This document shows, one piece after another, positions 1 to 64,000 of a stretch of DNA of 64,000 bases. The notes under the pieces were generated by a model. It searched no databases. It worked only from the letters and a program-made list of their open reading frames with translations, and was not told where the DNA came from. The stretch spans positions 13,251 through 77,250 of the forward strand of contig JAXGQJ010000009.1 in the NCBI GenBank assembly GCA_040766505.1. Reading direction: 5' to 3'. The position numbers and the translations under genes were made by a program. The DNA is from Clostridiales bacterium (GTDB lineage: Bacteria > Bacillota > Dehalobacteriia > UBA7702). Numbering within the stretch: the first letter of the stretch is position 1; every line of letters starts with the position of its first letter.

Positions 1-502
1 TGCCAAGACGAAGCATCGTGTTGACGAAATTGGCGCCGTGGCAACCGAAAACCCAGGATATGCGCAGGATAAAATGGCGGTCAAGGGCCGCTTGCACGGC
101 GTCCTCCCCCAAGGATTTTGTATAGCCATAGTGATTGATGGGCCGCCGCTCTTCCTCCACTCGGTGGGGAAGTTCCCCCGCGCCGTCAAAAACATAATCG
201 GTGCTGATATAAATCAACTTGGCCCGAACCGCGGCGGCGGCTTCGGCCACATATTTTGTGCCGTTGACATTGACATCGTAACAGAGTTCCTTTTCGTTCT
301 CAGCCTTGTCCACGGCGGTGTAGGCGGCGCAATGGATGATCGCCTCCGGAGCCGCATGACGAATATATGCCATCACCGCCTCCTTCTCTCTAAGATCAAA
401 ATCGTCGATGTCACTGCCGATCATCACAAAGCCGCGCTTTTGGCCTTCTCTGACGACGTCATAGCCGAGTTGTCCCTGGGCGCCGGTAACTAAAACTTTC
501 AT
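1..502 (-). CDS. rfbD: dTDP-4-dehydrorhamnose reductase, C-terminus cut by window edge
   Basis: Not in the ORF track because it runs off the window. Reverse complement from the ATG at 500-502 reads MKVLVTGAQGQLGYDVV...IHCAAYTAVDKAE...YGYTKSLGE (Rossmann motif, YxxxK). Lies in an rfbA-C-B-D run. Confidence 0.85.
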   Translation of the reverse strand, partial: MKVLVTGAQGQLGYDVVREGQKRGFVMIGSDIDDFDLREKEAVMAYIRHAAPEAIIHCAAYTAVDKAENEKELCYDVNVNGTKYVAEAAAAVRAKLIYISTDYVFDGAGELPHRVEEERRPINHYGYTKSLGEDAVQAALDRHFILRISWVFGCHGANFVNTMLRLG

Positions 503-546
503 TGTCTTTCCTCAATTTCATATCTTGTTTTTACCTTATCCAACCT

Positions 547-1566
547 CTACCGATTGCCATACATTTTTTCATAGTAATTCTGATAATCGCCTTTCAAAAT
601 TTCCTGCCACCAATCCCGATGGTCAAGATACCAGCGAATCGTCTGCTCAATTCCCACATCGAAAGCTGTTTCCGGCTGCCAGCCCAGTTCCTCTTGCATT
701 TTGGTCGGATCAATGGCATAGCGGAGATCGTGCCCGGGACGATCCGTGACATAGGAAATCAGGCTTTCCGGCTTTTTTAAGACCCTTAGGATCGTTTTAA
801 CCACGTCGAGGTTGGCCCGTTCATTGTGGCCGCCGATATTATAGACTTCCCCTACCCGGCCTTTTCTCATCACAAGATCAATGGCATGGCAATGATCCTC
901 TACATAAAGCCAGTCTCTGATGTTTTCTCCCTTACCGTAAACGGGGAGGCTTTCGTCATGTAAAGCCCGGACGATCATTAAGGGAATCAGCTTTTCAGGA
1001 AAATGGTAGGGGCCATAATTATTAGAACAGCGGCTGATGGTGACCGGCAGGCTGAAGGTACGGTGATAAGCCTGTACCAAAAGGTCGGCAGCGGCCTTTG
1101 AGGCCGAATAGGGGCTGCTGGCCGTCAGCGGTGTTTTCTCGGTAAAGAAAAGATCGGGCCGGTTCAAGGGCAGGTCGCCATAGACTTCATCGGTGGAAAC
1201 CTGATGATAGCGGCGAATACCATATTTGCGGCAGGCGTCCATTAGCACCTGGGTGCCAAGAATATTGGTTTTCAGAAAAATTTCAGGGTTTTCCACCGAA
1301 CGGTCTACATGGCTTTCAGCGGCAAAATTGACAACGATATCAAAGCATTCCTCCGCAAAGAGGGGAAAAACATCGTCCCGATTGGCGATATCTCCCTTGA
1401 CGAAGCGGAAATTTTCCTTTTCCAGCGCTACCGCAAGGGTTCTCAAATTTCCCGCATAGGTTAACTTATCGAGGCAGACCAAGCGATCGTCGGGATGATG
1501 ACGCTGCTGAAAATAGATAAAATTGCTGCCAATGAAACCGGCGCCGCCGGTGATCAAAATATTCAT
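547..1566 (-). CDS. rfbB: dTDP-glucose 4,6-dehydratase
   Basis: Track ORF 547..1686. Likely start is M41, MNILITGGAGFIGSNF (GxxGxxG). YSASKAAADLL (YxxxK) is present, and the length is typical of RmlB. Confidence 0.9.
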   Translation of the reverse strand: MNILITGGAGFIGSNFIYFQQRHHPDDRLVCLDKLTYAGNLRTLAVALEKENFRFVKGDIANRDDVFPLFAEECFDIVVNFAAESHVDRSVENPEIFLKTNILGTQVLMDACRKYGIRRYHQVSTDEVYGDLPLNRPDLFFTEKTPLTASSPYSASKAAADLLVQAYHRTFSLPVTISRCSNNYGPYHFPEKLIPLMIVRALHDESLPVYGKGENIRDWLYVEDHCHAIDLVMRKGRVGEVYNIGGHNERANLDVVKTILRVLKKPESLISYVTDRPGHDLRYAIDPTKMQEELGWQPETAFDVGIEQTIRWYLDHRDWWQEILKGDYQNYYEKMYGNR

Positions 1567-1576
1567 GGCCCTCTCC

Positions 1577-2130
1577 TTAAAAAACGAAATTACAGTCGCT
1601 GTCCTTAAGCAATGGCGCATTTTCATCCTTGGCGGACAATACCGGCGTGTCGATCCCCCAGTCGATGCCGAGTTCGGGATCGTCAAAGCGAAGGGAACGG
1701 TCGGCGTCGGGGCAATAGAACTGGTCTACCTTATAGCAGAAAAGCACATTGTCACTTAAAGTCAAAAAACCGTGGCCAAAGCCGCGGGGTAGCAACAGCT
1801 GTTTGTGATTGTCCGCAGAAAGTTCCACCGCCACCCACTGTTGATAGTGGGGGGAACCACGGCGCAGATCAACGGCGACATCCAGCACAGCGCCGCGGGC
1901 CGCACGCACCAACTTTGTCTGGGCCATCGGATTGAGTTGAAAATGTATCCCCCGCAATGTGCCCTTATGGGCCGTGAAGCTCTCATTGTCCTGCACAAAA
2001 TCATAGGTAAGACCCAGTTTCGACATGGGCCTCCTTTAGACCAGGTTTCACTAAAATAGCCCCGGTGATCACCGAAGACCCTCGGTTTGATGATATAAAC
2101 ACCGGGCAATGATGTTTCGATCTGTTCCAT
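1577..2130 (-). pseudogene. rfbC: dTDP-4-dehydrorhamnose 3,5-epimerase, one apparent frameshift near 2030
   Basis: The N-terminus MEQIETSLPGVYIIKPRVFGDHRGYFSETWSK (ORF 1762..2130) continues in another frame as LGLTYDFVQDNESFTAHKGTLRGIHFQ... (ORF 1577..2026). A GAGGAA RBS precedes 2130. Confidence 0.85.
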
Positions 2131-2145
2131 CGGTTTCCTCGCTTC

Positions 2146-3030
2146 TCAATATTTGATAAAACCCTGGGCAACCTTACGCAAATGGTCGCCATAGGGGGAT
2201 TTACCATAGATTTTTGCTGATTCCAACAGCGTTTTTTCGCTGATCCAATGGTTGAGCCAAGCGATCTCCTCCGGTGCGGAAATTTTGATCCCCTGGCGCT
2301 TTTCGATCATGCGTACGAAATCCGCCGCTTCCGCCAGGGAATCGACGGTTCCCGTGTCAAACCAGGTGAAGCCGCGCCCCAGTAGCTTGACTTTGAGCTG
2401 CCGCTCCTCGAGATAAAGACGGTTTAAATCGGTAATCTCTAACTCACCCCGCAGGGAGGGTTTCACCCGTTTGGCCAAATCCACTACGCGATTGTCATAA
2501 AAATAAAGGCCGGTGATGCAGTAGTTGGATTTGGGACATTGGGGTTTTTCTTCCACAGAAAGCACCCTCTCCTCTGCGTCGAATTCCACGATGCCGAAGC
2601 GCTCGGGATCCGATACATAGTAACCGAAGATCGTGGCTTCCCCCGCCTCAGCGGTGGCCACAGCCTGCTTCAAAATGGTGCGAAAGCCGTTGCCATAGAA
2701 AATATTGTCCCCCAAGATCATGGCGCAGCAATCGTCGCCGATAAACGATTCGCCCAGCAAAAAAGCCTGGGCCAAGCCGTCGGGAGAAGGTTGCACCTGA
2801 TAACTCAGGTGCACACCGTATTGAGAGCCGTCACCTAAAAGCTGCTCAAAGTTGGGCAAATCCTCCGGCGTGGAAATGATTAAGATATCCTGGATTTCCG
2901 CCAGCATCAGGGTGGAGAGGGGATAGTAGACCATCGGTTTGTCATAAACCGGCAACAGTTGCTTGGATGTAACCATGGTAAGAGGGTACAACCGCGTACC
3001 GGCACCCCCGGCTAAAATGATACCTTTCAT
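2146..3030 (-). CDS. rfbA: glucose-1-phosphate thymidylyltransferase
   Basis: [18 protein letters not shown] nucleotidyltransferase motif. 294 aa, intact. Confidence 0.92.
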
Positions 3031-3044
3031 TGTTTACGATACCT

Positions 3045-4548
3045 CTATATCTGTTTTAAGAAGCCGTCCTTGTGTTCCTTCAATAGGAGAACAGCAGCAA
3101 TACCAAAACTGTACATCATAATTCCCAGGGCCGCATTCAGATAAGGATTAAAGAAGGAAAAAATACATACAGCCAAAAAGCCTGCGACAATAACGCCGAC
3201 AAGGAGCATCTGTATATTATAGGGGGGGCCTCGGCGTAGGTATTTTATTTCCCGGAAAAACCAATATCCGCAAAGAAATGCGGGAGCAAGATACAGCAAC
3301 AAACCGATAATCCCCATTTTCATCATGACATCTAAATAAAAAAATTCATTATAGTCCCTATACTTGATCACCGCACCCAAACCGTTGCCCACAATTGGAG
3401 AGATTTTGATTTTCGCCAGCATCGCCGATAATGTATATTGTCGGTATTGGTCAGACACAATTTCCGAGTAATGCAAATAGGCATCGGTCTGTTCTCGGGG
3501 ATTCTTAGAACGATCAATATAACCGGCATCATCGTTTAAATTGTCCAGAACATCTTGATTGGGAGCAGCCTCTCCATTTTCTTGTGGCACCGCATTTTTC
3601 TCCGGTACAACATCAGAGCCGGCGGTACGTTGATAAGCAAAACCAAGATAATTTGCGCCAAAAGCCAGATACGCACCAATCAATAAAACTGCAACAACTA
3701 TCGTTGAGAATAGTAAGTGTTTAAACAGAATGCGACCGTGCCCTGATAAAAGCACCAAAAATACGGACAAAAAAAGGCCAATCAGTGCTGATAAAAAGAT
3801 AGAGCGGGTAAAGGAAAAGAGAATCGCCAAAAAACAAAGTGCGGTTGTCGCCACGTAGTGCCACTTTATTTCCTTATTTTTGCATTGAAAATAAAAACAA
3901 AAGAATACAGCGATTACCATATATGGAGTACCAGGAGAAAATAGACGAACGATTTGAGGAGACACATAATTTAAAAAAGGAAGTCGTCCCGGATTAGGGT
4001 AGAGAGCCATGGCGTAAAAGATTCATTCAAATTATGCAATAGTTGGATGCCACAAAGAAAAACGCAAACAGTGCCGAGCCAGCGATGATGGCTGTCATGG
4101 CCATTTCAAATCTTTGGCGATTACGAAAGATGCAGATCATTCCGGGTAAAGTTAAAAAATACAAAAATCCTTTGACGTCACTGAATAGAACTTGGGGGGG
4201 ATTTCCCAACAAATATCCACGCATGGCGCAAAAGACCAAGTATAGATAAAAGGTAAGCCAAATTAGAATCAAAGTATTTCGTAGCAAATGTTTTCTGTGG
4301 CGAAAAACAAGAGGAAAAGAAAACAAAAGAATCCCCGCCCAAAGAAGCATCCGCACATTTAGACCATAAAAAATAGATAAGGAAGCAAAGGCCAAGAAGG
4401 TACAGCTAAAAAGCAAGGTTATAGCAAAGATGTAAGAAAGATAGTCTATGATCGCCACCGGTCTAGACAAAGATGTATCATAAGATAGACGTTTTCTGTT
4501 CAAATTTAGCCATTCCTCTCCTTGATTTTTAGATCCAAATCGCACCAA
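3045..4548 (-). pseudogene. O-antigen polymerase/ligase-like (Wzy_C-type) polytopic membrane protein, split into two ORFs
   Basis: ORFs 4027..4548 and 3045..4010 are both multi-TM and lie in different frames 16 nt apart. The downstream part has an FTRSIFLSALIGL segment, a large hydrophilic loop and a GNGLGA motif. The region is AT-richer. Confidence 0.55.
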
Positions 4549-4566
4549 ACTTTCAGTGAATCAGGT

Positions 4567-5535
4567 TTATACTTTATGCTCATTTTTGTTCCCTCTCATT
4601 TTTCTGTAATCACCAAAGATAATCAGCCATACATCAGCAAATAAACTTTTCCAGCGCATATTGCGATAATCCCAGTATACCATCAGCAGTGGCAAAAGTT
4701 GCCGCTGCCGGATCATCCTTTGCCTCTGTATACTGAAATCATATTTCTCTTTAATCCTCTCCTTTGCTCGAGGTAGGGGCAGATCAGCGGCAGTGAGGTT
4801 AAATAGCATCCGATTGTAACTTTCCATTTCTGCAAGCTTGCGCTCTAAAGAGAGTAATTTAAAAACCCGATGCTCCTCATTAGCAGCATTATGATCATGC
4901 CGACGGTGATGGCAACCTATATATTGGTACTCATAAAAGCCTCCATTTTCTGCGGCAAAAAGCGCCATTACAACATCATGAATGGCCAGGAGATCATGAT
5001 AGAATTCAATGGTCGCATCAAAAAAAGTTTTGCGCAGCGCCATCGTCATACCGGGCCATCGCAGGGCCTTCATAATATCGTCAACGGAAACGGCGCGAAG
5101 GGCACCGGTTTCTTTCACCTTTTCTACCATCAGCCCACTTAAAGCCTCCCCCGCCTTACCAATTATGTCATAACGGCAACTCAATAACAATATATTGGAA
5201 TGCCTCTCCATTAACGCCGCCATTCTTTCGATTTTATCCACAACCCAAATGTCGTCTTGATCCGATAAAAAAACGATGTCTGCCGTGGTAAGGGCAATCC
5301 CACGATAAAAATTGCGAACATAACCCAAGTTTTCTTTGCTTCGGTATAACTTCCAAATACCCGCCAAGCGGTGCTGCAAAATAAATTCCTCAATTAAAAG
5401 AACGGAATTATCAGAGGAATGATCGTCACATAAAATTACCTCGTCAGCACCACGGGTTTGGTTAAGAATCGAAAGAAGCTGTTCTTTCAAATATTTCTCT
5501 CCGTTATAAATAGCGACGACGACAGCAGTGGTCAT
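4567..5535 (-). CDS. family 2 glycosyltransferase
   Basis: N-terminus VVVAIYNGEKYLKEQLLSILNQT...VILCDDHSSD and an FLSDQDDIW (DxD-like) motif. 322 aa, intact. Confidence 0.8.
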   Translation of the reverse strand: MTTAVVVAIYNGEKYLKEQLLSILNQTRGADEVILCDDHSSDNSVLLIEEFILQHRLAGIWKLYRSKENLGYVRNFYRGIALTTADIVFLSDQDDIWVVDKIERMAALMERHSNILLLSCRYDIIGKAGEALSGLMVEKVKETGALRAVSVDDIMKALRWPGMTMALRKTFFDATIEFYHDLLAIHDVVMALFAAENGGFYEYQYIGCHHRRHDHNAANEEHRVFKLLSLERKLAEMESYNRMLFNLTAADLPLPRAKERIKEKYDFSIQRQRMIRQRQLLPLLMVYWDYRNMRWKSLFADVWLIIFGDYRKMRGNKNEHKV

Positions 5536-6264
5536 TTATAGGTGCCACTCCTTTCGCAACGCACATTTCTTATCCCGAAGAGCGCAAGCCATCACCAACC
5601 GCATTCTCAAAATGGTAGCAAGCCCTCGGCGCCGGGTCGGCGTTACATTGTCGCCATGAAGGCGATGGTGGATTAAAACATCATCAAGAAAACCGATTTT
5701 ACCAAACTTCTCGGCGCAAAGCCCGAGCCAGCGATCATAAGCGTCAATGTCATCGGGAATGGGCAGGGCAATTTTGGCAAATTCGGCAGTAAAAGCCATG
5801 CAACAACCGCTATAACGGGATTTTAAAAAATTCCGCCAGAAGGACGGCCCAATACGATAGGAGGAAAAAAGTCACCGCCAACGATGGTATCCGCCCCATT
5901 GATGGTAACACCATTGTGCACGATGAGGGAAGCGCCGGTTTTTTCTAAAGCACCCACCATACGCTCAATTTTTCAGGAAGCCAAACGTCGTCCTGGTCAG
6001 AGATGAAGAAGAACTGTCCTGGCAATGCTTCAAGGCATTGTTAAAATTGTCATTGATGCCGCTTCCTTGGTCTATTACAACTCTGATGCGGCCATCCTTT
6101 ATAGCATATTTATTAATGATCTCTAATGTTCTATCGGCGGACTGATCATAAGAAACAACCAATTCATCTTCATTCCCTAGTTGGCAAATAATAGAGTCGA
6201 GTTGTTTTTCTAGATATTTCTCTCCTTGATAGACCGCCATGGCAACGGAAACTCTCACCGACAT
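5536..6264 (-). pseudogene. second family 2 glycosyltransferase, at least 2 frameshifts
   Basis: MSVRVSVAMAVYQGEKYLEKQLDSI...VVSYDQSADRT begins at 6264, inside track ORF 5965..6615. The C-terminal part HHRLHGDNVT lies in ORF 5536..5799. The middle part is readable only in a third frame. Confidence 0.65.
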
Positions 6265-6265
6265 T

Positions 6266-7411
6266 TCAATTGTCCTCCTCCAGGATTGTATCGATCCGCC
6301 GCTGAAACTCTTCCTCAAAACGGGCCAGGAAAATTGGGTTTCAAATAGTGTCCGGCTGCTTTTACGCATTGCCGGATAATCGTTTTTAAGGGCGTCCAAA
6401 ACAAGGCGGGCGGTGACACTACCGGTTTCCCGGTAAGATATACCCACCCGATGCTGATTGATAAATTCCTCCGTATCTCCGCCAACGGTGTTAATTACCG
6501 GCAGACCGCACTCAAAATAATCGACGCTTTTCATCGTCAACCCAATACAGACCGTGTCCTTGAGGATATTGATGCCGAAATGACAATGGTCAAATATTCT
6601 CTGTTTTTCCGCCATATCGTAAACCTCTCCATGATACTTTACGGCGGCGCCAGCCTTTCAATTCATCTAACAGGATATCCCTCTTCTCGCCATTGCCAAT
6701 CACATGAACCATTACCGGTTTTTCAGCAACCAGGGCCCTTACTAGACGGCAAATCCGCGGAATGTCAATAATGTTATTGATGGAGCCGAGATAAGCAAGG
6801 CTGATTTTTCCCTCATCGAGGATGGGCCGGCTGCAAAAAGATCCGACAGGCCGACAAAGATAGAGCGTAGATATCTTTTCGGCGGGAACCGTCTCGGAAA
6901 TCAATTCCCGGAAAAGATTGCATTCTGTAAAAATATAGTCCGCGCGGCCAATATTCTTTTCCCGCAGATTTTTCCAACAACGATAGGGAGGGAGCAATTC
7001 CACTTTTTTTAACGGCAGCGTTTCCGGCCAAAGATCAAGAACGTCAAAAACAATCTTTACCCCAGGGTGCCGCCGTTGATAGGATACGGTTTCCTTAACC
7101 AAAGAATTCGGGGGAACCAAAACATAGAGAAGATCTGGTTTATAGGTCGCCGCCACTTTGAGAGCTGCCCGGGAAAAACGGTAATGGGAGTAAATTCTCT
7201 GCAAGGATAGGTTTTTTCGATAGGCAATGACAGGGATAAAAACCAAATTTTCCCGGTGGTCATGGCGGCGGTCACGTTGCAGATGAAGAAAATCCGATTC
7301 GATTAAGATCACTTTAAAGCCCCTGGCTAGGAGCTGTTTTTCTACGTCAAGAACTCTCTTTTCATATGTATCGAAACAGGTTATAATTACCGCTGTTCTC
7401 ATTTCATTCAT
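6266..7411 (-). pseudogene. GT4-type (Glycos_transf_1-like) glycosyltransferase, about 2 frameshifts
   Basis: ORF 6590..7411 continues as ...DYFECGLPVINTVGGDTEEFINQHRVGISY in ORF 5965..6615. The tail EEEFQRRIDTILEEDN-stop is in a third frame, just after a TTTT run. Confidence 0.6.
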
Positions 7412-7419
7412 TTCCGCCC

Positions 7420-8436
7420 TTACTCCACACCGTCTGAGGATCCTTCCGTTGCATCGCCATTGTCATAAATAATTGAATGAATCCGCTTTGCCGCCTTATC
7501 CAAATCATATGTATAATACCAGACCCCGTCACCGGCGATGCCGCCCCTGAGGTCGGTTTCATATTGGGCGTCCGGAATCGTATATTGTTCAATGGTAAAA
7601 TTGGTCAAAGCAATGGGGGAAAGGGCAAGAATTTCGCTATAACTCAAAGATGTCTCCGCGGAATTCAGCAATTCACGGATAAAGCGGGGATAGTCCGTTT
7701 TGGGCATACCCTTGATCTTAACCAAAATTGCTGAAAGCACCTTTTGCTGCCGGGAAGCCCGGGCATTGTCGGTATCGATTTTGCGGATACGAGAATAGGA
7801 AACGGCCTGTTCCCCTGTGAGAATGACCTCACCGGAAGAAGAAATCGTGGGAGTACCCGGAAAATGCTGCACCGCGAGAGCATTGGCCATTTCTACTTCT
7901 GACTTATTCAAAGTCAATGTAACGCCGTCGACCGCATTGATAATCTTCGACAGTTGGTTAAAATTGACGGTTACGTATTCTTTGATGTCGAGCCGGTAAT
8001 TCTGGTTTAAGGTTTTAACCGCCAAGGTGGGGCCGCCATAGGCATAGGCATGGTTGAGTTTGGTTTCGCCGTGGCCATCCACCAGCACCCTACTGTCCCG
8101 CAGGATCGAGGTCATCTTAATCTGTCCCGTCGCGCTGCCGACGGACAAAACAATAATAGCGTCGGACCGGCCGCTGTCGCTGTTGTCCCGGGCGTCGACG
8201 CCAAAAAGAGCAATATTAACGATATCGCTATCCTTCTCCACCGCCTCGGAAATGCCCAAGCTGACATCGTCTTTGGGCAAGTCCGTAGTGGTCAGGCCGG
8301 AGACAACATAATAGAGGCTGCCAAACACAACACCGGTGGTAAAAAAAACAGCCACGACAAGGACGGTAAAAAAAATGAACCATCCGTTTTTCTTTTTTTT
8401 ACGGTTTCTTTTATGCCCCGTTTGATCGCGTTTCAT
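7420..8436 (-). CDS. LytR-CpsA-Psr (LCP) family cell-envelope glycopolymer ligase
   Basis: Basic N-terminus plus one TM helix, then LFGVDARDNSDSGRSDAIIVLSV and KLNHAYAYGG motifs. The start is taken at M25 (MKRDQ...). Confidence 0.85.
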   Translation of the reverse strand: MKRDQTGHKRNRKKKKNGWFIFFTVLVVAVFFTTGVVFGSLYYVVSGLTTTDLPKDDVSLGISEAVEKDSDIVNIALFGVDARDNSDSGRSDAIIVLSVGSATGQIKMTSILRDSRVLVDGHGETKLNHAYAYGGPTLAVKTLNQNYRLDIKEYVTVNFNQLSKIINAVDGVTLTLNKSEVEMANALAVQHFPGTPTISSSGEVILTGEQAVSYSRIRKIDTDNARASRQQKVLSAILVKIKGMPKTDYPRFIRELLNSAETSLSYSEILALSPIALTNFTIEQYTIPDAQYETDLRGGIAGDGVWYYTYDLDKAAKRIHSIIYDNGDATEGSSDGVE

Positions 8437-8769
8437 AAAGCTCCTTTGCCGACACAAAAATGCATCATTTGCGGTTTTGATTGCTAAAAAAGATAAAAAA
8501 TCCAGCATACGATCTAGAAAGCAAGATAATTTTACCTCTTTTCGCTGTTATTGTCAATTCAAATACGATCTAAGAAGGACTTTGGTTCCAAATTGTTCCA
8601 AAACACGCAAGGATTCTCTTTCACGTTTGCGATGGCCTTTCATCGATGGGATGGGGCTTTTTTTCTTTTTGGAGGCGAATGCCCGCCGCCATTGGCGGCG
8701 CCGGGTGCTTTCGCCCCAACCCGGACGATACCGGCGGATGGTATTTTTTTATCCCATTGCCAAATCCCC

Positions 8770-8799
8770 TTGACAAAGGCGGCGCCCACAGCGTATTAT
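8770..8799 (+). promoter_or_regulatory. sigma-A type promoter of cadC-cadA
   Basis: TTGACA (8770-8775), an 18-nt spacer, then TATTAT (8794-8799). Confidence 0.55.
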
Positions 8800-8823
8800 A
8801 CGGTTGAACAATCTTTCAACCGT
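8800..8823. promoter_or_regulatory. candidate ArsR/SmtB operator (perfect 9-6-9 inverted repeat)
   Basis: ACGGTTGAA-caatct-TTCAACCGT lies immediately downstream of the -10 box and upstream of the cadC RBS. Confidence 0.5.
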
Positions 8824-8842
8824 TTGTTTTAGGAGGTGCGCC

Positions 8843-9211
8843 ATGGTCTCTTATGCGCCGGAAGCGGATCGTTGCGATTGCCATACGATCCACGAGGATA
8901 CAATTAAAAAAGTGCGGAACCATATGCCCGAGGAGGAAACGCTGCTCGACTTGGCGGATCTGTTTAAGGTTTTTTCCGATTCCACCCGGGTCAAAATCCT
9001 TTGCGCGCTGTTTCAAGCGGAAATGTGCGTATGCGACATCGCTGTTTTGCTGGGGATGACGAAGTCCTCCATCTCCCATCATCTGCGCGTTTTGAGGCAG
9101 ACAAAACTGGTGAAATACCGCCGGGAAGGGAAGATCGTCTATTATTCCCTTGCCGACGATCATGTGAAAAGTATTTTTCACCAAGGTATGCTGCACATCG
9201 TCGAGGGCTAA
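8843..9211 (+). CDS. cadC: ArsR/SmtB family metal-sensing repressor (CadC-like)
   Basis: LADLFKVFSDSTRVKILCALFQAEMCVCDIAVLLGMTKSSISHHLRVLRQ (wHTH with a CVC site). AGGAGG RBS; the start is at MVSY. Confidence 0.85.
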   Translation: MVSYAPEADRCDCHTIHEDTIKKVRNHMPEEETLLDLADLFKVFSDSTRVKILCALFQAEMCVCDIAVLLGMTKSSISHHLRVLRQTKLVKYRREGKIVYYSLADDHVKSIFHQGMLHIVEG

Positions 9212-9245
9212 TTCCTGCCCGGCGAAAGAAAAATCGGTAGAAAGC

Positions 9246-11586
9246 GTGACCATCATGGCCGAACATCAGAAAAAAGAATATAAGCTCGACGGTTTAAACT
9301 GCGGCCATTGCGCCGCGATGATTGGGGAAGATCTGAAAAAGCTGCCCGGCGTTTTCGATGCGGCGGTGGATTTCGCCACCGGGAACCTGGTGATCGCGAT
9401 GGACGGCACCAAGGAAGCGGACGCGGTTTTCGCCGCCTCCACGCCATCATAAAAGGACATGACGCCGCCATCCGCATGATTGAAAAAACCGCGGCGGCCG
9501 ACAGCAAAAAAACCCTGTTTTTGCAAAACCTCGATTGCGCCGCTTGCGCCGACAAGATCGAGGCCAAGGTTCGCCTGCTCCCGGCATCCGTGCGGCACAG
9601 GTCGATTTCGTGCAGCGAAAGCTCACCATCGAGGCGGAAACGGCGGCGGCCTTGCCCCGGGTTCTGCGGGCCGCCACAGAGGCGATCCGGGAGATCGGGG
9701 AGGGCGTCACCGTGTCCTATCGGCCGGAAGATCCGGAGGCCGCGAACAAAAAGCGCCGGTTTCGTTCCGTGGCGCTGGGGCTGGGCGCCGTTCTCTTCGC
9801 CGCCGCTTTGGCATTTCCCATCCCCGGCGGGATGCGGCTTCCCTTTTTCCTCGCCGCTTATTTGCTCACCGGCGGTGAGGTTTTGCTGCGGGCCGCCGGC
9901 AATTTTCGCCGGGGGCGCGTTTTCGACGAAAATTTCCTGATGGCCATCGCCACCCTTGGCGCTTTCGCCATCGGCGAATACCCGGAGGGCGTGGCGGTGA
10001 TGCTGTTCTATCAGGTGGGGGAGGCCTTTCAGCGCCGGGCCGTCAACCATTCCCGCCGCTCCATCACCAGTTTGATGGACATCCGGCCGGACTTCGCCAA
10101 CCTTCAGGTCGGCGATACCGTCCGGAAAGTCCGCCCCGAAGAAGTGGCCGTCGGCGACAGGATCACCGTACAGCCCGGCGAAAAAATCCCCCTGGACGGC
10201 CTTGTTATCGAGGGCCGTTCCGCACTGGATACTTCCGCCCTCACCGGTGAATCCGTGCCCCGGGATGTGGCCGCCGGCAGCACGGTTCTGTCCGGCACCA
10301 TCAATAAGAGCGGCCTGCTCACCGTCGAAGTCACCAAGGCCTTCGGCGAATCCACCGCAACGAAAATCCTCGATTTGGTGCAGAATGCCAGCAGCAAAAA
10401 GGCGGAAACGGAAAATTTCATCACGAGATTTGCCCGTTACTATACACCGGCGGTGGTTTTCGCCGCTTTGGCTTTGGCCCTGTTGCCGCCGCTGTTCCTC
10501 CCCGGCGCGGCCTTCGGAACCTGGTTCCAGCGGGCCCTCGTTTTCCTCGTCATCTCCTGTCCCTGCGCCCTCGTGATCTCCATCCCGCTGGGTTTCTTCG
10601 GCGGCATCGGCGGCGCATCGAAGAACGGCATTCTGGTGAAAGGCGGCAATTATTTAGAGGCTTTGGGCGCTTTGGACACCGTAATTTTCGACAAAACCGG
10701 CACCTTAACAAAGGGCGTGTTCCAAGTGACCGAGATCGTCACAACGGCATTTCCAAGCGGCATGATCGACATTGCGCCCATGCCGAATGCCATTCCAGCC
10801 ACCCGATCGCCGCTGCTCCATCCGCCGGTTTTACGGCCGGGAATGTGAGGGGAGCCGCATCGGCGCTTATAGAAATGGCCGGCGGCGGCATCCGCGCGAG
10901 ATCGACGGCACGCCGGTTCTCGCCGGCAATGCCAAATTGCTGGCGGCGGCGGGCATCGCCATAGAAGAAGGGGAAAGCGCCGGTACCGTCGTCCACATCG
11001 CCGTCGGCCAAAGCTATCAGGGCCGCATCGTCATCGCCGACGAAGCCAAGGAAGGCAGCGGCGAAGCCATCAAGTCCCTGCAAAAACTCGGGGTGCGCCG
11101 CATCGCCATGTTCACCGGGGATCGCCGGGCGGCGGCGGCGCAAATCGCCGCCGAACTTGGCATCGGCGCCGTATACGCCGAGCTGTTGCCCCAAGACAAG
11201 GTCGACCAGTTGGAAAAACTGCGGGCAACGGTTCCCGCCAGGGAAAAACTGGCCTTCGTCGGCGACGGCATCAACGACGCCCCGGTGCTGGCCCGGGCCG
11301 ACATCGGCATCGCCATGGGCGCTTTGGGGGCCGACGCCGCCATCGAAGCCGCCGATGTGGTGCTGATGACCGATGAACCGACAAAGCTGGCCACCGCCAT
11401 CGCATTGCCGGAAAGACCCGGCGCATCGTCTGGCAGAACATCTGCTTCGCTTTGGCGGTGAAAGGGATTTTGCTGCTGCTGGGGGGCCTTCGGCGTCGCC
11501 ACCATGTAGGAGGCGGTGTTCGGCGATGTCGGCGTCGCCCTCCTGGCCCATCCTCAATGCCACAAAGGGTGCTGCGGTTTCATTGA
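9246..11586 (+). pseudogene. cadA: Cd/Zn/Co-type P1B heavy-metal ATPase, at least 4 frameshifts
   Basis: Two HMA motifs (GLNCGHCA and LDCAACA), CPC, DKTGTLT and GDGINDAP are spread over ORFs 9246..9452, 9308.., 9535..10848 and 10772..11461 in different frames. Confidence 0.8.
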
Positions 11587-11705
11587 AACCGCGGCAGGAT
11601 GTTCCTGTAACAGAACCCCGGCCCCTGCGGCGCCGATTGGCGCTTGAAGGTTGCCGAGGAATTCTGTATTCGAAGGTTCCGGCGCACGGGGCAGCCGGCA
11701 AGATT

Positions 11706-12109
11706 TCATTCCGCCGGGTTCGTTCGGTTCAGTTCCGGCCCCGCCGGCGGTTTTCTTTCCTTTCCCTTGATGGCAACCAGGTGGACGGTGACGCCAATGC
11801 CGACGCAAAGCAGCAGCACCGTCATCCAGGTTTTCCAGATCAGCAGCATCGGGATCGGCAGCGCCAGCCGGAAAGGCGATGGCGCCCGGCCTTTTCTTTG
11901 CGAATAAGCCGCCGCCGGTGCGATAATGCTCATTATAGGGCCCGAATACGCCAGTTATTGCGCAAATAGCGATAGGCCCGTTCGGAACTGGCGGAAAAGC
12001 AGGCCGAGGCCAGCAAGACCAGCGTTGTCGGCAAGATCGGTACGAAAACGCCAATGGCGCCGACGGCCAAAGCCAGCCAGCCGCAGAGGAATAAAACCTT
12101 CCGCTTCAA
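11706..12109 (-). pseudogene. DUF454/YbaN-like small inner-membrane protein, frameshifted
   Basis: (L)KRKVLFLCGWLALAVGAIGVFVPILPTT...ACFSASSERAYRYL from a TTG at 12109, followed by ...MLLIWKTWMTVLLLCVGIGVTVHLV in another frame. Confidence 0.4.
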
Positions 12110-12405
12110 GGGCTTTCGCCCCCTTTTTTTGACACTGGGCGCCGCGGATTCGGGGGGAACCAGCCCTTTTGCACCCGCTCTTCCTGTTCGTACAGCTCCC
12201 GGATGCTCCAAAGGAGGGAAAAACCCAATACGGCGCAAGGGCCGAGACGACGGCGGAGGAAAGAAAGAGCGAGGCGGCGGCAAAGAGCAAGCCGCCCGCA
12301 AGAAAGGCGGGCCAAATCCGTTTCCCAAAATAATATTCCGCCTTGATCACCACCGGATGCAGCAGGCCGATTATCAGGAAGGCGCCGACGCCGATGAGAA
12401 TACCG

Positions 12406-12845
12406 TCAAATGAACCATGCGTTTATACGCCTTTCATAGAGTTTGTTTTCTTCCCGGCTGTCTTGGCGGCAGGAAGGGCAGAGGCCGCGAAAAAACACCT
12501 CGTGGCCGGTGATGGAGAACCCCGTCGCCGCGGTGACCTTTTCATCCATATCGGTGAAGATGGCACCGTCGATGTCGAACAGTTTGCCGCAGCCATCGCA
12601 GCGCAGGTGGGCATGGTCGCCACAGGCCAGTTCGAAGCGCTCCGTCGCGCCGGACAAATCGATTGCTACGTGCCATCCGCCGACAAGAGATTCAAATTCC
12701 GATAAACGGTTCCGAGGCTGATATGGAGCGCCAATGCTTTTTAACTTTCCGCCAATACCTCCTGGGCCGTCGGATGGTTCAAAATCCGCAAAGCATCGAG
12801 AACCATTTGCCGCTGGGCGCTTTGCCGCCTGCCTGTTTCCGCCAT
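12406..12845 (-). pseudogene. Fur family metalloregulator (Zur/PerR-like), frameshifted in the N-terminal half
   Basis: MAETGRRQSAQRQMVLDALRILNHPTAQEV, then ISLGTVYRNLNLL in another frame, then ORF 12406..12657 with HLRCDGCG and LCPSC cysteine pairs. Confidence 0.7.
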
Positions 12846-12898
12846 TTTAACCTCCGCTATAAATCACTATTAAAAGGGGTTTCTATTTAGTCTCCTAT

Positions 12899-12927
12899 AC
12901 TATAAGGGTTTCCGTTCCTTTTGTCAA
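12899..12927 (-). promoter_or_regulatory. sigma-A type promoter of the fur-family gene
   Basis: On the minus strand: TTGACA (12927-12922), 17 nt, then TATAGT (12904-12899). Confidence 0.5.
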
Positions 12928-13077
12928 TATAAAGCAAATGGCGAGAGGGGGATGGCCCGGCATTCCCAAACGCCGCAACGGGCGGCTTTGCCGTCTTTGG
13001 GGCGGAAAATATGCTTCGCACCGCGCCAACAGCGCCGTATGGCGGCATTTTATTTTCCAAACAACAGGGCGCCGATT

Positions 13078-13856
13078 TCAGACAAAGAGTTCCGGCTCCC
13101 TTCTTTCCCGGCAATGGGTTTCCAACAGCGCGATCCTTTGGCGGATATGTTCATCGACAAAGGTTTTCGCATCCTGGGGGCATTCTTTGACGCAGGCGCA
13201 GCGCATAATAGATGCACCCGTCGCCGATCAGAGCCGGGTCATCTGCGTCGATGATGCCCAGAGGACAGACCGCCGCCCCATTGCATACAGAGGACACAAT
13301 CAGGGGATGTGACAGGCCGCGCCGGCGGAAAAGCCGGCCTCTTTATAGGGGCGGTTGCCGGGAATCTGCGGCGGTTGCCCGGGGCCGCCGCCATTTTTGG
13401 ACGATGGCGGCAGCAAAGGCGTCGGCTTTGCGGCAAGATCCGCCGCATCGGGGCAGGCCATGCCTGTAGCCGTCAGCGAATGCTCGCCAATAAAAGCGCC
13501 GGCTGGCGACCACGAAAACCCCGCCGCCGTCAAAAGATCCGCGATTTCCAGCAGCGCATCGTCATAATGGCGGTTGCCATATACGGCGACGGCGATGGCG
13601 GTGGCGCCGTTTCCTTCCAGCTTGGCCATTGGTTCCGCCATCAGCAGGGGAATGCGCCCACCATAAACCGGAACACCGAAAACGACGATCTCATCGCCGG
13701 AAAACCGCAATCCTTCCAAACGGGCGGCGGGCATCGTCAGGTCGACGGCGGTTTTTTGCCCGGAAAATGACGCCGCCAAACCGTCGGCCACGCGTGTTAC
13801 AATTTTTTTCGTCGCCTGGGTGGGGCTAAAATACACCCCCACAATGTTTTTTTCAT
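13078..13856 (-). pseudogene. flavodoxin-like domain fused to a 2x[4Fe-4S] ferredoxin domain (EFR1-like), several frameshifts
   Basis: NIVGVYFSPTQATKKI...VFGVPVYGGRIP (flavodoxin-like), then CNGAAVCPLG and CACVKECP ferredoxin motifs in other frames. The ATG at 13856 is one base out of frame across a T7/A7 run (13847-13853). Confidence 0.6.
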
Positions 13857-13897
13857 CCCGTTCGCTCCCCCTTCTGTTTCGCCGGTTACCCCTTTCC

Positions 13898-14261
13898 TTA
13901 TTTAATGTTCTCCACCAGCTGCACCGTAAGGCCGTCGGGATCCCGCACCATAAAAAAGCGCACATGGGGATTTGGCTGCACCGGGCCGCCGGTGACGGCG
14001 ATGCCTTTTTCCTTGACCATAGCGAGGGCTCTGTCCAGCGAATCCACTTCAAATCCCCAAAGAGATGCCATCCCTGCTTTGGCGGCGCTTTCGCTGTCCT
14101 GAAGAAGCTCGATCTTCGTTTCCCCATCCCCTAAAAAGGCGATCTCCACCTTGGGGCCGGCCTTGAACCGTTCCGCCACCCGCAAACCGATGATTTCGGT
14201 ATAAAACCGGATGGACAGCGCTCCAGATCTTTCACCCGTAGAGTACTCAGATAAATTTCAT
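13898..14261 (-). pseudogene. VOC/glyoxalase-I family protein, frameshifted N-terminus
   Basis: ORF 13898..14185 (ETKIELLQD...VRDPDGLTVQLVE). Upstream MKFI...VKDLER...IRFYTEIIGLRV is readable only by switching frames twice. Confidence 0.6.
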
Positions 14262-14669
14262 TTCACACCTCGAAACACAATGCATGGCCGCCGCGGAAGC
14301 GTTTTCCCCGCCTTGCGCGGCGATAGGATATTTACGTATGATACGGTGATAACCTTCATCGAGATAACCTTTCATGCCCGCATGGCCGTTCATATCCGCC
14401 AGCATGGCCAGGCCCGCGCGCCGGCTCTGTTCATAAACGCCCAGCGCCTTTGAACAGGCCAGGCAAACACCGGCGATCAGCCCCAAATCCTTCGCTTTTT
14501 TATAGAGCGGATGGTTCTCCTCTTCAAAAACCGGTACCAAACGAACCGACGCACCCTCAAAAATAATTTTGACCTCTCTGCCGTCCGCGGCCAAATCCAG
14601 CGCATTCAGCAATATATGCTGAAAACACGCCTTTTCGCCGGTCATGCCATAATATAGAATCTTATCCAT
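14247..14669 (-). CDS. DsrE/DsrF-like family protein
   Basis: MDKILYYGMTGEKACFQHILLNALDLAADGREVKIIFEGASV...CLACSKALGV. The C-terminal tail is probably over-extended, since it overlaps the next gene's start. Confidence 0.5.
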   Translation of the reverse strand: MDKILYYGMTGEKACFQHILLNALDLAADGREVKIIFEGASVRLVPVFEEENHPLYKKAKDLGLIAGVCLACSKALGVYEQSRRAGLAMLADMNGHAGMKGYLDEGYHRIIRKYPIAAQGGENASAAAMHCVSRCEMKFI

Positions 14670-14988
14670 CGTTTGCCCTCCCTTTGCCTTTTATATCGCG
14701 GCTTATGCCTTTCGCCGCCGTGCTTGGGCACCTCCCGGTCTTTGCCGGGGCCTTCGCCGTCGGACCGTACCCGCCTATCTTTCCCCGCCTTCTAGAATTT
14801 AATTGTATGATACCATGTTCAGCCCCATAAAAAAAGCCATATTTCTCCGGAGCGCTGGAAATCGGTTTCGCGCCGCGCTTCTCCGGCTCCTTTAACCGGC
14901 CGCCCCCCAAGCGCGCCCAAAACCCGGGCATCGCTTCCCCTATCCGGTCGGCGGCGATGCCCGTTCGATTCCGCCATAGACGCAAACC

Positions 14989-15018
14989 AAAAACCAGCGC
15001 CGACAAAGGCGGCGCTGG
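14989..15018. terminator. bidirectional rho-independent terminator after the tRNA cluster
   Basis: A 9-bp stem, CCAGCGCCG / CGGCGCTGG, with a 7-nt loop, flanked by A5 on one side and T5 on the other. Confidence 0.7.
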
Positions 15019-15022
15019 TTTT

Positions 15023-15096
15023 TGGAGCGGGTGATGGGAATCGAACCCACGTGTTCGGCTTGGGAAGCCGACGCTCTGCCATTGAGCTACACCCGC
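15023..15096 (-). tRNA. tRNA-Gly (anticodon CCC)
   Basis: GCGGGTG/CACCCGC acceptor stem, anticodon loop TTCCCAA, GGTTCGATTCC T-arm, encoded CCA. Confidence 0.9.
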
Positions 15097-15147
15097 ATAT
15101 GAAGCGGTACTCCGCAAAGGATTTTGCAGAGTACCTTACAGGCGGTT

Positions 15148-15224
15148 TGGTGACCCGTAGGGGATTCGAACCCCTGAATGCCAGCGTGAAAGGCTGGTGA
15201 GTTAAGCCGCTTCTCCAACGGGCC
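15148..15224 (-). tRNA. tRNA-Glu (anticodon UUC)
   Basis: GGCCCGT/ACGGGTC acceptor stem, anticodon loop CTTTCAC, GGTTCGAATCC T-arm, encoded CCA. Confidence 0.88.
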
Positions 15225-15228
15225 AAAA

Positions 15229-15304
15229 TGGTGAGCCATCGGCGACTCGAACGCCGGACACCCTGATTAAAAGTCAGGTGCTCTACCTACTGAGCTAATG
15301 GCTC
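15229..15304 (-). tRNA. tRNA-Lys (anticodon UUU)
   Basis: GAGCCAT/ATGGCTC acceptor stem, anticodon loop CTTTTAA, GTTCGAGTC T-arm, encoded CCA. It lies 4 nt upstream of tRNA-Glu. Confidence 0.9.
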
Positions 15305-15317
15305 GTCACAAGACCTT

Positions 15318-15346
15318 ATTTTATAGCATAGAATGGGGATTGTCAA
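15318..15346 (-). promoter_or_regulatory. sigma-A promoter of the tRNA Lys-Glu-Gly operon
   Basis: On the minus strand: TTGACA (15346-15341), 17 nt, then TAAAAT (15323-15318). This is about 14 nt upstream of the tRNA-Lys 5-prime end. Confidence 0.65.
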
Positions 15347-15386
15347 CCCCCTTTTCCCTGTTCTGCAAGGATTTCTCGCCGTTTTT

Positions 15387-16675
15387 TTATACGGAGAAGC
15401 CACGGACAATGGTTTGGCTTCTCTCGGGGCCCACGGCGATGATCGACGCCTTGACCCCGGTCAGCGCCTCCAGCCTTTCGATATAGCGGCGGGCATTCTC
15501 CGGCAGATCCTCATAGCGGCGGGCGTCCCCGTCGGCTGTTTCCAGCCGGGGTGGCTTTCATAGATCGGTTTGCAGTGGTTTAGGATCTGAAGCCCCGCCG
15601 GGAATTCCTTTAAAACCTGGCCCCGGTATTCATAGCCGGTACAAATTTTGATCTCGGCAAAATCATCGAGTACATCCAGCTTCGTGATGGCCAAATCCGT
15701 CAGGCCATTGATGCGGACGCTATAGCGCAGCGCCACCAGATCCAGCCAACCGCAGCGGCGGGGCCGCCCGGTGGTCACGCCGAACTCGCCGCCGGTTTGG
15801 CGGAGCCGCTCGCCGGTTTCATCCTCCAATTCCGTGGGGAAGGGGCCGCTGCCCACACGGGTGGCATAGGCTTTGGAGACGCCGATCACCTGGCGTACCT
15901 CCCGGGGGCCAAAGCCCGCGCCGACCAAAGCGCCGCCGGAAACCGGGTTCGAGGAAGTGACAAACGGATAGGTGCCATGGTCCACGTCGAGATGGGTGCC
16001 TTGGGCGCCTTCCAGCAACACCTTTTTACCGGCTTTCAACTGCTCGTCCAATAGCAGCGCCGTATCGGCGATATAGGGTTTCGCTTCCGCCGCCAGCGCC
16101 ATAAATTCCCGGACGATCGGTTCCGGCTGAAAGGGTTCGGCGCCATAGATCTTTTCCAATAGCGGGTTTTTCTGGTCGAGGGCCAGCCCCAGCTTGCGGC
16201 GAAATTCCCCTTCATCGAGCAGATCCGCCAGCCGTATGCCGATGCGGTTGATCTTATCGACATAGGCGGGGCCGATGCCGCGCTTCGTCGTACCGATCTT
16301 GCCCTCGGCCTTGGCCTCTTCTTCCAGCGCGTCGAGAACTTTATGGTAGGGCATAATCAGGTGGGCCCGTTCGGAGATATAAAAACGGTCAAAGGAAAGA
16401 CCGCGTTCCTTTAAAGCGCGGATTTCAGCGAGCAGCACCGCCAAATCGACGACGACGCTGTTACCGATCAGGCAGAGGCAATCTTTATAAAGAATTCCCG
16501 AAGGTACGAGATGGAGTTTATAAACTGCGTCGCCGGAGATCACCGTATGCCCCGCATTGTTGCCGCCCTGATAGCGTACGACGACTTCCGCAGTGTTCGC
16601 CAAAAAATCTGTTATCTTGCCTTTACCCTCGTCGCCCCATTGGGCGCCTACCAAAATCGTTGCTGCCATTGTCAA
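15387..16675 (-). pseudogene. purA: adenylosuccinate synthase, one frameshift near 15555
   Basis: GAQWGDEGKGK P-loop; ORF 15461..16675. The true tail ...[43 protein letters not shown]-stop is in another frame and ends at 15387. Confidence 0.88.
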
Positions 16676-16767
16676 CCCGCCTTTCTATCGCTGCCGCCCA
16701 AAACGCTGCCGCGCAGCCAGTTTGCCGCCGCTCCTTTTGGCGGCCCGCCTACCATCCAAACAGTTCT

Positions 16768-16796
16768 ATTATAAGGGAGTTTCAGGGGGATGTCAA
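16768..16796 (-). promoter_or_regulatory. consensus sigma-A promoter of purA
   Basis: On the minus strand: TTGACA (16796-16791), 17 nt, then TATAAT (16773-16768). Confidence 0.65.
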
Positions 16797-16817
16797 ACCC
16801 GGGTAAGCGCCGGCGGC

Positions 16818-17018
16818 CTAGCCTATGATGGATTTTAAAAGCATCATTAGCGCGACCAGAATCCAAAGAAGGGCGAGCAAGCCCACAGCCAACCGGTTCC
16901 TTTTCGTCACTTCCCGCTGCCGTTTATAGAAGGCCCTGTCGAGAAGCGCCATCACCTTGCCGCCATTGCACAGTCCATAGACGCCGATCAGCAAAATCAA
17001 GACCGCCACCGCCGTCAT
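16818..17018 (-). CDS. small two-TM membrane protein, hypothetical
   Basis: 66 aa with two hydrophobic helices flanking a basic loop (KRQREVTKRNR). ATGA overlap with the pfkA stop. Confidence 0.4.
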   Translation of the reverse strand: MTAVAVLILLIGVYGLCNGGKVMALLDRAFYKRQREVTKRNRLAVGLLALLWILVALMMLLKSIIG

Positions 17019-18103
17019 CCCGCCGCCTCCTCTCCGAAAGAGATCCCGAGGCCCCGGGCGGTGGCCACCAGATTGCCGCCGGGATCGACGGTTTTAAGCC
17101 GTTCCAGCGCCTTTTCCAATTCCACCACGGAAATTTCGCCATTGCAGAGGCAAACCATATGCCGATCCTTCCCCGCCAGGGCCGCTTCCACCGCCGCCAC
17201 GCCGTAACGGGAAGCGAGCACCCGGTCGAAAGCCACGGGACTGCCGCCCCGCTGCAGGTGGCCGAGAACCGTATTGCGGGCTTCCGGCCCGCCTTTGGCC
17301 ATGATTTCCCGGCGCAGCACCTCGCCGATGCCGCCCAGGCGAAGGGCATTGTAATCGTTTCCCTCATTGGTTTCCCGGGCGACGGCTTGTCCTTCGTAGA
17401 GGCAGCCCTCGGCGACGACAACGATGCTGAAGTGCCGCCCGGCTTTCGCCCGTTCGTAAACCTTTTCCAGGATCCCTTCAACGGTGAACGGAATTTCCGG
17501 GATCAAAATCACATCGGCGCCGCCGGCAATGCCGGCATAGAGGGCGATAAAACCGGCGTCCCGGCCCATCAGCTCCAAAATCATGACGCGGTGATGGCTT
17601 TCTGCGGTGGTGTGCAGGCGATCGATGGCTTCGGTGGCGGTTTCCACCGCCGTTTGAAAGCCGAAGGTCACATCGGTGGCGGCCAAATCGTTGTCGATGG
17701 TTTTGGGGACGCCGACAATGCCGAGGCCCAGCCCGGCCAATTTGTCGCCGATGTGCATCGTGCCATCGCCGCCGATGACGATGATTCTTTCCAGCCCCGC
17801 CGCCGCGGCGTTTTGCAGCAAAACCCCGCTTTCATCGCGATGGGATTCCACCCCGCCGACGACCCGCCGAAAGTGAAAGGGATTGTCCCGGTTGCTGGTT
17901 CCCAAGATGGTGCCGCCCTTCGGCAAAATACCCTGAACCTCCCGGGGGCCGAGGGGCAAAAAATTGCCTTCGATCAGGCCTTTAAAGCCGTCACGGATGC
18001 CGACGGTTTCAATGCCCTGCCCCGCCGCCATCTTCACGGCGGCGCGGATCACCGCATTGAGGCCCGGGCAATCGCCGCCGCCGGTCAAAATGCCAAGTTT
18101 CAT
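17015..18103 (-). CDS. pfkA: 6-phosphofructokinase
   Basis: MKLGILTGGGDCPGLNAVIRA. GGAGGTG RBS 6 nt before the ATG at 18103. Intact. Confidence 0.9.
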   Translation of the reverse strand: MKLGILTGGGDCPGLNAVIRAAVKMAAGQGIETVGIRDGFKGLIEGNFLPLGPREVQGILPKGGTILGTSNRDNPFHFRRVVGGVESHRDESGVLLQNAAAAGLERIIVIGGDGTMHIGDKLAGLGLGIVGVPKTIDNDLAATDVTFGFQTAVETATEAIDRLHTTAESHHRVMILELMGRDAGFIALYAGIAGGADVILIPEIPFTVEGILEKVYERAKAGRHFSIVVVAEGCLYEGQAVARETNEGNDYNALRLGGIGEVLRREIMAKGGPEARNTVLGHLQRGGSPVAFDRVLASRYGVAAVEAALAGKDRHMVCLCNGEISVVELEKALERLKTVDPGGNLVATARGLGISFGEEAAG

Positions 18104-18182
18104 CAAAGCCACCTCCTTCTTTATAGCATAGCAGGAAAATCCGGCTTTGAATAGAATTATTTTTTAGAGAGGGGGGATCTGT

Positions 18183-18368
18183 ATGCCCATCATCACTTTG
18201 GAGATTTTTCCTGGCCGCGGCAAGGAAACCAAGCGGGCTTTGGCCCAAAATGTCGCCCACACCGTCGCCGAAACCCTGCATGTGGACATCGATAGCGTGA
18301 CCATCCTGATCAAAGAGATCGAGAAGGAAAACTTCTCCGTCGGCGGCGAGCTGTTTTGTGACAAGTGA
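18183..18368 (+). CDS. 4-oxalocrotonate tautomerase family protein
   Basis: 61 aa, MPIITLEIF (catalytic Pro1), with a typical 4-OT length. Confidence 0.8.
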   Translation: MPIITLEIFPGRGKETKRALAQNVAHTVAETLHVDIDSVTILIKEIEKENFSVGGELFCDK

Positions 18369-18370
18369 GC

Positions 18371-18408
18371 AAAAAAAATGAACCGGACACCTGGCAAGCG
18401 GTGTCCGG
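18371..18408. terminator. shared terminator hairpin between the convergent 4-OT gene and spoVT
   Basis: CCGGACACC-tggcaagc-GGTGTCCGG is preceded by A8, which reads as a T8 tract for the minus-strand spoVT transcript. Confidence 0.65.
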
Positions 18409-18427
18409 CGGTATCTTTGCTTTCCAT

Positions 18428-18991
18428 TTATTGCTCCAATTGCTTGGCGAGGAAACCGGCGGCGGTTTCCGCCAATTTCTGCTCCATATCTCCCATGCGG
18501 ACGCCGGCTTCCTTTGAACAGATGACCACCGTGCCGATCACATCCCCCTGGGGGATGATCGGCGCCACGCAAATGCCGGACATCTCATTCACCTCTTCCG
18601 TTTCCACCAGGGAGAGCAGTTCTTTATTGACTTCCTCCTGTATTTGGTTGACGATGAGGGTTCGCCGATCCGCCATCACCTTTTCGATGATGGGGCCGAC
18701 GGGCTTTTTCATGTATTCCTTTTTGGAACCGCCGCTAACCGCGATGATCATGTCCCGGTCGGCAATCAGAACGATATGCCCCAAAGCATCGCTCAGCGAT
18801 TCCGCGTATTCCCGGGCAAAATCACTTAACTCGCTGATCGGAGAGTACTTTTTTAAAATCACTTCCCCATCCCGATCCACAAATATTTCCAACGGATCGC
18901 CTTCCCGGATTCGCATCGTACGGCGAATTTCTTTCGGGATCACAACGCGGCCTAAATCATCGATTCTTCGCACAATTCCCGTTGCTTTCAT
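18428..18991 (-). CDS. spoVT: stage V sporulation protein T (AbrB-family regulator)
   Basis: MKATGIVRRIDDLGRVVIPKEIRRTMRIREGDPLEIF swapped-hairpin N-domain plus a GAF-like C-domain. The start is at M13 of the track ORF. Confidence 0.88.
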   Translation of the reverse strand: MKATGIVRRIDDLGRVVIPKEIRRTMRIREGDPLEIFVDRDGEVILKKYSPISELSDFAREYAESLSDALGHIVLIADRDMIIAVSGGSKKEYMKKPVGPIIEKVMADRRTLIVNQIQEEVNKELLSLVETEEVNEMSGICVAPIIPQGDVIGTVVICSKEAGVRMGDMEQKLAETAAGFLAKQLEQ

Positions 18992-19113
18992 ATAAAGTAT
19001 CCCTCCATAAAATCCTAAATTAAACAAATTTACCGTTTTACGTCTTTTCAGCTCTAGTATGGGCCTTCATGGAAGGTTTTATACGAAGCGCTTTCGGCCG
19101 TTTTTGGCGGCAA

Positions 19114-19160
19114 AGAAAAAAATCCCGGCGGCTTTTGGGGGAAGCGCCGGGAGTTTTTTT
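19114..19160. terminator. bidirectional terminator downstream of panB
   Basis: CCCGGCG...CGCCGGG stem flanked by an A7 tract and a T7 tract. Confidence 0.6.
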
Positions 19161-19169
19161 CATCCGCCT

Positions 19170-20015
19170 TTATTTATATTCTTCAAACAGGGCGGCAAAG
19201 GCTTCGGGGGAATCGGTGATGTGGTAAACATGTTGGTCTTCCGGGAACCGGCCCGTCAACACATCGTCGATATAGGCCTTAAAGGCGTCGGTTTCGATCC
19301 GGGCCAGATCGGCATATTTCTTTACAAATTTCGGCGTGAAGGCTTGGAACATACCCAAAAGGTCGCCGCAGATCATCAGTTGGCCGTCGGCGGGGCCGGC
19401 GCCGATGCTGTACACCGGAATCGAAAGTTTTTCCTGGATAAATTTCGTCAGTTCCGGCGGCACCGCCTCCAAAAGCAGGGAATAGGCGCCGGCCTGTTCG
19501 ACGGCGAGGGCGTCCTCGATGACGAGGCGGGCGTTCTTCACATCCCGGCCCTGGGCCTTAAAGCCGCCCAATTGGCCGGAGCTTTGGGGCGTTAAACCCA
19601 AATGGCCGATGACGGGGATGCCGGCGTCGGTGATGGCGCGGATCCTGGGGGCCACGCGGATGCCGCCTTCCAGCTTGATGCAGTCGCAAGCGGCTTCCTT
19701 GATGAAACGGCCGGCATTTTCCACCGCGCTTTCATTGCTCACCTGGTAAGACATGAAGGGCATATCCCCGACGATCCAGGTATGGGCGCCGCGGCGCACC
19801 GCCTGGCAATGGGAGATGCAATCCGCCATCGTGACGGGATTGGTGCCTTCATAGCCCAAAACGACCATACCGAGGGAATCGCCGACGAGAATCATATCGA
19901 TACCGGCGGTTTCCGCAAAGGTGGCGGTGGGGAAGTCATAGGCGGTGACCCAGGTCACCTGTTCCTTGTTCTTCTTCATTTCATAGAAATCAAGAATGGT
20001 CTTTTTCTTTTTCAT
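19170..20015 (-). CDS. panB: 3-methyl-2-oxobutanoate hydroxymethyltransferase
   Basis: 281 aa with VTWVTAYDFPTA...LVGDSLGMVVLGY motifs. Intact. Confidence 0.88.
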   Translation of the reverse strand: MKKKKTILDFYEMKKNKEQVTWVTAYDFPTATFAETAGIDMILVGDSLGMVVLGYEGTNPVTMADCISHCQAVRRGAHTWIVGDMPFMSYQVSNESAVENAGRFIKEAACDCIKLEGGIRVAPRIRAITDAGIPVIGHLGLTPQSSGQLGGFKAQGRDVKNARLVIEDALAVEQAGAYSLLLEAVPPELTKFIQEKLSIPVYSIGAGPADGQLMICGDLLGMFQAFTPKFVKKYADLARIETDAFKAYIDDVLTGRFPEDQHVYHITDSPEAFAALFEEYK

Positions 20016-20037
20016 CCAATCACCTCATTCTTGCCGT

Positions 20038-21673
20038 TTAACGGCTTGCTCTTTTGCTCTTCCACTTCTCATATTTCCGTTCCAGGAAGGTGCCGCGTAC
20101 CGCGATTTCCTCGGGATCGTCCGGGGCTTCGGCCACAGCATCCTCGTAGACATACATGCCCCTTTCATCCTTGGGCCGCTTCGCCATATACCAGACGAAA
20201 CCGCCAAGCATGATAAGGCCCACAAACAGAATCGGGAGGCCGGCGAAGGTTTTGACCATCTTGATGCCGTCGATGCCGCCGGACAAGGTGAAAACCAGGG
20301 AGGAAAGGCCCATGGTAATGCCCCAGAAAATCTTCAGCGCGATCGGGGCTTCCTTGATATTGTTGTTGTTTTTCAGGGTCATGGTGGAAATGGTGGACGT
20401 CATCGAGTCGGCCAGCGTGACAAAGGAAAAAGCGATGGTGATGATCATAACCGGCTTAACGATGGCGGCCAAAGGCAGGAGATCAAAGGCGGAGAAGGTC
20501 AGCGCCTCGGCGCCCTGCTGGAGATAAACGCTGAAAATGTCGGATGCCTTCGAAAAGCTGGGCATGGAGAACAATGCCGCCGAAAACCGAGAACCAGAAG
20601 AAGGCGAACACCGCCGGCAACAGCCAGTTGACGATTACGAATTGGCGGATGGTGCGGCCATAACCGAGGCGCACGCAGAAAAGGCCGACGATGGGGCCAA
20701 AGGAAAGCCAATCGACCCACCAGTACATATCCCACCATTGGGGCCACAGTTCGCTGTCGGGGAACGGCGCCGTGAAGGTCATGCCTTCGAGGAAATTGGC
20801 GAAATAGGAGCCGGTGGATTGGGTGAACAGATTAAAGATATAGGCCGTCGGCCCGAAAAGGAGCACAAAAACCATCAGGACAATGAAAATCCAGGTATTC
20901 TTGTCGCTCAGCCAGGCGATGCCGCGCTTCAGCCCCGAGGTGCTGGAGATCGTATAGCCCACAACGATCGAGAGGGCGATCAAAGAATAGACGATGGCGG
21001 AAGGGGAAATACCAAAAACCATATTGAGTCCGCTGCCCAACTGCAGCAAGCCGTAACCGAGGGAACCCGCGACGCCGCCAGTGATGGCAAAGACGGTTAA
21101 GGTATCGATGATGCCGGCAAATTTCCTTTGGTCGCCCGGTCGCCCAGCATCGGCACGAAACCGGAGCTGACATTGTAGGCTTCCGCATATTGTAATAGGC
21201 ATAGGCGATGATGACGCCGAAGGTAACATAAATCGCATACGGCGTAAAAGACCAATGTAAAAACGATGTCCGCATGGCCCAGATCACCGCTTCATTGCTT
21301 TCCGGCGTCAGGCCCAGGCCGGGCGCCGGTTGCATTGTGAAGAGCAGAGGCTTCCACGGAACCCCAGAACACGATGCCGGTGCCGATGCCGGCGCAGAGG
21401 GCGATGGAAAACCAGCGCCAGGTGCTCATCCGCGGCGTGGCATTGGGGCCGCCCAATTTAATTTTCCAACGGGGTGGAAGATCAGCACGACCATAAAGGC
21501 AACCATAATCACCATGCCGATGCTGACCATCCAGCCAAAGGTTTGCATCAGCGTTTCAAACCAACCGTTTAAAACGGAAATAAATCCTTCCGGGTTCAAA
21601 AGCCGACGATGATCAGGGTCAGGAAAATCGCACAAGGTATCAATAAAACGCCCCAGCGAAGATTTTTAATCAT
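20038..21673 (-). pseudogene. BCCT family (betaine/carnitine/choline-type) transporter, at least 3 frameshifts
   Basis: Pieces lie in ORFs 21426..21635, 20832..21335, 20483..21238 and 20038..20574. BCCT signature WPQWWDMYWWVDWLSFGPIVGLFCVRLGYGRTIRQF. The ATG at 21673 gives MIKNLRWGVLLIP. Confidence 0.8.
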
Positions 21674-21699
21674 AGAAGGTTCATCCTTGTATTATAGAG

Positions 21700-21925
21700 T
21701 AGTGGTTATTATAGCCCCTCTCCAAGGGCTGTGGTACACTGTAGAGGATGCTGTGGATTGGTTGTTTCCTCCTACCACGAAGATGGTTCTTGAAAGGCTC
21801 CAACCACAGCCCTTTGCAGGTTTGTTAATCAGTTAGATACCGCCAGACGGTTTATGTAGAGCAAGGTTACAAGAGCAAAGAGTTCTGTGGATACAGCATC
21901 AAATATGACTGCCGGAGGTATCATC
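21700..21925 (+). ncRNA. candidate IS110 bridge-RNA region (5-prime non-coding end of the element)
   Basis: About 220 nt of non-coding sequence upstream of the transposase, with an 11-bp long-range pairing AAGGGCTGTGG (21724-21734) / CCACAGCCCTT (21804-21814). Confidence 0.3.
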
Positions 21926-23101
21926 ATGGTTTGTATCGGTATTGACGTTGCCAAGGACAAGCATGACTGCTTCATCCTCAACTCAGAGGGCGAAGTCCTC
22001 GCCGATGTATTCACCATCCCCAACAACATGGCGGGATTTCGCTGCCTGTTGGAAAGAATCCAAGCCTGCACCACAGCCCAAGACAAAATCAAAGTAGGAC
22101 TTGATATGAACCGACACTACAGCTACAACATCCTCGGGTTTCTTCTTGACAATGGTCTTCCCACCTATGTCCTGAACCCCCTGCACACCAACCTGTATCG
22201 GAAAAGCCTCAGCCTTAGAAAGACGAAGACCGACCGCGTTGACGCACGAACGATTGCGGCTATGCTCATGTCTGATATGGGCCTCAAGCCCTACACAGAC
22301 ACAGCATACCATAACGAGGAGCTAAAGTCACTAACAAGATACCGTTTTGACAAAGTGAAGGAGCGTGGAAAGCTCAAGCAATCTATTGCCCGTCTGGTCT
22401 GCATCCTGTTCCCTGAACTGGAAAAGCTGGTTTCGTCCCTCCATATGGCCTCCGTTTATGCGTTGCTGAGCGAGTTCCCCGGTGCGAAACAAATTGCGGA
22501 CGCACATCTGACACGGTTAAAGGCGCTCCTGTTGGAGTCCTCCAAAGGACACTACAAGCGGGATACGGCCATAGAAATCCGCGAAGCAGCCAAAGTCTCC
22601 ATTGGCTCCGTAATGCCGGCAAAGTCGCTGGAGCTGCGGCACACCATCCATCTCATTCGGGAATTGGACGCCGAGATTGAAGAAATTGAAGCCGCAATTC
22701 AGGCCATTATGGATGGGCTACGTTCTCCCATTACAACCATCCCCGGTATTGGCATCCGGATGGGTGCTATGATTCTGGCCGAGGTGGGAGACTTCTCTCG
22801 GTTTGATTCTCCCGATAAGGTGCTGGCATATGCCGGAATGTCGCCGTCTACTTACCAATCCGGCCAGCTTACAAATTGTTACGCCCATATGGAGAAGCGT
22901 GGCTCCAGATATCTGCGCTTTGCCCTTTACAATGCTGCAAAGTATGTCTGTCACTGGGATCCGGCTTTTGCCGCTTACCTCGATAAGAAACGGGCCGAAG
23001 GCAAGCATTACAACGTTGCCATCTCTCACGCTACCAAGAAGCTGGTGCGACTCATTTTTGCGCTGGAGAAATCCGGGGAGCCTTACCGCCCCGCAGTGTG
23101 A
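21926..23101 (+). CDS. IS110 family transposase
   Basis: MVCIGIDVAKDKHDCFIL (DEDD N-domain) and C-terminal YAGMSPSTYQSG. GGAGG RBS. 391 aa from M14 of the track ORF. Confidence 0.9.
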   Translation: MVCIGIDVAKDKHDCFILNSEGEVLADVFTIPNNMAGFRCLLERIQACTTAQDKIKVGLDMNRHYSYNILGFLLDNGLPTYVLNPLHTNLYRKSLSLRKTKTDRVDARTIAAMLMSDMGLKPYTDTAYHNEELKSLTRYRFDKVKERGKLKQSIARLVCILFPELEKLVSSLHMASVYALLSEFPGAKQIADAHLTRLKALLLESSKGHYKRDTAIEIREAAKVSIGSVMPAKSLELRHTIHLIRELDAEIEEIEAAIQAIMDGLRSPITTIPGIGIRMGAMILAEVGDFSRFDSPDKVLAYAGMSPSTYQSGQLTNCYAHMEKRGSRYLRFALYNAAKYVCHWDPAFAAYLDKKRAEGKHYNVAISHATKKLVRLIFALEKSGEPYRPAV

Positions 23102-23269
23102 CCGTCACTTATTTAGCTCGCAGGGTGTTCTATCGAGTGCCTGCTTTGCTATGCCCTTTTTGAACCACCTGCCTTTACACGGCTTTTCTCATTTTCAGGC
23201 TTGACTTTTAATAGTTAGTCTTTCATTCTGTCAGAAGTTGCGGCGCCGCTACCCCGGTTCGGGCGGCGG

Positions 23270-24058
23270 TTATACGTGGCCATAATATTCCCGATGGTTG
23301 ACAATGCTATAGGCATAGTCCAACAGGGTGCCCCAACTGAAAACCGGCAGATCCAATTGGCGCTGGATCGCCCTGGCGAAGGGCTGCATACCGGTGCATT
23401 CCAGCATGATGGCGCCGATTTCGGGGTTCTTTTCCACAAATTGTTCGGCGCAGGCGACCATTTGGGCTTCGGTCTTTTCATAATCGGCGGTGGGACATGC
23501 GGGACGCTTCAACGGATTCCAAAGATTGTCAAATTCTGTCACGCCGTATTCGTCCTGAGAACCGGCGACCAAAATCCGTGGCGACGGCTCCACGCCGACG
23601 GCCCTTAAATGCGCCTCGCTTAAAAATTGCTTTTGGGCGCAGATGATGCCGACGCTCTTTTGGGGGCCGATGATCTGTTGGATAAAAGGAATCTGCAATA
23701 AGCTCGACATGAAAACGGGCACGCCGGCGACGGCCGCCACATCCTTTTGGAAAAAGGCAAAATATCCGCATTCCGCCGCGATGGCGCGACAGCCGAGGCG
23801 TTCCAGCTTTTTGGCGGCGGACAGCACCGCCTCGCGGCATTGGGCCGGGTTATTATCGTATACCAGGGTTTGATTGGTTACGCCTTCCGCGATTTCATAC
23901 TGGATCGGATAAGGGAAGGCACTGGCATTGCGGACATCGCCGGGGAAACCGGGATAGGCATCGTTCAATAGGATGATGCCGATGCCCATGCCATAACAGA
24001 CGTGGTTCTTTCTGGCTTTGATCCGGCCGATGCCCATATCGCGATTTTGATATAGCAT
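23270..24058 (-). CDS. Asp/Glu/hydantoin racemase superfamily protein
   Basis: 262 aa with two Cys-containing motifs, AIAAECGYF and IMLECTGM, typical of two-thiol racemases. Intact. Confidence 0.65.
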   Translation of the reverse strand: MLYQNRDMGIGRIKARKNHVCYGMGIGIILLNDAYPGFPGDVRNASAFPYPIQYEIAEGVTNQTLVYDNNPAQCREAVLSAAKKLERLGCRAIAAECGYFAFFQKDVAAVAGVPVFMSSLLQIPFIQQIIGPQKSVGIICAQKQFLSEAHLRAVGVEPSPRILVAGSQDEYGVTEFDNLWNPLKRPACPTADYEKTEAQMVACAEQFVEKNPEIGAIMLECTGMQPFARAIQRQLDLPVFSWGTLLDYAYSIVNHREYYGHV

Positions 24059-24088
24059 CTCATCTCTCCTTTCTTTTTATAGCTCCCT

Positions 24089-25510
24089 TTATAGCGCAAA
24101 TTTTCCTTCCCATTTGGCAAGGATCGCTTCCCGCTCCTTATCCAGCGGCGTTTCTTCGCCGCCGATCACCTCTAAGGCCCGTTCCCGCATTTTCAGCGCG
24201 ACGTCGCTCTCATCGAGGTTCTTCATGCGGCGGGAGAAAAGCGAAGGATACCAGACGGAACGGAAGTTTTCCAAGGTATGGGGGTGGGTCATATATTCGC
24301 CGCCATGGCCCACTTCCCGGATGGTATCGAGCGCAAAATCCTCCTCTTCCACCCCGACCCCGGCGCTGTAATGGCGATAGGATTCGATCAGTTCATTGGC
24401 CAAAACGACGAGTTCCGGGCTGACGCTATTGCAATGGTCCATCACACCGACATCGTGCACGATATTGGCCTTGCTGAGCAAGGTGGAAAAAATTTGATAG
24501 GATATTTCAGAAACTGCCTGCACATCGACGGTTTTCGCGTCGGTGCAGCCGGCGGTGCCATAGAAGGGCAAGCCATAAGAGGCGACGAGATCGGCATGGG
24601 CGGCGATGCCGAGATGAAATTCCGGCGCGGCATAGCTGCCCACCGTCGTTTTCATATCGAAAACCGAGGGCATCGCGCCATAGATGAAGGGAGCCCCTTC
24701 CGACGCCAACTGGGTGAGAACAAGCCCCGCCAGGGCCTCCGCATTGCATTGGGCATAGGTGGCAGCCTTCGACATCGGCGCGGTGCCGCCCATCATGCAA
24801 TAGGGCATATAGACGAAGGGGATCCGATTTTCGGCGCTGATCAGCACCTTTTCCGTGCTTTCCAAGGGGTGGGTCAGGGGCGGAATCGGTTCGCAATAGT
24901 TAAAGATAAACGGTTTGTCCTGCAATTTGTCGAGCCCGCCGGCGAAATCGGCGGCGATGGCGATGCAATCCCGGAGGGATTCGATATCATTGCTGGAAAA
25001 ATTGATGGTCTTTTTCAGATGGCGCAGCGTTTCGATGAAGGTGCGCTGGGTCTGCACCCGGGGGTCCACATCCGCCGTCATGCCGACGGAGAGAACAAAG
25101 GAAATGTGCTCCATCGCATTGGCGATTTTGCACATCGACGCGATGTCGCTGTGATAGAAATTCCGCACGACGCCCTTCTCCGGCTCCACATATTGCAATT
25201 GGTCCGAGTGGGTGCCGAAATAGACCGGGTTCTTTTCATCGATGTGCATGATCACATCGCCGTCGCGGTTGTACAGATCGAGAACCTTGGGCGCTTTTTC
25301 GATGGCCCAGGCCGTCAACTTTTCCGGAATGAAAACGAGGCCCTCATTGTCCACGTCGGCGCCGGCTTTTTTAAAGAGGTTGAGGGCCCGTTCACCGGTG
25401 ACCCGCATACCGGTTTTCGTCATGATCTCGATGCTTTTGTCATGGATTTTATTGATCTGATCGCGGTTTAAAACATGAAATTCGATATTTCTTACGATCT
25501 CTTTGCTCAT
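24089..25510 (-). CDS. MttB-superfamily (non-pyrrolysine) methyltransferase, probable quaternary-amine:corrinoid methyltransferase
   Basis: 473 aa, uninterrupted (no in-frame amber codon). Length and overall sequence are characteristic of trimethylamine-methyltransferase-family proteins. Adjacent to a BCCT transporter. Confidence 0.75.
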   Translation of the reverse strand: MSKEIVRNIEFHVLNRDQINKIHDKSIEIMTKTGMRVTGERALNLFKKAGADVDNEGLVFIPEKLTAWAIEKAPKVLDLYNRDGDVIMHIDEKNPVYFGTHSDQLQYVEPEKGVVRNFYHSDIASMCKIANAMEHISFVLSVGMTADVDPRVQTQRTFIETLRHLKKTINFSSNDIESLRDCIAIAADFAGGLDKLQDKPFIFNYCEPIPPLTHPLESTEKVLISAENRIPFVYMPYCMMGGTAPMSKAATYAQCNAEALAGLVLTQLASEGAPFIYGAMPSVFDMKTTVGSYAAPEFHLGIAAHADLVASYGLPFYGTAGCTDAKTVDVQAVSEISYQIFSTLLSKANIVHDVGVMDHCNSVSPELVVLANELIESYRHYSAGVGVEEEDFALDTIREVGHGGEYMTHPHTLENFRSVWYPSLFSRRMKNLDESDVALKMRERALEVIGGEETPLDKEREAILAKWEGKFAL

Positions 25511-25579
25511 CTTTCCTCCTCGGCGGGAAGGGAGCGCCGCGGGCCTCCCTTGCTGCCAACCTGAAGCGGGAACACCGCT

Positions 25580-26791
25580 TTATTTTGAAATGCCTTCCCG
25601 CAGATATGCGTTCATCTCTTCCTTCGTCATGTCGCCAAGGCCGAGATAATCCAGGGTATAGCCTTCCGCATAGAAATCCCTTCCAAATCGCGGATACCAG
25701 ATTGATCATCGAATCGATCACCGGGGTTTTGACACCGAACTTTTTCCCCAATTCATGGTAGAGGTGGCAGCCGACGGGGATGTCCTCGGTGATATAGCGG
25801 TTTTCCATCGTGAAGGGGCCGGTGCCGTATTGGATATAGTCTTGCTGGTCAAAGGGATTTTGTACTCTTTGCCCATATATTCCTGGCCGAGAACATTCTC
25901 TCTAGAGAAAAGTCTTCCTTATCGTAGGGCTGGATGCCGACGCCGACGGCCTGCGCCAATGCACATTCTTCCTGATAGAAGGTGTACTGCACCTGAGAAA
26001 TGGAGGGGCAATAGGCATGGGAATAGATGCTGTAATCGTATTTGTTTTCGCCGTAGATCACGCCCCAGTTTTCCATCGTGCTGACCCCCAGGATCGTGCC
26101 GGGGCAGTGGAGAACCGGGTTCACATTGCTGAAGCCGATGTCGAGAACGGTATCGCCGGCAACGGCGCCGTCGCCCTTCGTCACCGCGTCCATGGAAGGC
26201 AGACAATTGGCGCTCTCAATGAAGTCCGCCGTATCGCAGGCCGGCATCGCCGCGCCTCGCAGGGTGATGGCCCGGTAGTAAACGCGGATCTTAGGCAGGA
26301 CGACGCCGCCTTTGACCTCTACGCGGCTGCCATAGGTGGAGGAAGACCAACCGCCGATGATAACCTTTTTGTCACAGCCGGCTTCTTTCATCATCTTTCT
26401 TAAAAGCAGGCTGCCGTAATTGTCGGGGAACAGGTGGACAACTTGGCCGTCTTCCAGCGCGGGGATCAGCTTTTCGAAGAAGGGTTTGTAGCCCAAAGTG
26501 GTGGTGCCGATCACGATTAGCCGGCGCCTTTAACGGCTTGGGCCACGTCGGTGGTGACCAATTCCATCTGGGCTTGGCCATGCCGTTCAAAACCGTAGAG
26601 ATTTAATTGGTCGCCAAAAATTTGATGCCGGTTTCCTCAACGCCAAACAGGGTTTTGTCCGAGAAAGGGGGCAGATCGCAGATGCGCACTTTGGCGCCGC
26701 CTAAGGCGCAGTCGGCGGCGATCGCTTTTGATACGGCGCCGGCCCCCAAAACCGCGATGGGTTTCTCCCGTAGATAATTAAACTTGCTCAT
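25580..26791 (-). pseudogene. NAD(P)-dependent opine (octopine/nopaline) dehydrogenase family protein, at least 3 frameshifts
   Basis: N-terminal Rossmann KPIAVLGAGAVSKA (ORF 26603..26791), a middle part (25849..26514), and the octopine-DH motif RYITEDIPVGCHLYHELGKKFGVKTPVIDSMINL (25449..25808). Confidence 0.7.
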
Positions 26792-26849
26792 TTGATTGAA
26801 CCTCCTACATTTTACCCGATAGAGTTTTATTCGCTTTGCTTAGTATAAA

Positions 26850-26865
26850 AGCAAAAACCATACCA
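26850..26865 (-). promoter_or_regulatory. sigma-54 (-24/-12) promoter of the opine-DH / mttB / racemase operon
   Basis: On the minus strand: TGGTATGGTTTTTGCT (TGG..A.G-N4-TTGCT, correct GG/GC spacing), about 60 nt upstream of the ATG at 26791. Confidence 0.65.
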
Positions 26866-26996
26866 AAAATTCCAAACACGAAAAAATAAAATAATTGAAC
26901 CATAAAACAGGAAAGCACGGAAAATCCGACAAAAAACAGGCCTTTTCATTTTTTCCGATCCATGATAGAATGAAAACAATTTCAAGTGAAAAGGAA

Positions 26997-27045
26997 TTTT
27001 GCGCCACATATCTTTGCGCGCAAAAATACTTAGTTATTTTGCGCC
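26997..27045. promoter_or_regulatory. candidate enhancer (UAS) repeats for the sigma-54 activator
   Basis: TTTTGCGCC (26997-27005), the palindrome TTGCGCGCAA with GCGCAAAA (27014-27025), and a second TTTTGCGCC (27037-27045). They lie 130-190 nt upstream of the -24/-12 element. Confidence 0.45.
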
Positions 27046-27089
27046 AAAGACAAAATTTCCATTCCAACCTTAGAGGGGGTGTTCGTTCC

Positions 27090-28549
27090 GTGGCAAAAGC
27101 AAATGCCGCAACCAGCGCCGAAGCTGCGATGTCTCTTGAAAATATGCTGGATATATTGGATCTTTGCATCCAAGCCATCGATGCCCGGGGCAATATCACC
27201 TACTATTCCCGGGGCGTGGAAATCATGGAGGGTTTAAAGAAAGAGGATGTTTTGGGCCGCAATCTGACGGAAATCTATAAAGAGGAAAAAGAGGACCGCA
27301 TCAGCGCCCGGAACAGCATCATGATGCAGGTATTGGAGAGAAAGCGCCCCGCTCTCGGCCAATATATGTTCTACTATATCGGGGGGCGGCGCTTCAATGT
27401 GATCACCGATGTCTATCCGGTTTTTGACGGCGAGGAGCTGGCCGGGGCCATCGCGCTGTTCCGGGATGTGGCGAAGGCGAAATCCATCGCCCACGACATC
27501 ATTGAAATGGAGCGTAAACTGCTTCTACAGGGGAACAAACCCACCGACCATTCCCTTTACCGCCTCGACGATATCATTTGGGGCAGCGAAAAAATGGCGG
27601 AGCTGATCGAGATGGCGAAAAAAATGGCGGCCACCAATATGCCGGTGATGGTCGAGGGCAAAACCGGCACCGGCAAGGAATTGTTCGCCCAGGGCATTCA
27701 CAGCCAAAGCCCCTTTGCCGGCGGCCCCTTTGTCGCCATCAATTGCGCCGCCATTCCGGAAAACCTGATGGAAAGCATCCTGTTTGGCACCAGCAAAGGC
27801 GCCTTTACCGGCGCGATGGACAAGCCGGGGCTTTTGGAGGAGGCGGGAAACGGCACCCTCTTCCTGGACGAAATCAATTCTATGCCGATCCATCTGCAAA
27901 GCAAATTGCTGCGGGTGCTGCAAACCCGAAGGTTTTTGCGCCCGGCGGCAATAAGGAAATTTTCTTTCATGCCCGGATCGTCAGCGCCATCAACATCGAC
28001 CCCCGGGAGGCGGTGCAAAACAACCAGCTTAGGGCCGACATCTATTATCGTTTGGGCACCCTGGCGCTGTCCCTGCCGCCTTTAAAGGACAGGCCCGCCT
28101 GCATCCCGCCTCTGGCGGAGCATTTCATCCAAAAGGCCGACCTGACCCTGGGGAAACACATCCATGGCATCACCGATGATGCGATGGAGGTTTTCCGGGA
28201 TCACGATTGGCCCGGCAATGTACGGGAAATGGAGCATGTGATCGCCTATGCCATCGCCCTCTCCGATTTCGAGCAGACGGAGATCAGCTTCGACCTGCTG
28301 CCCCCCTATCTCAAGCGAAAATACCGGCTGCCCATCATCACCACGAAAGTTTCCGCCGAGGAGGAAAACGCCACCCTCCAAGAATACCTGCACGGTTGCG
28401 AAAAACGGCTGATTATGGAAAAGGCGCGGCATCACAATGGCAATATGACCAAAATCGCCGCCGCCCTCGGCATCTCCCGCCAGAACCTGCAATACAGGGT
28501 GCGGCGGTTGCAAATCCAACCGACCAAGATGAAGGAAGAAGAAATTTGA
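27090..28549 (+). pseudogene. sigma-54-dependent transcriptional activator (PAS + AAA+ + Fis-type HTH), one frameshift near 27935
   Basis: PAS-like N-terminus, Walker A GKTGTGKELFA, the sigma-54 contact loop GAFTGA, and C-terminal HNGNMTKIAAALGISRQNLQYRV. Split between ORFs 26895..28085 and 27578..28549. GTG start after a GAGGGGG RBS. Confidence 0.85.
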
Positions 28550-28684
28550 TTCCCGGGCAAAATACGGCCACGGCATTGCGGCCTAAACCGGAAAAATGCG
28601 TTTGACCGCAACCGCGCAAAGGTACGCGGGGAAACGGACAAACGCATTTTTCGAACGCCGCCGACCATGGGCGAAGCTTGGGGA

Positions 28685-30103
28685 TTATTCCCGGACGGCC
28701 TCGACCGCCCCTCTTCCATCCCCAGCGCCGTCATTTGCCGGATCATCTCTTTGTCTACCGCGTCGGGCAGGCCCGGCGGTATATGAGACGACAGCATTTG
28801 CCCAAGGCGGTCTTCAATTAAGCCCCGGTATTTCTCCCTTCGTCGCCGTCGAAAGCGCCGGAAAGATTGATGGCCGGCAAGAAGCTCCCGCCCCGCAAAT
28901 GCTGAAACGTGTGCATCGCGCTCATAAATTCACCGCCGATGCCCGCCTCCGAAATGGCGTCATAGGCCAGGGTGTCGTCGTTCACCGCCACATCGCCGAG
29001 GAAGCGGCGCACCATGGCGATGATTTCCGTATCGATGATGAACTTTTCATAGGAAAAGCTCTGGTAACCGTCGACGATGCCGCTGCTCTGGAAGATCATA
29101 TTCGTCCCCGCCTGGGCGGTGGCGAGCAGGGTGAGCATACTTTCATAACCGGCCTGGGCCGTCATGGTTTTCGCGTCGGTCAGGCTGCCGCCGCCGCGAC
29201 AGGGCAGTTTGTGGTATTTCGCCAGTTTGGCGCCGTAAGCATAGCAGAGGGCCCCTCCGGCGAACCGATGGTGATGGCGCCGGTTTTCATATTGGCATTG
29301 GTGGTTTGGCTGCCATAGACCACCGGCGTTCCCGGTTGGATCATCTGGGCCACGGCGATGCCGGCCAAAATCTCCGCATTGGTCAGGGCCAGGGTGCCGG
29401 CGAGGGTGATCGGGGAGGTTGTCCCCGCCATCCCGGCGGCGGCGATGACCACGGCCTGGCGGTTCTCGGCGAAAACATGCAAGGTTTCCAACATTTTACC
29501 GTCAAATTGCAGCGGCGTATTGGAATTGATGATCGTGACCAGCCGGGGCTTTTCCTTCAGTTTTTCCCTGCCGCCATAGGCGGTGGCGGCGATCTCCATC
29601 AGCCGCTCCATCTCTTCCCGGCTGCCGGTGGCGGTCACCTGCACTTTGTCGGAATGATAGCGGGACGCATAGAAGAGCAGCGACTGGTAAAAGCCGGGGC
29701 CGTCCTTGGGCTGTATCAGCAAGCCGCCATTGATATGATAGGCGTCGCTGCCATTGTAGAGCTTTGCGATTTTGACATAATCTTCCATCCGGCCGGGCCG
29801 ACGGCGGCCCTGCCAGTCGGCGACGGTAGACGGGCCGGAGCAGGGGCAAAACCAGACATTGTCGCCGCCGACCTCCATTTGCCAGCGGTCGCTCCCGCCT
29901 GCCAATGTAAAGGTTTGCGGCGCTTGGCCCAGCCAATGCAGCAGTTCCTCTTCCCGGAAAAAGACCCGGTTGCCATCGCAGCGCAGCCCATGGCCTTTCA
30001 CGATCGCCAATACCGCGGGACAATGGAGCGCAATGCCGGTTTCCGCCAGGATTTTATAGGAAGCCTCCTCGATTTGCCGTATATTTTCCGTTTCCCTATC
30101 CAT
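28685..30103 (-). pseudogene. second MttB-superfamily methyltransferase paralogue, at least 3 frameshifts
   Basis: ORF 29180..30103 plus ...ALCYAYGAKLAKYHKLPCRGGGSLTDAKTMTAQAGYES... (frame change at a GGGG/CCC run near 29250), then ORF 28818..29165 and a C-terminal piece. The breaks are frame changes rather than an amber codon. Confidence 0.65.
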
Positions 30104-30140
30104 GGTTTTCCTCCCTTTGTTTTCACTTGGTTGTTTTTAT

Positions 30141-30156
30141 AGCAAATTCGGTGCCA
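30141..30156 (-). promoter_or_regulatory. consensus sigma-54 promoter of the second mttB paralogue
   Basis: On the minus strand: TGGCACCGAATTTGCT (TGGCAC-N5-TTGCT), about 40 nt upstream of the ATG at 30103. Confidence 0.75.
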
Positions 30157-30162
30157 AAGGAG

Positions 30163-30201
30163 AAAAAAAGCCGGACCCGGCGAAAGTGCGCAGGATCCGG
30201 C
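30163..30201 (-). terminator. rho-independent terminator of prsA
   Basis: GCCGGATCC...GGGTCCGGC stem followed by T7 on the minus strand. Confidence 0.6.
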
Positions 30202-30246
30202 CTTTTGGGCCATGAGCGGGCAACCGTTCCCGCAATGGAGCGGAAC

Positions 30247-31356
30247 TTATGGTGTCCCTTCGTCGGCGGCGCCGTCAGCGGCGGCGGGATCCTCATTGGC
30301 CGCGCCGTCACCGGCTTCGTCTTCTTCGGTGGCGCCATCGTCGGCGGGGGTTTCCTCATTCAGCCGCTCGATCACCGCCGCGCTTTGCTTTTCGGTAATA
30401 AAGGTATTGAAGGCATTGGTCCGCTCTTCTTCCAACTTGGTGTCTTTAATGATTTGCAGCATCGCCGCCATATCGCCGCTGTCCTGCTTCGCCGTTAAAA
30501 GGATGATGTGATAGCCAAATACGGTTTTTACCGGCGCCGCCGTATAATCGCCAACCTTTTCCAGGGCAAAGGCGGCGGCGACAAATTCTTCAACATAGCC
30601 GCTGCCTTCCCGCGTGAAGGGGGCGCCGAGGGCCCCGCCGTTCACCGCGGTATTCTCGTCGCCGGATTCCTTCTCCGCCAATTTGGCAAAGTCGCCGCCG
30701 TCGTCGAGTTCCTTGATGATTTCTTCGGCCCTGGCTTTCGCCGCGGCCCATTCTTGATCGGTAAAAACAGGTTGGCCGTTTTCATCGGTTTCCAGCTCTT
30801 CGCCTTCCGCCGCTTCCGTGGCGGAAACAGGCCCGATCAGAATATGGGACACTTCCCGAGTATTCCAAGCATTGATATCCGCCTCATACAGGGCCTGCGC
30901 TTCCTCATCGCTCAGCGTCGATTCCGGCACCAGATTTTCGGAAATCCGCTCTTGTAACAGGCTTACGGTCGCGCCATTCAAGAAATAGTCCTCGCTGAGG
31001 CCAAGCTGGCTGATGGTGTTCAGGCCGGTTTTCGCGTCGCCATAGGAAAGGGCCAACTGCTCTTCAAAATAAGCCCGCTTTTCCTTTTTCGTCGGCATCA
31101 CGCCCAATTCGTCCGCCGCCTGCCGCAGAACCTCACGGTAGATCATCTCTTCCATGACATAGGATTGCAATTGGGGCAGTTCTTCCGCGGTGATTTCAAT
31201 CCCTTGGGCCTCATAAATCGCCAAAACGTCGTCTAAAAATTGCTGGTACTCTTTCATGCTGATCTGCTGGCCATTGACGGTGGCGACGGGATTGCCGCAA
31301 CCGGCCAGAGACAGGGCGAATGCCAGCGTTAGAATCAAGACCAATAATTTTCTCAT
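30247..31356 (-). CDS. prsA: foldase lipoprotein / peptidyl-prolyl isomerase (PrsA/SurA-like)
   Basis: Signal peptide with lipobox LSLAGC. Parvulin motifs VSHILI and FGYHIILL. Acidic low-complexity tail. Confidence 0.8.
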   Translation of the reverse strand: MRKLLVLILTLAFALSLAGCGNPVATVNGQQISMKEYQQFLDDVLAIYEAQGIEITAEELPQLQSYVMEEMIYREVLRQAADELGVMPTKKEKRAYFEEQLALSYGDAKTGLNTISQLGLSEDYFLNGATVSLLQERISENLVPESTLSDEEAQALYEADINAWNTREVSHILIGPVSATEAAEGEELETDENGQPVFTDQEWAAAKARAEEIIKELDDGGDFAKLAEKESGDENTAVNGGALGAPFTREGSGYVEEFVAAAFALEKVGDYTAAPVKTVFGYHIILLTAKQDSGDMAAMLQIIKDTKLEEERTNAFNTFITEKQSAAVIERLNEETPADDGATEEDEAGDGAANEDPAAADGAADEGTP

Positions 31357-31403
31357 TCCCCTTCTTAAATCCGCCTTTCATAGTTTTCTTACTTTACTAA
31401 GTA

Positions 31404-34400
31404 TTATACATCGTTTGCTTTTTCCCTTTTTAAAACTTCGTCAAAAACCTGAATTAAAAATTTTAGGGCCTTGCTGCCGGCCAGTCCTTCGCCGCGAATC
31501 TCCATCACCAAACAGCCTTCGATTTTGAAAACAAAGCGGCGGCCGAATTTTTTCACCAAATGGGCGAGGGAATCGCCCCTCACATCATTAGAACCTCTGA
31601 ATGTGACGATAAAATTGCCGTTTTGTTGCGAAATGGTGCCGATGGCAAGTTTTTCCGCCGCGATCTTCAGGCGGCTGATCAGGAACAGATTGTAGACGCT
31701 GTCGGGAATGGAGCCGAAGCGATCTTCCATCTCTTCCATCAGGGCCTTGATGTCCCGGGCCCGTTTCAGCTCGGCAATGCGTTTGTAGAGGCCGATCTTC
31801 ACATCGCTGTCCCGGATATAATCCTCCGGCAGGTAGGCGGAACAGGAAAGATCGATGGTCAGGGCGCTTTCCCGCTCTTCCACCCGCTCCCCTTTTAACT
31901 TGCGGACTTCCTCTTCGATCAACTGACAGTACATATCGAAGCCCACGGAGAGCATATGGCCATGCTGTTCCGGGCCGAGGATATTGCCGGCGCCGCGGAT
32001 CTCCATATCCCGCATGGCGATCTTAAAACCGGCCCCCAATTCCGTATAGTCGCGAATCGCCGCCAGCCGCTTTCTGGTGGCAAGGGACAAAATCTTTTCC
32101 TTGCCGTAGAGGAAATAGGCATAGGCCTGCTTTTTGCTGCGGCCTACGCGGCCTCGCAACTGGTAGAGCTGGGCAAGGCCGAGGCAATCGGCATCGTGCA
32201 CGATCAGCGTATTGACATTGGGAAAGTCCAGACCCGATTCGACGATGGTGGTGCAGACGAGAATATCGCCGCGGCCCGCCATAAAATCCAGCATCACCTC
32301 TTCCAGCCGGGCTTCCGGCATCTGGCCGTGGCCGACGAGAACCCGGGCCCGGGGGGCCAGCTCCCGCACCCGATCCGCCACCCTTTCGATATTTTCCACC
32401 CGGTTGTGCACAAAGTAAATCTGCCCGTCCCGATCCAATTCCCGGCGAAGGGCCTCCCGCACCACCCGCTCCTGGTAGCCCAAAACATAGGTTTGGATCG
32501 GTTGGCGAAAGGCCGGGGGCGTTTCAATGATGCTGATGTCCCGTACCCCCAGCAGCGAAAGGTGCAGGGTGCGGGGAATCGGCGTCGCCGACATGGCGAG
32601 CACGTCGACATTGCCTTTCAACTGCTTGATCTTCTCCTTATGGGCGACGCCAAAGCGCTGTTCCTCGTCGACGATGAGCAAACCCAGATCCTTGTATCGC
32701 ACCCGCCCGCTCAAAAGCATATGGGTGCCGATGACGATGTCCACCTGGCCCGACAGAAGCCGGTCGATGGTTTCTTTGCATTCTCCGCGGGATTTAAAAC
32801 GGCTTAACACGCCGACGCGAACGCCAAACCTTTCCAGCCGTTCCCGAAAGGTTCCCTCATGCTGCTGGGCGAGAACCGTCGTGGGAACCAGCATCGCCAC
32901 CTGCTTGCCGTCGGCCACCGCCTTGAACGCGGCCCTGAGGGCCACCTCGGTTTTGCCATAGCCCACATCGCCGCAGAGCAGCCGATCCATCGGTTTCCCC
33001 CGTTCCATATCGGCTTTTACGTCGGCGATGGCTTCGATCTGATCCGGCGTTTCCTCATAGGGGAAATCCGCCTCCATTTCCCGTTGCCAATGGCCGTCGG
33101 GAGCGAAACCATACCCCGTTAAAGCGGCGCGCCGGGCATAGAGCTTGATAAGTTCCCCCGCCATCTCCTTGACGGAACCTCTGACCCGCTCCTTCGTGCG
33201 GTACCAGTCTTTGCCGCCCAGTTTGTTGACCTTGGGGGACATGCCGTCGCTGCCGATATACTTTTGCAGCAGATCCAACTGGTCCGTAGGGATATAGAGC
33301 TTGTCGGCGCCGGCATAGCGGATATGCAAATAGTCCTTTTGCACATCGCCGACGGTGAGGCGCTCGATGCCCATATATTGCCCGATGCCGTGGTTTTGGT
33401 GCACCACATAATCGCCTTCCCGCAATTCGACGAAGGTGGAAATGCGGCGGCCCCTGTCAACCTTCCCCCGGCTTTCCTTCTGGGCGCTATAGCCGAAGAA
33501 ATCCCGTTCCCCGAGGACATAGAGGCCCGCATCGGGGAAAAACAGGCTCTTTTCCAAATGGAAGGGCCGAATTTCATAGGAGGAAAGGCCCCATTCCCCG
33601 GCGAGGCCCCGGAATTTCGCCTCGGTGGTTTCGCTGCCGGCGGCAAAGACGACCCGGCCTTCCCCGGCGATCCGGGCCATCTCCTCCTGGCGTTCTTCCT
33701 GGCCTTTCCCGAAAGAAAAGCTGCGGGCCGCCAAATCGGCGCCGACGGCGAAGCCGGAAGGCAGAAAGGAAAAAGCCAGCGGCCGCTTGGCCACGGAAGC
33801 GTCCCAAGCCTCCTGCGCGCCGCGAAAATTGACGCCGAATGAGGGCAAAACCTCACCCTGGGCCAGCAGATCCTGATAAAAATCGTGGAAAGAACGCTCC
33901 CCTTCCGCAAGATTGCGGCGGATATCCGCCGCTTCGTCGAGGATGAGCAAGCCGTCCGCCGGCAGATATTCCTCTAAAAAGCCGGGGGCGCCGAAAAAGT
34001 GGGGCAAAAACTGGTCGAGATTGTCGAGCCAAATGTCTGCCCGCAGCGCCTCGATCAATTGCAGAAACTTCTGCCGGCAATTCCTCTTTGTCTCGCCTTT
34101 ATACCGGGAAAGGGCCGCCGCCAATTCGGCTTCGATCCGCTCCAGCCCCTCCCCCACGCCGGTGGCGGGCAGCAGGAAATCCTTGGCGGGGCCGATGCGC
34201 GCCCCATCGACGTCGGCGACGGAAAGCTGGCTTTCCGGCCGGAAGCGGCGAATCGCTTCCAATTCGTCGTCAAAAAAGTCGAGGCGCAGCGGATAGGGGG
34301 AAGCGGGCGGAAAGACATCGACGATGCCGCCGCGCAAGCTGAAATTGCCCGGATCCTCGGTGAGGGGCGCACGTTCATAACCGAGCCGAACCAAGGTCTG

Positions 34401-34859
34401 CTGCAACGCCTCCAGATCCACCCGCCGGCCCACCTCTAGAGAGATGTGATTGTCCCGCCAGGCGGCGGCGGGCAAAATCCCTTGGGACAGGCTTTCCGCC
34501 GCCGCCACGGCAAAAAAAGGCCCCGGTTCCGTGAGGCCCTCCAATACGCGTATGCGCTCCCGGGACATTTCCCGGCCTTTCGCCGCCATCTCATAGGGAA
34601 GCAGCTCTTTATTCGGATAATAGCCCAGCGTTTGCCGGGGCAAAAAACCGGCGGCGGTTTTTAAGAGGGTTTTCGCCCGTTCTTCCCCGGTGGTGACGAA
34701 GAGAATTTTCGCCCCCTCCTCCCGCACCAAAGCGGCGGCCAAAAGCAACCGCGCCTCGTCGGGAAGGCCCAGCCATTCCCGGCTTTTGCCGCCGCGCCAG
34801 TCCGCCACCAGAGCGCCGTAACCCGGCAAGCATTGCCGAAGAAAATCATAAACAGCCAA
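31404..34859 (-). CDS. mfd: transcription-repair coupling factor
   Basis: 1151 aa, intact. GDVGYGKTEVA Walker A, DEEQRFG, and a CarD-like segment (REGDYVVHQNHGIGQY). Confidence 0.93.
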   Translation of the reverse strand: MAVYDFLRQCLPGYGALVADWRGGKSREWLGLPDEARLLLAAALVREEGAKILFVTTGEERAKTLLKTAAGFLPRQTLGYYPNKELLPYEMAAKGREMSRERIRVLEGLTEPGPFFAVAAAESLSQGILPAAAWRDNHISLEVGRRVDLEALQQTLVRLGYERAPLTEDPGNFSLRGGIVDVFPPASPYPLRLDFFDDELEAIRRFRPESQLSVADVDGARIGPAKDFLLPATGVGEGLERIEAELAAALSRYKGETKRNCRQKFLQLIEALRADIWLDNLDQFLPHFFGAPGFLEEYLPADGLLILDEAADIRRNLAEGERSFHDFYQDLLAQGEVLPSFGVNFRGAQEAWDASVAKRPLAFSFLPSGFAVGADLAARSFSFGKGQEERQEEMARIAGEGRVVFAAGSETTEAKFRGLAGEWGLSSYEIRPFHLEKSLFFPDAGLYVLGERDFFGYSAQKESRGKVDRGRRISTFVELREGDYVVHQNHGIGQYMGIERLTVGDVQKDYLHIRYAGADKLYIPTDQLDLLQKYIGSDGMSPKVNKLGGKDWYRTKERVRGSVKEMAGELIKLYARRAALTGYGFAPDGHWQREMEADFPYEETPDQIEAIADVKADMERGKPMDRLLCGDVGYGKTEVALRAAFKAVADGKQVAMLVPTTVLAQQHEGTFRERLERFGVRVGVLSRFKSRGECKETIDRLLSGQVDIVIGTHMLLSGRVRYKDLGLLIVDEEQRFGVAHKEKIKQLKGNVDVLAMSATPIPRTLHLSLLGVRDISIIETPPAFRQPIQTYVLGYQERVVREALRRELDRDGQIYFVHNRVENIERVADRVRELAPRARVLVGHGQMPEARLEEVMLDFMAGRGDILVCTTIVESGLDFPNVNTLIVHDADCLGLAQLYQLRGRVGRSKKQAYAYFLYGKEKILSLATRKRLAAIRDYTELGAGFKIAMRDMEIRGAGNILGPEQHGHMLSVGFDMYCQLIEEEVRKLKGERVEERESALTIDLSCSAYLPEDYIRDSDVKIGLYKRIAELKRARDIKALMEEMEDRFGSIPDSVYNLFLISRLKIAAEKLAIGTISQQNGNFIVTFRGSNDVRGDSLAHLVKKFGRRFVFKIEGCLVMEIRGEGLAGSKALKFLIQVFDEVLKREKANDV

Positions 34860-34922
34860 TATGATATTGTCCTCCAGGGGATTCTCCCTTATATTCTACG
34901 CCGCTTTCCATTTTCCATGCTT

Positions 34923-35531
34923 TCAGCCTTCCGGCCTTTCCGCCTGCGCGTTCTCCGTTTCCTCTTTCGCCTCTCGCCGGTTAAAGCGGTTCATCGCCGC
35001 CTCAATGCCGTCGGAAGCCCAAAAAAGGGCCGCCTGGGCGGCGATTTCCAATACCGGCGCCAGCTCTTCCCATTCCCCGTTTTCAAAGTGGCCAAGCACA
35101 TAGTCGATCACCCCCGCTTGCCGCGGATGGTTGATGCCCAGTTTAAGGCGGGGGAAATTCTCACCGCCCAAAGCGGCGATCAGGGATTTCAAACCGTTAT
35201 GGCCGCCGCTGGCGCCTTTGGAGCGCAGCCGCAAACGGCCCTGGGGCAGGTCAAGATCATCGGCTATCACGAGGATGTCGCCGTTTTCGATCTTATAATA
35301 GGCGGCGATTTCCCGCACCGCCTCGCCGCTGCGGTTCATATAGGTTTGGGGTTTGAAGAGAAAGAGCTTTTCCCCGCTATAAAACGTTTCCGCCACCAGG
35401 CCGCAAAAGCCCCTTTTGGCGATTTCGACGCCGAGGGCGTCGGCCACCAGGTCGGCGACGATAAAACCGAGATTGTGCCTCGTCGTTTCATATTTTGGCC
35501 CCGGATTGCCGAGGCCTACGATCAGTTTCAC
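34923..35531 (-). CDS. pth: peptidyl-tRNA hydrolase
   Basis: (V)KLIVGLGNPGPKYETTRHNLGF. GTG start after an AGGTGG RBS. Confidence 0.9.
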   Translation of the reverse strand: MKLIVGLGNPGPKYETTRHNLGFIVADLVADALGVEIAKRGFCGLVAETFYSGEKLFLFKPQTYMNRSGEAVREIAAYYKIENGDILVIADDLDLPQGRLRLRSKGASGGHNGLKSLIAALGGENFPRLKLGINHPRQAGVIDYVLGHFENGEWEELAPVLEIAAQAALFWASDGIEAAMNRFNRREAKEETENAQAERPEG

Positions 35532-35632
35532 TGCGATCCCACCTTCTGGATAAGCGACGCTTATCTAAAAACATTTTATCATAATCAAAAGGAAAAGAAC
35601 ATAGGATGAAAACAAGAAAGTGAGGTGCCGAC

Positions 35633-36406
35633 ATGGAAATTGCCAGCAAAGATTTGATTGGGCTTCCCGTTTTCAGCCTGGAAGAAGGCGAAAAACTGGG
35701 ACAAGTACGGGACTTGGTCATCGACCCGGATAAGAGGGCCATCGTCGCCATTGTCATCGGCATAAAAAAGATATTTCAGGAAGAAAAAATCGTCCCCTTT
35801 CAAAGGGTGCGGCATATCGGCCCCGAGGCCCTGCTATTGGCCAGCGCCGCGCATCTGGAAAAGAAGGCCAATTTCCCCCATCTGCTGAAGCTGATCAACC
35901 GACCCATTCACATCACCGGCAACCGCGTGATGAATGAGGATGGGCTGGCCTTGGGGAAGGTGCGGGAATTTTATGCCGACGCCAATACCGGCATTCTCAC
36001 CAATCTGGAATTGGGGGATCGGTTTTTAAGCCATCTGTTGAAGGGGAGATCCTTCCTTGCCGCCGATCGGATCGTCGTTTTCGGCAGCGATGTCATCATC
36101 CTGCGAGACGGCAAGGAACCGCGGCGGGAAACGAAGGACTATAGCGAAGCGGTGAAAGCCGGAATGAACAAGGCCTTCTCCACCATCAAAACGAAATCGA
36201 AGGACATTCGCGTCAATTTCGCCAAAAAGGATCAAAACACGGAAGGCCCGGTGGTGTTTCCTTCCCTCCGCCCCGAAGGGGAAGGCGACGGAAAGGAAGC
36301 GCCGCAGACCTTGGAAATAAAAACCGTTCCAGCCGCGGAGGTGGATATCCCCACGGCCAGAACGGAAATCGTCTATCAAAAGGAACAGAACCCGTCAGTC
36401 GAATAG
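35633..36406 (+). CDS. PRC-barrel domain protein (two PRC-like repeats) with a charged tail
   Basis: DLIGLPVFSLEEGEKLGQVRDLVIDPDKRAIVAIVI and a second ITGNRVMNEDGLALGKVREFYAD repeat. Function unknown. Confidence 0.6.
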   Translation: MEIASKDLIGLPVFSLEEGEKLGQVRDLVIDPDKRAIVAIVIGIKKIFQEEKIVPFQRVRHIGPEALLLASAAHLEKKANFPHLLKLINRPIHITGNRVMNEDGLALGKVREFYADANTGILTNLELGDRFLSHLLKGRSFLAADRIVVFGSDVIILRDGKEPRRETKDYSEAVKAGMNKAFSTIKTKSKDIRVNFAKKDQNTEGPVVFPSLRPEGEGDGKEAPQTLEIKTVPAAEVDIPTARTEIVYQKEQNPSVE

Positions 36407-37345
36407 GCGGCTGATCGACAGATTTTCATTGATGGAACGGATGGAATCCCCCAGCAAGGAGGCAACGGACAGGATCTTGATCTTTTCACATTCCAGCACA
36501 TCTTGCCGTTCCTGCGGAATCGTATCGGTGACCACCACCTGTTTGATACAGGAATTTTTCAGCCGCTCCACGGCGGGGCCGCTAAAGAGGGCGTGGGTGC
36601 AACAGACATGGACTTCCTTCGCACCTTTCTCCAGCAGGGCTTCGGCCCCCAGCGTGATGGTGCCGCCGGAATCGATGATATCGTCGGCCATGATGACGAT
36701 GCGGTTTTTCACCCTGCCGATGACGTTCATGATCTCCGCTTCGCCGGGTTCCGGCCGCCGCTTGTCGACGATGGCGATGCCGCAATGGAGCCGATCCGCC
36801 AAGGCCCTGGCCCTGGACACACCGCCGATGTCGGGAGAAACGACGACGATTTCATTGTCATACTGAATTTCTTTATAATATTTGGCGAGGATCGGCCCCG
36901 CCGAAAGATGATCGACGGGAATATCGAAAAATCCCTGGATCGCGGCGGCATGCAAGTCCATCGTCACCACCCGGTCGGCGCCGGCGGCGGTGATCAGATT
37001 TGCCACCAGTTTGGCGGAAATGGGATCCCTGGCCTTCGATTTTCTCTCTTGGCGGGCATAGCCATAATAGGGCAAAACCGCATTGATCCGCTTTGCCGAA
37101 GCCCGGCGCAGCGCATCGATCATGATCAACAACTCCATCAGATTGTCGTTCACCGGCGGGCAGGTGGGCTGGATGACGAAAACATCGCAACCGCGCACGC
37201 TCTCCTCGATCAGCACATTGGTTTCCCCGTCTTTAAATTTCTTCGCCATGGAAACGCCCAGGTCCAGATCGAGGCGTTTCGCCACGGATTTGGCCAAACC
37301 TTCGTGGGAACTGCCGGCAAATACTTTCAAGGTCATATCACGCAT
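36395..37345 (-). CDS. prs: ribose-phosphate pyrophosphokinase
   Basis: MRDMTLKVFAGSSHEGLA..., PRPP-binding VSPDIGGV and ADDIIDSGGT. GGGGGA RBS before the ATG at 37345. Confidence 0.9.
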   Translation of the reverse strand: MRDMTLKVFAGSSHEGLAKSVAKRLDLDLGVSMAKKFKDGETNVLIEESVRGCDVFVIQPTCPPVNDNLMELLIMIDALRRASAKRINAVLPYYGYARQERKSKARDPISAKLVANLITAAGADRVVTMDLHAAAIQGFFDIPVDHLSAGPILAKYYKEIQYDNEIVVVSPDIGGVSRARALADRLHCGIAIVDKRRPEPGEAEIMNVIGRVKNRIVIMADDIIDSGGTITLGAEALLEKGAKEVHVCCTHALFSGPAVERLKNSCIKQVVVTDTIPQERQDVLECEKIKILSVASLLGDSIRSINENLSISRLFD

Positions 37346-37592
37346 CACAAATCCCCCATCGTCTGACATTGTTGCCCAACCGAACCTTGCCGAATTTCGG
37401 CGGCTTTTCTTCGGTCGCTCCGTCGCCGCCTTCCGGCGGGCCGTTTCGGACAGCTTTGGCCCTGGCCTTGCGCCGAAGCATCGCCGTTTTTTGCCAATCT
37501 GGCGCCGGCGGAACAATAAAAAGTCCTTTTTACTCTATATATTTGCCTTTTTTATTCTTTATCCTCTTAAAATTTTTTGTTTGAAAGCGAAT

Positions 37593-39476
<1,884 letters not shown>

Positions 39477-39547
39477 TCATATAGAGGATTCTACGCAAAA
39501 GCATGACTTCCTGCCAGCGACGGAGAAAAATATGAAAAAATTGCGTT

Positions 39548-40281
39548 TTACTTTTTGCGCTTTGTGGGCTTAATTTTTCGGTTTGGAGGGACAATGCGGT
39601 CAGGCAAAATCCGGAAGGTTTTCAACGCATTCATCATGCTTTGTTCGGCATTTTCAATATGCGTTTTCGCCAAAGACGAACCCAAGGTCGGCATCGCGCT
39701 CATAGATCGCTTCCACCAACCGCTTATGCTCCGCCACCGCGACCTGGAGCCGGCCGGGAAGAGGGAAGCGGTGCGCAACCGTTGGATCGGTTCCTGCAGG
39801 TGGCTTAAAATTTGCATCAGCCGCTCATTGCGGCTGGCTTTATAGATGATGGCGTGGAGGGCCGTATCGGTTTCCACCCATTTGACCGGATCTTCGGTGC
39901 GGGTGGAATCCGTCATCAGATAGAGCTGCCTTTCCAGATCGTCCAGTTCCCCGTCGGTGATCCGTTCCGCCGCAGACTGCAGGCCAAGGATTCCAAAAGA
40001 GGCGCGGATCTCAAAAACGTCGGCGATGTCCTTTAAGGTCACCCCGGCGACATAGGCCCCTTTCAGGGCACCATGATGACGAAGCCTTCTGTTCTAAAAA
40101 ACGGATGGCTTCCCGCACCAGCGTGCGGCTGACCCCAGTTCATCGGCGACCTGCACTTCCATCAGCAGCCGATCTCCGGGTTTAAAATGGCCGCTCAGGA
40201 TCGGCCTCCGCAGGGCCCAAATACCACCTGGCGGAGCGGTTGATACGGTTCCAGCTTCACCGGCAACAATTTCTCTTTCAC
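39548..40281 (-). pseudogene. GntR/FadR family transcriptional regulator, several frameshifts
   Basis: (V)KEKLLPVKLEPYQPLRQVV..., then ILSGHFKPGDRLLMEVQVADELG, then VSRTLVREAIRFLEQKG (wHTH), then the FCD domain in ORF 39548..40042. The 3-prime end is uncertain. Confidence 0.65.
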
Positions 40282-41128
40282 GGTACACCCCCTTTTCCGC
40301 CGTTTTTACCGTCCAGGCCCGGCCCCAGGCCGGCGGCAGCGAAGCGCCATAGGCCCTCGCCTGCTCCGCATCGTCAACAATGGCATAGACGCTGGGGCCG
40401 CTGCCGCTTAAAAGGGGCCGATAGCCGCCGGCCCGGAACCAAGCATAGATATTTTCCAGTTCCGGGTAGGTCTTTAGCGCCACGCCGGTAAAATCATTGC
40501 GCAAGTCCCGGCGAAGCCATGCCCAATCGCCGCGCCGGACCGCGGCCACCTGCGCCATTTTCGCCGTTTGCGGCGGCGGCGCTTCATCATAAGCCGCGAA
40601 CAGCGCTTTCGTGGCAATGGGAAAGCCGGGATTCACCAAAAGCAGCCACATGGGGGGCGGCGGCGACAGGGCCGAAACCTTTTCCCCGCTACCTTCCACC
40701 AAGGCGGTGCCGCCCCGCAAACAGAAGGGCATATCGGAACCGATGCGGCGGGCCAGATCCGGCCGATCCATCAAACCCGGCACATAGCGATCCGCCACCG
40801 CTTGAAAGATGGCGGCGCCATTGCCGGTGCCGCCGGCGAGGCCCGCCGCCACCGGCAGCCGCTTGTCACTGGAAACGGCGATTTCTCCCGGCAGGGAAAA
40901 GGTCTCTTTCAGCAGCCGCCAGGTTTTCGTGACGATATTGCCCGCCACCGGGCCCGCGTCGCCCCCCACAACCCGAAGGGAGAATTCCGTTTGGCCGAAA
41001 GCGATGGCGACCCGGTCAAAAAAGGCGACGGACTGCATCACGCTGGTGAGGTCGTGATCGCCATCCCGCCCCTTCGCGCCGATGCGCAAAAAGAAGTTGA
41101 CCTTCGCCGCCGTATAAAACACCTCCAT
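40278..41128 (-). pseudogene. ispE: 4-diphosphocytidyl-2-C-methyl-D-erythritol kinase (stop codon lost as printed)
   Basis: [16 protein letters not shown]..., GHMP motif PVAAGLAGGTGNGAA. The ORF runs through into gntR. One extra G in the run at 40288-40292 would restore ...EKGGVP-stop, overlapping the gntR GTG. Confidence 0.8.
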
Positions 41129-42303
41129 CAGAACGAAACCGGGCCGAGATGGGCTTTCAGCCGCATGGCCGCCTCCCGGATCCGCTCTTCCGGGATGGTG
41201 AGGGAAATCCTGAAATACCCTTCGCCATTGGGGCCGTAACCGCTGCCGGGGGTGATGACGATCCCGGTCTTTTCCAGCACATATTCGGTGAAGGAAGCGG
41301 AGGTGAAGCCCTTGGGTACCGGTGCCCAGATATAGAATGTGGCCTTTGGCGGCGTGAGGTTCCAACCCAAGCCATTGAAGGTTTCCACCATCAAATCCCG
41401 CCGGGCCCGGTACATGCGGCGCAATGCGGCGAGGCTGCTCTGGTCGCTGTCGAGGCCCGCCAGCGCGGCATATTGCAGCGGCTGAAAAGCGCCGGAATCC
41501 ACATTGCTTTTATAACGGCCCAAAGTTTCAATCACTTCCCGGTTGCCGACGGCGAACCCCACCCGCCAGCCGGTCATATTGAAGGGTTTTGACAGGGAGC
41601 TGAATTCGATGCCGACGTCTTTCGCCCCTTCCGCCTCCAAAAAGCTGGGGGGCACATAACCGTCATAAGAAATTTCCGAATAGGCATTGTCGTGGCAGAC
41701 GAGCAGGTCATGCCGCTTCGCAAAGGCCACCACCCGGTTGAAGAAGGCGAGATCGGCGCAGGCGCCGGTGGGATTGTTGGGATAGTTGATCCAGAGGATT
41801 TTCGCCCGGTCGGCAATGTCCCGGGGGATCGCCTCCAGATCCGGCAGAAAGCCGTTTTCCTCTTTCAATGGCAGATAATAGGGGCTGCCGCCGGCCAAAA
41901 GGGTGCCGATGCCATAAACGGGATAGCCCGGATCCGGCACAAGATTGATGTCGCCGGGGTCCACATAACAGTAATTGATATTGGCGATCCCCTCTTTGGA
42001 ACCGATCAGGTTCACCACTTCCTTCTTGGGGTCCAGCTCGACGCCAAAGCGCCGCCGGTACCAGCGGGCCACCGCTTCTTTGAAGGCAGGCATACCAATG
42101 GAAGAGGGGTATTGATGGTTGGCGGGGTTCCACAGCTCTTGGGCGGCTTTTTCGATGATGAAATCCGGCGTCGGTTGATCCGGATCGCCAATGCCGAAGC
42201 TGATCAGATCGATGCCCTGTTCCCGGCATTCCCGGGTCTTTTTTTCAATCCCCGCGAAAAGATAGGGGGGCAAGCCCTGGATGCGCTGGGCTTCTTTTTT
42301 CAT
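41128..42303 (-). CDS. dapL: LL-diaminopimelate aminotransferase
   Basis: PLP motifs NNPTG and [12 protein letters not shown]. Directly upstream of dapF. ATGA overlap with the ispE start. Confidence 0.85.
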
Positions 42304-42320
42304 ACACAAAATTCCACCTT

Positions 42321-43148
42321 TCAGTCTTCAAGATTATATTCACCCCAGGCGATTTTCCGCGCCGGGCCGGTCATCCAGAGGTGGCCGTCGTCCGCCTGGG
42401 TATATTCGAGATCGCCGCCGAGGAGATGCACCGTAACCTTATTTTCCAGCACTCCCAGGCGGATGCCGGCGGCCACCGCCGCGGCGCCGCCGGTGCCGCA
42501 GGCCAAGGTTTCGCCGCAGCCCCGTTCATAGACCCGCATTTCCACCGCGTCGGGGCCGATGCGCCGCACGAATTCCACATTCGTATGCGCCGGGAAAAGG
42601 GGGTGGGCTTCCAAAACCGGGCCCAAAGTCCCGATGAGGGCGGCGGGTTCGTCAACAAAAAGCACGCAATGGGGATTTCCCATCGAGACGGCGCTGAAAA
42701 TCCAATCCCTGCCGCCGACGGTTACGGTATGCCGCAGCGCTTCGTTGCCGTCGACGGCCACGGGATTTTCCGCGGCCGAAATTCCGGAACCCCCATGTCG
42801 ACCCGAACTTTAACGGCCTTTTCACCGTCGAATACCAACTGTGGGCGGATGATGCCGGCGCCGGTTTCCACCGCAAAGGGTTCATTGCCGACGATACTTC
42901 CTTTTCATATGCGTATAAAGCGAAGCAGCGGATGCCATTGCCGCACATTGCGCCTGCTGCCGTCGCTGTTGAGGATCACCATGCAGGTCCGCCCGCTCGG
43001 AAGGTAAGAGCAGCAATACCCCGTCGGCGCCGATGCCGAAATGCCGGTGGCAGATCCGCCGGGCGAGGGCCGGTAAATCTTGCATGCCGTTTCCGGCGTC
43101 GATCAGGATAAAATCATTGCCCGCCCCTTCCATCTTGGTAAATTCCAT
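42321..43148 (-). pseudogene. dapF: diaminopimelate epimerase, 2-3 frameshifts
   Basis: MEFTKMEGAGNDFILID (ORF 42882..43148), MCGNGIRCFA (42652..42948) and a C-terminal half with ERGCGETLACGTG (42321..42761). Confidence 0.82.
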
Positions 43149-43176
43149 CGGCTTACCCTCCTTCAGCGGCGCTTCT

Positions 43177-44499
43177 TTAAAACTTCGTCAGATACTGGTC
43201 TACCTCCGCGGGGTGACCGCCGAGCGATAGCTGGCCCACTCTTTCCGCTTCGCCTCGGTAAAACAGTTAAAGACATGGGTACCCAAAGCCCGGAAATGAC
43301 GACATTGTTCTTCAATTCCTTGATGGTGTCCCGGAGGCTTTCCGGCAAAGCTCGATTCCTTGCCCAGCCTTTCGGCGGGCTGAGGCATAGAGATTGTAAT
43401 TGCAGGCCGGCGGCGGCGCAATCCGGTTTTTGATGCCGTCGAGGCCGGCGGTGAGCATCACCGCTTCCGCCAGATAGGGTTGCAGCAGGATCGGGCTGCG
43501 CATCTCCACCCGGGTGGAATTGCCCCTTCTGGTGGGAATCCGCACCAAGGGGCTGCGGTTCTTCCCGGACCAGGCGATATAAACCGGCGCTTCATAACCG
43601 GAGATCAGCCGCTTATAGGAATTGACGGTGGGGTTGGTGATCGCCGTGATCGCTTTCGCGTGTTTCAGAAGGCCGCCGATATAAAAATAGGCGATCTCCG
43701 ACAGGCCGTCTTTGCCTTCGGGGTCATAGAAAACGTTTTCCCCATTCCGGCTGAGGCTTTGGTTCATATGCATACCGGAACCGGCGATGCCGGCAATGGG
43801 CTTAGGCATAAAGGAGGCGTGGAGCCCGTGCTGCTGGGCCACCATCCGCACAATCAGTTTGAAGGTTTGAATTTTATCGGCGGCCTGGAGGGCCCCGTCA
43901 TACTTGAAGTCGATCTCGTGCTGGCCCGGCGCGCATTCGTGGTGGGAGGCCTCGATCTCATAGCCCATCTCTTCCAAAGCGATGATCATATCGCGGCGGG
44001 CATTTTCCCCAGATCCACCGGGGAAAGGTCAAAATACGCGGCATTGTCGTGGGTGAGCAGCGTGGGCGCGCCACCGGCGTCGGTATGAAACAAAAAGAAT
44101 TCCGCTTCGGGGCCGACATGCATTTCCAGCCCCATTTCCGCCGCCGCGGCGATGGCCCGCTTCAACACATAGCGGGGGTCCCCTTCAAAGGGCCGGTCAT
44201 TGTGATCGTATACATCGCAGATTAGCCGCGCGATGCCCTCTTTCTGGTGTTCCCAGGGGAAATCTGCCATGTATTGTAATCCGGCTTTAGATACATATCC
44301 GATCTTCGATGCGCACAAAACCTTCCACCGAGGAACCGTCGAACATCATCTCGCCGTTGAGAGCTTTTCCACCAGCTGACGGGTAATGCCACATTTTTAA
44401 AATCCCGGAAGGCAATACATCGCTAAACTGCAAGCGGATAAAACGCACCTGGTGTTCCCGGGCGCTTGCCAAAATGTCTTCCCTGCCATATTGGCCCAT
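43177..44499 (-). pseudogene. glnA: type I glutamine synthetase, at least 3 frameshifts
   Basis: Pieces lie in ORFs 44287..44499, 43986..44318 and 43312..43989 ([41 protein letters not shown]). The tail ...EVDQYLTKF-stop ends at 43177. Confidence 0.85.
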
Positions 44500-44705
44500 T
44501 CGATGATCACCACCATTTCATTTCTTATAGAATATTGCCTTATATGATTTATAAGGTTAAATGATTTTGCCCCAAAAGTCAATCGAGCTTGCAGATAAAG
44601 TCTGCAAGCCCGACGCGCCCACGGCGCAAAAAAGTTTAATGCTTGAAAGCGGGGCCGGGGCAGCCATCGCCGTCCCATGCTTGATCCGAGGGTTGCCCGG
44701 GCTTT

Positions 44706-45674
44706 TTAAAAACCCTTTTGCCTATAGCCCGCTTCTTCCGCCAGAACCACCGGGATTTCCGGAACCGCCGAAATCTCCGCCGCCGCGGCTTCCACTGTTT
44801 CCAGCGGGGACGCCGCTTTTCCCTTGGCCAAAACAACGGAGCTGACGCCGGCCAAAATCAGGAGGGCGCCGCCGATCTGAATGGGCAAAATCTCATCGCC
44901 GAGAAATACGGCGCTGGTCACCATCGTGACGACGGGGGAAATATTGTTTAAAACCGTCGTTTTGACGACGCCGACAATCGGAATCGCCCGGTTCCAAATC
45001 AGATTGGAGACCAGGATCAAGCTGCTGGCCAATAAAAGCACGGTTTCGAACAAGGGCAAGTGTGTGAAAACCGGCGACGGGGATAAGAGCAGGGTCACGC
45101 TGGCCAGGGCGGCGGCGATGAAGGTGGCATAAGCCGTCGCCGCCAAAAATCCCAGAACCTCGACGAGGTATTTGGCGGAGATCATCGCAAGGCCATAGCC
45201 GGCGGCGCCAATAAACAAAATGAGCAGGCCCAAAGAAAAATTAACGCCGGTGCCGCGGCCCACGACGAGAAAGACACCGGTGAGGGCGATGACGGAGCCG
45301 GCGATCTTCCAACCGGAAAAATCTTCTTTCAAAATAATGCGGGCAAAAACCGCCGAAAGCAGCGGCGAAAGGGAGAATACGAGAGCGCCGGTGACGGCGT
45401 CGCAAAATTTGAGGCCGAAATTGTAGATCACGGCATTGAGATAATAACCGGCGACGGCCAAACAGAGCAGATGGAGGAAAAGTTGCTTGGGCACCCGCTT
45501 CCAGGAGGAGGTGAAGGTCAGCATCAGGGCAAAAAGGACGCTGGCGATCAATAGCCTGTAAGCGCCGATGGCCAGCGGCGAAAGGGTTCCCAGCAAAAAG
45601 CTGATGACGGGATAATAGACGCCATAGGCGAGAACCACCAGAATCAGGGGGCTATAGGTTTTGACCATATTCAT
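44706..45674 (-). CDS. EamA/DMT family transporter
   Basis: About 10 predicted TM helices in a two-EamA-repeat architecture. The start is taken at M13 after an AGGAAAAG RBS. Confidence 0.7.
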   Translation of the reverse strand: MNMVKTYSPLILVVLAYGVYYPVISFLLGTLSPLAIGAYRLLIASVLFALMLTFTSSWKRVPKQLFLHLLCLAVAGYYLNAVIYNFGLKFCDAVTGALVFSLSPLLSAVFARIILKEDFSGWKIAGSVIALTGVFLVVGRGTGVNFSLGLLILFIGAAGYGLAMISAKYLVEVLGFLAATAYATFIAAALASVTLLLSPSPVFTHLPLFETVLLLASSLILVSNLIWNRAIPIVGVVKTTVLNNISPVVTMVTSAVFLGDEILPIQIGGALLILAGVSSVVLAKGKAASPLETVEAAAAEISAVPEIPVVLAEEAGYRQKGF

Positions 45675-45846
45675 CTTTTCCTTTCTACGGGTGGCGCGGA
45701 CACCCCGCATGGACGGGAAGTTCTCCGCTTGATCCGGGCAAAGAGCGGAAAATTACCCCGTTTGCCGCCGGAAGCCGGTATATTTTCCTTTTTTTCCGCT
45801 ATCTATTATAAAGAACGGAAACAATCAGCCGAAAGAAGGTGAAAAC

Positions 45847-46383
45847 ATGAGCAAGAGAAGCCGAAATTCCGGCCCAACAGTCAATATAAACGATCTTGTG
45901 CAGGCCCTCAGACAATACAACCAAAATCCCCAGGGGGGGGGGGGCCCCCAAGCGGGAGGGCCGATGGGCAATATGAACCTCGGTTCGCTGGCGGGCCTCC
46001 TCGGCGGCCAGGGCGGCATGGGGATGCCGCAGATGCCCGGCATGGGCCAGGGAATGCCCCAGGTGCCCGGCATGGGCATGGGCATGGGCCAGGGATCCGG
46101 CCCGGGCCAGGGCGGCATGGGGATGCCACAGATGCCCGGCATGAATATGGGGCTGCCACAGATGCCTAGCATGGGCATGGGCATGGGGATGCCGCAGATG
46201 CCCGGCATGGGCCAGGGAATGCCGCAGATGCCCGGCATGGGGATGGGGATGCCGGGGATCAGCCAGATGACGCCCCAACCGGCGTCGGCCGGATCGCCGA
46301 ACCAAGGAGCAAGCAAAACCGATGACAAGAAGCTGCTGCAAACGCTTTTTGAACAGATTCTGCTCCTTTTAAAGGAAAAATAA
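45847..46383 (+). CDS. Met/Gly/Pro/Gln-rich tandem-repeat protein, function unknown
   Basis: AGGTGA RBS. 178 aa: a polar N-terminus, about 100 aa of (G)MGMPQMPGMGQG-type repeats, and a C-terminal amphipathic KKLLQTLFEQILLLLKEK. No signal peptide. Confidence 0.6.
   Translation: MSKRSRNSGPTVNINDLVQALRQYNQNPQGGGGPQAGGPMGNMNLGSLAGLLGGQGGMGMPQMPGMGQGMPQVPGMGMGMGQGSGPGQGGMGMPQMPGMNMGLPQMPSMGMGMGMPQMPGMGQGMPQMPGMGMGMPGISQMTPQPASAGSPNQGASKTDDKKLLQTLFEQILLLLKEK
45990..46260 (+). repeat. imperfect tandem DNA repeats encoding the MPQMPGMG units
   Basis: A segment of about 39 nt, GGGGATGCCGCAGATGCCCGGCATGGGCCAGGGAATGCC, recurs near 46019 and 46186, with shorter ATGGGCATGGG iterations in between. Confidence 0.7.
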
Positions 46384-46425
46384 AGTGCGGGGCCTTTTCC
46401 GGCGGCCGGAACCCGCCGGAAAGGC

Positions 46426-47211
46426 TTATGCTCTCCTCCGCTTCCGCCTTCCTTTGGTTGGCGGATTTTTTTCGTCCGCTTTCTTCCCGCCGCGGTTGCG
46501 CCAAAAGAGCAAGGCAAGGCCCAGGAGAAGCAGAACTACGCTCATGACCTGGGCCGCCCGGAGCGGGCCCAGCATCAGACTATCGGTGCGCAGACCCTCG
46601 ATAAAAAAGCGGCCGGCGGAATAGAGCACGAGATAGGCGAGAAAAACATTGCCCTCTTTTTTGGCGCGGGGGAAAAACAACAGCAACAGCAAAAAGATGG
46701 CGAAATCAAGAATGGATTCATATAGAAAGGTCGGATGGCGCATCTCCCCATCGATGGAAATGGCCCAGGGAAGGTCGGTTGCGGTGCCGTAGGCCTCCCG
46801 GTTGATAAAATTCCCCCAGCGGCCGATCGCTTGCCCCAGGGCCAGCGGCGCCACGAGAACGTCGGCGATCTGCCAAACATTTTCCCGATAATGGCGGCAG
46901 GCCAGAACCAGCCCGGCCAAGCCGAACAGAAGGCCGCCGTGGATCGCCAGGCCCCCCTGCCAGGTGGCAATGATGGCGCCGGGAACCTCCCGATAATAAG
47001 ACCAATGAAAGAGCACATAATACAAGCGCGCCCCAACGATGGCGGCGGGAATGACGATCAAGAGGATGCTCCACAAGGCTTCGCTGTCGATGCCCCGTTT
47101 TTTGGCCAGGCGGGAAGCGATGGCGACGCCGAGCAAAAAGGCAATGCTGATCAAGATGCCATACCAGCGGATGGGCCAGCCAAAAATCGTAAATGCCACC
47201 GGATCGATCAT
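46426..47211 (-). CDS. lgt: prolipoprotein diacylglyceryl transferase
   Basis: MIDPVAFTIFGWPIRWYGILI..., GGLAIHGG, GRWGNFINREAYG. Basic C-terminal tail. Confidence 0.88.
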   Translation of the reverse strand: MIDPVAFTIFGWPIRWYGILISIAFLLGVAIASRLAKKRGIDSEALWSILLIVIPAAIVGARLYYVLFHWSYYREVPGAIIATWQGGLAIHGGLLFGLAGLVLACRHYRENVWQIADVLVAPLALGQAIGRWGNFINREAYGTATDLPWAISIDGEMRHPTFLYESILDFAIFLLLLLFFPRAKKEGNVFLAYLVLYSAGRFFIEGLRTDSLMLGPLRAAQVMSVVLLLLGLALLFWRNRGGKKADEKNPPTKGRRKRRRA

Positions 47212-47541
47212 AAATGTTTCCCCTTTAAAGCTTGAAACTTGCGAATGCCCGCCGCCCCCGGCCGACGCTTCCACTACATCATGACAAAAGAAAAGGCCCC
47301 TGTCAATGGGAAAAGGGCCAAAAACTACAATTTCTTATCGGATTGCGCGATCAATGAACTTTTTGCCGGATCACGCTGCGGTCATTACACATAGAAAAAA
47401 ATTGTGCGGCTCGAGAACTACCGACAATAAGTCGGGTTAAAATGGCCGTTGCCTTTCACCGGATCCATATTGTGAAAACAGCCATCAAAAGCGTGGGGTT
47501 GCAATCATTGGCATTCATTTAAAACAGCCCGGTTCACAAAC

Positions 47542-47578
47542 AAAAATCGGCCGAAATCTTTGTTTCGAGCCGATTTTT
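47542..47578. terminator. terminator-like hairpin upstream of ilvA
   Basis: AAAAATCGGCCGAAA-tctttg-TTTCGAGCCGATTTTT: an 11-12 bp stem with one bulge, flanked by an A5 tract and a T5 tract. Confidence 0.5.
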
Positions 47579-47647
47579 CGTATTCATGTCTTGAATGGTT
47601 GACAGAAATATGGGATAATAGGAAATTAAAAGCCCCGGAGGTGCAAA

Positions 47648-48898
47648 ATGGACATACAGGCACAATAAATTCCCTGAGGAATTTATCAAAGCCGAAAGGG
47701 CTTTTGCAACAAATTTTAAAAAACCGATCCGCTGGAAAAATGAAATCCTGTCGGAGATGTATGGTTGCAATCTCTATTTAAAGCGGGAGGATCTGCAAAC
47801 GGTGCGCGCTCCTTTTAAGATTCGCGGCGCTACAATAAGATGAGCCGCCTCAGCCAAGAGGAGCGGACAATGGCATCGTCTGCGCCAGCGCCGGCAACCA
47901 CGCCCAAGGCGTCGCCTATTCCTGCCGGGCACGTGCTGCCGCGGCACGATCTTCATGCCGGTGACAACGCCGAAACAGAAGGTAGACCAGGTGCGCCGCT
48001 TCGGCAATGGCTGCGTCGACATCGTCCTCAAAGGCGATACCTATGACGATTCCTGCGCCGCGGCCCAGAATTTTTGCCGCGAGCAGGGCATGGTTTTCAT
48101 CCACCCCTTTGACGATCCCCTCGTCATCGCGGGCTAGCAGCATCGGCCTGGAAATCTTGAACGACCGGGTGGGAAAAATCGATCATATCTTCGCCCCGAT
48201 CGGCGGCGGTGGCGGCCTGGCCGCCGGTATCGGCGCTTACAGCAAGGCAGATCAGCCCGGAAACCAAGATCATCGGCGTGAGCCGCTGGGCGGCGCTTCG
48301 ATGAAGCTTCTCTGGAACGGGGCGAAGTGACCCTCTTCCGGAGGTGGATCGTTTTGTGGACGGCGCGGCGGTCAAACGGGTCGGGGAATTGACCTATGCG
48401 ATTTGCAAAGAAGTCCTCGACGACATCGTCGCCGTTCCGGAAGGGAAAATCTGCACTTCCATCCTGTCCTCTATAACCATTGCGCCATCGTTTTGACCGC
48501 CGGGGCTCCTTTCCTTGGCGGCGCTACCGGCAAGGACAGGATCGCCGGAAAAAACGTCGTCGCCGTCATCAGCGGCGGCAACAATGACATCTCCCGTATG
48601 CAGGAGATCAAGGAACGATCCTTGCTTTATGAAAATCTACAGCATTACTTCATCATCGATTTCCTGTGCTGTCCCGGCGCTTTAAAGGAATTCGTAGGAG
48701 GTTTTGGGCCCCAATGACGACATTACCCGCTTCGAATACACGAAATCGAACAATAAGGAAAAGGGCCCCACCCTCGTCGGAATTGAGCTGCAAAGCCCCG
48801 ACGATTATCAGCCCCTGCTCGACCGTTTGGACGCCAAAGGCTTCCGCTATACCGTCATCAACCAAAGCAAGCAGCTTTTTAATCTTTTCGTACTCTAA
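47648..48898 (+). pseudogene. ilvA: threonine ammonia-lyase (biosynthetic type with a C-terminal regulatory domain), at least 6 frameshifts
   Basis: GGAGGTG RBS and ATG at 47648. [51 protein letters not shown] and the tail ...FRYTVINQSKQLFNLFVL are readable only by repeated frame switching. Confidence 0.8.
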
Positions 48899-48913
48899 AG
48901 GCCGGGAAGGCAA

Positions 48914-48958
48914 CCGGCCCGCCATCCGTTTTAAGCGTATGGCCGGGCCGGTTTTTTT
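48914..48958 (+). terminator. rho-independent terminator of ilvA
   Basis: CCGGCCCGCCAT...ATGGCCGGGCCGG stem (about 12 bp, one bulge) followed by T7. Confidence 0.7.
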
Positions 48959-49008
48959 ATCCGCGCTTTCCTCTCATTGTTCCGCCGTCGGCTTGGGCGG
49001 CGGCCCTT

Positions 49009-49881
49009 TTAAACATCAATGGCGGCGGCCCAATGATTGGCCAAAGCGGCAAACTCCGCGAAGGACAAGGTTTCCCCCCGGCGCGACGGGTCGATGCCGG
49101 CGGCGGCCAGCAGCGACAATGCCTCTTCCTTGCCGAGGCCCAGGCCGCCCTGGGCCAAGGCATTGGCCAGTGTTTTCCGCCTTTGGGCGAAGGCCGCCTG
49201 CACCAGCTTCTTGAAACCGGCCCGATCCGCCACCGGCGCGGGGGGCGCTTCCCGCCGGGTCAGCCGCAGCACCGCCGATTCCACCTTAGGCGCCGGACGA
49301 AAGGCGGTGGGGGGCAGGGTAAAAAGAATTTCCGCGTCGGCGTCATAGGCCACCGACAGGGTCAGCACGCCGTAAGCCTTGCCGCCGGGGGCGGCGACGA
49401 TCCGCTCCGCCACTTCCTTCTGCACCATCAAGGTCATATCCGACCAGAAACCGCGGTTTTCCAGGAAATGGAAGAGCAATGGCGTTGTGATATAATAAGG
49501 CAAATTGGCGACGATGCGGAAAGGCCCCGTAAAGCCCCGTTCCGCGCCGGCGGCGGCCACCGCGGCGAAATCGAGCTTCAGGCCGTCGCCCTGGACGATC
49601 CGCACCCGCCCCTCCCCGGCAAACACTTCTTCCAAAATCGCCACCAGTTCCCGGTCAAGCTCAACGCCATAGACGAAACCGGCGGTTTCCGCCAGGGCCG
49701 CCGTTAAAAACCCCATGCCCGGGCCGATCTCCAGCGCCATATCATCGGGGCTTAGCCCCGCGGCGACGGCCCGGAGGCAATCCGGATCCACCAGGAAGTT
49801 TTGGCCCAGCCTCTTTTTAAAACGGAAATCGTGCTTTTTCATTAAAATTCGGGTTCTTGTTTCCAATAACCGGTCTGCCAT
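49009..49881 (-). CDS. rsmA: 16S rRNA (adenine1518/1519-N6)-dimethyltransferase
   Basis: KKRLGQNFLVD and EIGPGMG SAM motif. GGAGG RBS before M28 of the track ORF. Confidence 0.88.
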   Translation of the reverse strand: MADRLLETRTRILMKKHDFRFKKRLGQNFLVDPDCLRAVAAGLSPDDMALEIGPGMGFLTAALAETAGFVYGVELDRELVAILEEVFAGEGRVRIVQGDGLKLDFAAVAAAGAERGFTGPFRIVANLPYYITTPLLFHFLENRGFWSDMTLMVQKEVAERIVAAPGGKAYGVLTLSVAYDADAEILFTLPPTAFRPAPKVESAVLRLTRREAPPAPVADRAGFKKLVQAAFAQRRKTLANALAQGGLGLGKEEALSLLAAAGIDPSRRGETLSFAEFAALANHWAAAIDV

Positions 49882-50087
49882 TTGTCCTCCCCAATGCCGT
49901 ACTGGCTTTATTGTACCACAAATAAGGGATTTGAAAAGGGGCGGCAAGAAAACCGGCGGCATTGGGCTACAGACCGAAAGGCTTCAAGAAGCGGCCTGGG
50001 GCCGGGCGCGCACAAAAGGCCTGCCCGCAGATATGGAGAGGTAAGGGGCCGGTCTTTTGGGCAATGGCGTCATCGGCCGTTTATTGA

Positions 50088-50129
50088 TAGTCTGAGAGGG
50101 AGGCGCAACCGCGCCTCCCCCTTAGACTG
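50088..50129. repeat. GC-rich palindromic hairpin, copy 1
   Basis: Core GGGAGGCGC-aacc-GCGCCTCCC (50098-50119), extended by an imperfect TAGTCTGAGA / CTTAGACTGA stem. Confidence 0.7.
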
Positions 50130-50331
50130 AAGAAAAACTCCCTGCGCAGCGACCTTGGACGATCCGCAAAAAGATTTTGGGAAAGGATCGGCAGCCGTTA
50201 CATGGAACGTGGCGTCGAAAAATTTATTGTATAACAGGGGATCGTCTGAACGGGGGCCAGGCCCCGCTTTCAGGTATCTCAATCTATAGCGCCGTAGGCG
50301 CGTCGGCTTCTTGACTTTGTCTACAAACTAA

Positions 50332-50360
50332 GGGAGGCGCAACCGCGCCTCCCTCTTTTT
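50332..50360. repeat. GC-rich palindromic hairpin, copy 2 (identical core; T-tract on the plus strand)
   Basis: The same 22-nt core, GGGAGGCGCAACCGCGCCTCCC (50332-50353), followed by TCTTTTT. Confidence 0.7.
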
Positions 50361-50422
50361 CATTATCAAAATGCAAAGTTCGTTTAGTCAGTTTTTGGCC
50401 GGATCATGGCGGGACAGCGCCC

Positions 50423-51484
50423 TTATTCCAAAATCCAGACCTTCAACGTTTTCACACCCCAATTTACACATTCGGCTTCCGTATCCAAAAATACGTCCAC
50501 TTTATTGCCTTTGATGGCGCCACCGGTATCCTCGGCGACACAGAACCCGTAACCTTCCACATACAACTTCGATCCCAGAGGAATCACGCTCGGATCCACA
50601 GCGATGGCGCCAACTCTTGGGGTAGTACCCATTTTCGTTTTGCTGCCATCGTGGGTATAGGCCGTCGCTTTGCAAGTCAATACTTTTGTATAGCTCATGC
50701 CGTTCGGCGCCGTTCCTTTAGATGAACTTGATGCGGAGGTGCCACTGCCGGTACTGGTCTTGGCCGTACCCGATTGGGAGCGGGACGCGACCTCGTAGTT
50801 ACCTTGGGCGATGATTTCCGGAACAGGATCCAACACTTCCCGGGAAACAAGTTCCTTTCCGGACACTTCTCCATCAATATACGTTACTTTATAAACTTCC
50901 TTTTTTGTGCCGTTTACACCGGCTTGCAATGTCTTCTTCTTTCCAGCCGCCAATGTGCTGTCTTTTTTAATCTCGACAGGATAATCAATTGTATATTCGC
51001 GGGTTATGAATTCCGTCTCCACACGGCTGACGACAATCACCGTGCCGTCCCCTACCACATCTTCAACTCCCGGTTCCACCGCGTCGTTTTCACCCAGCAG
51101 GATACCGTTCATCATCAATATCTCCCCTACCGTGGTCGGGACTGTATTTAGTTTTATTTCTTCGCCATCCGCTTGAATCGCAATGTCTACGGCCCTCTTT
51201 ATTTCTATCCGTTGTTGGTCCTCCAACTTCTGATCCAAAGCGGCATTGATGCCGTCGTTTTCCCCAAGCACAATGCCGATCTCCGCCAGCACACCCTCAA
51301 CCGTATCCGAGAAGGTATAGACACTGCGTTCGCTCCCATCGATCGAAATGGTCAAATGTTTTTGCGACGCATAATAAGCCCAAACGCCAGAACCGAGCAT
51401 AAAGAAAAGAAGTATTGCAGAGATTACAATGCCGGCTTTTCGGGATTTTGGCGCTTTGGCCCCATCTCTTTCAGCAGAAGACAT
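50423..51484 (-). CDS. YabE/RpfB-like cell-wall protein (DUF348 repeats + G5 + 3D domain)
   Basis: N-terminal TM anchor and a G5-like segment. The C-terminal 3D domain reads CKATAYTHDGSKTKMGTTPRVGAIAVDPSVIPLGSKLYVEGYG...DTGGAIKGNKVDVFL. ATG at 51484 lies 6 nt after GGAGG. Confidence 0.82.
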   Translation of the reverse strand: MSSAERDGAKAPKSRKAGIVISAILLFFMLGSGVWAYYASQKHLTISIDGSERSVYTFSDTVEGVLAEIGIVLGENDGINAALDQKLEDQQRIEIKRAVDIAIQADGEEIKLNTVPTTVGEILMMNGILLGENDAVEPGVEDVVGDGTVIVVSRVETEFITREYTIDYPVEIKKDSTLAAGKKKTLQAGVNGTKKEVYKVTYIDGEVSGKELVSREVLDPVPEIIAQGNYEVASRSQSGTAKTSTGSGTSASSSSKGTAPNGMSYTKVLTCKATAYTHDGSKTKMGTTPRVGAIAVDPSVIPLGSKLYVEGYGFCVAEDTGGAIKGNKVDVFLDTEAECVNWGVKTLKVWILE

Positions 51485-51510
51485 GAACACCTCCTTCCAA
51501 CTTTGTCAAT

Positions 51511-51539
51511 ATTATACCCATTTGTTGCATGACTGTCAA
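51511..51539 (-). promoter_or_regulatory. perfect consensus sigma-A promoter of the yabE-like gene
   Basis: On the minus strand: TTGACA (51539-51534), 17 nt, then TATAAT (51516-51511). Confidence 0.7.
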
Positions 51540-51938
51540 ATCGCCGCCCGCAAGGATTCCCCAGCTTGTGGCCTTGGCATTCTATGCAATATCCATTTTT
51601 TTTATTCTAAATATCCACAGCATTGCGGGAACGGTTTTTCGCTTTATGATCTTTGCGCCTGTTCCCGGTCTTAGGGGGCGGCGAAAAAATGAATCGCCCG
51701 CATAATGCAAACCCGACGGGGGCGGGGAAAAAATCAAGATTCTTTTTTAGAAATGAAAATTTTAAAATGCCTGCTTGAAGGCACCGCCTTGCAAGGTACG
51801 ACCATTTTGGAATAAAGTTTCGACAAAGTTTGCTCTGTATAGTATTCAGTTTATGAATAGTTTTGCAGAAACCTTCGTTTATAAGGGCTTATGAAAAAGG
51901 CAAAATGCATAGAAAACAGCGGCGGGGGCCTTTTTCCG

Positions 51939-53119
51939 TCAATTTACCTCTTTTTCCCCGGCGGCGGGAACAAAATTCCCCAAATCTCCATAGGTTTCCA
52001 CCACCAGCCGCACCGTCACGCCCTCCCCATTCCCGGCCACGGGGAAGGCTTCCTCCTTCACGATGCGGGCGCCGGCGGCGATCTTCGTTACCAGCATGGC
52101 GGAGCCCGTTCCAGCGCGATTTTGCGCTTCCTCCTCGCTGTATCCGCCTTCTTTCACCGCCAGTTCCTCCCGGTTTACCAATTCCAGCCGCAGAGGGCCC
52201 CAATGGCGGTTTGTTTTTTTCTCCTCATAGTCGACGAAGCCGTTCTCTTTCGCCCCCCAAAGCACATATTCCCGTTCCTTCCAATACAGGCCGATATAAT
52301 CCTGGTGGACACCGGTGGGCCGCGGCTTCAGCTCGCCGATGCCGCAGGAAGCCGTCGCTCGTACCAGACGGAACCGCGCACCAGCCCCTCAGGATGCACC
52401 GAATAAGCGGAACCTGTGCCGGGCTCCGCCGGTGTCACGGTGCCGGAGATGAGCACGTCACCGGCCCGCACCGCGACGCCGACTTCCACCTTCTTTTGCC
52501 CTTTCATCACAAATATTTCACGGACGACGCCGTCGCTTTTGGCGACGATGTCGCCGATCCCATCGTTTTCCGGCGGCGGTTTTTCCCGTTCCACCAGCCG
52601 GATTTGGACAAAAACACCGTCCTTCCGAAAGCCGACCCAGGCATATCCGTCGGTGCGCCGCAGAATGTCCTCCGCCGCCGCCTGCCAATCGAGCTCCCAG
52701 GCGAGGGCATAGGGCCGGATGCCATGGGCCGCCGAGATCGCGAGAATTTTGGCCTTCTCCTGGGCCGTCAGGGCTTTTTCCGTTTCGATTTCCACCTTGA
52801 GGATGCTTTGGGAGAACAGAACGAGCAGCAGAAAGCCGACGACGAGGGCGGATAAAAACGATTTCCTGCGGCGCAGGCGGCGCAGGGTGATCGGCAGCCC
52901 CTGTTTTTCTATAACTTCCAGGCTACAGCCGGCGGCCTTGGCCACATAGCGCACCGCCTTTAAGCTCCTGAGAGAAACATCGGCCAACAGCACGCCGCCG
53001 CCCAAATCCCTGAGGTTCCAAATTTCGATATTTCTTTGGGTGGCCAGGTTGATGAAGCGCTCCTGGGCGCCGCCGACGATGCGCAAACGGCAAAACCCGG
53101 CGAGACGGTGGCTGAACAT
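51939..53119 (-). pseudogene. yqfD: sporulation protein YqfD, one frameshift near 52330
   Basis: MFSHRLAGFCRLRIVGGAQERFINLATQRNIEIWNL..., one TM helix, and a C-terminal part continuing in ORF 51939..52265. GGAGG RBS before 53119. Confidence 0.75.
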
Positions 53120-53292
53120 AGCGTCCTCCTTCGCAAACAACGATGAAAGGGGGCAAAAAGCCAAAAGTCGGCTGAGGGGGCGGACGGAACCGATGCCGGT
53201 GCCGTTGGAGCGGGTCGGCGCCCGGAAGCCGACGGGTCGATCGGGCCGCACCGGCGGCACTTGGCTGCCGCAGCCGTTTCATCCGTATATCG

Positions 53293-53574
53293 TTAAATCA
53301 GATTGACAAAGGCGATGCTTTTAATTTTGCCTTCGACGACCAATTCATCGGGTTTTAGAACCGGCAGCGTCAGCCCTTCGCCGCAAATTTCCAGATTGCC
53401 GCCGCGATAGGCGATCTTGATCAGGTCCTCCTGATAGTGAAGGATGCCATTGTGGTTTTCCAGAAAGAGGCTGCGATCCCCGGTGAGGACAATCCGCGGC
53501 ATGTGGTAGACGATTTCGCCGGGAACCGACAGTACGTCGGTCATCACTTCGTTCCAGCGATCCTTTTTGCTCAT
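53293..53574 (-). CDS. yqfC: sporulation protein YqfC
   Basis: 93 aa: LSVPGEIVYHMPRIVLTGDRSLFLENHNGILHYQEDLI. Directly upstream of yqfD, as in Bacillus. Confidence 0.8.
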   Translation of the reverse strand: MSKKDRWNEVMTDVLSVPGEIVYHMPRIVLTGDRSLFLENHNGILHYQEDLIKIAYRGGNLEICGEGLTLPVLKPDELVVEGKIKSIAFVNLI

Positions 53575-53675
53575 TTTACGATCCCTCCCCCTTATCCTAT
53601 TCGGGAAACGGCCGCTTCATGCTTATGGCCCCAGGCGGGTGAAAAAGCCTGCGGCCTTCCCGGAGAGCGGGACGC

Positions 53676-53707
53676 AAAAAAACCCCGGGGTCCATCATGT
53701 GCCGGGG
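53676..53707 (-). terminator. rho-independent terminator of the GNAT gene
   Basis: CCCCGG-12 nt-CCGGGG stem followed by T7 on the minus strand. Confidence 0.55.
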
Positions 53708-53790
53708 CATCATGGGGAACCGGGGTTTTGAAACCGGGGCCTTGGCCGCCTACACTCGCCATACCGGGCAAAACTTTATCTCGCTGCCGG

Positions 53791-54249
53791 TTATAACGGT
53801 TTTACCACCGCGACCTCCTCGCATTCCGGGAATTTGGGACAGTCGATGCAATCCCGCCAAACCTTTTGGGGCAGGCTTTTGTGGGGTACTTCCTCATAGC
53901 CGTTCTTCCGAAAGAAGCCCGCCTGGTAGGTAAGGGCAAACAGCTTGGGCAAGCCCAGCTCCCGCGCTTCTTCCTCCAATTCGGCGACGATGCGGCTGCC
54001 GACGCCTTGCCGACTATAGGAATCGGTGACGACGAGGGAACGCACCTCCGCCAGGTCGTTCCAAAGAATGCGCAGGCCGCCCACGGCGACGATCTCGCCA
54101 TCGTCCTCCGCCACCACATATTCCCGCACATTTTCATAGAGGCTTTGCCGGGAACGGGCGAGCATGACGCCTTTGGTGGAATGGGACATGATCAATTTAT
54201 GAATGTCCTCCACATCTTCAATTTTTGCTTTCCGGTAGACGATGCCCAC
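53791..54249 (-). CDS. GNAT family N-acetyltransferase (ArgA-like short form)
   Basis: 152 aa with the acetyl-CoA motif RQGVGSRIVAELE and a C-terminal Cys cluster, CIDCPKFPEC. Confidence 0.7.
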   Translation of the reverse strand: MGIVYRKAKIEDVEDIHKLIMSHSTKGVMLARSRQSLYENVREYVVAEDDGEIVAVGGLRILWNDLAEVRSLVVTDSYSRQGVGSRIVAELEEEARELGLPKLFALTYQAGFFRKNGYEEVPHKSLPQKVWRDCIDCPKFPECEEVAVVKPL

Positions 54250-54461
54250 GGCGAACCCCCCTATTTTAGATATTTTCTATTAGAACACAGGACTGCCGCT
54301 TTTGTCAACCCCGCCGCAGCATTGTCGCGCCCTTCCATGCCGAAACAATGGCCTGTATTCTTAATGCCGTCAAGAAATCAAAGCAGCGCTCATATTTCAC
54401 CGCGATTGCAGGCGCCAATAGGCAGCCATCAAGTGGCCTCCATACGGAAAAAACGATTGCA

Positions 54462-54884
54462 TTACTTTTTCAGCAGGGAAACGAGCTTCCAAAGGGCGGC
54501 GAAGAAGAGGATGGCCGGTAAAACCGGCGGGATCGGGGCAAAGAAGCCGAAAAAAGCGGGGAGAACGCCCATTTGCAGCAAGATGACCGCGCCAAACAGC
54601 TGCTGGGGCAGCAAGATGAGGCCGAGATACAGCAAAGAGAACAGCAGCGCCGCCACGAGGGAACCGCGCCGTTTTGGCTTTTCCCGGCAAAGGAGCAGGC
54701 TGAGATAGGCGACAACCAGAAAAGCCAAGGCCAAAACCGCGAGATAAGCGGCGGAAAAGGCCCCCCATTGTTTGCCCTGCCAGACCGGGCCGAGGCCAAT
54801 CTCATTGATGACCCGGTAGGCATAGAGGAAGAGCAGCGGAAAAAAGGCGAACAGCAGCGCCTTGAGATAGAGGGGAAGTTTCAA
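54462..54884 (-). CDS. hypothetical polytopic membrane protein
   Basis: Four or five hydrophobic helices. TTG start after an AAGGAG RBS. Last ORF of the Mo-enzyme-associated operon; no recognisable motif. Confidence 0.45.
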   Translation of the reverse strand: MKLPLYLKALLFAFFPLLFLYAYRVINEIGLGPVWQGKQWGAFSAAYLAVLALAFLVVAYLSLLLCREKPKRRGSLVAALLFSLLYLGLILLPQQLFGAVILLQMGVLPAFFGFFAPIPPVLPAILFFAALWKLVSLLKK

Positions 54885-54959
54885 AACGATCTCCTTTCCA
54901 CAGTCAGATGTCCATTGGCGGCATAGCGCCGCCATATCCGCTTTGGCCGCTTATTCGGA

Positions 54960-56094
54960 TCATCCAAATGATCCGGGATCGGCCGGGCCGTTTCCGGGGG
55001 ATTCCGACGCGGCGGCGGCGGTTTTTTCGGCATCGACGCCGCAGGCGGCGATTTGGGCCGCAACGGCCCTGGCCTTCGCTTCCCGTTCCCGCAGGGCCGG
55101 CAGATCGCCGAAGCGTTCATAAGCGGCGGCGAAACGGCCGGCGATGCCGACGAAACGATCCCCCATGACCATCTTATCGGCGAGAAAAAGTAGATCCTTT
55201 TCGGCCAGGATTTTTTCGGATCGATGCCGTCCCATATGGGCGCCGACAAGAACCGCCAATTCCGGCTGGCCGACGGCGAGGAGCCGCCCTTTGGCGACGG
55301 CGGCGTGGCCCCGTTCCCCTTGGCGAGGTCGTGAACGCGGCCGGCGGCATACACCGCCGCCCCGTCGAAGGAATGGCCCCGGCGGTTCAAAGCTCTCTGC
55401 CAGGCCGAGGCGGCGGCGGCCACCCGGTCGCAATGGGCTTGGAGTTGGGGGGGAAGGGGGGCCCGGGCCAACAGGTCCGCCACGAAAGCGAGGGGATCCC
55501 ACCGGGGGCAGGCGGCCGCCAGCTCCCGATATTCCTCTGGGGTGTCCATATCCCGCAGGATATGGGGATCCGGCACCGCCACCTCCTCGCCGCGATAGCG
55601 GCCCAGCAGGCCCCGGAATCCGTCGGGCCAGTCGCCGCGGAGAACCTCCCGGCCGATGGCGGCGGAAACCAGGATGGGATGGCCCCGTTCCCCGGCATAG
55701 ACGGGGTAGAAGAGCGGGCCGCCGCTTTCGGCATAGCGCCGCCACAAACGGCCCGGGGTATCGGCGGCGACCCCGGCAATGTCGGCGGGGTGCAAAAAAA
55801 ACATTTGGCGTTCCGGCGGCAGGCTAGCGATGCCGCGGCGGAGGGAAGAGAGCATGCCCTGCCGATAACCGGCATTTTCCACGAAGGTCACCTCTTCCCG
55901 GAAAGAGTTTGGCGGCAATCTCCTCCCGCCGGTGGCCCAAAACCACCCGGATATCGTCAATGCCGGCGCCGAGATAAGCGCCGATGACCCGATCCAGCGC
56001 ATACCGCCCCAATGGCAGCAAAGGCTTCACTCCCCCCATCCGAGAGGAAAGCGCCGGCGGCCAGGATCAGAGCGGCGGCCCGTTCAGCGCCCAT
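54960..56094 (-). pseudogene. MocA/MobA-like molybdenum-cofactor nucleotidyltransferase fused to an HD-domain, at least 2 frameshifts
   Basis: MGAERAAALILAAG..SSRMGGVKPLLPLG (NTP_transf_3 motif), ...FLHPADIAGV..., then an HD domain (AHCDRV...GRVHDLAK...) whose end is in ORF 54960..55745. Confidence 0.7.
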
Positions 56095-57132
56095 CGAAGC
56101 ATGCCCCAAAGCCCGAACGGCGATCAGTTCCCCGGCGATGCTGACGGCGATTTCCTCCGGCGTTTCGGCGCCGATTTTGAGTACCGCTGATCGGCGCATA
56201 GCAGCGGGCGATTTCCGCATCGCTGAACCTTCCTCCTGCAAGGCGGTAAAGACGGCCTTTGTCTTCTTGCGGCTGCCGATCATGCCGATATAGCGCGCCC
56301 CCGTTTTCAAACAGGCCGCCAGCACTTCCTTATCATGAAGGTGGCCCCGGGTCAGAATCACGCAATAGGTATCCGAGAGATCCCCCAAACCCTGAAATAG
56401 ATCGTCTTGAAAAGAGCCGAGCACCCGTAGCCATCGGCGCCGGGAAAGCGCCACCACGGCAACCTCCCGGTCGTCCATGACGATGACCTCGAAGCCGACG
56501 CTTTTTGCCACCGGGGCCAGTTTTTCACCGACATGGTCGGCGCCAAAGACCAATACCCGGCCGTCGGCCCCCAGCGGTTGCAGGTACATCCGGCCGTTTC
56601 CGATAGGGTGAATACGTCATAGCCCTTCATCTTATGAAGCAGCCCCGGTTCCCCCAGGAAAGCGGCCGACGCTGCCGTCGGCCAGGATCAGGCATTGGCG
56701 GCAGGCCATGCCCTGGCCGGATTTTGCCCCGGTTCCGGCAAGTAAAAGCCGTGCCAACCTTTTGCGCGGTGGATCACATCCTCCAATGCCTGATACACCT
56801 CCCGGCAGGCCATATCGCCGCCGTTCACATAGTCGATCCAGATTTCCACCTCGCCACCGCAGGCCATGCCTTCTTCCGCCGCGGAACCGGCTTTCATCTC
56901 AAATTCCAGCAAATGGGGACAGGCGGTTTCCAGCACTTCCGCCCCCGCCGCCCGGGCCGTCGCCTCCACCAGGCCGCCGCCGATGGTGCCGGCGATGGTG
57001 CCGTCGGGCCGGATCAGCATCTGGGCGCCGGTATGCCGCGGCGTATGCCCTTTTGCGCCACGATGGTGGCCAGGGCGAAGGAATCGCCCTCTGAAGCAGT
57101 TCCTGGGCGGCGGTGATGATTTCTCTCGTCAT
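56084..57132 (-). pseudogene. XdhC/CoxI family molybdoenzyme maturation protein, about 3 frameshifts
   Basis: MTREIITAAQELLQRGDSFALATIV, then MLIRPDGTIAGTIGGG (ORF 56688..57020), then the Rossmann part VLVFGADHVGEKLA...YIGMIGSRKK (ORF 55957..56589). Confidence 0.75.
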
Positions 57133-58436
57133 GGTTCTCTCTTCCTTTCCGTCTTGGGTGGTTTGCGCCGGTCGTCGATGGTACGTTTCCAGGTACCCCG
57201 GTTTTCAAAGCCGGTCAGCGGCGTGAAGCGGAAAGCTCCAGCCGCCAGCCGCTCCCCGGCAGCAGAGTGCCGCGACGGCGGCCCGCACCGCCGCCCCGGA
57301 CGGGGCACGAATACCGGCGACGTCCAGCAACAGCGCCTTTTCCTCGATGGCGGCGCGAAAATCCAGTATTTCCGGCAGGGGGAACAAAGCCCTTCATCCA
57401 ACTGCGGCTGGGAGAGGGCAAAGCCTTCTTCAAGGTCACGATGCCCCGCAGCCGGCCGGAAACCGGGCCAGGCGGCGCAAAAGCTGCCGCAGGAAGGCGA
57501 CGTCAGAAAACGGCTGTCCCCGGTGCGATAGCGGATAAAGGGCGCCTTGCCGGGTTAAGGTGCTGAACACCACCTCTCCCTCTTCTCCGGCGGGCAAGGC
57601 CCGGCCGGTGGCGGGATCGACAATTTCCAGCAGCAGATCCATTTCCCGCAGATGATAACCGTCCCGGGCGGCGCATTCCACGCCGCCGCCGAGGCCCGTT
57701 TCCGTCGTGCCATAATGGGCAAAAACCCGGCATTGCCACAGCGATTCCAGTACGCGGCAGAGGGATTTCGGCACATAATCGGCGCTTAAAAGCACCGTAT
57801 CGATATGGGCCCGCTCCCGATTGCCCCTTTCCCGGCCATAGCGGGCCAGGGCCAAAACCTGGTTGGGAATCCCCACGATGCAGCGGGCCCGGGAGGACAG
57901 CAGCGCCCGATAGGCGGCGTCCAGGTCGGCGACGGGGCCAAAGGCCACGCTGCCAATTTCTTGGCGGGCCAGGCCCTTCGCCAACAGATCGCCGATGCTG
58001 CCGGGCCGCGCGCCGGGCATCAGGATCAAGACCGGGCCCGGCGGATCCACCAGCGTGCGCATTCCGTGGGCAAAAAAATCTATCGTCAATTCCTGGTCCG
58101 CCCCGGTGAAAAAGACCCGTTTGGGGCCTCCTTCGGTGCCGGAGCTTTCCAGCGTAACGATGCGCTGGATCTCCTTGGCCAACGCAGCCAGGACAAAGGA
58201 TCGGCCCGCAGCATGTCGGCATCGGTAAAGGGCAGCGCCGCCAAATCCCCGGGGGTTCGCAGCTCCTCCAGGGCGATGGCGGCGAGATGGCGGCGATAAA
58301 AGGCGCTATGGGATCGCGCATAGGCGACGGTGCGGCGCAAACGCCGCAACTGCTCCGCTTCCAGAGCGGCGGCGTCGGCGGCTTTGCTTCCCGCGACGAT
58401 CCAGGCCTCCAGTGGGGTGACGGGCAGCGTCATCAT
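57129..58436 (-). pseudogene. PaaK/F390-synthetase-like adenylate-forming ligase, several frameshifts
   Basis: MMTLPVTPLEAW...AFYRRHL (ORF 58086..58436), the AMP motif LESSGTEGGPKRVFF, and YGTTETG (ORF 57436..58182). The C-terminal domain is scattered over frames down to 57129. Confidence 0.7.
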
Positions 58437-58873
58437 TTTTTTGCGCTCTCTTCTCTCATTTCTCTCATTTCTCTCATTTCATCCAGATCAAAACCGTTTT
58501 CAAACAGGATCTCTTTCGCTTGCAGGTAAACGTTTTCGATCAGGCCGGGGCAGACTTGGACGCGGTTTTGCATGTCCCCTTTTAAGATTTCCAGGCAGTC
58601 GACATTGCCATAGGCCTCTTGAAACCATTCTGACAGTTCCGGCACCATTTTATCCCTGGCCAATTCTTTATTAAAAAGCCCCAGCATGCAAGCGCCGCCG
58701 GAAAGCGCGCCGCAAAGCTTGCCGATCCGCATACCGCCGCAAAGGGTGGCAACGGCGTCCACCATCTGGGCGTTCTCTTCGCCCCTGGCTTCGAGGCCCA
58801 TCGCCACCAAAACCTGGGTACAGCACAAACCGCTTTCCACCAATGCGCGAACCCTTTTTATATCGTCGCTCAT
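58433..58873 (-). CDS. C_GCAxxG_C_C family (putative redox-active) protein
   Basis: SGLCCTQVLV, LCGGM...KLCGALSGGACMLG, NVDCLEI..VCPGLI. ATGA-type overlaps at both ends. Tail EMREMREMREE. Confidence 0.75.
   Translation of the reverse strand: MSDDIKRVRALVESGLCCTQVLVAMGLEARGEENAQMVDAVATLCGGMRIGKLCGALSGGACMLGLFNKELARDKMVPELSEWFQEAYGNVDCLEILKGDMQNRVQVCPGLIENVYLQAKEILFENGFDLDEMREMREMREESAKK
58451..58477. repeat. perfect 9-bp x3 tandem repeat (encodes MRE-MRE-MRE)
   Basis: TTCTCTCAT repeated at 58451-58459, 58460-58468 and 58469-58477. Confidence 0.9.
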
Positions 58874-59550
58874 CTTTTTTCCTCCTTTTCGGCGGCGATC
58901 AGGCAATATCCTGCTTTTCCGCCGCCTTTCTCACATTTTTCATCCCATCTTTTAGCGTTTTTTCCCCCCAGAAAAGCAGCGGGGGGAATGCCGTTCCAAA
59001 CCATTTCCGCCGCCAGAGCGGCCAAAACGCCGCTTTGGTCGGAAAAATGCAGGAGCCGGAAGGGGGCAAGCAAGGCCTCCAGCTCCTGCCGGTTTCGCAG
59101 CATCTGCCCTTGGCAGCCGGTGACGGATCCCGCCCGGCTGTAAAGGTCGGCGATGACGGCGACGCCGCCGGGCTTTAAAACCCGGCGCATTTCCGCCACC
59201 ACCGCTTTGGCGTCGGCGACGAGGGACAGAACGCATTCCGCCAAAACCCCGTCAAAAACACCGTCGTCAAAGGGCAGGCGTTCCCCGACGGCGGCAATCA
59301 GTTCCAAACCGGGGTGGAGCTCCCCGGCCCTGGCCCGCAGCAGCGGCGAGGGCTCGACGCCGACGGCCTCATAACCATAGCTTTCCCGCAACAGCGCCAC
59401 GGTGGCTCCATCCCCGGCGCCTATGTCGAGAATACGGGCGGCGGCGGGAAAGGCGGCCAAGGCCAGGGCCTTCTCGGTCAGCGCCCTGCCGCCGGGGTGG
59501 AGCTTCCCTCCCAGCGCCGCTTTCGTGGCGGCGTCCTCATACCGTTTCAT
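58870..59550 (-). CDS. class I SAM-dependent methyltransferase with a Cys-containing C-terminal extension
   Basis: ILDIGAGDGATV (motif I), LKPGGVAVIADL, and a C-terminal part with GCQGQ and KCEKGGGKAGYCLI. Its stop overlaps the next start. Confidence 0.75.
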   Translation of the reverse strand: MKRYEDAATKAALGGKLHPGGRALTEKALALAAFPAAARILDIGAGDGATVALLRESYGYEAVGVEPSPLLRARAGELHPGLELIAAVGERLPFDDGVFDGVLAECVLSLVADAKAVVAEMRRVLKPGGVAVIADLYSRAGSVTGCQGQMLRNRQELEALLAPFRLLHFSDQSGVLAALAAEMVWNGIPPAAFLGGKNAKRWDEKCEKGGGKAGYCLIAAEKEEKR

Positions 59551-59554
59551 AGGC

Positions 59555-60898
59555 TTATTTCCTTCGGTACAGGCCTTGCCCTGCCTCATTCGTCACTTGA
59601 TAAGCGCAGAAGGGAACCAGCCTTTCATCGGCGGTCAGCACCTGCACCCGGCACTTTTGCAGCCGATCCACATCAAGGTTCCAAACGTCTTGAAAGGCCA
59701 TGCCCGTCAAAGTGAAACCGTCCTCCCTGAGATGCCGCAGCACCCGGTCAAAACCGTCCTCTTCTCCGCAGCAACCGCCGCCGTTTTCCGGCAGCGTCCA
59801 TTTGTTCAAAACGAAATCCCGGTCTTTGGCGACGATCTCTTCCGGCGTGGGGCAGCAGCAGCCGCAGCTTTCCGCCGGTTTCATCGCCAAGATGCCGTCG
59901 CCCTCCCGCAGGAAAGCGCCATAAAAGCAGCAGAGGGGATGCCCCGTCTGCAAGGGGGCGAGATCCTGCCGCCTGATCTTGCCGCCGGTCTGTTTTTCCA
60001 GCTCGATCATCACCGTATCGAGGGTGACCCGGCCCTCCTCCGGCGGCGGCCCGGGATAGCGGCCAAAATAACTGACCGGCTGGAAGTGGATGCCCCGGAC
60101 ATGGGGCATATGATCGAGCATGAATTGGAACATCGCGCCGATTTCATGGACATTGACGCCGGGGGTCACCGTCGGCACCAAGGTGACCGGCAACCCGGCG
60201 GCGGCGCAATGCTCCACCGCCTGCTTCTTATTGGCGAAAAGGGGTTCCCCCCTCAATTGCCGATAGATCGCGTCGTCAATGCCGTCAAATTGCATAAAGA
60301 CGACGGACAAGCCCGCCTCCCGCAGCGTTTTCGCATAGGAGGGATCCTCCCCCAGCCTGCGGCCATTGCTGTTCAATTGGATATAGGTGAAGCCTTTTTC
60401 CCGGCCCATGGCGATGATGGCGGGGAGATCCTCCCGCACCGTCGGCTCGCCGCCGGAAATCTGGATATTGAAGGGCCGCTCTTCTCCCCATTCCCGCAGC
60501 CGGTCATACCATTGGGCGATCCGCTCCAAAGAGGGGTCGGCGGCGGGGCTTTCATTGGCCGAGGCGAAGCAGAGCGGGCACTTTTGATTGCAGCGCATCG
60601 TTACGTCCAACAGCACGCAACAGGCGGTCTGTTTATGGTTGGGGCAAAGGCCGCAATCGAAGGGGCAGCCCTTGTCCGTTTCGGTTTGGGGCAATCGCCC
60701 GGGAATATTGGTGGTTTCCACCATCCATTGGGAAAAGGAAGCGGCGTCCTCCCAGACCAAGGTGGTGTAGGCGCCGTGTTCCGGGCATTCCTTCACCAGA
60801 TAGACCCGATTGCCGTCCTGCCGGTAGGTGGCGGGAACCCGTTTCAAGCAGCGGGGGCAAAGGCTTTCGGTCGCCGAAATTGTCTTAGCATCGCTCAT
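59555..60898 (-). CDS. radical SAM enzyme with an N-terminal zinc-ribbon and a large C-terminal domain
   Basis: CPRC...CPEHG ribbon and CNQKCPLC (CxxxCxxC). GGEPT. Cys-rich CGCCC and GGCCG patches. Tail MAFQDVWNLDVDRLQKCRV. 447 aa from M56 of the track ORF. Confidence 0.8.
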   Translation of the reverse strand: MSDAKTISATESLCPRCLKRVPATYRQDGNRVYLVKECPEHGAYTTLVWEDAASFSQWMVETTNIPGRLPQTETDKGCPFDCGLCPNHKQTACCVLLDVTMRCNQKCPLCFASANESPAADPSLERIAQWYDRLREWGEERPFNIQISGGEPTVREDLPAIIAMGREKGFTYIQLNSNGRRLGEDPSYAKTLREAGLSVVFMQFDGIDDAIYRQLRGEPLFANKKQAVEHCAAAGLPVTLVPTVTPGVNVHEIGAMFQFMLDHMPHVRGIHFQPVSYFGRYPGPPPEEGRVTLDTVMIELEKQTGGKIRRQDLAPLQTGHPLCCFYGAFLREGDGILAMKPAESCGCCCPTPEEIVAKDRDFVLNKWTLPENGGGCCGEEDGFDRVLRHLREDGFTLTGMAFQDVWNLDVDRLQKCRVQVLTADERLVPFCAYQVTNEAGQGLYRRK

Positions 60899-60984
60899 TC
60901 GCTCATACCCACACTTTCTGTTCCGATTTAGAGCGGCGCGGCGCAAAACCGGGAAAACCCGTCTTTGGGCCGGTCGCCGGGGCT

Positions 60985-61176
60985 TTATTTGTCTTCCAAG
61001 GTGGCTTCGACCTGGGCGACCTTTCCTTTCACCAAATCTTCGGAGATATAGACCTGGCCGCATTGGGGGCAGACCGGCAGATCCGCCGGAAATTCATAGT
61101 CGAGATAGCGCAAGAAAATCTTGCGCTCCTCCAAGGCCACATTGCAAAGATCGCAAATCGCTTGTTCCGTCGTCAT
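60985..61176 (-). CDS. 63-aa zinc-ribbon (CxxC...CxxC) protein
   Basis: MTTEQAICDLCNVALEERKIFLRYLDYEFPADLPVCPQCGQVYISEDL.... GGAGGAG RBS. ATGA overlap with the stop of the 767-aa gene. Confidence 0.6.
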   Translation of the reverse strand: MTTEQAICDLCNVALEERKIFLRYLDYEFPADLPVCPQCGQVYISEDLVKGKVAQVEATLEDK

Positions 61177-63476
61177 CGCTTCTCCTCCTGAATCTGGAGG
61201 CGGTGGCAATAGACATTGCGGACGCGGTAGCCATCCCCCTCCGGCACATACTCCACCCAATAGGTGATGATGCCGATTTGCAAATGGGCCAGAAAACCGT
61301 CTCCCCGCCGCAGCCGGCGGCGGCTTTTTTCCGCCGCGGCGATCACCTTTTGCACATCTTCGGCAAGGATCAGGAGATCGTCCATCTTTTTCTGCACCTC
61401 TTCGGACAGGAGCAGGCAAATCTTTTCATATTCCCGTTTTTCCATCTTGGTTTCTACCCCCCATTCCTCCCGCAACAACCGCTCCTTCAGCCGCACCCGG
61501 TTTTGCCGCCGGTCGCCCAAAGACGGCGCTTTTCGCGGCTTACCGTCGCCAAAGGCAAGATCCAACAGATGGCAACTGTTCTTCCCCTGGCTGGCAAAAA
61601 CATCGCGGCAATTGGCGCAATAGCAGATATAGTCGTGGGGGCTGGCGGCGGCGCGCTTGGCCCGGATTTCCTTCGTCAGATCCGGGTTCGCGGCATAGGT
61701 CAGCCCACCATAGGTGCAGCATTGGCTTCTTTCGCCGTGATAAGGCAGTTCCTCGACACGGTAACCGCTCTTTTCCAACAGCTTTCGGACAGCATGGCGG
61801 GTCTTGGCCTCCCGCCGGGCGGAACAGGGGTCAAAAACCGTAACGGTTCGCCCCTCTCCCGGCTTCAGGCCGATCTCAGCCCCTTCGGCGGCAAGATGGT
61901 CGATCAGCGAAGAGAATCGCGCCGCCGGGAGATACTGTTTTAACTGCTTCATACAAGAAGGGCAAGCGAGAATCAGCTCCGGCCTTCCCTTTGCCTCCCA
62001 ATCGGCCTCGATTGCCGCCAGCACTTCTTCCATCCGGTCGAGACGCCCGGCCCAGGCCGCCGGCGCGCCGCAGCAGGAAAGCGACAGGGCCACCCGGTCT
62101 TCCCCCAAGCGGCGCTTCAAAAAGCGATAGCTCTCCACCACCACATCGGGATCGGAGGCCCCCAGCTGGCAGCCGGGGAAAAAGAGATATGGCGCCGCCG
62201 CCGCTCCCGCCGGCAAGCGGGAAAGAAAAGCGTCCTCCCCCTGGGTGAAGGCCATATCCCGCAGCCAGAAATCGTGAAAGGTTTCGGGCATTTTGCCCTT
62301 TTCCACCATCAAAACCCTGGCCCCCTGGCAAACGCCGCCCATATCGACGCCTACATGGCAAACCTCCTTGCAGAGGCCACAGAGATTGCAGGAGTTGATA
62401 AAGCGGTTGGAGGCGCTGGGGGCGATGCCCTTGATGGTGTTCAGGCTTTGCACCACATTGCCGATGTATTGCTTCGGCACATCGCGGAAATGCGCCAAAA
62501 ATTCGCAGCCTTTCAAACAATTGTCGCATTTGCATTGCAGGCAGCGGCCGGCTTCGGCCAAAAGCTCCCCCTTATCATAGCCTTCCCCGTCCTGGGGGAC
62601 GATGGCGGCGGTTGGCTCCACCCCCCGGGTTTCGGTATAGAGCTTCGTTTCCACCCGGCCTTCATATTCCCTGTCCAGCACCAGCGAGGACTTTTTTAAA
62701 AACCGCTCGATGGATTTCGCGGCGCGAAAACCGTCGGCGATGAGCTGGCTGGAGGAAACCTCCTCTCCGGTACCGCGAACCAGCGTGCCGCCTACAAAGA
62801 CGCCGGGCCGGGCGCTTTCAAGGGAAATGGGGTGAAAGGCGGGACGCCCCCCTTCCCCTAAGGGCAGCGGAAATCCGGCGGCGCCGGTGGCGATGAAAAA
62901 CACGTCCCCCTCCACCTCGCCAATGTCCTTCACCTCACGGTTGAAGTGGAAACGGACGTCCTCATCGGCGGGAAGGCCGGAAAATGTTTTTTCCAAAAGC
63001 TCCGGCGGCAGCAGCGCCGGATCCGCCTGCCAAAGGGAACCGCCCAGCCGGTCGCTCTTTTCATACAGCTCCACAGGATAGCCCTTGCGGGATAGGTTGA
63101 TTGCGCAGCTCAATCCCGTTAAGCCGCCGCCGATCACGGCGACCAGCCCTTCCTTTTCCGGTATCGAAAACCGGGGCAGCGGGCGTTTTTTGGCATGGTC
63201 GCAAAGCCCCCGTTCGATGCCGCGCAGATCGATGGCTTCGCCCAAATCGCGGCGAATGCAATCTTGGCGGCAGGGGGCATTGCAGGTGCGGCTAACGATT
63301 TCGGGGAACAATACCTGGCTGCGATAGGCCTTATAGTCACCGTTGAAATCTTCCCGCATAATTTTTCCGATCATGCCGCGAACGTCGACATGGAGGGGGC
63401 AGCCATTGGTGCAAAACACCACTTCCTCAGCGACGCATTTCGGGGCTTCTTTGATAATATCGTTTTCGTTCAGCAT
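61173..63476 (-). CDS. 767-aa multidomain flavo-iron-sulfur oxidoreductase (GltD-like FAD/NAD(P) module + 2x[4Fe-4S] + two CCG/HdrD-GlpC-like domains + unknown C-terminal domain)
   Basis: VAVIGGGLTGLSCA dinucleotide fold. CLQCKCDNCLKGC and CNLCGLCKEVC ferredoxin motifs. FFPGCQLG and FDPCSAR...CCTYGG CCG-type motifs. Intact. Confidence 0.75.
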   Translation of the reverse strand: MLNENDIIKEAPKCVAEEVVFCTNGCPLHVDVRGMIGKIMREDFNGDYKAYRSQVLFPEIVSRTCNAPCRQDCIRRDLGEAIDLRGIERGLCDHAKKRPLPRFSIPEKEGLVAVIGGGLTGLSCAINLSRKGYPVELYEKSDRLGGSLWQADPALLPPELLEKTFSGLPADEDVRFHFNREVKDIGEVEGDVFFIATGAAGFPLPLGEGGRPAFHPISLESARPGVFVGGTLVRGTGEEVSSSQLIADGFRAAKSIERFLKKSSLVLDREYEGRVETKLYTETRGVEPTAAIVPQDGEGYDKGELLAEAGRCLQCKCDNCLKGCEFLAHFRDVPKQYIGNVVQSLNTIKGIAPSASNRFINSCNLCGLCKEVCHVGVDMGGVCQGARVLMVEKGKMPETFHDFWLRDMAFTQGEDAFLSRLPAGAAAAPYLFFPGCQLGASDPDVVVESYRFLKRRLGEDRVALSLSCCGAPAAWAGRLDRMEEVLAAIEADWEAKGRPELILACPSCMKQLKQYLPAARFSSLIDHLAAEGAEIGLKPGEGRTVTVFDPCSARREAKTRHAVRKLLEKSGYRVEELPYHGERSQCCTYGGLTYAANPDLTKEIRAKRAAASPHDYICYCANCRDVFASQGKNSCHLLDLAFGDGKPRKAPSLGDRRQNRVRLKERLLREEWGVETKMEKREYEKICLLLSEEVQKKMDDLLILAEDVQKVIAAAEKSRRRLRRGDGFLAHLQIGIITYWVEYVPEGDGYRVRNVYCHRLQIQEEKR

Positions 63477-63521
63477 AGATTTTCCCCATCTTGGCAGCGG
63501 ATCGCCTGCGCCTTGTTAGAA

Positions 63522-63550
63522 GTTCACCTGCCGCAAAGCGGCAGGTGAAC
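63522..63550 (-). other. strong intercistronic hairpin between the Mo-enzyme gene and the accessory operon
   Basis: GTTCACCTGCCGC-ttt-GCGGCAGGTGAAC (13-bp perfect stem, 3-nt loop), followed only by TTCT on the minus strand. Confidence 0.6.
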
Positions 63551-63591
63551 GCAGGCTATCAGCCAGTTTGCTATCGGTAGTCTATCAAGGG

Positions 63592-64000
63592 TTATTTCAG
63601 AACCACCAGGGGATTCCGCTTGATGTCCTCGATCTTTTCGTGGAGGTCGCAGCCGAGATAATACTTCTTAGGCTTGACCTGTTCGCCGCGGGCCAATTGG
63701 TCCATGGCGGCTTTCAGCCGTTCCGGGGTGGCGGGCAATTCATAGGTGCGAACGCCGGTGGCATTGTAGACGGCGTTCAGAACCGCCGCGTGGGGCGCCG
63801 AGAGATACAGCTCGGAGCAGCCGACGGAACCGTGGGGGCCGGTGGGCCGGTGGGATTCCACATAGTCGATGTCGAGCTTATCGGGAATGTCGTCAATATA
63901 GGGGAAGCCGCAGGCGACGAGGGAATTGTGCTTCTGCACATCGTCATAATCCTCACTCAGGGCGAGGCCGATGCCTTGGGCGAGGCCGCCATAGGCCTGG
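63592..64000 (-). CDS. xanthine-dehydrogenase/aldehyde-oxidoreductase family molybdopterin-binding protein, C-terminal end only (5-prime part beyond the window)
   Basis: ...GLAQGIGLALSEDYDDVQKHNSLVACGFPYIDDIPDKLDIDYVESHRPTGPHGSVGCSELYLSAPHAAVLNAVYNATG, typical of the Ald_Xan_dh_C2 tail. Confidence 0.75.
   Translation of the reverse strand, partial: QAYGGLAQGIGLALSEDYDDVQKHNSLVACGFPYIDDIPDKLDIDYVESHRPTGPHGSVGCSELYLSAPHAAVLNAVYNATGVRTYELPATPERLKAAMDQLARGEQVKPKKYYLGCDLHEKIEDIKRNPLVVLK

Follow-up and report, generated by a model that had tools for sequence, protein, structure and literature searches.

Gene content and layout of the locus

The 64 kb stretch of DNA analysed here (the window) contains an interrupted copy of a widely conserved, hitherto undescribed anaerobic gene cluster. 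Pfam and NCBIfam profile searches and tblastn place the cluster genes at the coordinates given in a preliminary description of this DNA, with the same content, order and strands: the activator gene diverges from the operon headed by an opine-dehydrogenase-like (ODH) gene, and MttB-2 is convergent with the activator (Table 1). That description did not mention that four of the genes are not intact open reading frames, and it missed panB, which starts 22 nt past the BCCT transporter gene and belongs to the conserved unit.

Table 1. Features of the cluster in the window; indels are counted against the intact orthologues of the syntenic locus L001.
Feature	Coordinates	Strand	Remarks
panB (ketopantoate hydroxymethyltransferase)	19170..20015	-	intact, 281 aa; last gene of the operon
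BCCT-family transporter gene	20038..21673	-	three frames, at least 4 uncompensated indels
IS110-family insertion sequence	21700..23260 (element ends approximate)	+	in racemase-BCCT spacer
IS110 transposase ORF	21887-23101	+	intact, 404 aa
Asp/Glu/hydantoin-racemase-superfamily gene	23270..24058	-	intact, 262 aa
MttB-1 (clade-A non-pyrrolysine MttB superfamily)	24089..25510	-	intact, 473 aa
Opine-dehydrogenase-like (ODH) gene	about 25580..26791 (3' end approximate)	-	5 uncompensated indels
Sigma-54-type -24/-12 promoter TGGTATGGTTTTTGCT	26850..26865	-	~58 nt upstream of ODH start codon
PAS-AAA+ (GAFTGA)-HTH_8 sigma-54 enhancer-binding protein gene	about 26970..28549	+	one frameshift
MttB-2 (clade B, MtgB-like non-Pyl MttB)	about 28684..30103 (3' end approximate)	-	3 uncompensated indels
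Sigma-54-type -24/-12 promoter TGGCACCGAATTTGCT	30141..30156	-	38 nt upstream of MttB-2

The promoter upstream of MttB-2, TGGCACCGAATTTGCT, is the sole zero-mismatch TGGCAC-N5-TTGCW in the window, and a homologous element lies at 5247-5262 of the intact syntenic locus L001. Exact TGGYAY-N5-TTGCW elements occur in 29 of 37 related loci that bear the activator, no more than 350 nt (mostly 54-85 nt) upstream of the genes for ODH, PanB, the racemase, the BCCT transporter or the corrinoid protein. The activator gives Sigma54_activat, PAS, AAA_lid_14 and HTH_8 matches on two open reading frames in different frames; the top NCBIfam model for its L001 orthologue (534 aa) is PrdR, at 362 bits against a cutoff of 795. 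Neither an RpoN box nor rpoN was found in the 64 kb window. A tblastn search of the window with 82 corrinoid protein, MT2, URO-D and CobW queries returned no gene of any of these kinds; the absence of a corrinoid protein and an MT2 gene agrees with the preliminary description.

Frameshifts and the insertion sequence

An intact syntenic copy of the cluster is present in GCA_053527415.1, and L001 has the intact order mfd-prsA-MttB2-act-ODH-MttB1-race-BCCT-panB. Relative to L001, the four frameshifted genes of the window carry at least 13 uncompensated indels, located near 29256, 28836 and 28706 in MttB-2, near 27940 in the activator, near 26620, 26522, 25909, 25850 and 25680 in ODH, and the remainder in the BCCT gene. 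Pfam BCCT matches fall on the fragments 20038-20574, 20483-21238 and 20832-21335, and alignment to the 545-aa orthologue switches through frames -1/-3/-1/-2. Octopine_DH matches lie on two fragments of ODH, which aligns with its 405-aa orthologue in four frame-switched segments at 77-84% identity; PF06253 matches cover 29180-30103 and 28818-29165 of MttB-2, which is 78-81% identical to L001 MttB-2 across three frames. The lesions are 1-2-nt indels throughout, mostly deletions, with several inside short homopolymers, and no in-frame nonsense codon occurs in the four frameshifted cluster genes. The IS110 element is a single copy in the window and interrupts no coding region; the racemase-BCCT spacer that holds it measures about 1.6 kb, against 72 bp in L001. 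Its transposase has DEDD_Tnp_IS110 and Transposase_20 domains and matches transpos_IS110 (NF033542) at 207 bits against a cutoff of 140.

These lesions and the IS110 insertion could be real, in which case the pathway would have been lost in this lineage and panB, the racemase gene and MttB-1 would be left by chance or for other uses. The indels are indeed concentrated: the four frameshifted genes have at least 13 in 5.9 kb, whereas a single one occurs in the 10.7 kb of nine neighbours (mfd, prsA, panB, pfk, spoVT, tautomerase, purA, race and MttB-1). Furthermore, IS110 cuts BCCT-panB off from the promoter, and the cluster of a second syntenic genome (L071) is frameshifted in partly different genes (MttB-1, MttB-2 and BCCT). 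Against a dead remnant stand the restriction of the lesions to short indels with zero nonsense substitutions, and aligned protein segments that are still about 77-84% identical to intact orthologues, a pattern consistent with consensus errors of the kind made when metagenomes or long reads are assembled. Because purA and glnA, two housekeeping genes also in the window, show the same kind of splitting, we regard assembly indel errors as the probable source of the frameshifts in the four genes; genuine inactivation, and with it a dead remnant, is the lesser but still appreciable likelihood.

Conservation of the cluster

About 70 loci share a core of ODH, a clade-A MttB and the racemase, to which panB and another MttB are usually added. 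Their sources are Acetobacterium, Sporomusa, Desulfosporosinus, Ca. Formimonas, Desulfobacterium, Synergistales and gut Lachnospiraceae/Oscillospiraceae. Scans were run in two directions, seeded with ODH in genomes and with clade-A MttB in metagenomes, and loci of at least 15 kb were scored apart. The genome scan found a close ODH (68-84% identity) in 33 species. Among the 23 close-ODH loci of at least 15 kb, the racemase is encoded in 22, panB in 21, the activator in 19 and a clade-A MttB in 18; the five that lack clade A are four Synergistales variants and one truncated Desulfosporosinus contig. The metagenome scan yielded 44 loci, with ODH in 33 overall and, for those of at least 15 kb, both ODH and an in-cluster panB in 9/9. 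The two scans thus agree on the association, and in most of these loci, some 70 in all, ODH and the clade-A MttB are direct neighbours. Across classes, identity amounts to 76-82% for ODH, 71-84% for the racemase and 59-68% for MttB-1. Neighbours that were not co-conserved would have spoken against the preliminary description's proposal; the counts for racemase, panB and clade A in the genome loci, and for ODH in the longer metagenome loci, show the reverse. Our literature search found no paper on this gene combination.

The accessory genes vary. The loci frequently have, in addition, a corrinoid protein, an MT2, a RACo-type activase and conserved -24/-12 promoters. In Sporomusa, Acetobacterium and Synergistales, the corrinoid machinery encoded within the cluster comprises a corrinoid protein, Pterin_bind MT2, URO-D-type MT2, CobW and RACo; the acetogen clusters include a corrinoid protein and MT2, and one Synergistales locus has a RACo-type activase. 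The BCCT transporter of the window is replaced elsewhere by OpuA-type (OpuAC), LIV-type or MFS systems, and TRAP binding proteins also occur. The Sporomusa cluster carries a chemoreceptor gene, and some clusters carry an EamA-type exporter. Some full-length clusters (L002, L089) encode clade A alone with no second MttB, so that the compound taken up may be the substrate of clade A itself. Synergistales have the close ODH and the racemase together with AcnX and a TRAP transporter and lack MttB there; the pair therefore has a function independent of methyl groups.

The two MttB proteins

MttB-1 (PF06253, E = 5e-71) is about 25-28% identical to MtgB and to MttB alike. Its AF2 model (pLDDT 90) has the TIM-barrel fold of both, with the pyrrolysine-dependent trimethylamine methyltransferase MttB of Methanosarcina barkeri (PDB 7XCL) as the closest structural match (TM 0.90) and MtgB as the next (TM 0.87). 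In common with M. barkeri MttB it has the FGT motif (Gly110-Thr111 in MttB) and the LPxYxxxG-X-xDAK loop that bears pyrrolysine 334, and both proteins lack the Arg of the betaine enzymes. At the pyrrolysine position, however, MttB-1 has an ordinary Cys codon and no in-frame UAG, Tyr364 of M. barkeri MttB is replaced by His, and the genomic context suggests an amino-acid-like substrate rather than free trimethylamine. The pocket is composed of His101, Tyr317, Cys322 (the pyrrolysine position), His352, His359 and Cys360, and the pattern H-Y/F-C-H-H-C over these six columns holds in 34/34 clade-A sequences; residue roles are taken from published work (PMC13080624; PMC9842639). The missing carboxylate-binding Arg (MtgB Arg312) is conserved in MtgB, MtpB, MtcB, MtyB and MthB (PMC13080624).

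MttB-2 is 39% identical to MtgB of Desulfitobacterium hafniense and retains R312, but differs at two of the four MtgB substrate-binding residues (Y97 to Ser and H348 to Gln). Its intact orthologue matches MtgB (9yce) with E = 5.5e-101, and the second MttBs of the clusters all keep the MtgB R312 and all have Leu at the pyrrolysine position. Tight clustering with a characterised class had been named beforehand as evidence against a new substrate; in comparison with MtgB and MttB, the two enzymes used, neither protein clusters in this way. The locus resembles the non-pyrrolysine systems (MtgB/MtgC/MtgA of D. hafniense; MtpB, MtcB, MtyB and MthB of Eubacterium limosum) in having PF06253 proteins and a BCCT transporter and, in related loci, a corrinoid protein, a tetrahydrofolate (THF) methyltransferase and a reductive activator. 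It departs from them in the distance of MttB-2 from MtgB and in the Arg-less, invariant His/Cys pocket of MttB-1. To our knowledge, the described non-pyrrolysine systems remove one methyl group only, none is sigma-54 dependent, and none brings in PanB, a racemase and an opine-type dehydrogenase alongside the methyltransferases.

The ODH-like enzyme, racemase and PanB

Among solved structures, the ODH-like protein is closest to N-(1-D-carboxyethyl)-L-norvaline dehydrogenase (CENDH) of Arthrobacter (PDB 1BG6; E = 2e-22 over the full length), with which it has in common a Rossmann domain together with an Octopine_DH helical domain. His229, Arg333 and Asp338 of the ODH orthologues align with His202, Arg292 and Asp297 of CENDH, which we take to be its catalytic residues. 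Overall similarity is low, the proteins differ in size by ~45 residues, and the context is one of demethylation, not opine use; no NCBIfam model matches the ODH-like protein. The racemase scores 36.5 bits against PF01177 (cutoff 31) and 277 bits against NF005679 (cutoff 231), and its Cys97 and Cys221 are invariant. The top folds for its AF2 model (pLDDT 79.5) are hydantoin, aspartate and allantoin racemases, at TM 0.6-0.72. PanB is canonical by sequence (PF02548, E = 8e-102; TIGR00222, 297.6 bits against a cutoff of 207.6; 1oy0, E = 2e-59), and panB is 92.6% identical to that of L001.

A proposed catabolic route

The genes might instead form two unrelated neighbours, the MttBs and BCCT carrier serving ordinary glycine-betaine-type demethylation, and PanB with an ODH-like ketopantoate reductase or pantoate dehydrogenase forming a pantoate module in which the racemase acts on pantoate or a lactone. 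The canonical PanB, the frequent panB-ODH adjacency, two Synergistales loci with ODH-race-TRAP-panB and no MttB at all, and the fact that panB and the racemase gene are intact in the window and in L071 despite the frameshifts there would suit such a module, as would the Pfam clan that Octopine_DH presumably shares with ketopantoate reductase C-terminal domains. We nevertheless consider it unlikely: ODH adjoins clade-A MttB in most loci, with the two scans agreeing on their association, promoters of the same sigma-54 type precede ODH, panB, the racemase and transporter genes, ODH is nearest to a true secondary-amine dehydrogenase with the presumed catalytic positions kept, and the MtgB substrate-binding set is found in neither MttB. 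Alternatively, PanB and ODH could join a 2-oxo acid to an amine, and the resulting N-substituted amino acid would be methylated to a compatible solute by the MttBs running in reverse. Opine dehydrogenases thermodynamically favour reductive condensation, the order panB-ODH-MttB is common, and an EamA-type exporter is encoded in some clusters. Biosynthesis is nonetheless highly improbable, given the uptake systems in the clusters (BCCT, OpuAC, LIV-type and TRAP binding proteins), the Sporomusa chemoreceptor gene and the residence of the clusters in methylotrophic acetogens with methyl-corrinoid:THF methyltransferases; we also know of no MttB-family enzyme that serves as a physiological N-methylase.

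We favour the breakdown of an N-methylated betaine. Gene content, conservation and residue patterns are what is observed; from them we infer each step and the order of demethylation, epimerisation and oxidation. The betaine would be taken up by the BCCT carrier (OpuA-type, LIV-type or MFS in other lineages), and the PAS-AAA+ activator would turn on both promoters when substrate is present. MttB-2, with its MtgB-like Arg, may take the first methyl off the quaternary nitrogen and pass it to a corrinoid protein, after which MttB-1 may take a further methyl off the resulting non-quaternary amine. The methyls would pass from the corrinoid protein through MT2 to tetrahydrofolate, both genes lying outside the window here and inside the cluster in acetogens. 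As opine-dehydrogenase-type enzymes act on a D-configured centre, the two-thiol racemase would invert C-alpha to the D form (2-epimerisation). The amine left at this point would be secondary, and the NAD-dependent ODH-like enzyme could oxidise its C-alpha-N bond, either releasing an amine and a 2-oxo acid or forming a cyclic imine; because condensation is favoured, this direction would need product removal. PanB would tie the 2-oxo acid to the methylene-THF pool, most plausibly by C1 removal from a 4-hydroxy-2-oxo acid.

In the aerobic breakdown of hydroxyproline betaine, the route goes on with a D-specific dehydrogenase. The logic of the aerobic proline- and hydroxyproline-betaine pathway (HpbD, Rieske HpbBC and flavin HpbA; Paracoccus and Rhodobacter) is alike, in that a racemase/epimerase is combined with different demethylases for the quaternary and the tertiary nitrogen, one per methyl group, and the genes are substrate-induced with transporters adjacent (PMC3950512). 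The enzymes are not homologous: the racemase is of the enolase superfamily there and of the Asp/Glu type here, the demethylases are an oxygenase and a flavoprotein there and corrinoid-dependent MttBs here, and PanB is absent there. Under a proline-betaine model PanB has no explained role.

Two kinds of substrate are each a tentative candidate, namely the acyclic betaine of a homoserine- or valine-type amino acid, the skeleton of which would end up as a substrate of PanB, and, on a par with it, proline or hydroxyproline betaine; the rest of the likelihood falls to some other compound. The preliminary description's suggestion of a catabolic route for an N-methylated amino-acid derivative gains support from this comparative evidence, both in the co-conserved neighbours and in MttBs that stand apart from the members compared. 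Judged from sequence, there is about an even chance that the locus exemplifies a conserved module for the catabolism of a chiral betaine, N-methylated and derived from an alpha-amino or imino acid; such a module would be sigma-54-regulated in most lineages.

Organization of the locus and its intact counterpart

A preliminary description had placed two MttB-family methyltransferase genes, an opine-dehydrogenase-like gene (ODH), an Asp/Glu-racemase-like gene (race), a BCCT transporter gene and a sigma-54 activator gene at positions 20038-30156, and this gene set, its order and its strands are confirmed by an ORF listing and by Pfam and NCBIfam scans. The description had also noted the absence of genes for a corrinoid protein and for MT2, the methyl-corrinoid:tetrahydrofolate (THF) methyltransferase, which is borne out across the full 64 kb; both are likewise absent from within 10 kb in two related loci, L001 and L002. 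The locus is flanked by housekeeping genes, with panB, spoVT, pfk and purA on one side and prsA and mfd on the other.

Features of the window (positions within the 64,000 nt)
Feature	Position	Strand	Remarks
Low-GC region	2000-8000		43-46% GC vs 55-60% elsewhere
Three tandem tRNA genes	15026-15304	minus	between purA and the next gene
purA	15390-16669	minus	frame shift near codon 377
BCCT transporter gene	within 20038-30156	minus	from ORF listing and Pfam/NCBIfam scans
IS110 transposase gene	21887-23101	plus	DEDD N-domain and Transposase_20 C-domain, as in the IS110 family
race	23270-24058	minus	Asp/Glu-racemase-like
MttB-1 gene	24089-25510	minus	uninterrupted 473-aa ORF
ODH gene		minus	Octopine_DH-like
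TGGTAT-N5-TTGCT element	26850-26865		precedes the ODH gene
Activator gene		plus	PAS-AAA+ (GAFTGA)-HTH_8; divergent from the minus-strand operon
MttB-2 gene		minus	convergent with the activator gene
Perfect sigma-54 -24/-12 element	30141-30156		38 nt before MttB-2
Glutamine-synthetase catalytic domain	43315-44345	minus	split over two overlapping frames (overlap 43989-44028)

On a contig from a relative (GCA_053527415.1; L001) the locus occupies the corresponding chromosomal position and every gene is intact; the order is mfd-prsA-MttB2-activator-ODH-MttB1-race-BCCT-panB (MttB2, 473 aa; activator, 534; ODH, 405; MttB1, 473; race, 261; BCCT, 545). The spacer between race and BCCT measures 72 bp in L001 versus ~1.6 kb in the window, where it is filled by the IS110 element, present as a single copy within the window. 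An RpoN box was looked for in the 64-kb window and none was found, and Rfam searches at the gathering threshold of the window and six related loci returned only tRNAs. The tRNA trio beside purA recurs in L001. In the low-GC region, which may be a polysaccharide-synthesis island, one ORF start resembles a sugar-nucleotide enzyme by eye.

Conservation of the gene cluster

Comparison of gene neighbourhoods across genomes, as the preliminary description had proposed, uncovered co-conservation of ODH, MttB, race and panB, and the combination is conserved as a unit, not a product of chance proximity. In Sporomusa carbonis and Desulfosporosinus orientis, homologues of MttB-1 (59-68% identity) adjoin ODH (76-82% identical to that of L001), race (71-84%) and a second MttB; the Sporomusa cluster additionally encodes a corrinoid protein and a Pterin_bind MT2, and in Desulfosporosinus panB lies directly behind a sigma-54 promoter. 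An ODH-seeded scan, restricted to one genome per species, yielded 70 loci, 33 of which carry a close ODH (68-84% identity). Twenty-three of the 33 span 15 kb or more; in that subset race was found 22 times, panB 21 times, the activator 19 times, and an MttB of the MttB-1 type (clade A) and another MttB 18 times each. Carriers include Acetobacterium wieringae, A. malicum, A. carbinolicum, A. paludosum, Sporomusa malonica, Desulfosporosinus species, Ca. Formimonas warabiya DCMF, a Desulfobacterium MAG and several gut MAGs. The reciprocal scan of metagenome contigs with a clade-A seed gave 44 loci, with ODH in 33 and in all nine of those of at least 15 kb; the ODH-less remainder are mostly short or truncated contigs.

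The enzymatic core is constant across these loci. Transporters differ by lineage (BCCT, OpuAC-type ABC, LIV-type ABC or MFS), and so do regulators, which are mostly sigma-54 enhancer-binding proteins and sometimes IclR. Loci of Sporomusa, Acetobacterium, Desulfosporosinus and Synergistales include corrinoid protein and MT2 genes within the cluster, the Acetobacterium clusters having a corrinoid protein, both Pterin_bind and URO-D-type MT2s, and CobW. A Lachnospiraceae MAG (L122/L123; GCA_948935325.1; ERZ28569608; 1500-15000) is arranged as BCCT-MttB-MttB-ODH-panB / IclR-race, and its racemase protein recurs unchanged in 757 blocks of the assembly index. The IclR-type regulator there replaces the sigma-54 activator, and a phage-type integrase gene adjoins the cluster. 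The Sporomusa loci L005, L006 and L008 (e.g., L005:14250-16304) contain within the cluster a gene for a dCache_1-HAMP methyl-accepting chemotaxis protein, which suggests chemotaxis towards the cluster's substrate. Two unannotated 307-aa neighbours from different clusters are unrelated to each other.

Two kinds of MttB

MttB-1 matches PF06253 with 239.7 bits over profile positions 23-467 of 500, and the fragments of MttB-2 match it with 231 and 87 bits; both proteins fall below the TIGR02369 equivalog cutoff for pyrrolysine-containing MttB (about 295 bits vs 525). An AF2 model of MttB-1 (pLDDT 90) retrieved in Foldseek MttB (7xcl, TM 0.90, E = 1e-33) and then MtgB (2qne, TM 0.87), and the protein is thus predicted to adopt the TIM-barrel fold of these enzymes. 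In sequence it is about equally distant from MtgB (E = 6.5e-48, about 29% identity) and Methanosarcina MttB (E = 5e-42). MttB-2, as represented by its intact L001 orthologue, is MtgB-like (9yce, E = 5.5e-101, 39% identity).

In MtgB, the substrate is bound by Y97 and F356 through cation-pi interactions and by R312 and H348 at the carboxylate, and Arg312 is common to all characterized non-pyrrolysine members, namely MtgB, MtpB, MtcB, MtyB and MthB (PMC13080624). The active site of MttB comprises Gly110-Thr111, Pyl334 and Tyr364 (PMC9842639). We read the pocket columns against these residues in a MAFFT alignment of 65 sequences. At the positions of Y97, F356, R312 and H348, the MttB-2 clade has Ser, Tyr, Arg and Gln, and clade A has His, Cys, Tyr/Phe and His; in all 34 clade-A sequences the latter set is kept together with Cys at the pyrrolysine position and a further His, the H348 column also being that of Tyr364. 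No in-frame UAG for pyrrolysine 334 was found in the active-site loop, which has Cys322 in MttB-1 and Leu in MttB-2. The second MttB, in every cluster that has one, retains Arg312, with Leu standing in for pyrrolysine; in some clusters clade A occurs alone. MttB-2 was rejected as a glycine betaine methyltransferase of the MtgB type, its substrate-binding residues not matching that set.

On the published account of Arg312, clade A thus departs from each characterized non-pyrrolysine enzyme at a functionally defined residue. It keeps the FGT motif and the MttB-like active-site loop (LPxYxxxG-C-xDAK), and a His/Cys set stands where the betaine enzymes have their aromatic cage and Arg. This invariant set (His101, Cys322, His352, His359 and Cys360) could coordinate a metal, for example Zn. 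We hypothesize from these residue patterns that the Arg-containing MttB handles a quaternary betaine and clade A a non-quaternary N-methyl amine that needs another form of activation.

The opine-dehydrogenase-like enzyme and its relatives

Both ODH fragments in the window match Octopine_DH (PF02317), and the closest solved relative is the Arthrobacter opine dehydrogenase CENDH (1bg6, E = 1.7e-22, full length), to which the intact 405-aa orthologues align over residues 8-392. An N-terminal Rossmann domain with a GAGAVG-type motif is followed by the Octopine_DH helical domain. His229 (NPVLH), Arg333 and Asp338 (NRYITED), invariant in four orthologues, align with what we take to be the catalytic His202-Asp297 pair and the carboxylate-binding Arg292 of CENDH. 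Architecture and aligned residues together place the protein in this family, and a reversible, NAD(P)H-dependent cleavage of some N-(1-carboxyalkyl) amine is predicted for it.

Close ODHs (72-76% identical) also occur in Synergistales (L026, L029, L030, L031, L033, L067 and L124) with a PRK07475-type racemase, a TRAP transporter, a split AcnX (large and swivel subunits), an RpiR or cupin regulator and sometimes panB or Pro_racemase-family genes. These loci are without MttB, L124 excepted; there the module is fused with two MttBs, so that AcnX, a distant racemase, ODH, a close racemase, the two MttBs, a corrinoid protein and RACo stand together. The AcnX subunits adjoin ODH in Geosporobacter as well as Synergistales loci, and no assignment to a known type was obtained: AcnX lies as far from cis-3-hydroxyproline dehydratase as from mevalonate-5-phosphate dehydratase, so a link to hydroxyproline is only a hint. 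A Pro_racemase-family gene is found in one lineage with MttB context and in one Synergistales locus.

More distant homologues of ODH (about 55% identity) were set aside as a different system. They come from gut Oscillospiraceae and Lachnospiraceae, Peptoniphilus and Acidaminobacter (L035-L063; e.g., L049:8500-11200 and L046:1-4500) and are found with a divergent LysR regulator, an MmgE/PrpD-family protein and often a Na+/glutamate-type symporter, with no MttB; a few have Fer2_4, Pyr_redox_2 and DAO genes nearby. This looks like another uncharacterized secondary-amine pathway.

Racemase, PanB and transporter

The product of race scores 36.5 bits against PF01177 (cutoff 31) and 277 bits against NF005679 (cutoff 231), a family named 'hypothetical protein'. 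Because a PDB sequence search found no relative, a fold search was used, in which hydantoin, aspartate and allantoin racemases came out best (TM 0.6-0.72, about 15% identity). Cys97 and Cys221 are invariant in 35 and 27 sequences. Profile, two-domain fold and the predicted catalytic cysteine pair of a two-thiol mechanism place the modelled protein in the Asp/Glu/hydantoin racemase superfamily.

PanB is canonical by sequence (TIGR00222, 297.6 bits, cutoff 207.55; 1oy0, E = 2.4e-59; 1m3u, E = 8.6e-58). It is 72-77% identical to the Desulfosporosinus/Formimonas type and 53-56% identical to the PanBs of the Sporomusa and Acetobacterium clusters, where ODH identity is 78-83%. This pattern, at odds with that of the other genes, suggests that panB was recruited more than once, which in turn suggests that the pathway needs a PanB-type step. 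In two Synergistales loci without MttB, panB follows ODH-race-TRAP. Three fragments of the window's BCCT transporter cover profile positions 110-479 of about 485, and its N-terminal part was recovered in other frames by tblastn; the intact L001 protein does not reach the equivalog cutoff of betaine_BCCT (364 bits vs 650).

Predicted sigma-54 control

The activator combines an AAA+ Sigma54_activat domain with GAFTGA and an HTH_8 domain, and -24/-12 promoters precede its target genes, which marks the locus as a predicted sigma-54-dependent regulon. The element before MttB-2 is the sole zero-mismatch match across the window. Among 37 activator-bearing loci, 29 have an exact TGGYAY-N5-TTGCW no more than 350 nt, and mostly 54-85 nt, upstream of a target gene (ODH, panB, race, a transporter or the corrinoid-protein gene). 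PrdR, the proline-reductase regulator, is the best NCBIfam match of the activator but was rejected as its identity (362 bits vs the NF041552 cutoff of 795). A paper on Clostridiales sigma-54 regulons mentions no such regulon.

Frameshifts in the window

Frame breaks, mapped by tblastn and by pairwise DNA alignment of the window against L001, amount to three uncompensated indels in MttB-2, one in the activator, five in ODH and at least four in BCCT; MttB-1, race, panB, mfd, prsA, pfk and spoVT have unbroken reading frames. Every lesion is a 1-2-nt indel, with deletions predominating and several at short homopolymers, and no in-frame nonsense codon was found in the frameshifted genes. Similar breaks lie outside the MttB locus, in purA and in a glutamine-synthetase gene, where profile positions 1-70 fall in one ORF and 71-289 in the other, which points to indel errors of assembly. 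The confinement of the lesions to 1-2-nt indels, the absence of nonsense codons and these two genes split likewise lead us to regard consensus errors of the assembly as the probable source of the frameshifts.

Real decay of the locus is the less probable reading. Indel density is uneven, however, with at least 13 in 5.9 kb versus 1 in 10.7 kb of neighboring genes, and a second syntenic genome is frameshifted at this locus too, in a set of genes that overlaps only in part. In this genome (L071; JAXGQI010000012.1, 'Clostridiales bacterium AnMBR.bin322', locus 6400-15200, order mfd-prsA-MttB2-act-ODH-MttB1-race-BCCT-panB), MttB-2, MttB-1 and BCCT are frameshifted and the activator, race and panB are intact.

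A proposed pathway and its substrate

The conserved core suggests a pathway in which a betaine would be taken up and demethylated in two sequential corrinoid-dependent steps, by the Arg-type MttB and then by clade A. The methyl groups would pass via a corrinoid protein and MT2 to THF; any genes that this genome has for the two proteins lie outside the window. The racemase would invert C-alpha, the ODH-like enzyme would oxidize the remaining secondary amine NAD-dependently, and the resulting 2-oxo acid would enter a PanB-type exchange with methylene-THF. A logical precedent is the aerobic proline-betaine pathway, in which a racemase goes together with two distinct demethylases, one per methyl group (PMC3950512). 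Support for the proposed pathway is purely comparative, and the window copy is damaged or mis-assembled. That clade A carries out a pyrrolysine-independent demethylation of a non-quaternary amine and, with the ODH, racemase and PanB branch, brings about complete anaerobic mineralization of a betaine strikes us as rather unlikely.

Two candidate classes of substrate each fit part of the evidence. Proline or hydroxyproline betaine would agree with two methyl groups to be removed, with the Pro_racemase, AcnX and PrdR hints and with N-methylproline, reportedly the dead-end product of MtpB; on this option PanB would have no evident role. If the substrate were instead an acyclic amino-acid betaine giving a 2-oxo acid that PanB accepts, PanB and the LIV-type transporters would be accounted for, with ODH releasing methylamine. 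A homoserine type would yield 4-hydroxy-2-oxobutanoate, convertible to pyruvate and CH2-THF, and a valine type would yield alpha-ketoisovalerate.

Relation to known systems and implications

The locus appears to belong to the corrinoid-dependent demethylation systems of the MttB superfamily. Three features set it apart from those known: an MttB subfamily of its own that lacks the conserved Arg and carries Cys in place of pyrrolysine, the obligate association with an opine-type dehydrogenase, a racemase and PanB, and the predicted sigma-54 control. The combination had not been recognized when the sequence was first read, and full-text literature searches found no paper describing it: they returned nothing relevant on MttB with an opine dehydrogenase, on octopine or nopaline dehydrogenase with corrinoid, or on tertiary-amine or dimethylglycine methyltransferases, and in the literature searched no link of ODH, racemase or PanB to corrinoid methyl transfer.

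A 2023 gut survey left most non-pyrrolysine MttB homologues without a substrate, under the label 'MtxB' (PMC10653893). Most such homologues of anaerobes and gut bacteria lack an assigned substrate, and the cluster marks among them a large, sharply delimited subfamily, defined by a different active-site make-up and tied to three downstream enzymes. The betaine demethylation systems that we know of stop after one methyl group. If the reading of clade A is true, anaerobes could remove methyl groups from an amino-acid betaine beyond the first, and the ODH, racemase and PanB branch would turn the carbon skeleton into a central 2-oxo acid and a C1 unit. Since the cluster occurs in culturable acetogens, sulfate reducers and a Lachnospiraceae lineage, the question is directly testable. 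Should the model hold, it would provide a new methylotrophic substrate or pathway, show removal of a second methyl group by anaerobes without pyrrolysine, and have implications for what becomes of dietary betaines, which are otherwise a source of trimethylamine.

Follow-up and report, generated by a model that had tools for sequence, protein, structure and literature searches.

A Clostridia copy of the gene cluster that accompanies MOP-type molybdenum aldehyde oxidoreductases, and its probable roles in electron transfer and cofactor maturation

Introduction

The locus described here raises the question of why a gene for a molybdenum aldehyde oxidoreductase (AOR) should be followed by genes for a radical SAM enzyme, a methyltransferase, a cysteine-rich protein and an adenylate-forming ligase, together with XdhC and MocA, whose roles in the molybdenum cofactor (Moco) are established for both families. 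It lies at the end of the window, by which we mean the whole 64,000-nucleotide stretch of DNA analysed. By the 3' end of a MOP-type AOR gene stand eight closely packed, co-directional genes on the minus strand, all at the places given in the initial annotation, and the coordinates bear out the overlaps and small gaps described there. All features below are on this strand.

The Mo enzyme and the hairpin behind its gene

The last 135 codons of the MOP-type molybdopterin enzyme occupy 63592-64000, and the remainder lies outside the window. This C-terminus contains Pfam MoCoBD_2 and shares, by tblastn, 81% identity with positions 811-945 of the orthologue in a relative, L001. That orthologue, 945 aa long, reaches 1361 bits on NF045668, where the cut-off is 1100, and its alignment with D. 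gigas AOR (1SIJ/1VLB, 1056 bits) spans the full length. By the coordinates, 115 nt separate the Mo gene from the next gene, and the hairpin noted earlier in this spacer is indeed present (63522-63550), with a perfect 13-bp stem, a 3-nt loop and no U-tract; the spacer fold there has an energy of -45 kcal/mol and a z of -3.6. Of 50 corresponding spacers in other genomes, 49 have a hairpin at the same position with a stem of 8 bp or more. It is likely to be a partial terminator or an mRNA-stabilising element.

The flavo-FeS and zinc-ribbon proteins

The 767-aa flavo-FeS/CCG protein (61173-63476) matches NF045663 ('diclust_near_Sec'), a family that the initial annotation had left unnamed, with 828 bits against a cut-off of 530, and frameshift-aware alignment revealed no frameshift in its gene. 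Its Pfam domains are an NfnB/GltD-like N-terminus (Fer4_20 and an FAD/NAD(P) fold), a dicluster domain and two HdrB-like CCG domains, and residues 8-205 match NfnA, NfnI and GltD in the PDB. The protein is the probable electron-transfer partner of the AOR. The 63-aa zinc-ribbon protein of the DUF7479/DVU_1557 family (60985-61176; NF045645, 79.5 bits, cut-off 60; PF24292) is encoded by a gene that is translationally coupled to the flavo-FeS gene through an ATGA overlap, and the two proteins are fused in L036, L066 and L087. It is probably a small subunit of the flavo-FeS protein, as judged from these arrangements.

The radical SAM enzyme TrsS

After a spacer of 86 nt follows the gene of a 447-aa radical SAM enzyme (59555-60898), likewise unnamed before, which the profile search assigns to TrsS (NF045646, 571 bits, cut-off 490). 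In the two closest relatives an NTPase_1 gene lies here, behind the zinc-ribbon gene and ahead of that for TrsS; the window is without it. TrsS has the Pfam domains Zn_ribbon_HMPTM and Radical_SAM, carries CxxxCxxC plus further invariant Cys residues, and matches GDGT-MAS (PDB 7TOL) with an E of 2e-87. Judged by its sequence, TrsS belongs among the radical SAM enzymes with several clusters and is a relative of the archaeal synthase of tetraether lipids. Residues 9-325 and 395-436 align with GDGT-MAS/Tes (7TOL/7TOM), with a shared N-terminal zinc-ribbon/rubredoxin-like motif, CPxDCGxC and the radical SAM CxxxCxxC, whereas the middle region (325-395) differs from GDGT-MAS and the score on the Tes model, 351 bits, falls short of the cut-off of 450. 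In TrsS there is no variation at C93 and C323 and hardly any at C94, C347 and C348, while non-Cys residues stand opposite C93/C94 and C323 in 7TOL, and the genomic context consists of bacterial Moco genes and not of lipid genes. An earlier annotation of the MJ0619 protein group (GDGT-MAS/Tes) was HMPTM, a pterin dimethyltransferase.

The NCBIfam names of TrsS and of the C-GCAxxG-C-C family include '(seleno)protein', and that of the flavo-FeS family 'near_Sec'. The TrsS of the window is the Cys form without an in-frame TGA and is no selenoprotein, and among the 80 loci examined none had a Sec codon aligned to Cys. TrsS is fused to MocA(HD) in L029 and L036, which belong to two phyla, and to an N-terminal methyltransferase in P0042 and P0113.

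The distal genes and their frame changes

Only 4 nt separate TrsS from the DVU_1556-family class I SAM methyltransferase (58870-59550; NF045667, 188.5 bits, cut-off 155). Gaps of 0 nt lie on both sides of the DVU_1555-family C-GCAxxG-C-C cysteine-rich protein (58433-58873; NF045669, 111.5 bits, cut-off 103; PF09719), whose likeness to the FeS region of split-Soret cytochrome c is faint. Next comes the DVU_1553-family PaaK-like adenylate-forming ligase (57129-58436), which overlaps by ATGA with the gene of the XdhC-family maturation factor (about 56101-57132); the true stop of the latter is obscured by frame changes. The last member (54960-56120, DVU_1551 family) is a MocA-like nucleotidyltransferase fused to an HD phosphohydrolase. 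In L001 the ligase orthologue matches PaaK (4R1L) with an E of 2e-36 and the MocA-HD orthologue has the NTP_transf_3 and HD domains, and in L087 XdhC and MocA-HD are fused.

The family names DVU_1557, 1556, 1555, 1553 and 1551, given in the initial annotation, were correct in the profile search, which also returned 'XdhC family aldehyde oxidoreductase maturation factor'. Profile searches after frameshift correction had been advised as well; their outcome was clear for the ligase (NF045666, 400 bits, cut-off 300), while XdhC (NF045664, 313 bits, cut-off 350) and MocA-HD (NF045665, 283 bits, cut-off 315) stayed slightly below their cut-offs with the full profiles covered (positions 2-345 of 346 and 2-355 of 359). 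The membrane ORF that had been attached to the operon (54462-54935, hydrophobic, 157 aa) is lineage-specific and is better placed outside the conserved module, since 81 related loci contain no homologue of it and Pfam gave no match. In L001 a GNAT gene lies directly behind MocA-HD, with no such ORF between them.

Frameshift-aware alignment with intact orthologues gave 23 frame changes in the ligase (8), XdhC (9) and MocA-HD (6) genes, and 23 of the 24 in the 12.5 kb syntenic with L001 fall inside 3.4 kb (binomial P about 1e-12). Clustering of this kind is compatible with real decay as well as with patchy error.

It is possible, if unlikely, that ligase, XdhC and MocA-HD are genuine decaying pseudogenes and that the locus is no longer functional in the host genome. 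Such decay would fit the concentration of the changes, which neither GC content nor homopolymer density explains, the loss of the NTPase_1 gene from the window, the larger fall in identity to L001 of ligase and XdhC than of the intact genes, and the related MAG L004, whose 10 frame changes are all at the distal end, in the methyltransferase, XdhC and MocA-HD. However, every event is of 1-2 nt beside short homopolymers, conserved peptide can be read out of frame, and large deletions are absent from the three genes; a bacterial pseudogene with 23 indels in 3.4 kb would not usually keep its conserved motifs intact. Similar patches of breakage affect unrelated genes elsewhere in the window: glnA is in three pieces and a P-type ATPase in at least 3 frames, and yqfD, a Fur-like gene and an octopine-DH-like gene are also interrupted. 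This makes assembly error the likelier source. The 23 frame changes are most probably consensus errors.

Conservation across genomes

Relatives of TrsS occur in at least 580 GTDB species, and conservation of the neighbourhood extends over no fewer than 7 phyla. In the 46 TrsS loci with adequate flanks the partners were the ligase (46), methyltransferase (44), DUF7479 (43), flavo-FeS protein (42), C-GCAxxG-C-C protein (42), Mo enzyme (40), XdhC (37) and MocA-HD (36), most often in the order Mo enzyme, flavo-FeS, DUF7479, methyltransferase, C-GCAxxG-C-C, TrsS, ligase, XdhC, MocA-HD. The locus tags in the family names (DVU_1557, 1556, 1555, 1553, 1551) run in this order, and DVU_1559 is Aor. The expected adjacency to a MOP-type Mo enzyme thus holds from the side of TrsS (40/46), and in the reverse direction in 3/3 Desulfovibrionales/Desulfobacterales isolates, D. 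gigas, D. africanus and Desulfobacter curvatus, where flavo-FeS, DUF7479, methyltransferase, C-GCAxxG-C-C, TrsS and ligase genes follow the AOR gene. Conservation is lowest for XdhC and MocA; both are absent from the vicinity of the D. africanus locus, and MocA from that of D. gigas. The link of the four enigmatic genes to the AOR and the flavo-FeS protein is therefore no looser than their link to the established Moco factors.

In six loci the operons are divergent, with Mo enzyme, flavo-FeS and DUF7479 on one side and TrsS, methyltransferase, C-GCAxxG-C-C, ligase, XdhC and MocA on the other, and in L040 and L061 this second unit stands alone. The fusions and the divergent two-operon layouts set an enzyme and electron-transfer unit apart from a maturation unit. 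Recurrent Mo-related neighbours are MoeA, a MoCF_biosynth protein and a ModABC-like transporter, and in 8 loci an EF2568/SclA-type cysteine desulfurase lies immediately upstream of TrsS.

Comparison with known systems

DVU_1551-DVU_1559 of D. vulgaris Hildenborough (NF045663-NF045669 and NF045645/NF045646) comprises the same nine families as the window, where five are above cut-off; in the window three genes are frameshifted and TrsS comes before the methyltransferase and the C-GCAxxG-C-C gene, as in the closest relatives L001 and L004. Behind the mop gene of D. gigas (Megalodesulfovibrio; 1VLB/1SIJ) there are likewise genes for flavo-FeS, DUF7479, methyltransferase, C_GCAxxG_C_C, TrsS-type, AMP-binding ligase and XdhC proteins, but a nitroreductase gene is inserted after mop, a MoCF_biosynth gene lies upstream, and a His_Phos_1 phosphatase and a HEAT protein take the place of MocA-HD.

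The XdhC/PaoD and MocA systems (R. capsulatus XDH, E. coli PaoABC) also have an XdhC-family chaperone and a MocA-like cytidylyltransferase by the structural gene, and share a NifS-like cysteine desulfurase with the 8 loci mentioned above. The module proteins nevertheless score below the cut-offs of canonical XdhC (123 against 161.6) and MocA (107 against 186), MocA is fused to HD, and the four extra enzymes are without counterpart there. The sulfido ligand that XdhC systems usually deliver is reportedly not needed by the D. gigas target enzyme.

A further comparison is with the maturation loci of selenium-dependent molybdenum hydroxylases (the E. faecalis EF2568 region), reportedly described by Haft and Self in 2008. 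Such loci resemble the present one in a xanthine oxidase-family Mo hydroxylase with XdhC-like factors, and the desulfurase of the 8 related loci belongs to the EF2568 family (TIGR01977, 325 bits), while the window has no desulfurase.

Discussion

Our data are, on balance, in favour of a Clostridia copy of the conserved locus of MOP-type (Desulfovibrio gigas-like) AORs, composed of an electron-transfer unit and a maturation unit, with probable consensus errors in its distal genes. In the first unit, the stable hairpin would probably keep AOR mRNA in excess, and the flavo-FeS protein with its zinc-ribbon subunit may serve as the flavin/NAD(P)(H)-linked module missing from MOP-type enzymes. In the second, in keeping with what is established for the two families, MocA-HD would produce the cytosine dinucleotide form of Moco, which XdhC would hold and insert, and TrsS, the methyltransferase, the Cys-rich protein and the ligase may add a SAM- and ATP-dependent step before or during insertion, directed at the cofactor, its labile ligand sphere or its redox state. 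The initial annotation had thought of a modified cofactor or ligand, or of a small-molecule partner. In high-resolution structures native D. gigas AOR, which is active in this form, contains ordinary MCD, in which the equatorial ligand is oxo and neither sulfido nor any further ligand is seen. This weakens the idea of a stable modified cofactor, since the module adjoins the gene, and the AOR thus shows no stable trace of what the four enigmatic enzymes make.

The plain cofactor is in line with another reading, that the four enzymes serve the flavo-FeS/HdrB-like partner and not Moco, their product being some special cofactor or cluster, or a co-substrate that the partner reduces, for example a low-molecular-weight thiol. 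The CCG domains are an HdrB-type module, the four genes occur with flavo-FeS and DUF7479 in 42-43 of 46 loci as against 36-37 for XdhC and MocA, and D. africanus holds them without either factor. This nevertheless seems unlikely to us, because MocA-TrsS fusions are known in two phyla, divergent layouts co-transcribe the four genes with XdhC/MocA instead of the flavo-FeS gene, and L040 and L061 retain both sets with no flavo-FeS gene nearby. A catabolic pathway, in which the AOR would oxidise an (aryl)acetaldehyde, the ligase form the CoA ester, and TrsS and the methyltransferase tailor the substrate, is very improbable: phenylacetate-CoA ligases are the nearest solved relatives of the ligase and an iron alcohol dehydrogenase gene recurs nearby (5 loci, also L087), but the ligase has its own equivalog family, scores 93-115 bits on PaaK equivalogs with cut-offs of 646-700, always lies beside TrsS and stays with XdhC/MocA rather than the AOR in split layouts, and thiolase, hydratase and other CoA-pathway genes do not recur.

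The suggestion that the module is conserved yet functionally uncharacterised agrees with the existence of curated NCBI models, with the assignment of no module protein to an unrelated characterised pathway, and with the literature searched, in which no experimental work on any of its families was found. Since the NCBI models and a 2025 paper name the cluster (Haft & Tolstoy, mSystems 10:e0141724, from which NCBIfam lists TrsS), the locus is a new member of an already known, uncharacterised kind. The cluster, which anaerobic bacteria carry beside the AOR gene, is catalogued, widespread and biochemically unexplained, and the window adds one copy of it; its function is probably to supply the AOR with an electron partner and to help mature the AOR cofactor.

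Gene layout and family assignment

The minus-strand genes that the initial annotation had placed behind the gene of a probable MOP-type molybdenum aldehyde oxidoreductase (AOR), between 54960 and 64000, were all recovered in the ORF map. The AOR gene (3' end at 63592-64000) is followed by a 115-nt spacer, and the next two genes, for a 767-aa flavoFeS protein (61173-63476) and a 63-aa zinc-ribbon protein, DUF7479 (60985-61176), overlap by ATGA. An 86-nt spacer precedes the gene of the radical SAM enzyme TrsS (59555-60898), the next three gaps, leading to a methyltransferase, a C-GCAxxG-C-C (CGCA) protein and a PaaK-like ligase, are 4, 0 and 0 nt, and another ATGA overlap marks the entry into the XdhC gene, with the gene of MocA-HD (NTP transferase and HD domain) behind it. 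The trailing 157-aa membrane ORF that the initial annotation had listed along with the operon has neither a Pfam family nor a homologue in 81 loci, and is rejected as a member of the operon or module. In the loci of the two closest relatives a THEP1-like NTPase_1 gene (PF03266, 176 aa) lies between the DUF7479 and TrsS genes (L001:9490-10020 and L004:9492-9995), where the window has just the 86-nt spacer (60899-60984); NTPase_1 is present in only 4 of 46 loci.

The NCBIfam names given in the initial annotation were confirmed by a profile search of each protein, after the frameshift correction proposed there where a gene was interrupted, and six proteins score above their family cut-off. For flavoFeS the score is 828 bits on NF045663 (pyridine nucleotide-disulfide oxidoreductase/dicluster-binding, diclust_near_Sec; cut-off 530, profile 5-759 of 759), for TrsS 571.2 bits on NF045646 (radical SAM (seleno)protein TrsS; cut-off 490, profile 2-441 of 441), and for the methyltransferase 188.5 bits on NF045667 (DVU_1556 family; cut-off 155). 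The DUF7479 protein matches NF045645 (DVU_1557 family redox protein; 79.5 bits, cut-off 60) and PF24292 (87.9 bits), and the CGCA protein NF045669 (DVU_1555 family C-GCAxxG-C-C; 111.5 bits, cut-off 103). Fragments of the three remaining proteins already hit their family models (NF045666, NF045664 and NF045665), and the scores given here rest on frameshift-aware reconstruction of conceptual proteins. The corrected ligase reaches 400.1 bits on NF045666 (DVU_1553 family AMP-dependent CoA ligase; cut-off 300, profile 2-330 of 331), the biggest fragment before correction giving 298 bits. XdhC, a conceptual sequence with 9 X residues and residual errors, scores 312.8 bits on NF045664 (XdhC family aldehyde oxidoreductase maturation factor; cut-off 350, profile 2-345 of 346), by far its best family, and MocA-HD, which carries the same kind of errors, scores 283.3 bits on NF045665 (DVU_1551 family NTP transferase; cut-off 315, profile 2-355 of 359); both are thus full-profile matches below the cut-off.

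The window holds no more of the AOR gene than its final 135 codons, whose product shares 81% identity with the C-terminus of the 945-aa enzyme of L001, the closest complete relative, and the remainder of the gene is inferred from that enzyme. The L001 enzyme scores 1360.9 bits on NF045668 (molybdopterin-dependent aldehyde oxidoreductase, MOP type; cut-off 1100) and 1056 bits against the AOR of Desulfovibrio gigas, and is a single chain with Fer2, Fer2_2, Ald_Xan_dh_C and MoCoBD_1/2 domains and without a FAD domain.

Comparison with Pfam and PDB gave for flavoFeS an N-terminus resembling NfnB/GltD together with a dicluster domain and two CCG domains; the methyltransferase appeared in the PDB comparison as a generic class I enzyme, and no solved relative was found there for the CGCA protein. 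In TrsS, Pfam shows a zinc ribbon of the HMPTM type together with a radical SAM core. Among solved structures the archaeal tetraether lipid synthase Tes / GDGT-MAS (7TOL, E 2e-87) is nearest to it, yet TrsS is a homologue and not a member of that family (NF045702; 351.1 bits in two stretches, cut-off 450), and the earlier statement that it is unlike MoaA holds, since the scores of 66-75 bits on TIGR02668/TIGR02666 (cut-offs 284-325) cover the radical SAM core only. Similarly, the corrected ligase is PaaK-like by PDB comparison but falls outside the PaaK family (93-115 bits on TIGR02155 / NF041878 against cut-offs of 646-700), and the corrected MocA-HD and XdhC share homologous domains with canonical MocA (TIGR03310; 107.2 bits against 186.45) and canonical XdhC (TIGR02964; 123 bits against 161.6) while belonging to separate subfamilies.

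The TrsS family name allows both selenocysteine and cysteine forms. The ORF at 59555-60898 is uninterrupted, with no in-frame TGA, and TrsS of the window is therefore the Cys form. TGA/Cys pairs were sought in every core protein of 80 loci and none was found, so that the Sec position was not located; short CGCA matches proved to be ordinary Cys forms, and the N-terminally short TrsS-type protein P0034 has a mis-called start rather than a Sec codon. A Sec-type TrsS is represented by WP_327020591.1, and the Cys residues specific to TrsS are C93/C94, C323 and C347/C348.

Some further features were observed along the window. The 3' end of the CGCA gene (approximately 58450-58480) carries an in-frame 9-nt tandem repeat encoding MREMREMRE, which is missing from the L001 orthologue (137 aa vs 146 aa). 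The region 2000-8000 has a GC content of 0.43-0.46 vs approximately 0.55-0.60 elsewhere and may be horizontally acquired. Three tRNA genes (Gly-CCC, Glu-TTC and Lys-TTT) are clustered on the minus strand at 15023-15304; at the Rfam gathering thresholds these were the only hits in the window, with nothing in L001, and thus no riboswitch or other known RNA.

Frameshifts in the 3' part of the cluster

When the DNA was aligned with the intact L001 protein orthologues by a frameshift-aware method, the ligase gene showed 8 frame changes, that of XdhC 9, that of MocA-HD 6 and that of YqfD 1, and no change was found in flavoFeS, TrsS, the methyltransferase, CGCA, GNAT, YabP, the G5 protein or the RrnaAD methyltransferase. 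The frame changes are significantly clustered (P about 1e-12). Neither GC content nor homopolymer density is supported as the cause of this clustering, which speaks for true decay of these genes, as do the 10 frame changes in the related MAG L004, located in the methyltransferase, XdhC and MocA-HD genes. Against decay, unrelated genes are broken too, as found by Pfam on split ORFs and six-frame reading: a heavy-metal P-type ATPase is spread over at least three frames, the gene of a Fur-like regulator is split, and glnA and an octopine-DH-like gene are cut into three ORFs and into two or three pieces, respectively (these and yqfD at 9270-13000, 25449-26791, 43312-44499 and 52356). Moreover, every frame change is of 1-2 nt beside short runs, and conserved peptides are still readable out of frame. 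Patchy consensus error in a noisy MAG is thus the probable explanation and true decay an unlikely one; the assembly seems error-prone in patches. GC3-phase Viterbi decoding was also tried for window-wide mapping of frameshifts, and was discarded as too coarse after it missed the known cluster.

Conservation and gene neighbourhood

A scan of the TrsS alignment against one genome per GTDB species gave relatives in at least 580 species, in a range that includes Bacillota, Desulfobacterota, Chloroflexota, Spirochaetota, Nitrospirota, Acidobacteriota, Synergistota and one alphaproteobacterium. Partners were counted in the 46 loci whose sequence extends at least 9 kb upstream of TrsS and 5.5 kb downstream of it. 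The ligase is near TrsS in all 46, followed by the methyltransferase (44), DUF7479 (43), flavoFeS and CGCA (42 each) and the Mo enzyme, which lies within approximately 10 kb in 40 loci; XdhC (37/46) and MocA-HD (36/46) are the least constant members, and all nine families, TrsS included, occur together in 26 loci.

The neighbourhood was also read from the side of the AOR. The D. gigas sequence was rebuilt from the PDB alignment and an identical genomic protein was found, with the gene order mop, flavoFeS, DUF7479, methyltransferase, C_GCAxxG_C_C, TrsS-type radical SAM, ligase and XdhC. The AOR loci of D. africanus and Desulfobacter curvatus have the same core genes, so that the module is present at 3 of 3 AOR-anchored loci and the conserved neighbourhood beside MOP-type AOR, a check put forward in the initial annotation, is found from both directions. 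The locus-tag numbers in the family names (1557, 1556, 1555, 1553 and 1551) match the commonest observed gene order, and D. vulgaris Aor is DVU_1559.

Other frequent neighbours are MoeA, a MoCF_biosynth protein, a ModABC-like transporter, a sigma-54 regulator and an iron alcohol dehydrogenase. A cysteine desulfurase of the EF2568/SclA type (TIGR01977, 325 bits) lies directly upstream of TrsS in eight loci (L070:8528-9962, L033:8546-9963, L051, L054, L043, L052, L075 and L081), joined in 7 of these by a conserved 100-aa ORF without Pfam or NCBIfam family. In D. gigas a nitroreductase-family gene stands between mop and the flavoFeS gene (L085:12800-13414), and nitroreductase genes flank the module in L084 and L087 too. 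Two tandem AOR genes occur in L015, L020 and L080 beside a single TrsS/methyltransferase/ligase set, with two flavoFeS genes in L015 and L020, which fits one maturation unit serving several enzymes.

Two units, gene fusions and the hairpin

Six loci have the genes in two divergent operons, Mo enzyme-flavoFeS-DUF7479 and TrsS-methyltransferase-CGCA-ligase-XdhC-MocA, and two loci have the second unit alone. Fusions were found of MocA(HD) with TrsS (L029 and L036), methyltransferase with TrsS (P0042 and P0113), flavoFeS with DUF7479 (L036, L066 and L087) and XdhC with MocA-HD (L087). The idea that DUF7479 is a RiPP-like precursor on which the radical SAM enzyme acts was dropped, since DUF7479 is fused to flavoFeS in three genomes. 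The nucleotidyltransferase accompanies, or is fused to, a phosphohydrolase of one of two folds, HD in the window and His_Phos_1 in L084 (fusion, L084:5803-7002), D. gigas (stand-alone gene, L085:20673-21260) and Desulfobacter curvatus (an XdhC-MocA-HD triple fusion plus a His_Phos_1 gene, L087:20334-22718). This pairing with two folds suggests that the pathway includes a phosphatase step.

The spacer behind the AOR gene contains, as had been noticed earlier, a hairpin with a perfect 13-bp stem (63522-63550) and without a U-tract. A strong hairpin is present 3' of the AOR gene in 49 of 50 Mo-flavoFeS spacers, with a fold z-score of -2 or lower in 46, indicating either partial termination or transcript stabilisation by a conserved element. 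A scan for promoter and terminator consensus sequences gave counts no higher than the shuffled expectation, and the lack of a U-tract made the scan overlook the spacer hairpin.

Discussion

The cluster is already recognised and curated, and the window adds no new component to it. A 2026 review lists TrsS as a selenoprotein family, with Haft & Tolstoy 2025 as the source. A full-text literature search, which left out Haft & Tolstoy 2025 and Haft & Gwadz 2023, returned no functional study of the DVU_1551-1558 families or of TrsS. Together with the curated NCBIfam models this agrees with the initial description of a module that is conserved and functionally uncharacterised. The observation is confirmed, and its interpretation as a Clostridia version of this conserved module beside the AOR is supported. 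The functional proposal, that the module may make or install a modified cofactor, ligand or small-molecule partner for the AOR, is weakened where it means a stable modified cofactor.

Two of the proteins have established roles: MocA makes the cytosine dinucleotide form of Moco (MCD), and XdhC binds Moco, protects it and inserts it. The other four members of the second unit (TrsS, methyltransferase, CGCA protein and ligase) probably act with these two on the cofactor or its ligand sphere, and the flavoFeS/zinc-ribbon pair would be the cognate electron-transfer module of the AOR, an enzyme without a FAD domain. In the D. gigas literature flavodoxin is offered as the putative partner, and no other.

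A real argument against this reading comes from the native D. gigas AOR, which shows plain MCD with an equatorial oxo ligand and is reported to be active without sulfido, its activation and inactivation having been put down to dithiolene redox chemistry. Its gene adjoins the full module though the enzyme shows plain MCD, from which it follows that any product of the four enzymes is labile, or acts elsewhere, or sets the state of the cofactor and not its composition. In addition, XdhC and MocA are the members most often missing from the locus. As the main rivals of this reading, the four enzymes could instead mature the flavoFeS partner or make its co-substrate, or the module could serve a catabolic route from aldehyde to acyl-CoA. 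It is tempting to speculate that the four enzymes install or regenerate a labile, unrecognised feature of the AOR pyranopterin that is lost or scrambled in aerobic purification, with flavoFeS as the true redox partner; candidates are a chalcogen equatorial ligand (S/Se, possibly methylated) or a defined dithiolene/pterin redox state. We regard this specific proposal as rather improbable. If the labile feature does exist, it would account both for the batch-to-batch variation in the activity of the D. gigas AOR and for the lack of a sulfido ligand, in which this enzyme is apparently alone among xanthine-oxidase-family hydroxylases, and the NfnB/HdrB-like flavoFeS protein, not flavodoxin, would be the redox partner of the enzyme.

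The value of the window is mainly confirmatory, in that it extends the cluster to a lineage of sporulating Clostridia, and the analysis shows recurring fusions, a two-unit layout and a conserved hairpin behind the AOR gene. The MOP-type AOR is a textbook molybdenum enzyme with two old puzzles, namely its reported activity in the absence of the sulfido ligand, the defining feature of its family, and a flavin partner that is putative. Several hundred anaerobe species, the source of the crystallised enzyme included, keep the same gene set beside the AOR. With its large flavoFeS protein and four enzymes to which no known Moco pathway assigns a role, this set provides genetically tractable candidates for both puzzles.

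Follow-up and report, generated by a model that had tools for sequence, protein, structure and literature searches.

A TrsS radical SAM gene quartet in a Bacillota genome forms the middle of a nine-gene molybdenum aldehyde oxidoreductase operon

What do a radical SAM enzyme, a class I methyltransferase, a C_GCAxxG_C_C protein and an adenylate-forming ligase do together when their genes are chained on one strand? We analysed a 64,000-nucleotide stretch (the window) of a spore-forming Bacillota genome, for which a sequence-only reading had described such a quartet as enzymes typical of peptide or small-molecule tailoring. All four genes were found on the minus strand where that reading had placed them, and each matches its own curated NCBIfam family: TrsS, DVU_1556, DVU_1555 and DVU_1553. 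The radical SAM protein (447 aa; 59555..60898) is an all-cysteine form of TrsS that scored 571 bits against NF045646 (cut-off 490) and covers profile positions 2-441 of 441 with zero frameshifts. The methyltransferase (226 aa; 58870..59550) scored 188.5 bits against NF045667 (cut-off 155), and the C_GCAxxG_C_C protein (146 aa; 58433..58873; Pfam PF09719) scored 111.5 bits against NF045669 (cut-off 103). Judged by these alignments, the three family assignments are far beyond chance. The PaaK-like ligase (57129..58436) was given its true start (58436) and true stop (57129) by the earlier reading, but no single open reading frame spans it: the gene is broken into 58086-58436, 57436-58182 and further pieces, with fragments matching NF045666 profile positions 1-82 and 87-296. 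When an intact 432-aa orthologue was aligned with frameshifts allowed, at least eight frame changes were counted, and the corrected protein scored 397.5 bits (cut-off 300).

The four-gene boundary proved too narrow. On the 5' side of the quartet lie a molybdopterin-dependent aldehyde oxidoreductase (AOR), a flavo-iron-sulfur dicluster oxidoreductase and a small zinc-ribbon protein, and on the 3' side an XdhC-type maturation factor and a MocA-like NTP transferase, all on the minus strand. The AOR gene (MOP/AOR type; 63592..64000) continues past the window edge. Its 135-aa 3'-end fragment matches NF045668 (E = 1.8e-43; profile positions 806-904 of 905) and shares 81% identity with the C-terminal end of the 945-aa AOR in a relative (L081). 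The pyridine nucleotide-disulfide oxidoreductase/dicluster-binding flavo-iron-sulfur protein (61173..63476; henceforth the dicluster protein) covers NF045663 over its full length at 828 bits (cut-off 530) and has a GltD-like N-terminus, a 4Fe-4S dicluster and two CCG domains (Pfam Fer4_20, NAD_binding_8, Fer4_17 and CCG). The DVU_1557-family zinc-ribbon protein (62 aa; DUF7479; 60985..61176) scored 79.5 bits against NF045645 (cut-off 60; Pfam PF24292). The XdhC-family AOR maturation factor (56085..57132, 3' end approximate) and the DVU_1551-family NTP transferase (54960..56123, 5' end approximate) carry at least nine and at least six frameshifts, respectively. After correction they scored 320 bits against NF045664 (cut-off 350; profile positions 2-345 of 346) and 294.6 bits against NF045665 (cut-off 315; positions 2-354 of 359), and uncorrected XdhC fragments match the same model. 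The NTP transferase has a C-terminal HD domain, and its orthologue in L081 combines NTP_transf_3 with HD.

All nine genes therefore match models specific to the TrsS neighbourhood, of the Desulfovibrio vulgaris DVU_1551-DVU_1559 type (NF045645, NF045646 and NF045663 to NF045669). The genes lie on one strand, and their scores reach or come close to the curated cut-offs; six exceed the cut-off unedited and the ligase does so after frame correction. The quartet is thus the middle of a catalogued nine-gene operon around a molybdenum AOR and no free-standing unit; operon structure and family membership are demonstrated. We consider it probable that the quartet sits at the centre of the TrsS neighbourhood, a conserved one-strand operon of anaerobes, and that it serves a redox module. 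The locus is an ordinary new member of an already named neighbourhood, not a novel tailoring pathway. The statement that no known pathway has this enzyme combination was mistaken, since equivalog-type NCBIfam models named after DVU_1553, DVU_1555, DVU_1556 and TrsS had already been built for the neighbourhood. RefSeq homologues carry the name 'radical SAM (seleno)protein TrsS', and a 2026 selenoprotein review includes the family and gives credit to Haft & Tolstoy 2025 (mSystems 10:e0141724). In the literature covered, which did not include the paper credited with naming TrsS, we found no biochemical or genetic tests of any quartet gene.

The three junctions within the quartet read as previously described: a 4-nt gap between TrsS and methyltransferase (59550/59555, TAA-GCCT-ATG), an ATGA overlap between methyltransferase and C_GCAxxG_C_C protein (58870-58873) and an ATGATGA overlap between the latter and the ligase (58433-58436). 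Two further ATGA overlaps lie outside it, where the DVU_1557 start overlaps the stop of the dicluster protein (61173-61176) and where the XdhC ATG overlaps the ligase stop (57129-57132). The 4-nt overlap is the commonest junction type in bacterial operons, so these junctions indicate operon membership and not the 'obligate' co-translation that had been read from them.

Synteny in other genomes, whose loss had earlier been named as refuting, is kept across 54 well-flanked loci from other species of many phyla. The full set of nine occurs in 42 of the 54, the same partners as in the window. TrsS is accompanied by the dicluster protein and DVU_1557 in all 54 loci, by the methyltransferase in 53, the ligase in 52, the C_GCAxxG_C_C protein and the AOR in 49 each, the NTP transferase in 46 and XdhC in 45, always on the same strand and in at least five gene orders. 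Fusions join methyltransferase to TrsS (L074, P0042, P0113), TrsS to ligase (L050, one MAG) and dicluster protein to DVU_1557 (three loci: L026, L061, L079). These comparisons indicate that the quartet is a real, co-inherited functional unit, as its chaining had suggested. The window differs from the typical neighbourhood in its all-cysteine TrsS and its TrsS-first quartet order. The usual order is methyltransferase-C_GCAxxG_C_C-TrsS-ligase, whereas the order here, TrsS-methyltransferase-C_GCAxxG_C_C-ligase, is common only to the closest relatives (L081-L084; TrsS 74% identical), which, unlike the window, have an NTPase_1 gene between DVU_1557 and TrsS. There is no in-frame TGA in trsS here or in its 80 best relatives. 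Thirteen same-strand families recur, each in at least 15 of 80 loci; they comprise the cluster genes, short fragments and six identified others, among them a MoeA-like MoCF-domain protein, ModB, an ABC ATPase, an iron alcohol dehydrogenase and a sigma-54 regulator. The AOR is not adjacent in five well-flanked loci, and L009 and L013, for example, keep the dicluster protein, DVU_1557, methyltransferase, TrsS and ligase alone. Given these five loci, the target of the methyltransferase-TrsS-ligase trio may be the flavoprotein, or something else again, instead of the AOR. In L013 an LplA gene adjoins the ligase, a single occurrence.

In the window the reading frames of the ligase, XdhC and the NTP transferase are broken, which counts against the proposed function here; intact genes occur in L081-L084 (432, 352 and 377 aa, respectively). 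We judge it unlikely that the operon is decaying, with these three genes as genuine pseudogenes and the system non-functional in this genome. Such decay would fit the crowding of 23 frame changes within 54.9-58.2 kb against zero in the adjoining 5.3 kb, as well as the split methyltransferase and NTP-transferase genes, with IS elements nearby, of the close relative L084. However, the corrected frames contain zero in-frame stops, and the corrected genes are 61-67% identical to those of L081, inside the range of intact genes (53-85%). Two other genes of the window, for glutamine synthetase and an octopine-dehydrogenase-like protein, are likewise split, most frameshift sites lie at short homopolymers, and 16 of the 23 changes are single-base deletions. 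Indel errors in assembly leave such a pattern, and the frameshifts are most likely of that origin.

Structure prediction and a Foldseek search, proposed earlier for the radical SAM protein, related it to the archaeal tetraether lipid synthase GDGT-MAS (Tes; Methanocaldococcus jannaschii MJ0619). The AlphaFold2 model (pLDDT 87) aligned to 7TOM with a TM-score of 0.81, and the sequence matched 7TOL at E = 2e-87; on this predicted structure, TrsS is a close structural relative. It keeps the overall fold, the rubredoxin-like site (C-x2-C-x20-C-x2-H: C14, C17, C38, H41, including the CPRC motif), the N-terminal cluster ligands (C78, C82, C85, H88), the radical SAM CxxxCxxC (C103/C107/C110), the labile-Met counterpart (M400) and the C-terminal cluster residues C416 and C431. 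Bacterial homologues of Tes have been suggested to make branched GDGTs (PMC8941075; PMC9433317), which would suit a bacterial tetraether or membrane-spanning lipid synthase, orthologous to Tes/GDGT-MAS, whose neighbours tailor lipids. We regard this role for TrsS as very unlikely. TrsS scored 351 bits on the Tes equivalog model (cut-off 450) against 571 on its own, and Val420 replaces Tyr459, for which strict conservation across 1,000 archaeal homologues is reported (PMC9433317). From its radical SAM core to its C-terminal cluster motif TrsS has a Cys-rich segment of 69 aa, against 113 aa in GDGT-MAS. Moreover, the setting of this bacterial gene is a molybdoenzyme operon and not a lipid one, and the identified recurrent neighbour families include no lipid-synthesis gene.

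In that middle segment C323 and C347-C348 are conserved, the latter within CGCCC (345-349). The GGCCG patch (376-377) and the Cys residues of the methyltransferase tail, both previously listed as features, are present but not conserved across homologues. The quartet does contain the kinds of enzyme that typify tailoring, and a conserved small open reading frame, DVU_1557, lies directly upstream, with four Cys and a C-terminal LE[DE]K-stop at least 90% conserved in 76 homologues. We nevertheless find it very unlikely that the quartet is a RiPP or small-molecule cassette in which a peptide or acid precursor is processed by a radical SAM maturase together with the methyltransferase and an adenylating enzyme; nothing supports tailoring of peptides or natural products in particular. 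DVU_1557 always follows the dicluster protein, to which it can be fused, and TrsS reaches the cut-off of no SPASM/twitch maturase model (best scores 36-62 bits against cut-offs of 265-650). The identified recurrent families of the 80 loci include no peptidase and no natural-product-type exporter, and conservation across phyla together with the frequent AOR fits housekeeping operons rather than secondary metabolism.

The ligase shares the adenylate-forming fold of PaaK (2Y27, 2Y4N; aligned over residues 20-427), and the corrected protein shows, by eye, an SSGTEGGPKR phosphate-binding loop and a C-terminal GTWKR lysine motif. NCBIfam names its family 'AMP-dependent CoA ligase'. An anaerobic degradation pathway could accordingly be imagined in which the AOR turns an aldehyde into an acid, the ligase makes the CoA thioester, and the remaining quartet proteins act on the same metabolite. 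The full-length alignment with phenylacetate-CoA ligase 2Y27 would agree, as would an iron alcohol dehydrogenase near 22 loci and a sigma-54 regulator near 17. We judge this unlikely: the ligase belongs to its own DVU_1553 family and scores 95-110 bits on PaaK equivalog models, far under their cut-offs (646-700). Its fusion partner is TrsS and not the AOR, and it is retained in L009 and L013; riboswitches and dedicated cofactor-maturation genes fit an enzyme-assembly operon.

For the favoured reading, service to a redox module, we infer the following chemistry. The MOP-type AOR would oxidise aldehydes and, given strict co-occurrence and fusion, pass electrons to the dicluster/CCG protein and its partner DVU_1557, while XdhC and the MocA-like transferase would make and insert a cytosine-dinucleotide molybdenum cofactor. 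XdhC/MocA-type maturation of such molybdoenzymes is exemplified by E. coli PaoD and MocA, and the corresponding genes lie directly 3' of the quartet; none of the four kinds of quartet protein is known from such systems. The quartet may form one ATP- and SAM-dependent modification line that matures a cofactor, prosthetic group or protein partner of the module, and not a peptide or secondary metabolite. In it the ligase would adenylate a carboxylate. TrsS, with its GDGT-MAS-like metal sites, might abstract hydrogen from an unactivated carbon, the radical being captured at the C-terminal cluster or the CC motif. The methyltransferase (conserved SAM motif D42-G44-G46-G48, and E105-C106), whose best outside matches are ArsM-type enzymes, could methylate a soft heteroatom; the Cys-rich C_GCAxxG_C_C protein, in which C18, C54-G55, G59, C93 and C108 are conserved, would also belong to the line. 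Split systems for sulfur insertion or methylthiolation and for attaching prosthetic groups (LipA/LplA, MiaB/RimO, diphthamide Dph2/5/6) likewise bring together radical SAM enzymes with auxiliary clusters, SAM methylation and ATP-dependent ligases, an analogy only, as the quartet is related to them no further than superfamily level. Crystallography is not known to have revealed any but the ordinary cofactor in the AOR-type enzyme of Desulfovibrio gigas, which counts against the proposal, and we know of no modified cofactor that would require the quartet enzymes. Counting for it are links to molybdenum metabolism in relatives, namely the MoeA-like protein, ModB with the ABC ATPase, the iron alcohol dehydrogenase and Moco riboswitches upstream of two loci (L003, L007).

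The window cluster belongs to a named, biochemically uncharacterised gene neighbourhood, here in rearranged gene order. NCBIfam holds neighbourhood-specific models for all nine genes of the operon. On the minus strand, the radical SAM enzyme TrsS (60898 to 59555; 447 aa) scored 571.2 bits on NF045646 against a cut-off of 490, covering profile positions 2-441 of 441. It is followed on the same strand by the methyltransferase (59550 to 58870; 188.5 bits against a cut-off of 155 on NF045667, the DVU_1556 family) and the C_GCAxxG_C_C gene (58873 to 58433; 111.5 bits against a cut-off of 103 on NF045669, the DVU_1555 family), in whose product C18, C54-G55, G59, C93 and C108 are conserved in the homologue alignment. 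The ligase, also minus and starting at 58436, reached 397.5 bits on NF045666, the DVU_1553 family (cut-off 300; positions 2-331 of 331), once its reading frame was corrected; its raw fragments scored 298.1 and 52.1 bits, both below the cut-off of 300. Upstream of TrsS lie the minus-strand gene for the 62-aa zinc-ribbon protein DVU_1557 (60985-61176; 79.5 bits on NF045645, cut-off 60), the flavo-iron-sulfur oxidoreductase, or dicluster flavoprotein (828 bits on NF045663, cut-off 530), and, at the window end, a partial gene for the C-terminus of NF045668, the molybdopterin-dependent aldehyde oxidoreductase (AOR). The DVU_1553, DVU_1555, DVU_1556, DVU_1557, dicluster-protein and AOR genes all share the strand of TrsS. 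XdhC and the MocA-like NTP transferase, scored after frame correction, stayed below their cut-offs (320 bits against 350 on NF045664 and about 295 bits against 315 on NF045665).

A sequence-only reading had reported no known pathway with this combination of enzymes. That claim fails because models and names for the gene set exist already and have spread through RefSeq annotation. In Enterocloster bolteae and Anaerovorax odorimutans, among others, RefSeq lists homologues as "radical SAM (seleno)protein TrsS", and a 2026 review includes TrsS in its selenoprotein table, with credit to Haft & Tolstoy 2025. Searching the literature for the DVU_1551-1559 locus tags turned up nothing beyond proteomics tables in which the AOR appears. 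A D. vulgaris RB-TnSeq paper was set aside as evidence on the locus; it concerns the tungsten AOR DVU1179 instead. An exact sequence look-up of the window TrsS gave no record. With the gene set already catalogued the observation is ordinary, and its interest lies in the biochemistry of the neighbourhood, where a relative of the archaeal tetraether synthase, widespread in bacteria, is locked to a molybdenum AOR and an Hdr-like flavoprotein.

The quartet of TrsS, methyltransferase, C_GCAxxG_C_C protein and ligase is real, although its boundaries had been drawn too narrowly and one of its genes is broken in the assembly. Read directly from the sequence, the three junctions are those first described (TAA-GCCT-ATG, ATGA and ATGATGA), and additional ATGA overlaps lie outside the quartet, between the flavoprotein and DVU_1557 genes (61173-61176) and between ligase and XdhC (57129-57132). 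The ligase had been taken as a single ORF, and it is in fact split into 58086-58436, 57436-58182 and further pieces; tblastn with intact orthologues likewise revealed frame changes. We therefore wrote a frameshift-tolerant protein-to-DNA alignment for the purpose, using as reference the intact genes of the closest relative (L081, TrsS 74% identical). It located at least 8 frame changes in the ligase (against the 432-aa L081 orthologue), at least 9 in XdhC and at least 6 in the NTP transferase, a total of 23 within 54881-58200, plus one in yqfD (at 52358). The AOR fragment, flavoprotein, DVU_1557, TrsS, methyltransferase, C_GCAxxG_C_C, GNAT and yabP genes had none, so that the distribution is patchy and the adjoining genes are clean. 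The ligase stop originally proposed, 57129, is the end of the frame-corrected gene.

The three corrected frames lack in-frame stops and are 61-67% identical to L081, within the 53-85% spanned by the intact genes. Single-base deletions account for 16 of the 23 frame changes, most of the sites fall at short homopolymers within the stretch of highest GC content, and a glutamine synthetase (43315-44345) and an octopine-dehydrogenase-like gene (25452-26529) are likewise split. On these grounds the frameshifts are very probably patchy indel errors of the assembly and not gene decay; that they mark genuine pseudogenes in this organism is unlikely, a judgement made independently of the other readings. 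The pattern points to errors of local assembly or polishing, so genes called on this contig should be treated with caution.

We assessed the conservation of the neighbourhood by scanning one genome per species. This yielded 266 relatives, of which the best 80 loci were taken; neighbour presence was scored by tblastn with the window proteins, and counts were made on the 54 loci whose flanks extended 7 kb or more upstream and 6 kb or more downstream. The genes are co-inherited. The flavoprotein and DVU_1557 were beside TrsS in 54/54 loci each, the methyltransferase in 53/54, the ligase in 52/54, the C_GCAxxG_C_C protein and the AOR in 49/54 each, the NTP transferase in 46/54 and XdhC in 45/54, and all nine genes occurred together in 42/54. 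Throughout the 54 loci the cluster genes share one strand and their order varies. TrsS is present in the Desulfobacterota, Bacillota and Fusobacteriota and in gut Clostridia, Enterocloster bolteae among them. Among the loci compared, the window order, with TrsS before the methyltransferase, is common only to the closest relatives (L081-L084). These four carry an additional NTPase_1 (PF03266) gene of 171-176 aa between DVU_1557 and TrsS (9490-10020 in L081); the window lacks it, the DVU_1557-TrsS gap being 86 nt (60899-60984).

Several of these genes are also fused. Methyltransferase and TrsS occupy single stop-free frames in L074, P0042 and P0113, TrsS and the ligase share one stop-free frame in a Gaiellales MAG (L050, 86-3190), and the flavoprotein is fused to DVU_1557 in three loci. 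Fused frames from MAGs may be either true fusions or lost stop codons. Taken as they stand, the fusions link the genes within two sets, methyltransferase/TrsS/ligase and flavoprotein/DVU_1557. Further recurrent neighbours were a MoeA-like protein, ModB, an ABC ATPase, an iron alcohol dehydrogenase and a sigma-54 regulator. All-against-all ORF clustering was restricted to same-strand clusters because conserved antisense shadow ORFs muddied it.

TrsS was compared with GDGT-MAS, the archaeal tetraether synthase of known structure. The two align with E = 2e-87 (7TOL; residues 9-325 and 395-436), and the structure prediction and Foldseek search proposed at the outset gave an AlphaFold2 model with pLDDT 87 and a TM-score of 0.81 to 7TOM. 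Metal ligands published for GDGT-MAS (PMC9433317) were transferred through the alignment, in which the chain index is shifted by 20 relative to the published numbering. By this transfer TrsS retains the rubredoxin-like site (C14, C17, C38, H41), the ligands of the N-terminal cluster (C78, C82, C85, H88) and the radical SAM cluster motif, and the labile Met439 of GDGT-MAS corresponds to M400, together with C416 and C431. By alignment and model, the window protein shares the overall fold and the motifs of all four metallocofactor sites. The residues C14, C17, C38, H41, C78, C82, C85 and H88, as well as C103, C107, C110, C231, C323, M400, C416 and C431, are invariant in 34 homologues, the CC motif C347/C348 is at least 90% conserved, and the window protein has every one of them. 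The CPRC, CxxxCxxC, CGCCC and GGCCG features first noted in the protein are all there; the GGCCG patch is unconserved in the 34-homologue alignment, and the Cys noted in the methyltransferase tail shows no conservation among homologues.

The family name allows selenocysteine, and the window TrsS is nevertheless all-Cys, with no in-frame TGA. A selenocysteine codon was also sought in TrsS of the best 80 genomic relatives, and an in-frame stop was found in 0/80. One short match (P0071), considered as a protein truncated at such a codon, proved to be a cut-off fragment.

A lipid-synthase role has been suggested for bacterial Tes homologues (PMC8941075), whereas the report of the GDGT-MAS structure expressly treats what the bacterial homologues do as "unknown" (PMC9433317). 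The shared fold would suit lipid synthesis by the TrsS cluster. On the Tes/GDGT-MAS model NF045702, however, the window TrsS scored 351.1 bits against a cut-off of 450, with matching residues 10-347 only. Tyr459, reported to be invariant in 1,000 homologues from archaea (PMC9433317), faces Val420 in the HMMER alignment, and the segment ahead of the C-terminal motif has 113 aa in GDGT-MAS and 69 aa, Cys-rich, in TrsS. TrsS forms a family that is sister to Tes and is not itself a Tes, and we give lipid synthesis almost no credence.

The sequence-only reading had compared the quartet with enzymes of small-molecule or peptide tailoring and had found no precursor-peptide ORF. A conserved small ORF does exist, DVU_1557, the only one at the locus. 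Almost every one of 76 homologues from different phyla has its four Cys and ends in LE[DE]K-stop, and this tail could be a docking or attachment site. Its constant place behind the flavoprotein, together with the occasional fusion of the two, speaks for a subunit or partner of that protein rather than a RiPP precursor. SPASM/twitch maturase models (PqqE, mycofactocin, ScmE, WgkB, StsB) gave TrsS 36-62 bits against cut-offs of 265-650. Natural-product tailoring, to which a radical SAM enzyme beside a conserved small ORF might point, is accordingly highly unlikely. PDB sequence searches with DVU_1557 and the C_GCAxxG_C_C protein returned matches no better than chance. Single-sequence AlphaFold models of DVU_1557 were unreliable (five models, 46 to 78 pLDDT) and were left unused.

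Synteny, fusions and residues together direct attention to the AOR cofactor and to the module of flavoprotein and DVU_1557, and away from lipids and peptides. We consider it somewhat probable that AOR, flavoprotein and DVU_1557 form a catalytic and electron-transfer core, that XdhC and the MocA-like enzyme serve maturation of the molybdenum cofactor, and that methyltransferase, TrsS, ligase and C_GCAxxG_C_C protein make up one ATP- and SAM-dependent modification line serving the core. An adjacent AOR is absent in 5/54 loci, where the flavoprotein, DVU_1557, methyltransferase and TrsS are retained in 5/5 and the ligase in 4/5. A catabolic route from aldehyde to acid to CoA would employ the AOR and a PaaK-like ligase; the corrected window ligase scored only 95.1 and 110.6 bits on the PaaK models TIGR02155 and NF041878 (cut-offs 646 and 700), and we regard this route as improbable, if less so than the pseudogene reading of the frameshifts. 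A DUF5714 gene adjoins the flavoprotein or TrsS in three of the five AOR-less loci (L009, L013, L045). The Sporomusa acidovorans locus (L013) has a lipoate-protein ligase gene directly 3' of the ligase; it was rejected as evidence for function because it is confined to that single locus.

A more specific version of the modification line, in which the methyltransferase-TrsS-ligase trio builds a thiol- or selenol-type prosthetic group, protein-bound or small-molecule, for the dicluster/CCG flavoprotein module, is a long shot. In one form of it the ligase would acylate DVU_1557 at its invariant LE[DE]K tail. Next, TrsS would bond an unactivated carbon to S or Se by way of its C-terminal cluster or its CC/CU motif, with the carbon-sulfur intermediate chemistry known from GDGT-MAS. 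The product would be methylated by the ArsM-like enzyme, whose likeness to ArsM (arsenite/arsinothricin methyltransferase) is limited to the class I fold (55 and 45 bits against cut-offs of 240-263). If true, aldehyde oxidation would have a "swinging arm" of a lipoyl- or methylthio-like kind, and bacterial Tes homologues their first assigned function.

Regulatory signals were sought around the operon. Of 11 loci scanned, two have Moco riboswitches (RF01055) upstream of the AOR cluster and on the strand of the operon, one in Desulforadius (L003, 2070-2187) and two in Anoxynatronum (L007, 1867-1985 and 16694-16810); the other nine had none. An Rfam scan of window 50-64 kb gave no match, the operon 5' end falling beyond the window, and promoter and terminator sites in 53.5-64 kb were no commoner than in shuffled sequence. 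The sporulation genes yqfD, yabP and spoVT (52328-54249 and 18431-19066) border the operon, as they do in L081, and mark the organism as a spore-forming member of the Bacillota. Elsewhere, a minus-strand gene at 24092-25579 encodes an MttB-superfamily methyltransferase in an uninterrupted frame; it lacks an in-frame amber codon and is therefore probably a non-pyrrolysine member. Finally, positions 2001-8000 have a GC content of 43-46% against about 58% elsewhere, and contain glycosyltransferase-like ORFs and rhamnose-nucleotide ones (RmlA-like [18 protein letters not shown]); the region looks like a surface-polysaccharide locus gained horizontally.

Follow-up and report, generated by a model that had tools for sequence, protein, structure and literature searches.

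The 767-residue protein encoded on the minus strand at positions 61173..63476 of the window (the whole 64,000-nucleotide stretch of Clostridiales bacterium DNA that was analysed) is an ordinary member of the catalogued, uncharacterised family NF045663. We consider it fairly probable that it acts as the soluble flavin/Fe-S subunit of a three-gene module, made up of a Mop-type aldehyde oxidoreductase, the 767-residue protein itself and a 63-residue Cys4 protein, and that the compound to which it would deliver electrons is not NAD(P).

The 767-codon open reading frame reported in the preliminary description is real and lies on the minus strand. It starts with the ATG at 63476, 8 nt upstream of which stands GGGGA, and its stop overlaps the start of the next gene in an ATGA that is preceded by AGGAGGAG. 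Translation of the plus strand over 61173-63476 runs into many stops. Residues 7-764 match positions 5-759 of the 759 in the NCBIfam profile NF045663 with 828 bits (cut-off 530), and the match was found again in the genome contigs with the frame intact and free of stops. The full title of this family is pyridine nucleotide-disulfide oxidoreductase/dicluster-binding protein, and its short name is diclust_near_Sec. As the match runs from end to end, the fusion that had been called unusual is the fixed architecture of a widespread family that counts hundreds of members and spans at least eight phyla. The same layout, at lengths of 738-792 aa, was found in all of the 120 best among 592 homologues, which rules out a fusion peculiar to this genome. 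In length, domain order, cysteines and neighbours the protein is like the rest of the family, with no difference of substance, and its AlphaFold model has a pLDDT of 89.6 and a pTM of 0.82. The names of the families around NF045663 are taken from the locus DVU_1551-1559 of D. vulgaris Hildenborough, a neighbourhood that is credited to Haft & Tolstoy 2025 (mSystems 10:e0141724), a paper cited in PMC13188914. A full-text literature search returned no function for NF045663 and no functional study of DVU_1557/1558/1559, the NF0456xx families or DUF7479.

That the protein belongs with a molybdenum enzyme is supported by its gene neighbourhood. Directly upstream lies the 3' end of a Mop-type molybdopterin aldehyde oxidoreductase gene (63592..64000, minus strand; NF045668 profile 806-904 of 905, E 1.8e-43), which continues past the window until it is cut by the contig end (G000:C46:76953-78197, profile 490-904). 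On the other side, translationally coupled to the 767-codon frame, is the gene of the 63-residue Cys4 protein of the DVU_1557 family (DUF7479; 60985..61176, minus strand), which reaches 79.5 bits with NF045645 (cut-off 60) and E 4.7e-25 with PF24292. This arrangement is the rule. Among the 41 genomes of the class sample, co-occurrence was complete in that 21/21 NF045663 copies lie directly downstream of an NF045668 gene on the same strand, and in the phylum sample of 121 genomes all copies stand behind the oxidoreductase except one that is split by a contig break. Among the 80 best loci, from at least eight phyla, the oxidoreductase is directly upstream in 69 of the 76 with room for it and within 3 kb in the other seven. 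The DUF7479 gene follows directly downstream in 28/30 loci and in 78/79 loci, so that the trio is adjacent almost everywhere. The earlier proposal of an electron-transfer partner linking aldehyde oxidation to NAD(P) is thus upheld in its tie to the molybdenum enzyme; the NAD(P) part of it falls, for reasons given below.

Downstream of the trio the profile searches identified an accessory cassette (54881..61063, minus strand) with a TrsS radical SAM protein, the DVU_1556 methyltransferase, the DVU_1555 C-GCAxxG-C-C protein, the DVU_1553 AMP ligase, an XdhC-type factor and the DVU_1551 NTP transferase. The name TrsS reportedly comes from Haft and Tolstoy in 2025. The ligase gene is frameshifted and occupies two frames, the open reading frame of the XdhC-type factor covers no more than positions 188-345 of a 346-position profile, and that of the NTP transferase starts at profile position 61; with the oxidoreductase gene cut as well, the remark that this is one of the few long genes without a break is true for the operon.

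The cassette gives rise to a different reading, in which the protein would be a reductase of the TrsS radical-SAM system, using the electrons of aldehyde oxidation, which are of very low potential, to reduce the TrsS cluster or to recycle a thiol or disulfide compound that TrsS, the methyltransferase and the ligase would make, with the DUF7479 protein as go-between. TrsS and NF045663 occur in lockstep (14/14 carriers against 0/27 non-carriers in the class sample, and 11/11 carriers in the phylum sample), from which it follows that the role of the protein may lie within the cassette and not in feeding a free acceptor. Consistent with this, TrsS lies no more than 5 kb downstream in 58/80 loci, the DUF7479 gene of one genome (G037) is beside TrsS and not beside the NF045663 gene, and another genome (G040) has an oxidoreductase above the family cut-off and neither an NF045663 protein nor TrsS. 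However, several genomes with only one TrsS have the entire trio in more than one copy. One of them (G028) has five oxidoreductase-partner pairs, four of which have DUF7479 behind them, and its only TrsS lies ∼145 kb away from the closest of these pairs; two others (G014 and G034) have two trios and one TrsS each; and in G028, G014 and G037 TrsS is either distant from the trios or located on a different contig. If the protein were the reductase of a single radical-SAM enzyme, there would be no need of a copy for each oxidoreductase paralogue. We therefore regard service to TrsS as possible, at a rather low probability.

A role as maturation or reactivation factor for the molybdenum cofactor of the oxidoreductase, shared with the products of the XdhC-type and NTP-transferase genes and outside the working enzyme, seems to us very unlikely. 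The gene does stand in the same operon as XdhC-type and MocA-type genes, and oxidoreductases above the family cut-off exist without an adjacent NF045663 gene (four cases: G040, G028:465947, G026:C1 and G026:C35), a finding that also speaks against the subunit reading. On the other hand, every oxidoreductase paralogue is paired with a partner of its own whereas the accessory genes are present once, as expected of a subunit but not of a maturase common to all; only 25/80 and 17/80 loci have homologues of XdhC and of the NTP transferase nearby; and the roughly six redox centres predicted along the chain are more than a maturation step usually needs.

We return to the favoured reading, that of a flavin/Fe-S subunit, and to the domains on which it depends. 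The motifs quoted in the preliminary description were all found again. The Cys-rich segment ahead of the dinucleotide-binding motif is a helical Fe-S domain of the NfnB/GltD/DPD type (residues 3-97; 63186..63470, minus strand; Fer4_20, E 3.5e-18), in which, among 40 aligned members, C22, C26, C65, C69 and C73 are invariant and C14 and D31 reach a conservation of at least 90%. The dinucleotide-binding motif itself, VAVIGGGLTGLSCA (residues 111-124), lies in a FAD-type Rossmann domain (residues 108-264; 62685..63155, minus strand), recognised from structure comparison and from the motifs GxGxxG (116-121), E139, RLGG (143-146), ATG (near 196-198) and GVFVGG (225-230). Where a GGD flavin motif is usual, this protein reads GGT, so that the Asp is lost, and for this reason we only infer that the protein binds FAD.

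The N-terminal Fe-S and FAD parts are alike in the 767-residue protein and in NfnB/NfnI-L, GltD and NfnA/StnC (4ylf_B, 5jca_L, 2vdc_G, 9bov_A, 8oh5_C, 9n5u_A). Structure matches to this group reach E 3e-63 to 1e-32, with VIA Z 23-32, rmsd 2.3-3.4 Å and 26-32% identity over 240-310 residues. For residues 3-97 the comparison gave Z 31.8 to NfnA 9bov_A and Z ∼24 to NfnI and GltD, and for the Fe-S and FAD parts together the comparison with NfnI-L and GltD gave Z 23-25 and rmsd 2.3-2.9 Å over ∼245 residues. What sets the protein apart from the NfnB group is the loss of the NAD(P)H subdomain, the GGT in place of GGD, and a CCG module where a formate-dehydrogenase-like domain would stand.

The loss is evident from a comparison with the 510-residue GltD paralogue of the same genome. 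Residues 22-199 align to 44-229 of the paralogue and 225-260 to 410-442, so that a short loop of 25 aa (residues 200-224; 62805..62879, minus strand) stands for paralogue residues 230-409, where the second motif, GxGxxA, is located. Relative to GltD/NfnB the deletion amounts to about 155-180 aa. Structure comparison likewise found one Rossmann unit in the 767-residue protein and two in 9bov_A, with model residues 16-262 spanning chain residues 46-472, and the model has a pLDDT of 61 at residues 201-210. The short loop is present in 40/40 aligned members, and the entire protein has one GxGxxG motif. Of the two-dinucleotide-binding class to which GltD and NfnB belong, the protein thus has the Fe-S domain and the FAD fold and is missing the NAD(P)H-binding subdomain, which makes it unlikely that NAD(P) takes part in the electron transfer. 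That the protein is nonetheless an NAD(P)H-linked oxidoreductase of the GltD/NfnB type, reducing NAD(P)+ with the electrons of aldehyde oxidation, is hardly credible: it has in its favour the N-terminal likeness and the labelling of homologues as, for instance, 'glutamate synthase (NADPH) small chain', and against it the single GxGxxG and a second Rossmann subdomain that is absent here and in all 40 aligned members.

The middle of the protein holds the remaining Fe-S motifs. The two CxxCxxCxxxC-type clusters noticed earlier form a nine-Cys dicluster segment (residues 305-380; 62337..62564, minus strand), where Fer4_17 covers residues 311-378 (32.6 bits against 22.2) and C312, C315, C317, C320, C324, C363, C366, C369 and C373 are invariant. 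This segment, RCLxCxC ... CxxCGLCxxxC, is shared with NfnA/StnC of the bifurcating NfnABC/StnABC complexes, aligns to 9bov_A 523-628 and resembles HdrC. It is followed by two CCG domains, the first at residues 430-513 (61938..62189, minus strand; C436-x31-C468 C469 G-x35-C505-x2-C508) and the second at residues 545-628 (61593..61844, minus strand; C551-x34-C586 C587-x32-C620-x2-C623). Pfam CCG (PF02754) matches in two stretches with E 1.3e-12, in agreement with the two CCG-type motifs of the preliminary description, and all their cysteines are invariant; with these ten, the invariant cysteines among the 40 aligned sequences total 24. Structure matches support both domains. Among them are M. 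smegmatis EtfD (9ojn; E 7e-17, VIA Z 18.1), of which only chain residues 283-760 align, and LutA (9a6l_A; VIA Z 16.8, 206/238 residues).

A dicluster segment followed by two CCG motifs with ten Cys between them is common to the 767-residue protein and the HdrB/HdrD-type CCG proteins, among them heterodisulfide reductase, EtfD, LutA, GlpC and TfrB. Unlike these, the 767-residue protein has in addition a flavoprotein part and a RelE-like domain, and unlike EtfD it is devoid of a membrane/cytochrome b part and starts directly with Fer4_20. As both HdrB-type CCG motifs retain all ten cysteines, it is plausible that the acceptor would be of the disulfide or the quinone type.

The preliminary description had also considered that the protein might belong to a characterised Fe-S subunit family, which did not turn out to be the case. 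Scores were far below the cut-offs for the Fe-S subunits of lactate, glycolate or glycerol-3-phosphate oxidation (LdhH, 54.8 bits against 800; GlpC, 24.5 against 278) and for TfrB (40.1 against 385).

The last ∼110 residues, in which no motif had been recognised, are indeed silent in Pfam, with no match beyond about residue 640 at E up to 1. The model predicts for residues 685-764 (61185..61424, minus strand; pLDDT 86) a beta-alpha-alpha-beta-beta-beta domain with a RelE/BrnT-like fold. Almost all of the top 30 VIA rows are toxins of the RelE/ParE/BrnT fold, at Z <8, where a match may reflect no more than a widespread arrangement; the best are a Salmonella toxin (7vd7_A; Z 7.7, rmsd 3.0, 80 aligned) and BrnT (3u97_A; Z 7.6, rmsd 2.5, 72/77 aligned), and MqsR (3hi2_D) follows with Z 5.5. 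Foldseek against the PDB found nothing at E <= 0.001 for this domain (best E 0.03), PDB sequence searches with its profile and that of DUF7479 returned chance-level rows only, and the protein atlas gave weak leads (DUF4258 at 0.76). The likeness to the toxins would be one of topology. In these searches we found no sequence similarity to them and no sign of a nuclease, and the domain is here the tail of a redox protein, with T738, W740, Y743, Y756, H758 and R759 invariant.

It is conceivable from natural fusions what the role of this tail could be. In four loci, all in the class sample, the NF045663 protein is fused in frame with DUF7479; none of the 80 best genome-contig loci has such a fusion. 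A search for the stand-alone C-terminal domain returned mostly gene fragments on contigs <2 kb, and a few short proteins (whole genes or fragments) in which the domain is fused to DUF7479. Moreover, complex prediction of the 767-residue protein with the DUF7479 protein scored 0.70, against 0.01 for the best control, a mark that is reached by 58/80 solved complexes and by 2/110 mismatched pairs. At least 88% of the contacts are the same from run to run, and the partner has a pLDDT of at least 82. Together, the four natural fusions and the complex prediction support the predicted docking of the DUF7479 protein by the C-terminal domain. The predicted contacts are confined to residues 718-764 and involve W740, Y756, H758 and R759, all four of them invariant; as they do not reach the CCG domains, the DUF7479 protein is probably not the substrate of the CCG site. 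The small protein itself has C8, C11, C36 and C39 and, in the alignment, an invariant C-terminal E61 and K63; its LEDK tail, likewise invariant, falls outside the predicted interface. By analogy, in the MqsR-MqsA pair (3hi2) a Cys4 zinc domain holds a domain of the RelE fold, the partner here being of the form CxxC...CxxC.

To understand how the three proteins may work together, we consider what Mop-type enzymes have and lack. Mop-type aldehyde oxidoreductases are without the flavin outlet of their xanthine-oxidase relatives, and Mop of D. gigas was reportedly purified as a homodimer without a partner of the present kind and is reported to pass electrons to flavodoxin in vitro, which speaks against the subunit reading. 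Such a partner is not mentioned in the D. gigas genome paper. We argue that the electrons of aldehyde oxidation would leave the oxidoreductase through its [2Fe-2S] clusters and pass, on contact of the two proteins, into the Fe-S/FAD chain of the 767-residue protein. Along the chain, the NfnB/GltD-type Fe-S domain with the NAD(P)H-less FAD domain would be followed by the nine-Cys dicluster, the two CCG domains and the RelE/BrnT-like domain. The CCG site would hand the electrons on to a compound that is not a pyridine nucleotide, our best guess being one of the disulfide or the quinone type, and the RelE/BrnT-like domain would hold the Cys4 protein. What the computations give is the set of domains, the loss of the NAD(P)H subdomain, the conserved cysteines, the neighbourhood of the genes, the fusions found in nature and a predicted docking; the cofactors bound, the direction of electron flow, the contact with the oxidoreductase and the nature of the acceptor are what we infer. 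From general knowledge, the FAD/Fe-S subunits PaoB, XdhB and CoxM would be functional analogues, as flavin/Fe-S outlets of unrelated fold; domain, profile and structure searches here gave no match of the PaoB/XdhB/CoxM type.

A bolder version of the same scheme, which we think quite unlikely, would make of the trio a self-sufficient aldehyde-driven machine resembling HdrABC. The NfnB-type flavin, deprived of NAD(P)H binding and set between two arms of Fe-S clusters, would separate or combine electrons in pairs and so reduce a dedicated thiol/disulfide cofactor made by TrsS, the methyltransferase and the ligase, and the docking pair, a RelE-like domain with a Cys4 ribbon, would be a domesticated module akin to a toxin-antitoxin system.

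To our knowledge, the physiological electron acceptor of the Mop-type aldehyde oxidoreductases is not settled. Since the partner adjoins nearly every Mop-type gene across many anaerobic phyla, it is the obvious candidate for an acceptor partner. Within this window the protein is one more copy of a catalogued family. For the family, the search for the acceptor is narrowed by two facts, namely that the usual way of using NAD(P)H is missing and that the HdrB-type site is complete, and the proposed docking role of the C-terminal domain would offer a testable handle on the place of DUF7479 in the system.

The 767-residue protein encoded at 61173-63476 on the minus strand matches the catalogued family NF045663 ('diclust_near_Sec', pyridine nucleotide-disulfide oxidoreductase/dicluster-binding protein) from end to end, scoring 828 bits against a cut-off of 530, and the match takes in the tail that the preliminary description had left unassigned. 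A protein search returned 592 homologues, the best 120 of which are all 738-792 residues long with an identical set of Pfam domains. At least 393 loci of the NF045663 type turned up in a genome scan, spanning Bacillota, Chloroflexota, Desulfobacterota, Spirochaetota, Actinomycetota, Acidobacteriota, Bacteroidota and Myxococcota, and 24 cysteines are invariant in an alignment of 40 family sequences. Because of this end-to-end match, the homologues, the loci and the invariant cysteines, the fusion is a fixed and old architecture and not the unusual one it had been taken for.

The 767-codon frame is open on the minus strand only. It starts at the ATG at 63476, with GGGGA upstream, and its stop and the start codon of the following gene overlap in ATGA, preceded by AGGAGGAG. 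Pfam places a DPD/GltD-type Fe-S domain at residues 3-97, a single FAD-type Rossmann motif at 112-150, a dicluster domain at 311-378 and two CCG domains, and has no match after residue ∼640. The open frame and these domains bear out the reading frame and motifs first described, with the strand corrected to minus. The AlphaFold model of the protein is confident (pLDDT 89.6, pTM 0.82). A spacer of 115 bp separates the 767-codon gene from the oxidoreductase stop and holds a hairpin with a perfect 13-bp stem (63522-63550), followed on the transcribed strand only by TTCT.

Upstream lies the NF045668 aldehyde oxidoreductase gene, cut by the contig end. Downstream are genes for a 63-residue DVU_1557-family protein (Pfam DUF7479; 60988-61176, minus), the radical SAM protein TrsS (502 residues; 59555-61063, minus), the DVU_1556 methyltransferase, the DVU_1555 C-GCAxxG-C-C protein, the DVU_1553 ligase, an XdhC-type factor and the DVU_1551 NTP transferase; these neighbours are named members of one catalogued neighbourhood. 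The TrsS frame as listed probably starts too far upstream, in a stretch that overlaps the DUF7479 gene, as the family-profile match begins only at residue 64. At 54881-58321 (minus), the ligase is split across two overlapping frames, the XdhC frame covers profile positions 188-345 of 346, and the NTP-transferase frame begins at profile position 61; these breaks look like assembly frameshifts in a 75%-complete genome of 46 contigs.

That the protein is an electron-transfer partner of the molybdenum enzyme, as first proposed, is supported by gene linkage. In a class sample of 41 genomes, 21/21 NF045663 copies lie directly downstream of an NF045668 gene on the same strand, and the same order holds for all copies in a phylum sample of 121 genomes, save one at a contig break. 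Among loci across phyla with room for a neighbour, NF045668 lies directly upstream in 69 of 76 and within 3 kb in the other seven. Linkage to TrsS is also close: TrsS is present in exactly the NF045663-carrying genomes of the class sample (14/14 versus 0/27) and in 11/11 carriers of the phylum sample. Moreover, four oxidoreductases above the NF045668 cut-off have no adjacent NF045663 gene (G040:C22:23431-26157, G028:C1:465947-468655, G026:C1:55184-57895 and G026:C35:48906-51650). Since genome G040 has neither an NF045663 neighbour nor TrsS, the oxidoreductase can exist without partner and cassette. The exact co-occurrence and the four partnerless enzymes mean that the partner may belong with the cassette no less than with the oxidoreductase. 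It could then supply electrons to the TrsS cassette or its product, which we consider unlikely. Genome G028, whose coordinates match those of Candidatus Formimonas warabiya in the genome scan, carries five pairs of oxidoreductase and partner; DUF7479 follows four of these, and the single TrsS is ∼145 kb away from the closest pair. In G014 and G034 there are two oxidoreductase-NF045663-DUF7479 trios and one TrsS each. Having one partner for every oxidoreductase paralogue is what would be expected of a subunit, while the accessory genes follow the pattern of shared machinery; a role for the protein as a maturation factor is improbable.

An NAD(P)H-linked enzyme is the least credible alternative, since the flavoprotein part has lost the NAD(P)H-binding Rossmann unit. 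NfnA of NfnABC (9bov_A) superposes on model residues 15-320 (Z 31.8, rmsd 2.5 Å, 293 residues), and NfnI-L, Xfn and GltD on residues 16-262 (Z 23-25, rmsd 2.3-2.9 Å), where 247 residues span ∼427 of the solved chains. In the profile-to-PDB alignment, 9bov_A has two Rossmann units (200-292 and 322-422) and the family has one. In the host's own 510-residue GltD-type paralogue, residues 44-229 align with 22-199 and 410-442 with 225-260; therefore, 25 residues stand in for 180, and the lost stretch holds the second glycine-rich motif. The short replacement loop is found in 40/40 aligned members. The earlier proposal is supported as to partnership with the molybdenum enzyme and not supported as to the NAD(P) link. 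Flavin binding is putative, since the GGD flavin motif usually seen lacks a conserved Asp here.

The Hdr-like half is complete, as far as its motifs tell. The nine-cysteine segment (312-373) is shared with StnC and NfnA, and the two CCG motifs, invariant across the 40 sequences, follow the HdrB pattern. The closest solved relatives of this half are EtfD of M. smegmatis, at E 7e-17 and Z 18.1, and LutA, at Z 16.8. A lactate- or glycolate-type Fe-S subunit had been named as a competing identity; the protein scores far under the cut-offs of the lactate, glycerol-3-phosphate and fumarate-reductase Fe-S models.

Residues 685-764, folded alone (pLDDT 86), form a beta-alpha-alpha-beta-beta-beta unit. 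Foldseek found no significant match to this model. An exhaustive structural search listed almost only RelE/ParE/BrnT-type toxins, the best being 7vd7_A (Z 7.7, rmsd 3.0, 80 aligned), with BrnT 3u97_A at Z 7.6 (rmsd 2.5, 72/77 aligned), which is suggestive of a RelE/ParE/BrnT-like fold. The invariant residues T738, W740, Y743, Y756, H758 and R759 include no cysteine.

Gene adjacency, in-frame fusions and complex prediction support the suggestion that this domain holds the DUF7479 protein. The DUF7479 gene lies directly downstream in 28/30 class loci and 78/79 loci across phyla. At four loci, one read directly, the two are fused through a linker of ∼19 residues with no stop codon (L043:1507-2088 in G034:C5; L025, L039, L040). 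In a complex prediction, DUF7479 paired with residues 400-767 gave a score of 0.70, and the best control 0.01; of solved complexes 58 of 80 reached that mark, as did 2 of 110 mismatched pairs. The runs share at least 88% of their contacts, and the partner has a pLDDT of 82 or more. The confident predicted contacts all fall on residues 718-764, including W740, Y756, H758 and R759. The C-terminal LEDK sequence of DUF7479 is invariant (notably E61 and K63) and lies outside the predicted interface; it may contact a third protein or serve as a modification site.

A separate 385-residue protein (L035:69-1226 in G023:C54, minus) consists of two CCG domains and the C-terminal domain only (NF045663 positions 380-756, E 2e-97), so the C-terminal domain travels with the CCG module. 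Its gene is placed just after the DUF7479 gene. It also occurs in G053 and G051, with a fragment in G017, all of one genus, which thus has a half copy in addition to the full-length one. Small proteins of 151-170 residues combining the C-terminal domain and DUF7479 (P0151, P0152, P0154, P0155) could be stand-alone fusions or else pieces of longer genes. In genus g19 (G037; loci L019 and L020), DUF7479 does not follow the NF045663 gene; its gene in G037 lies directly beside TrsS (C43:93053-93226), on another contig.

We argue that the protein probably carries aldehyde electrons to a non-nicotinamide acceptor. Electrons would pass from the [2Fe-2S] clusters of the oxidoreductase into the Fe-S/FAD chain of the NF045663 protein and exit through the CCG site; DUF7479, held by the C-terminal domain, would serve as an adaptor or as a small redox or zinc protein. 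Our guess is that the acceptor is of a two-electron, disulfide or quinone kind.

No functional study of either NF045663 or DUF7479 turned up in the literature searches; TrsS is listed in a 2026 review (PMC13188914), with a citation to Haft & Tolstoy 2025. The 767-residue protein is a further member of a catalogued family without characterised function. For that family, the absence of the NAD(P)H subdomain and the proposed docking function of the C-terminal domain usefully refine the picture, and do not make the copy in the window special.
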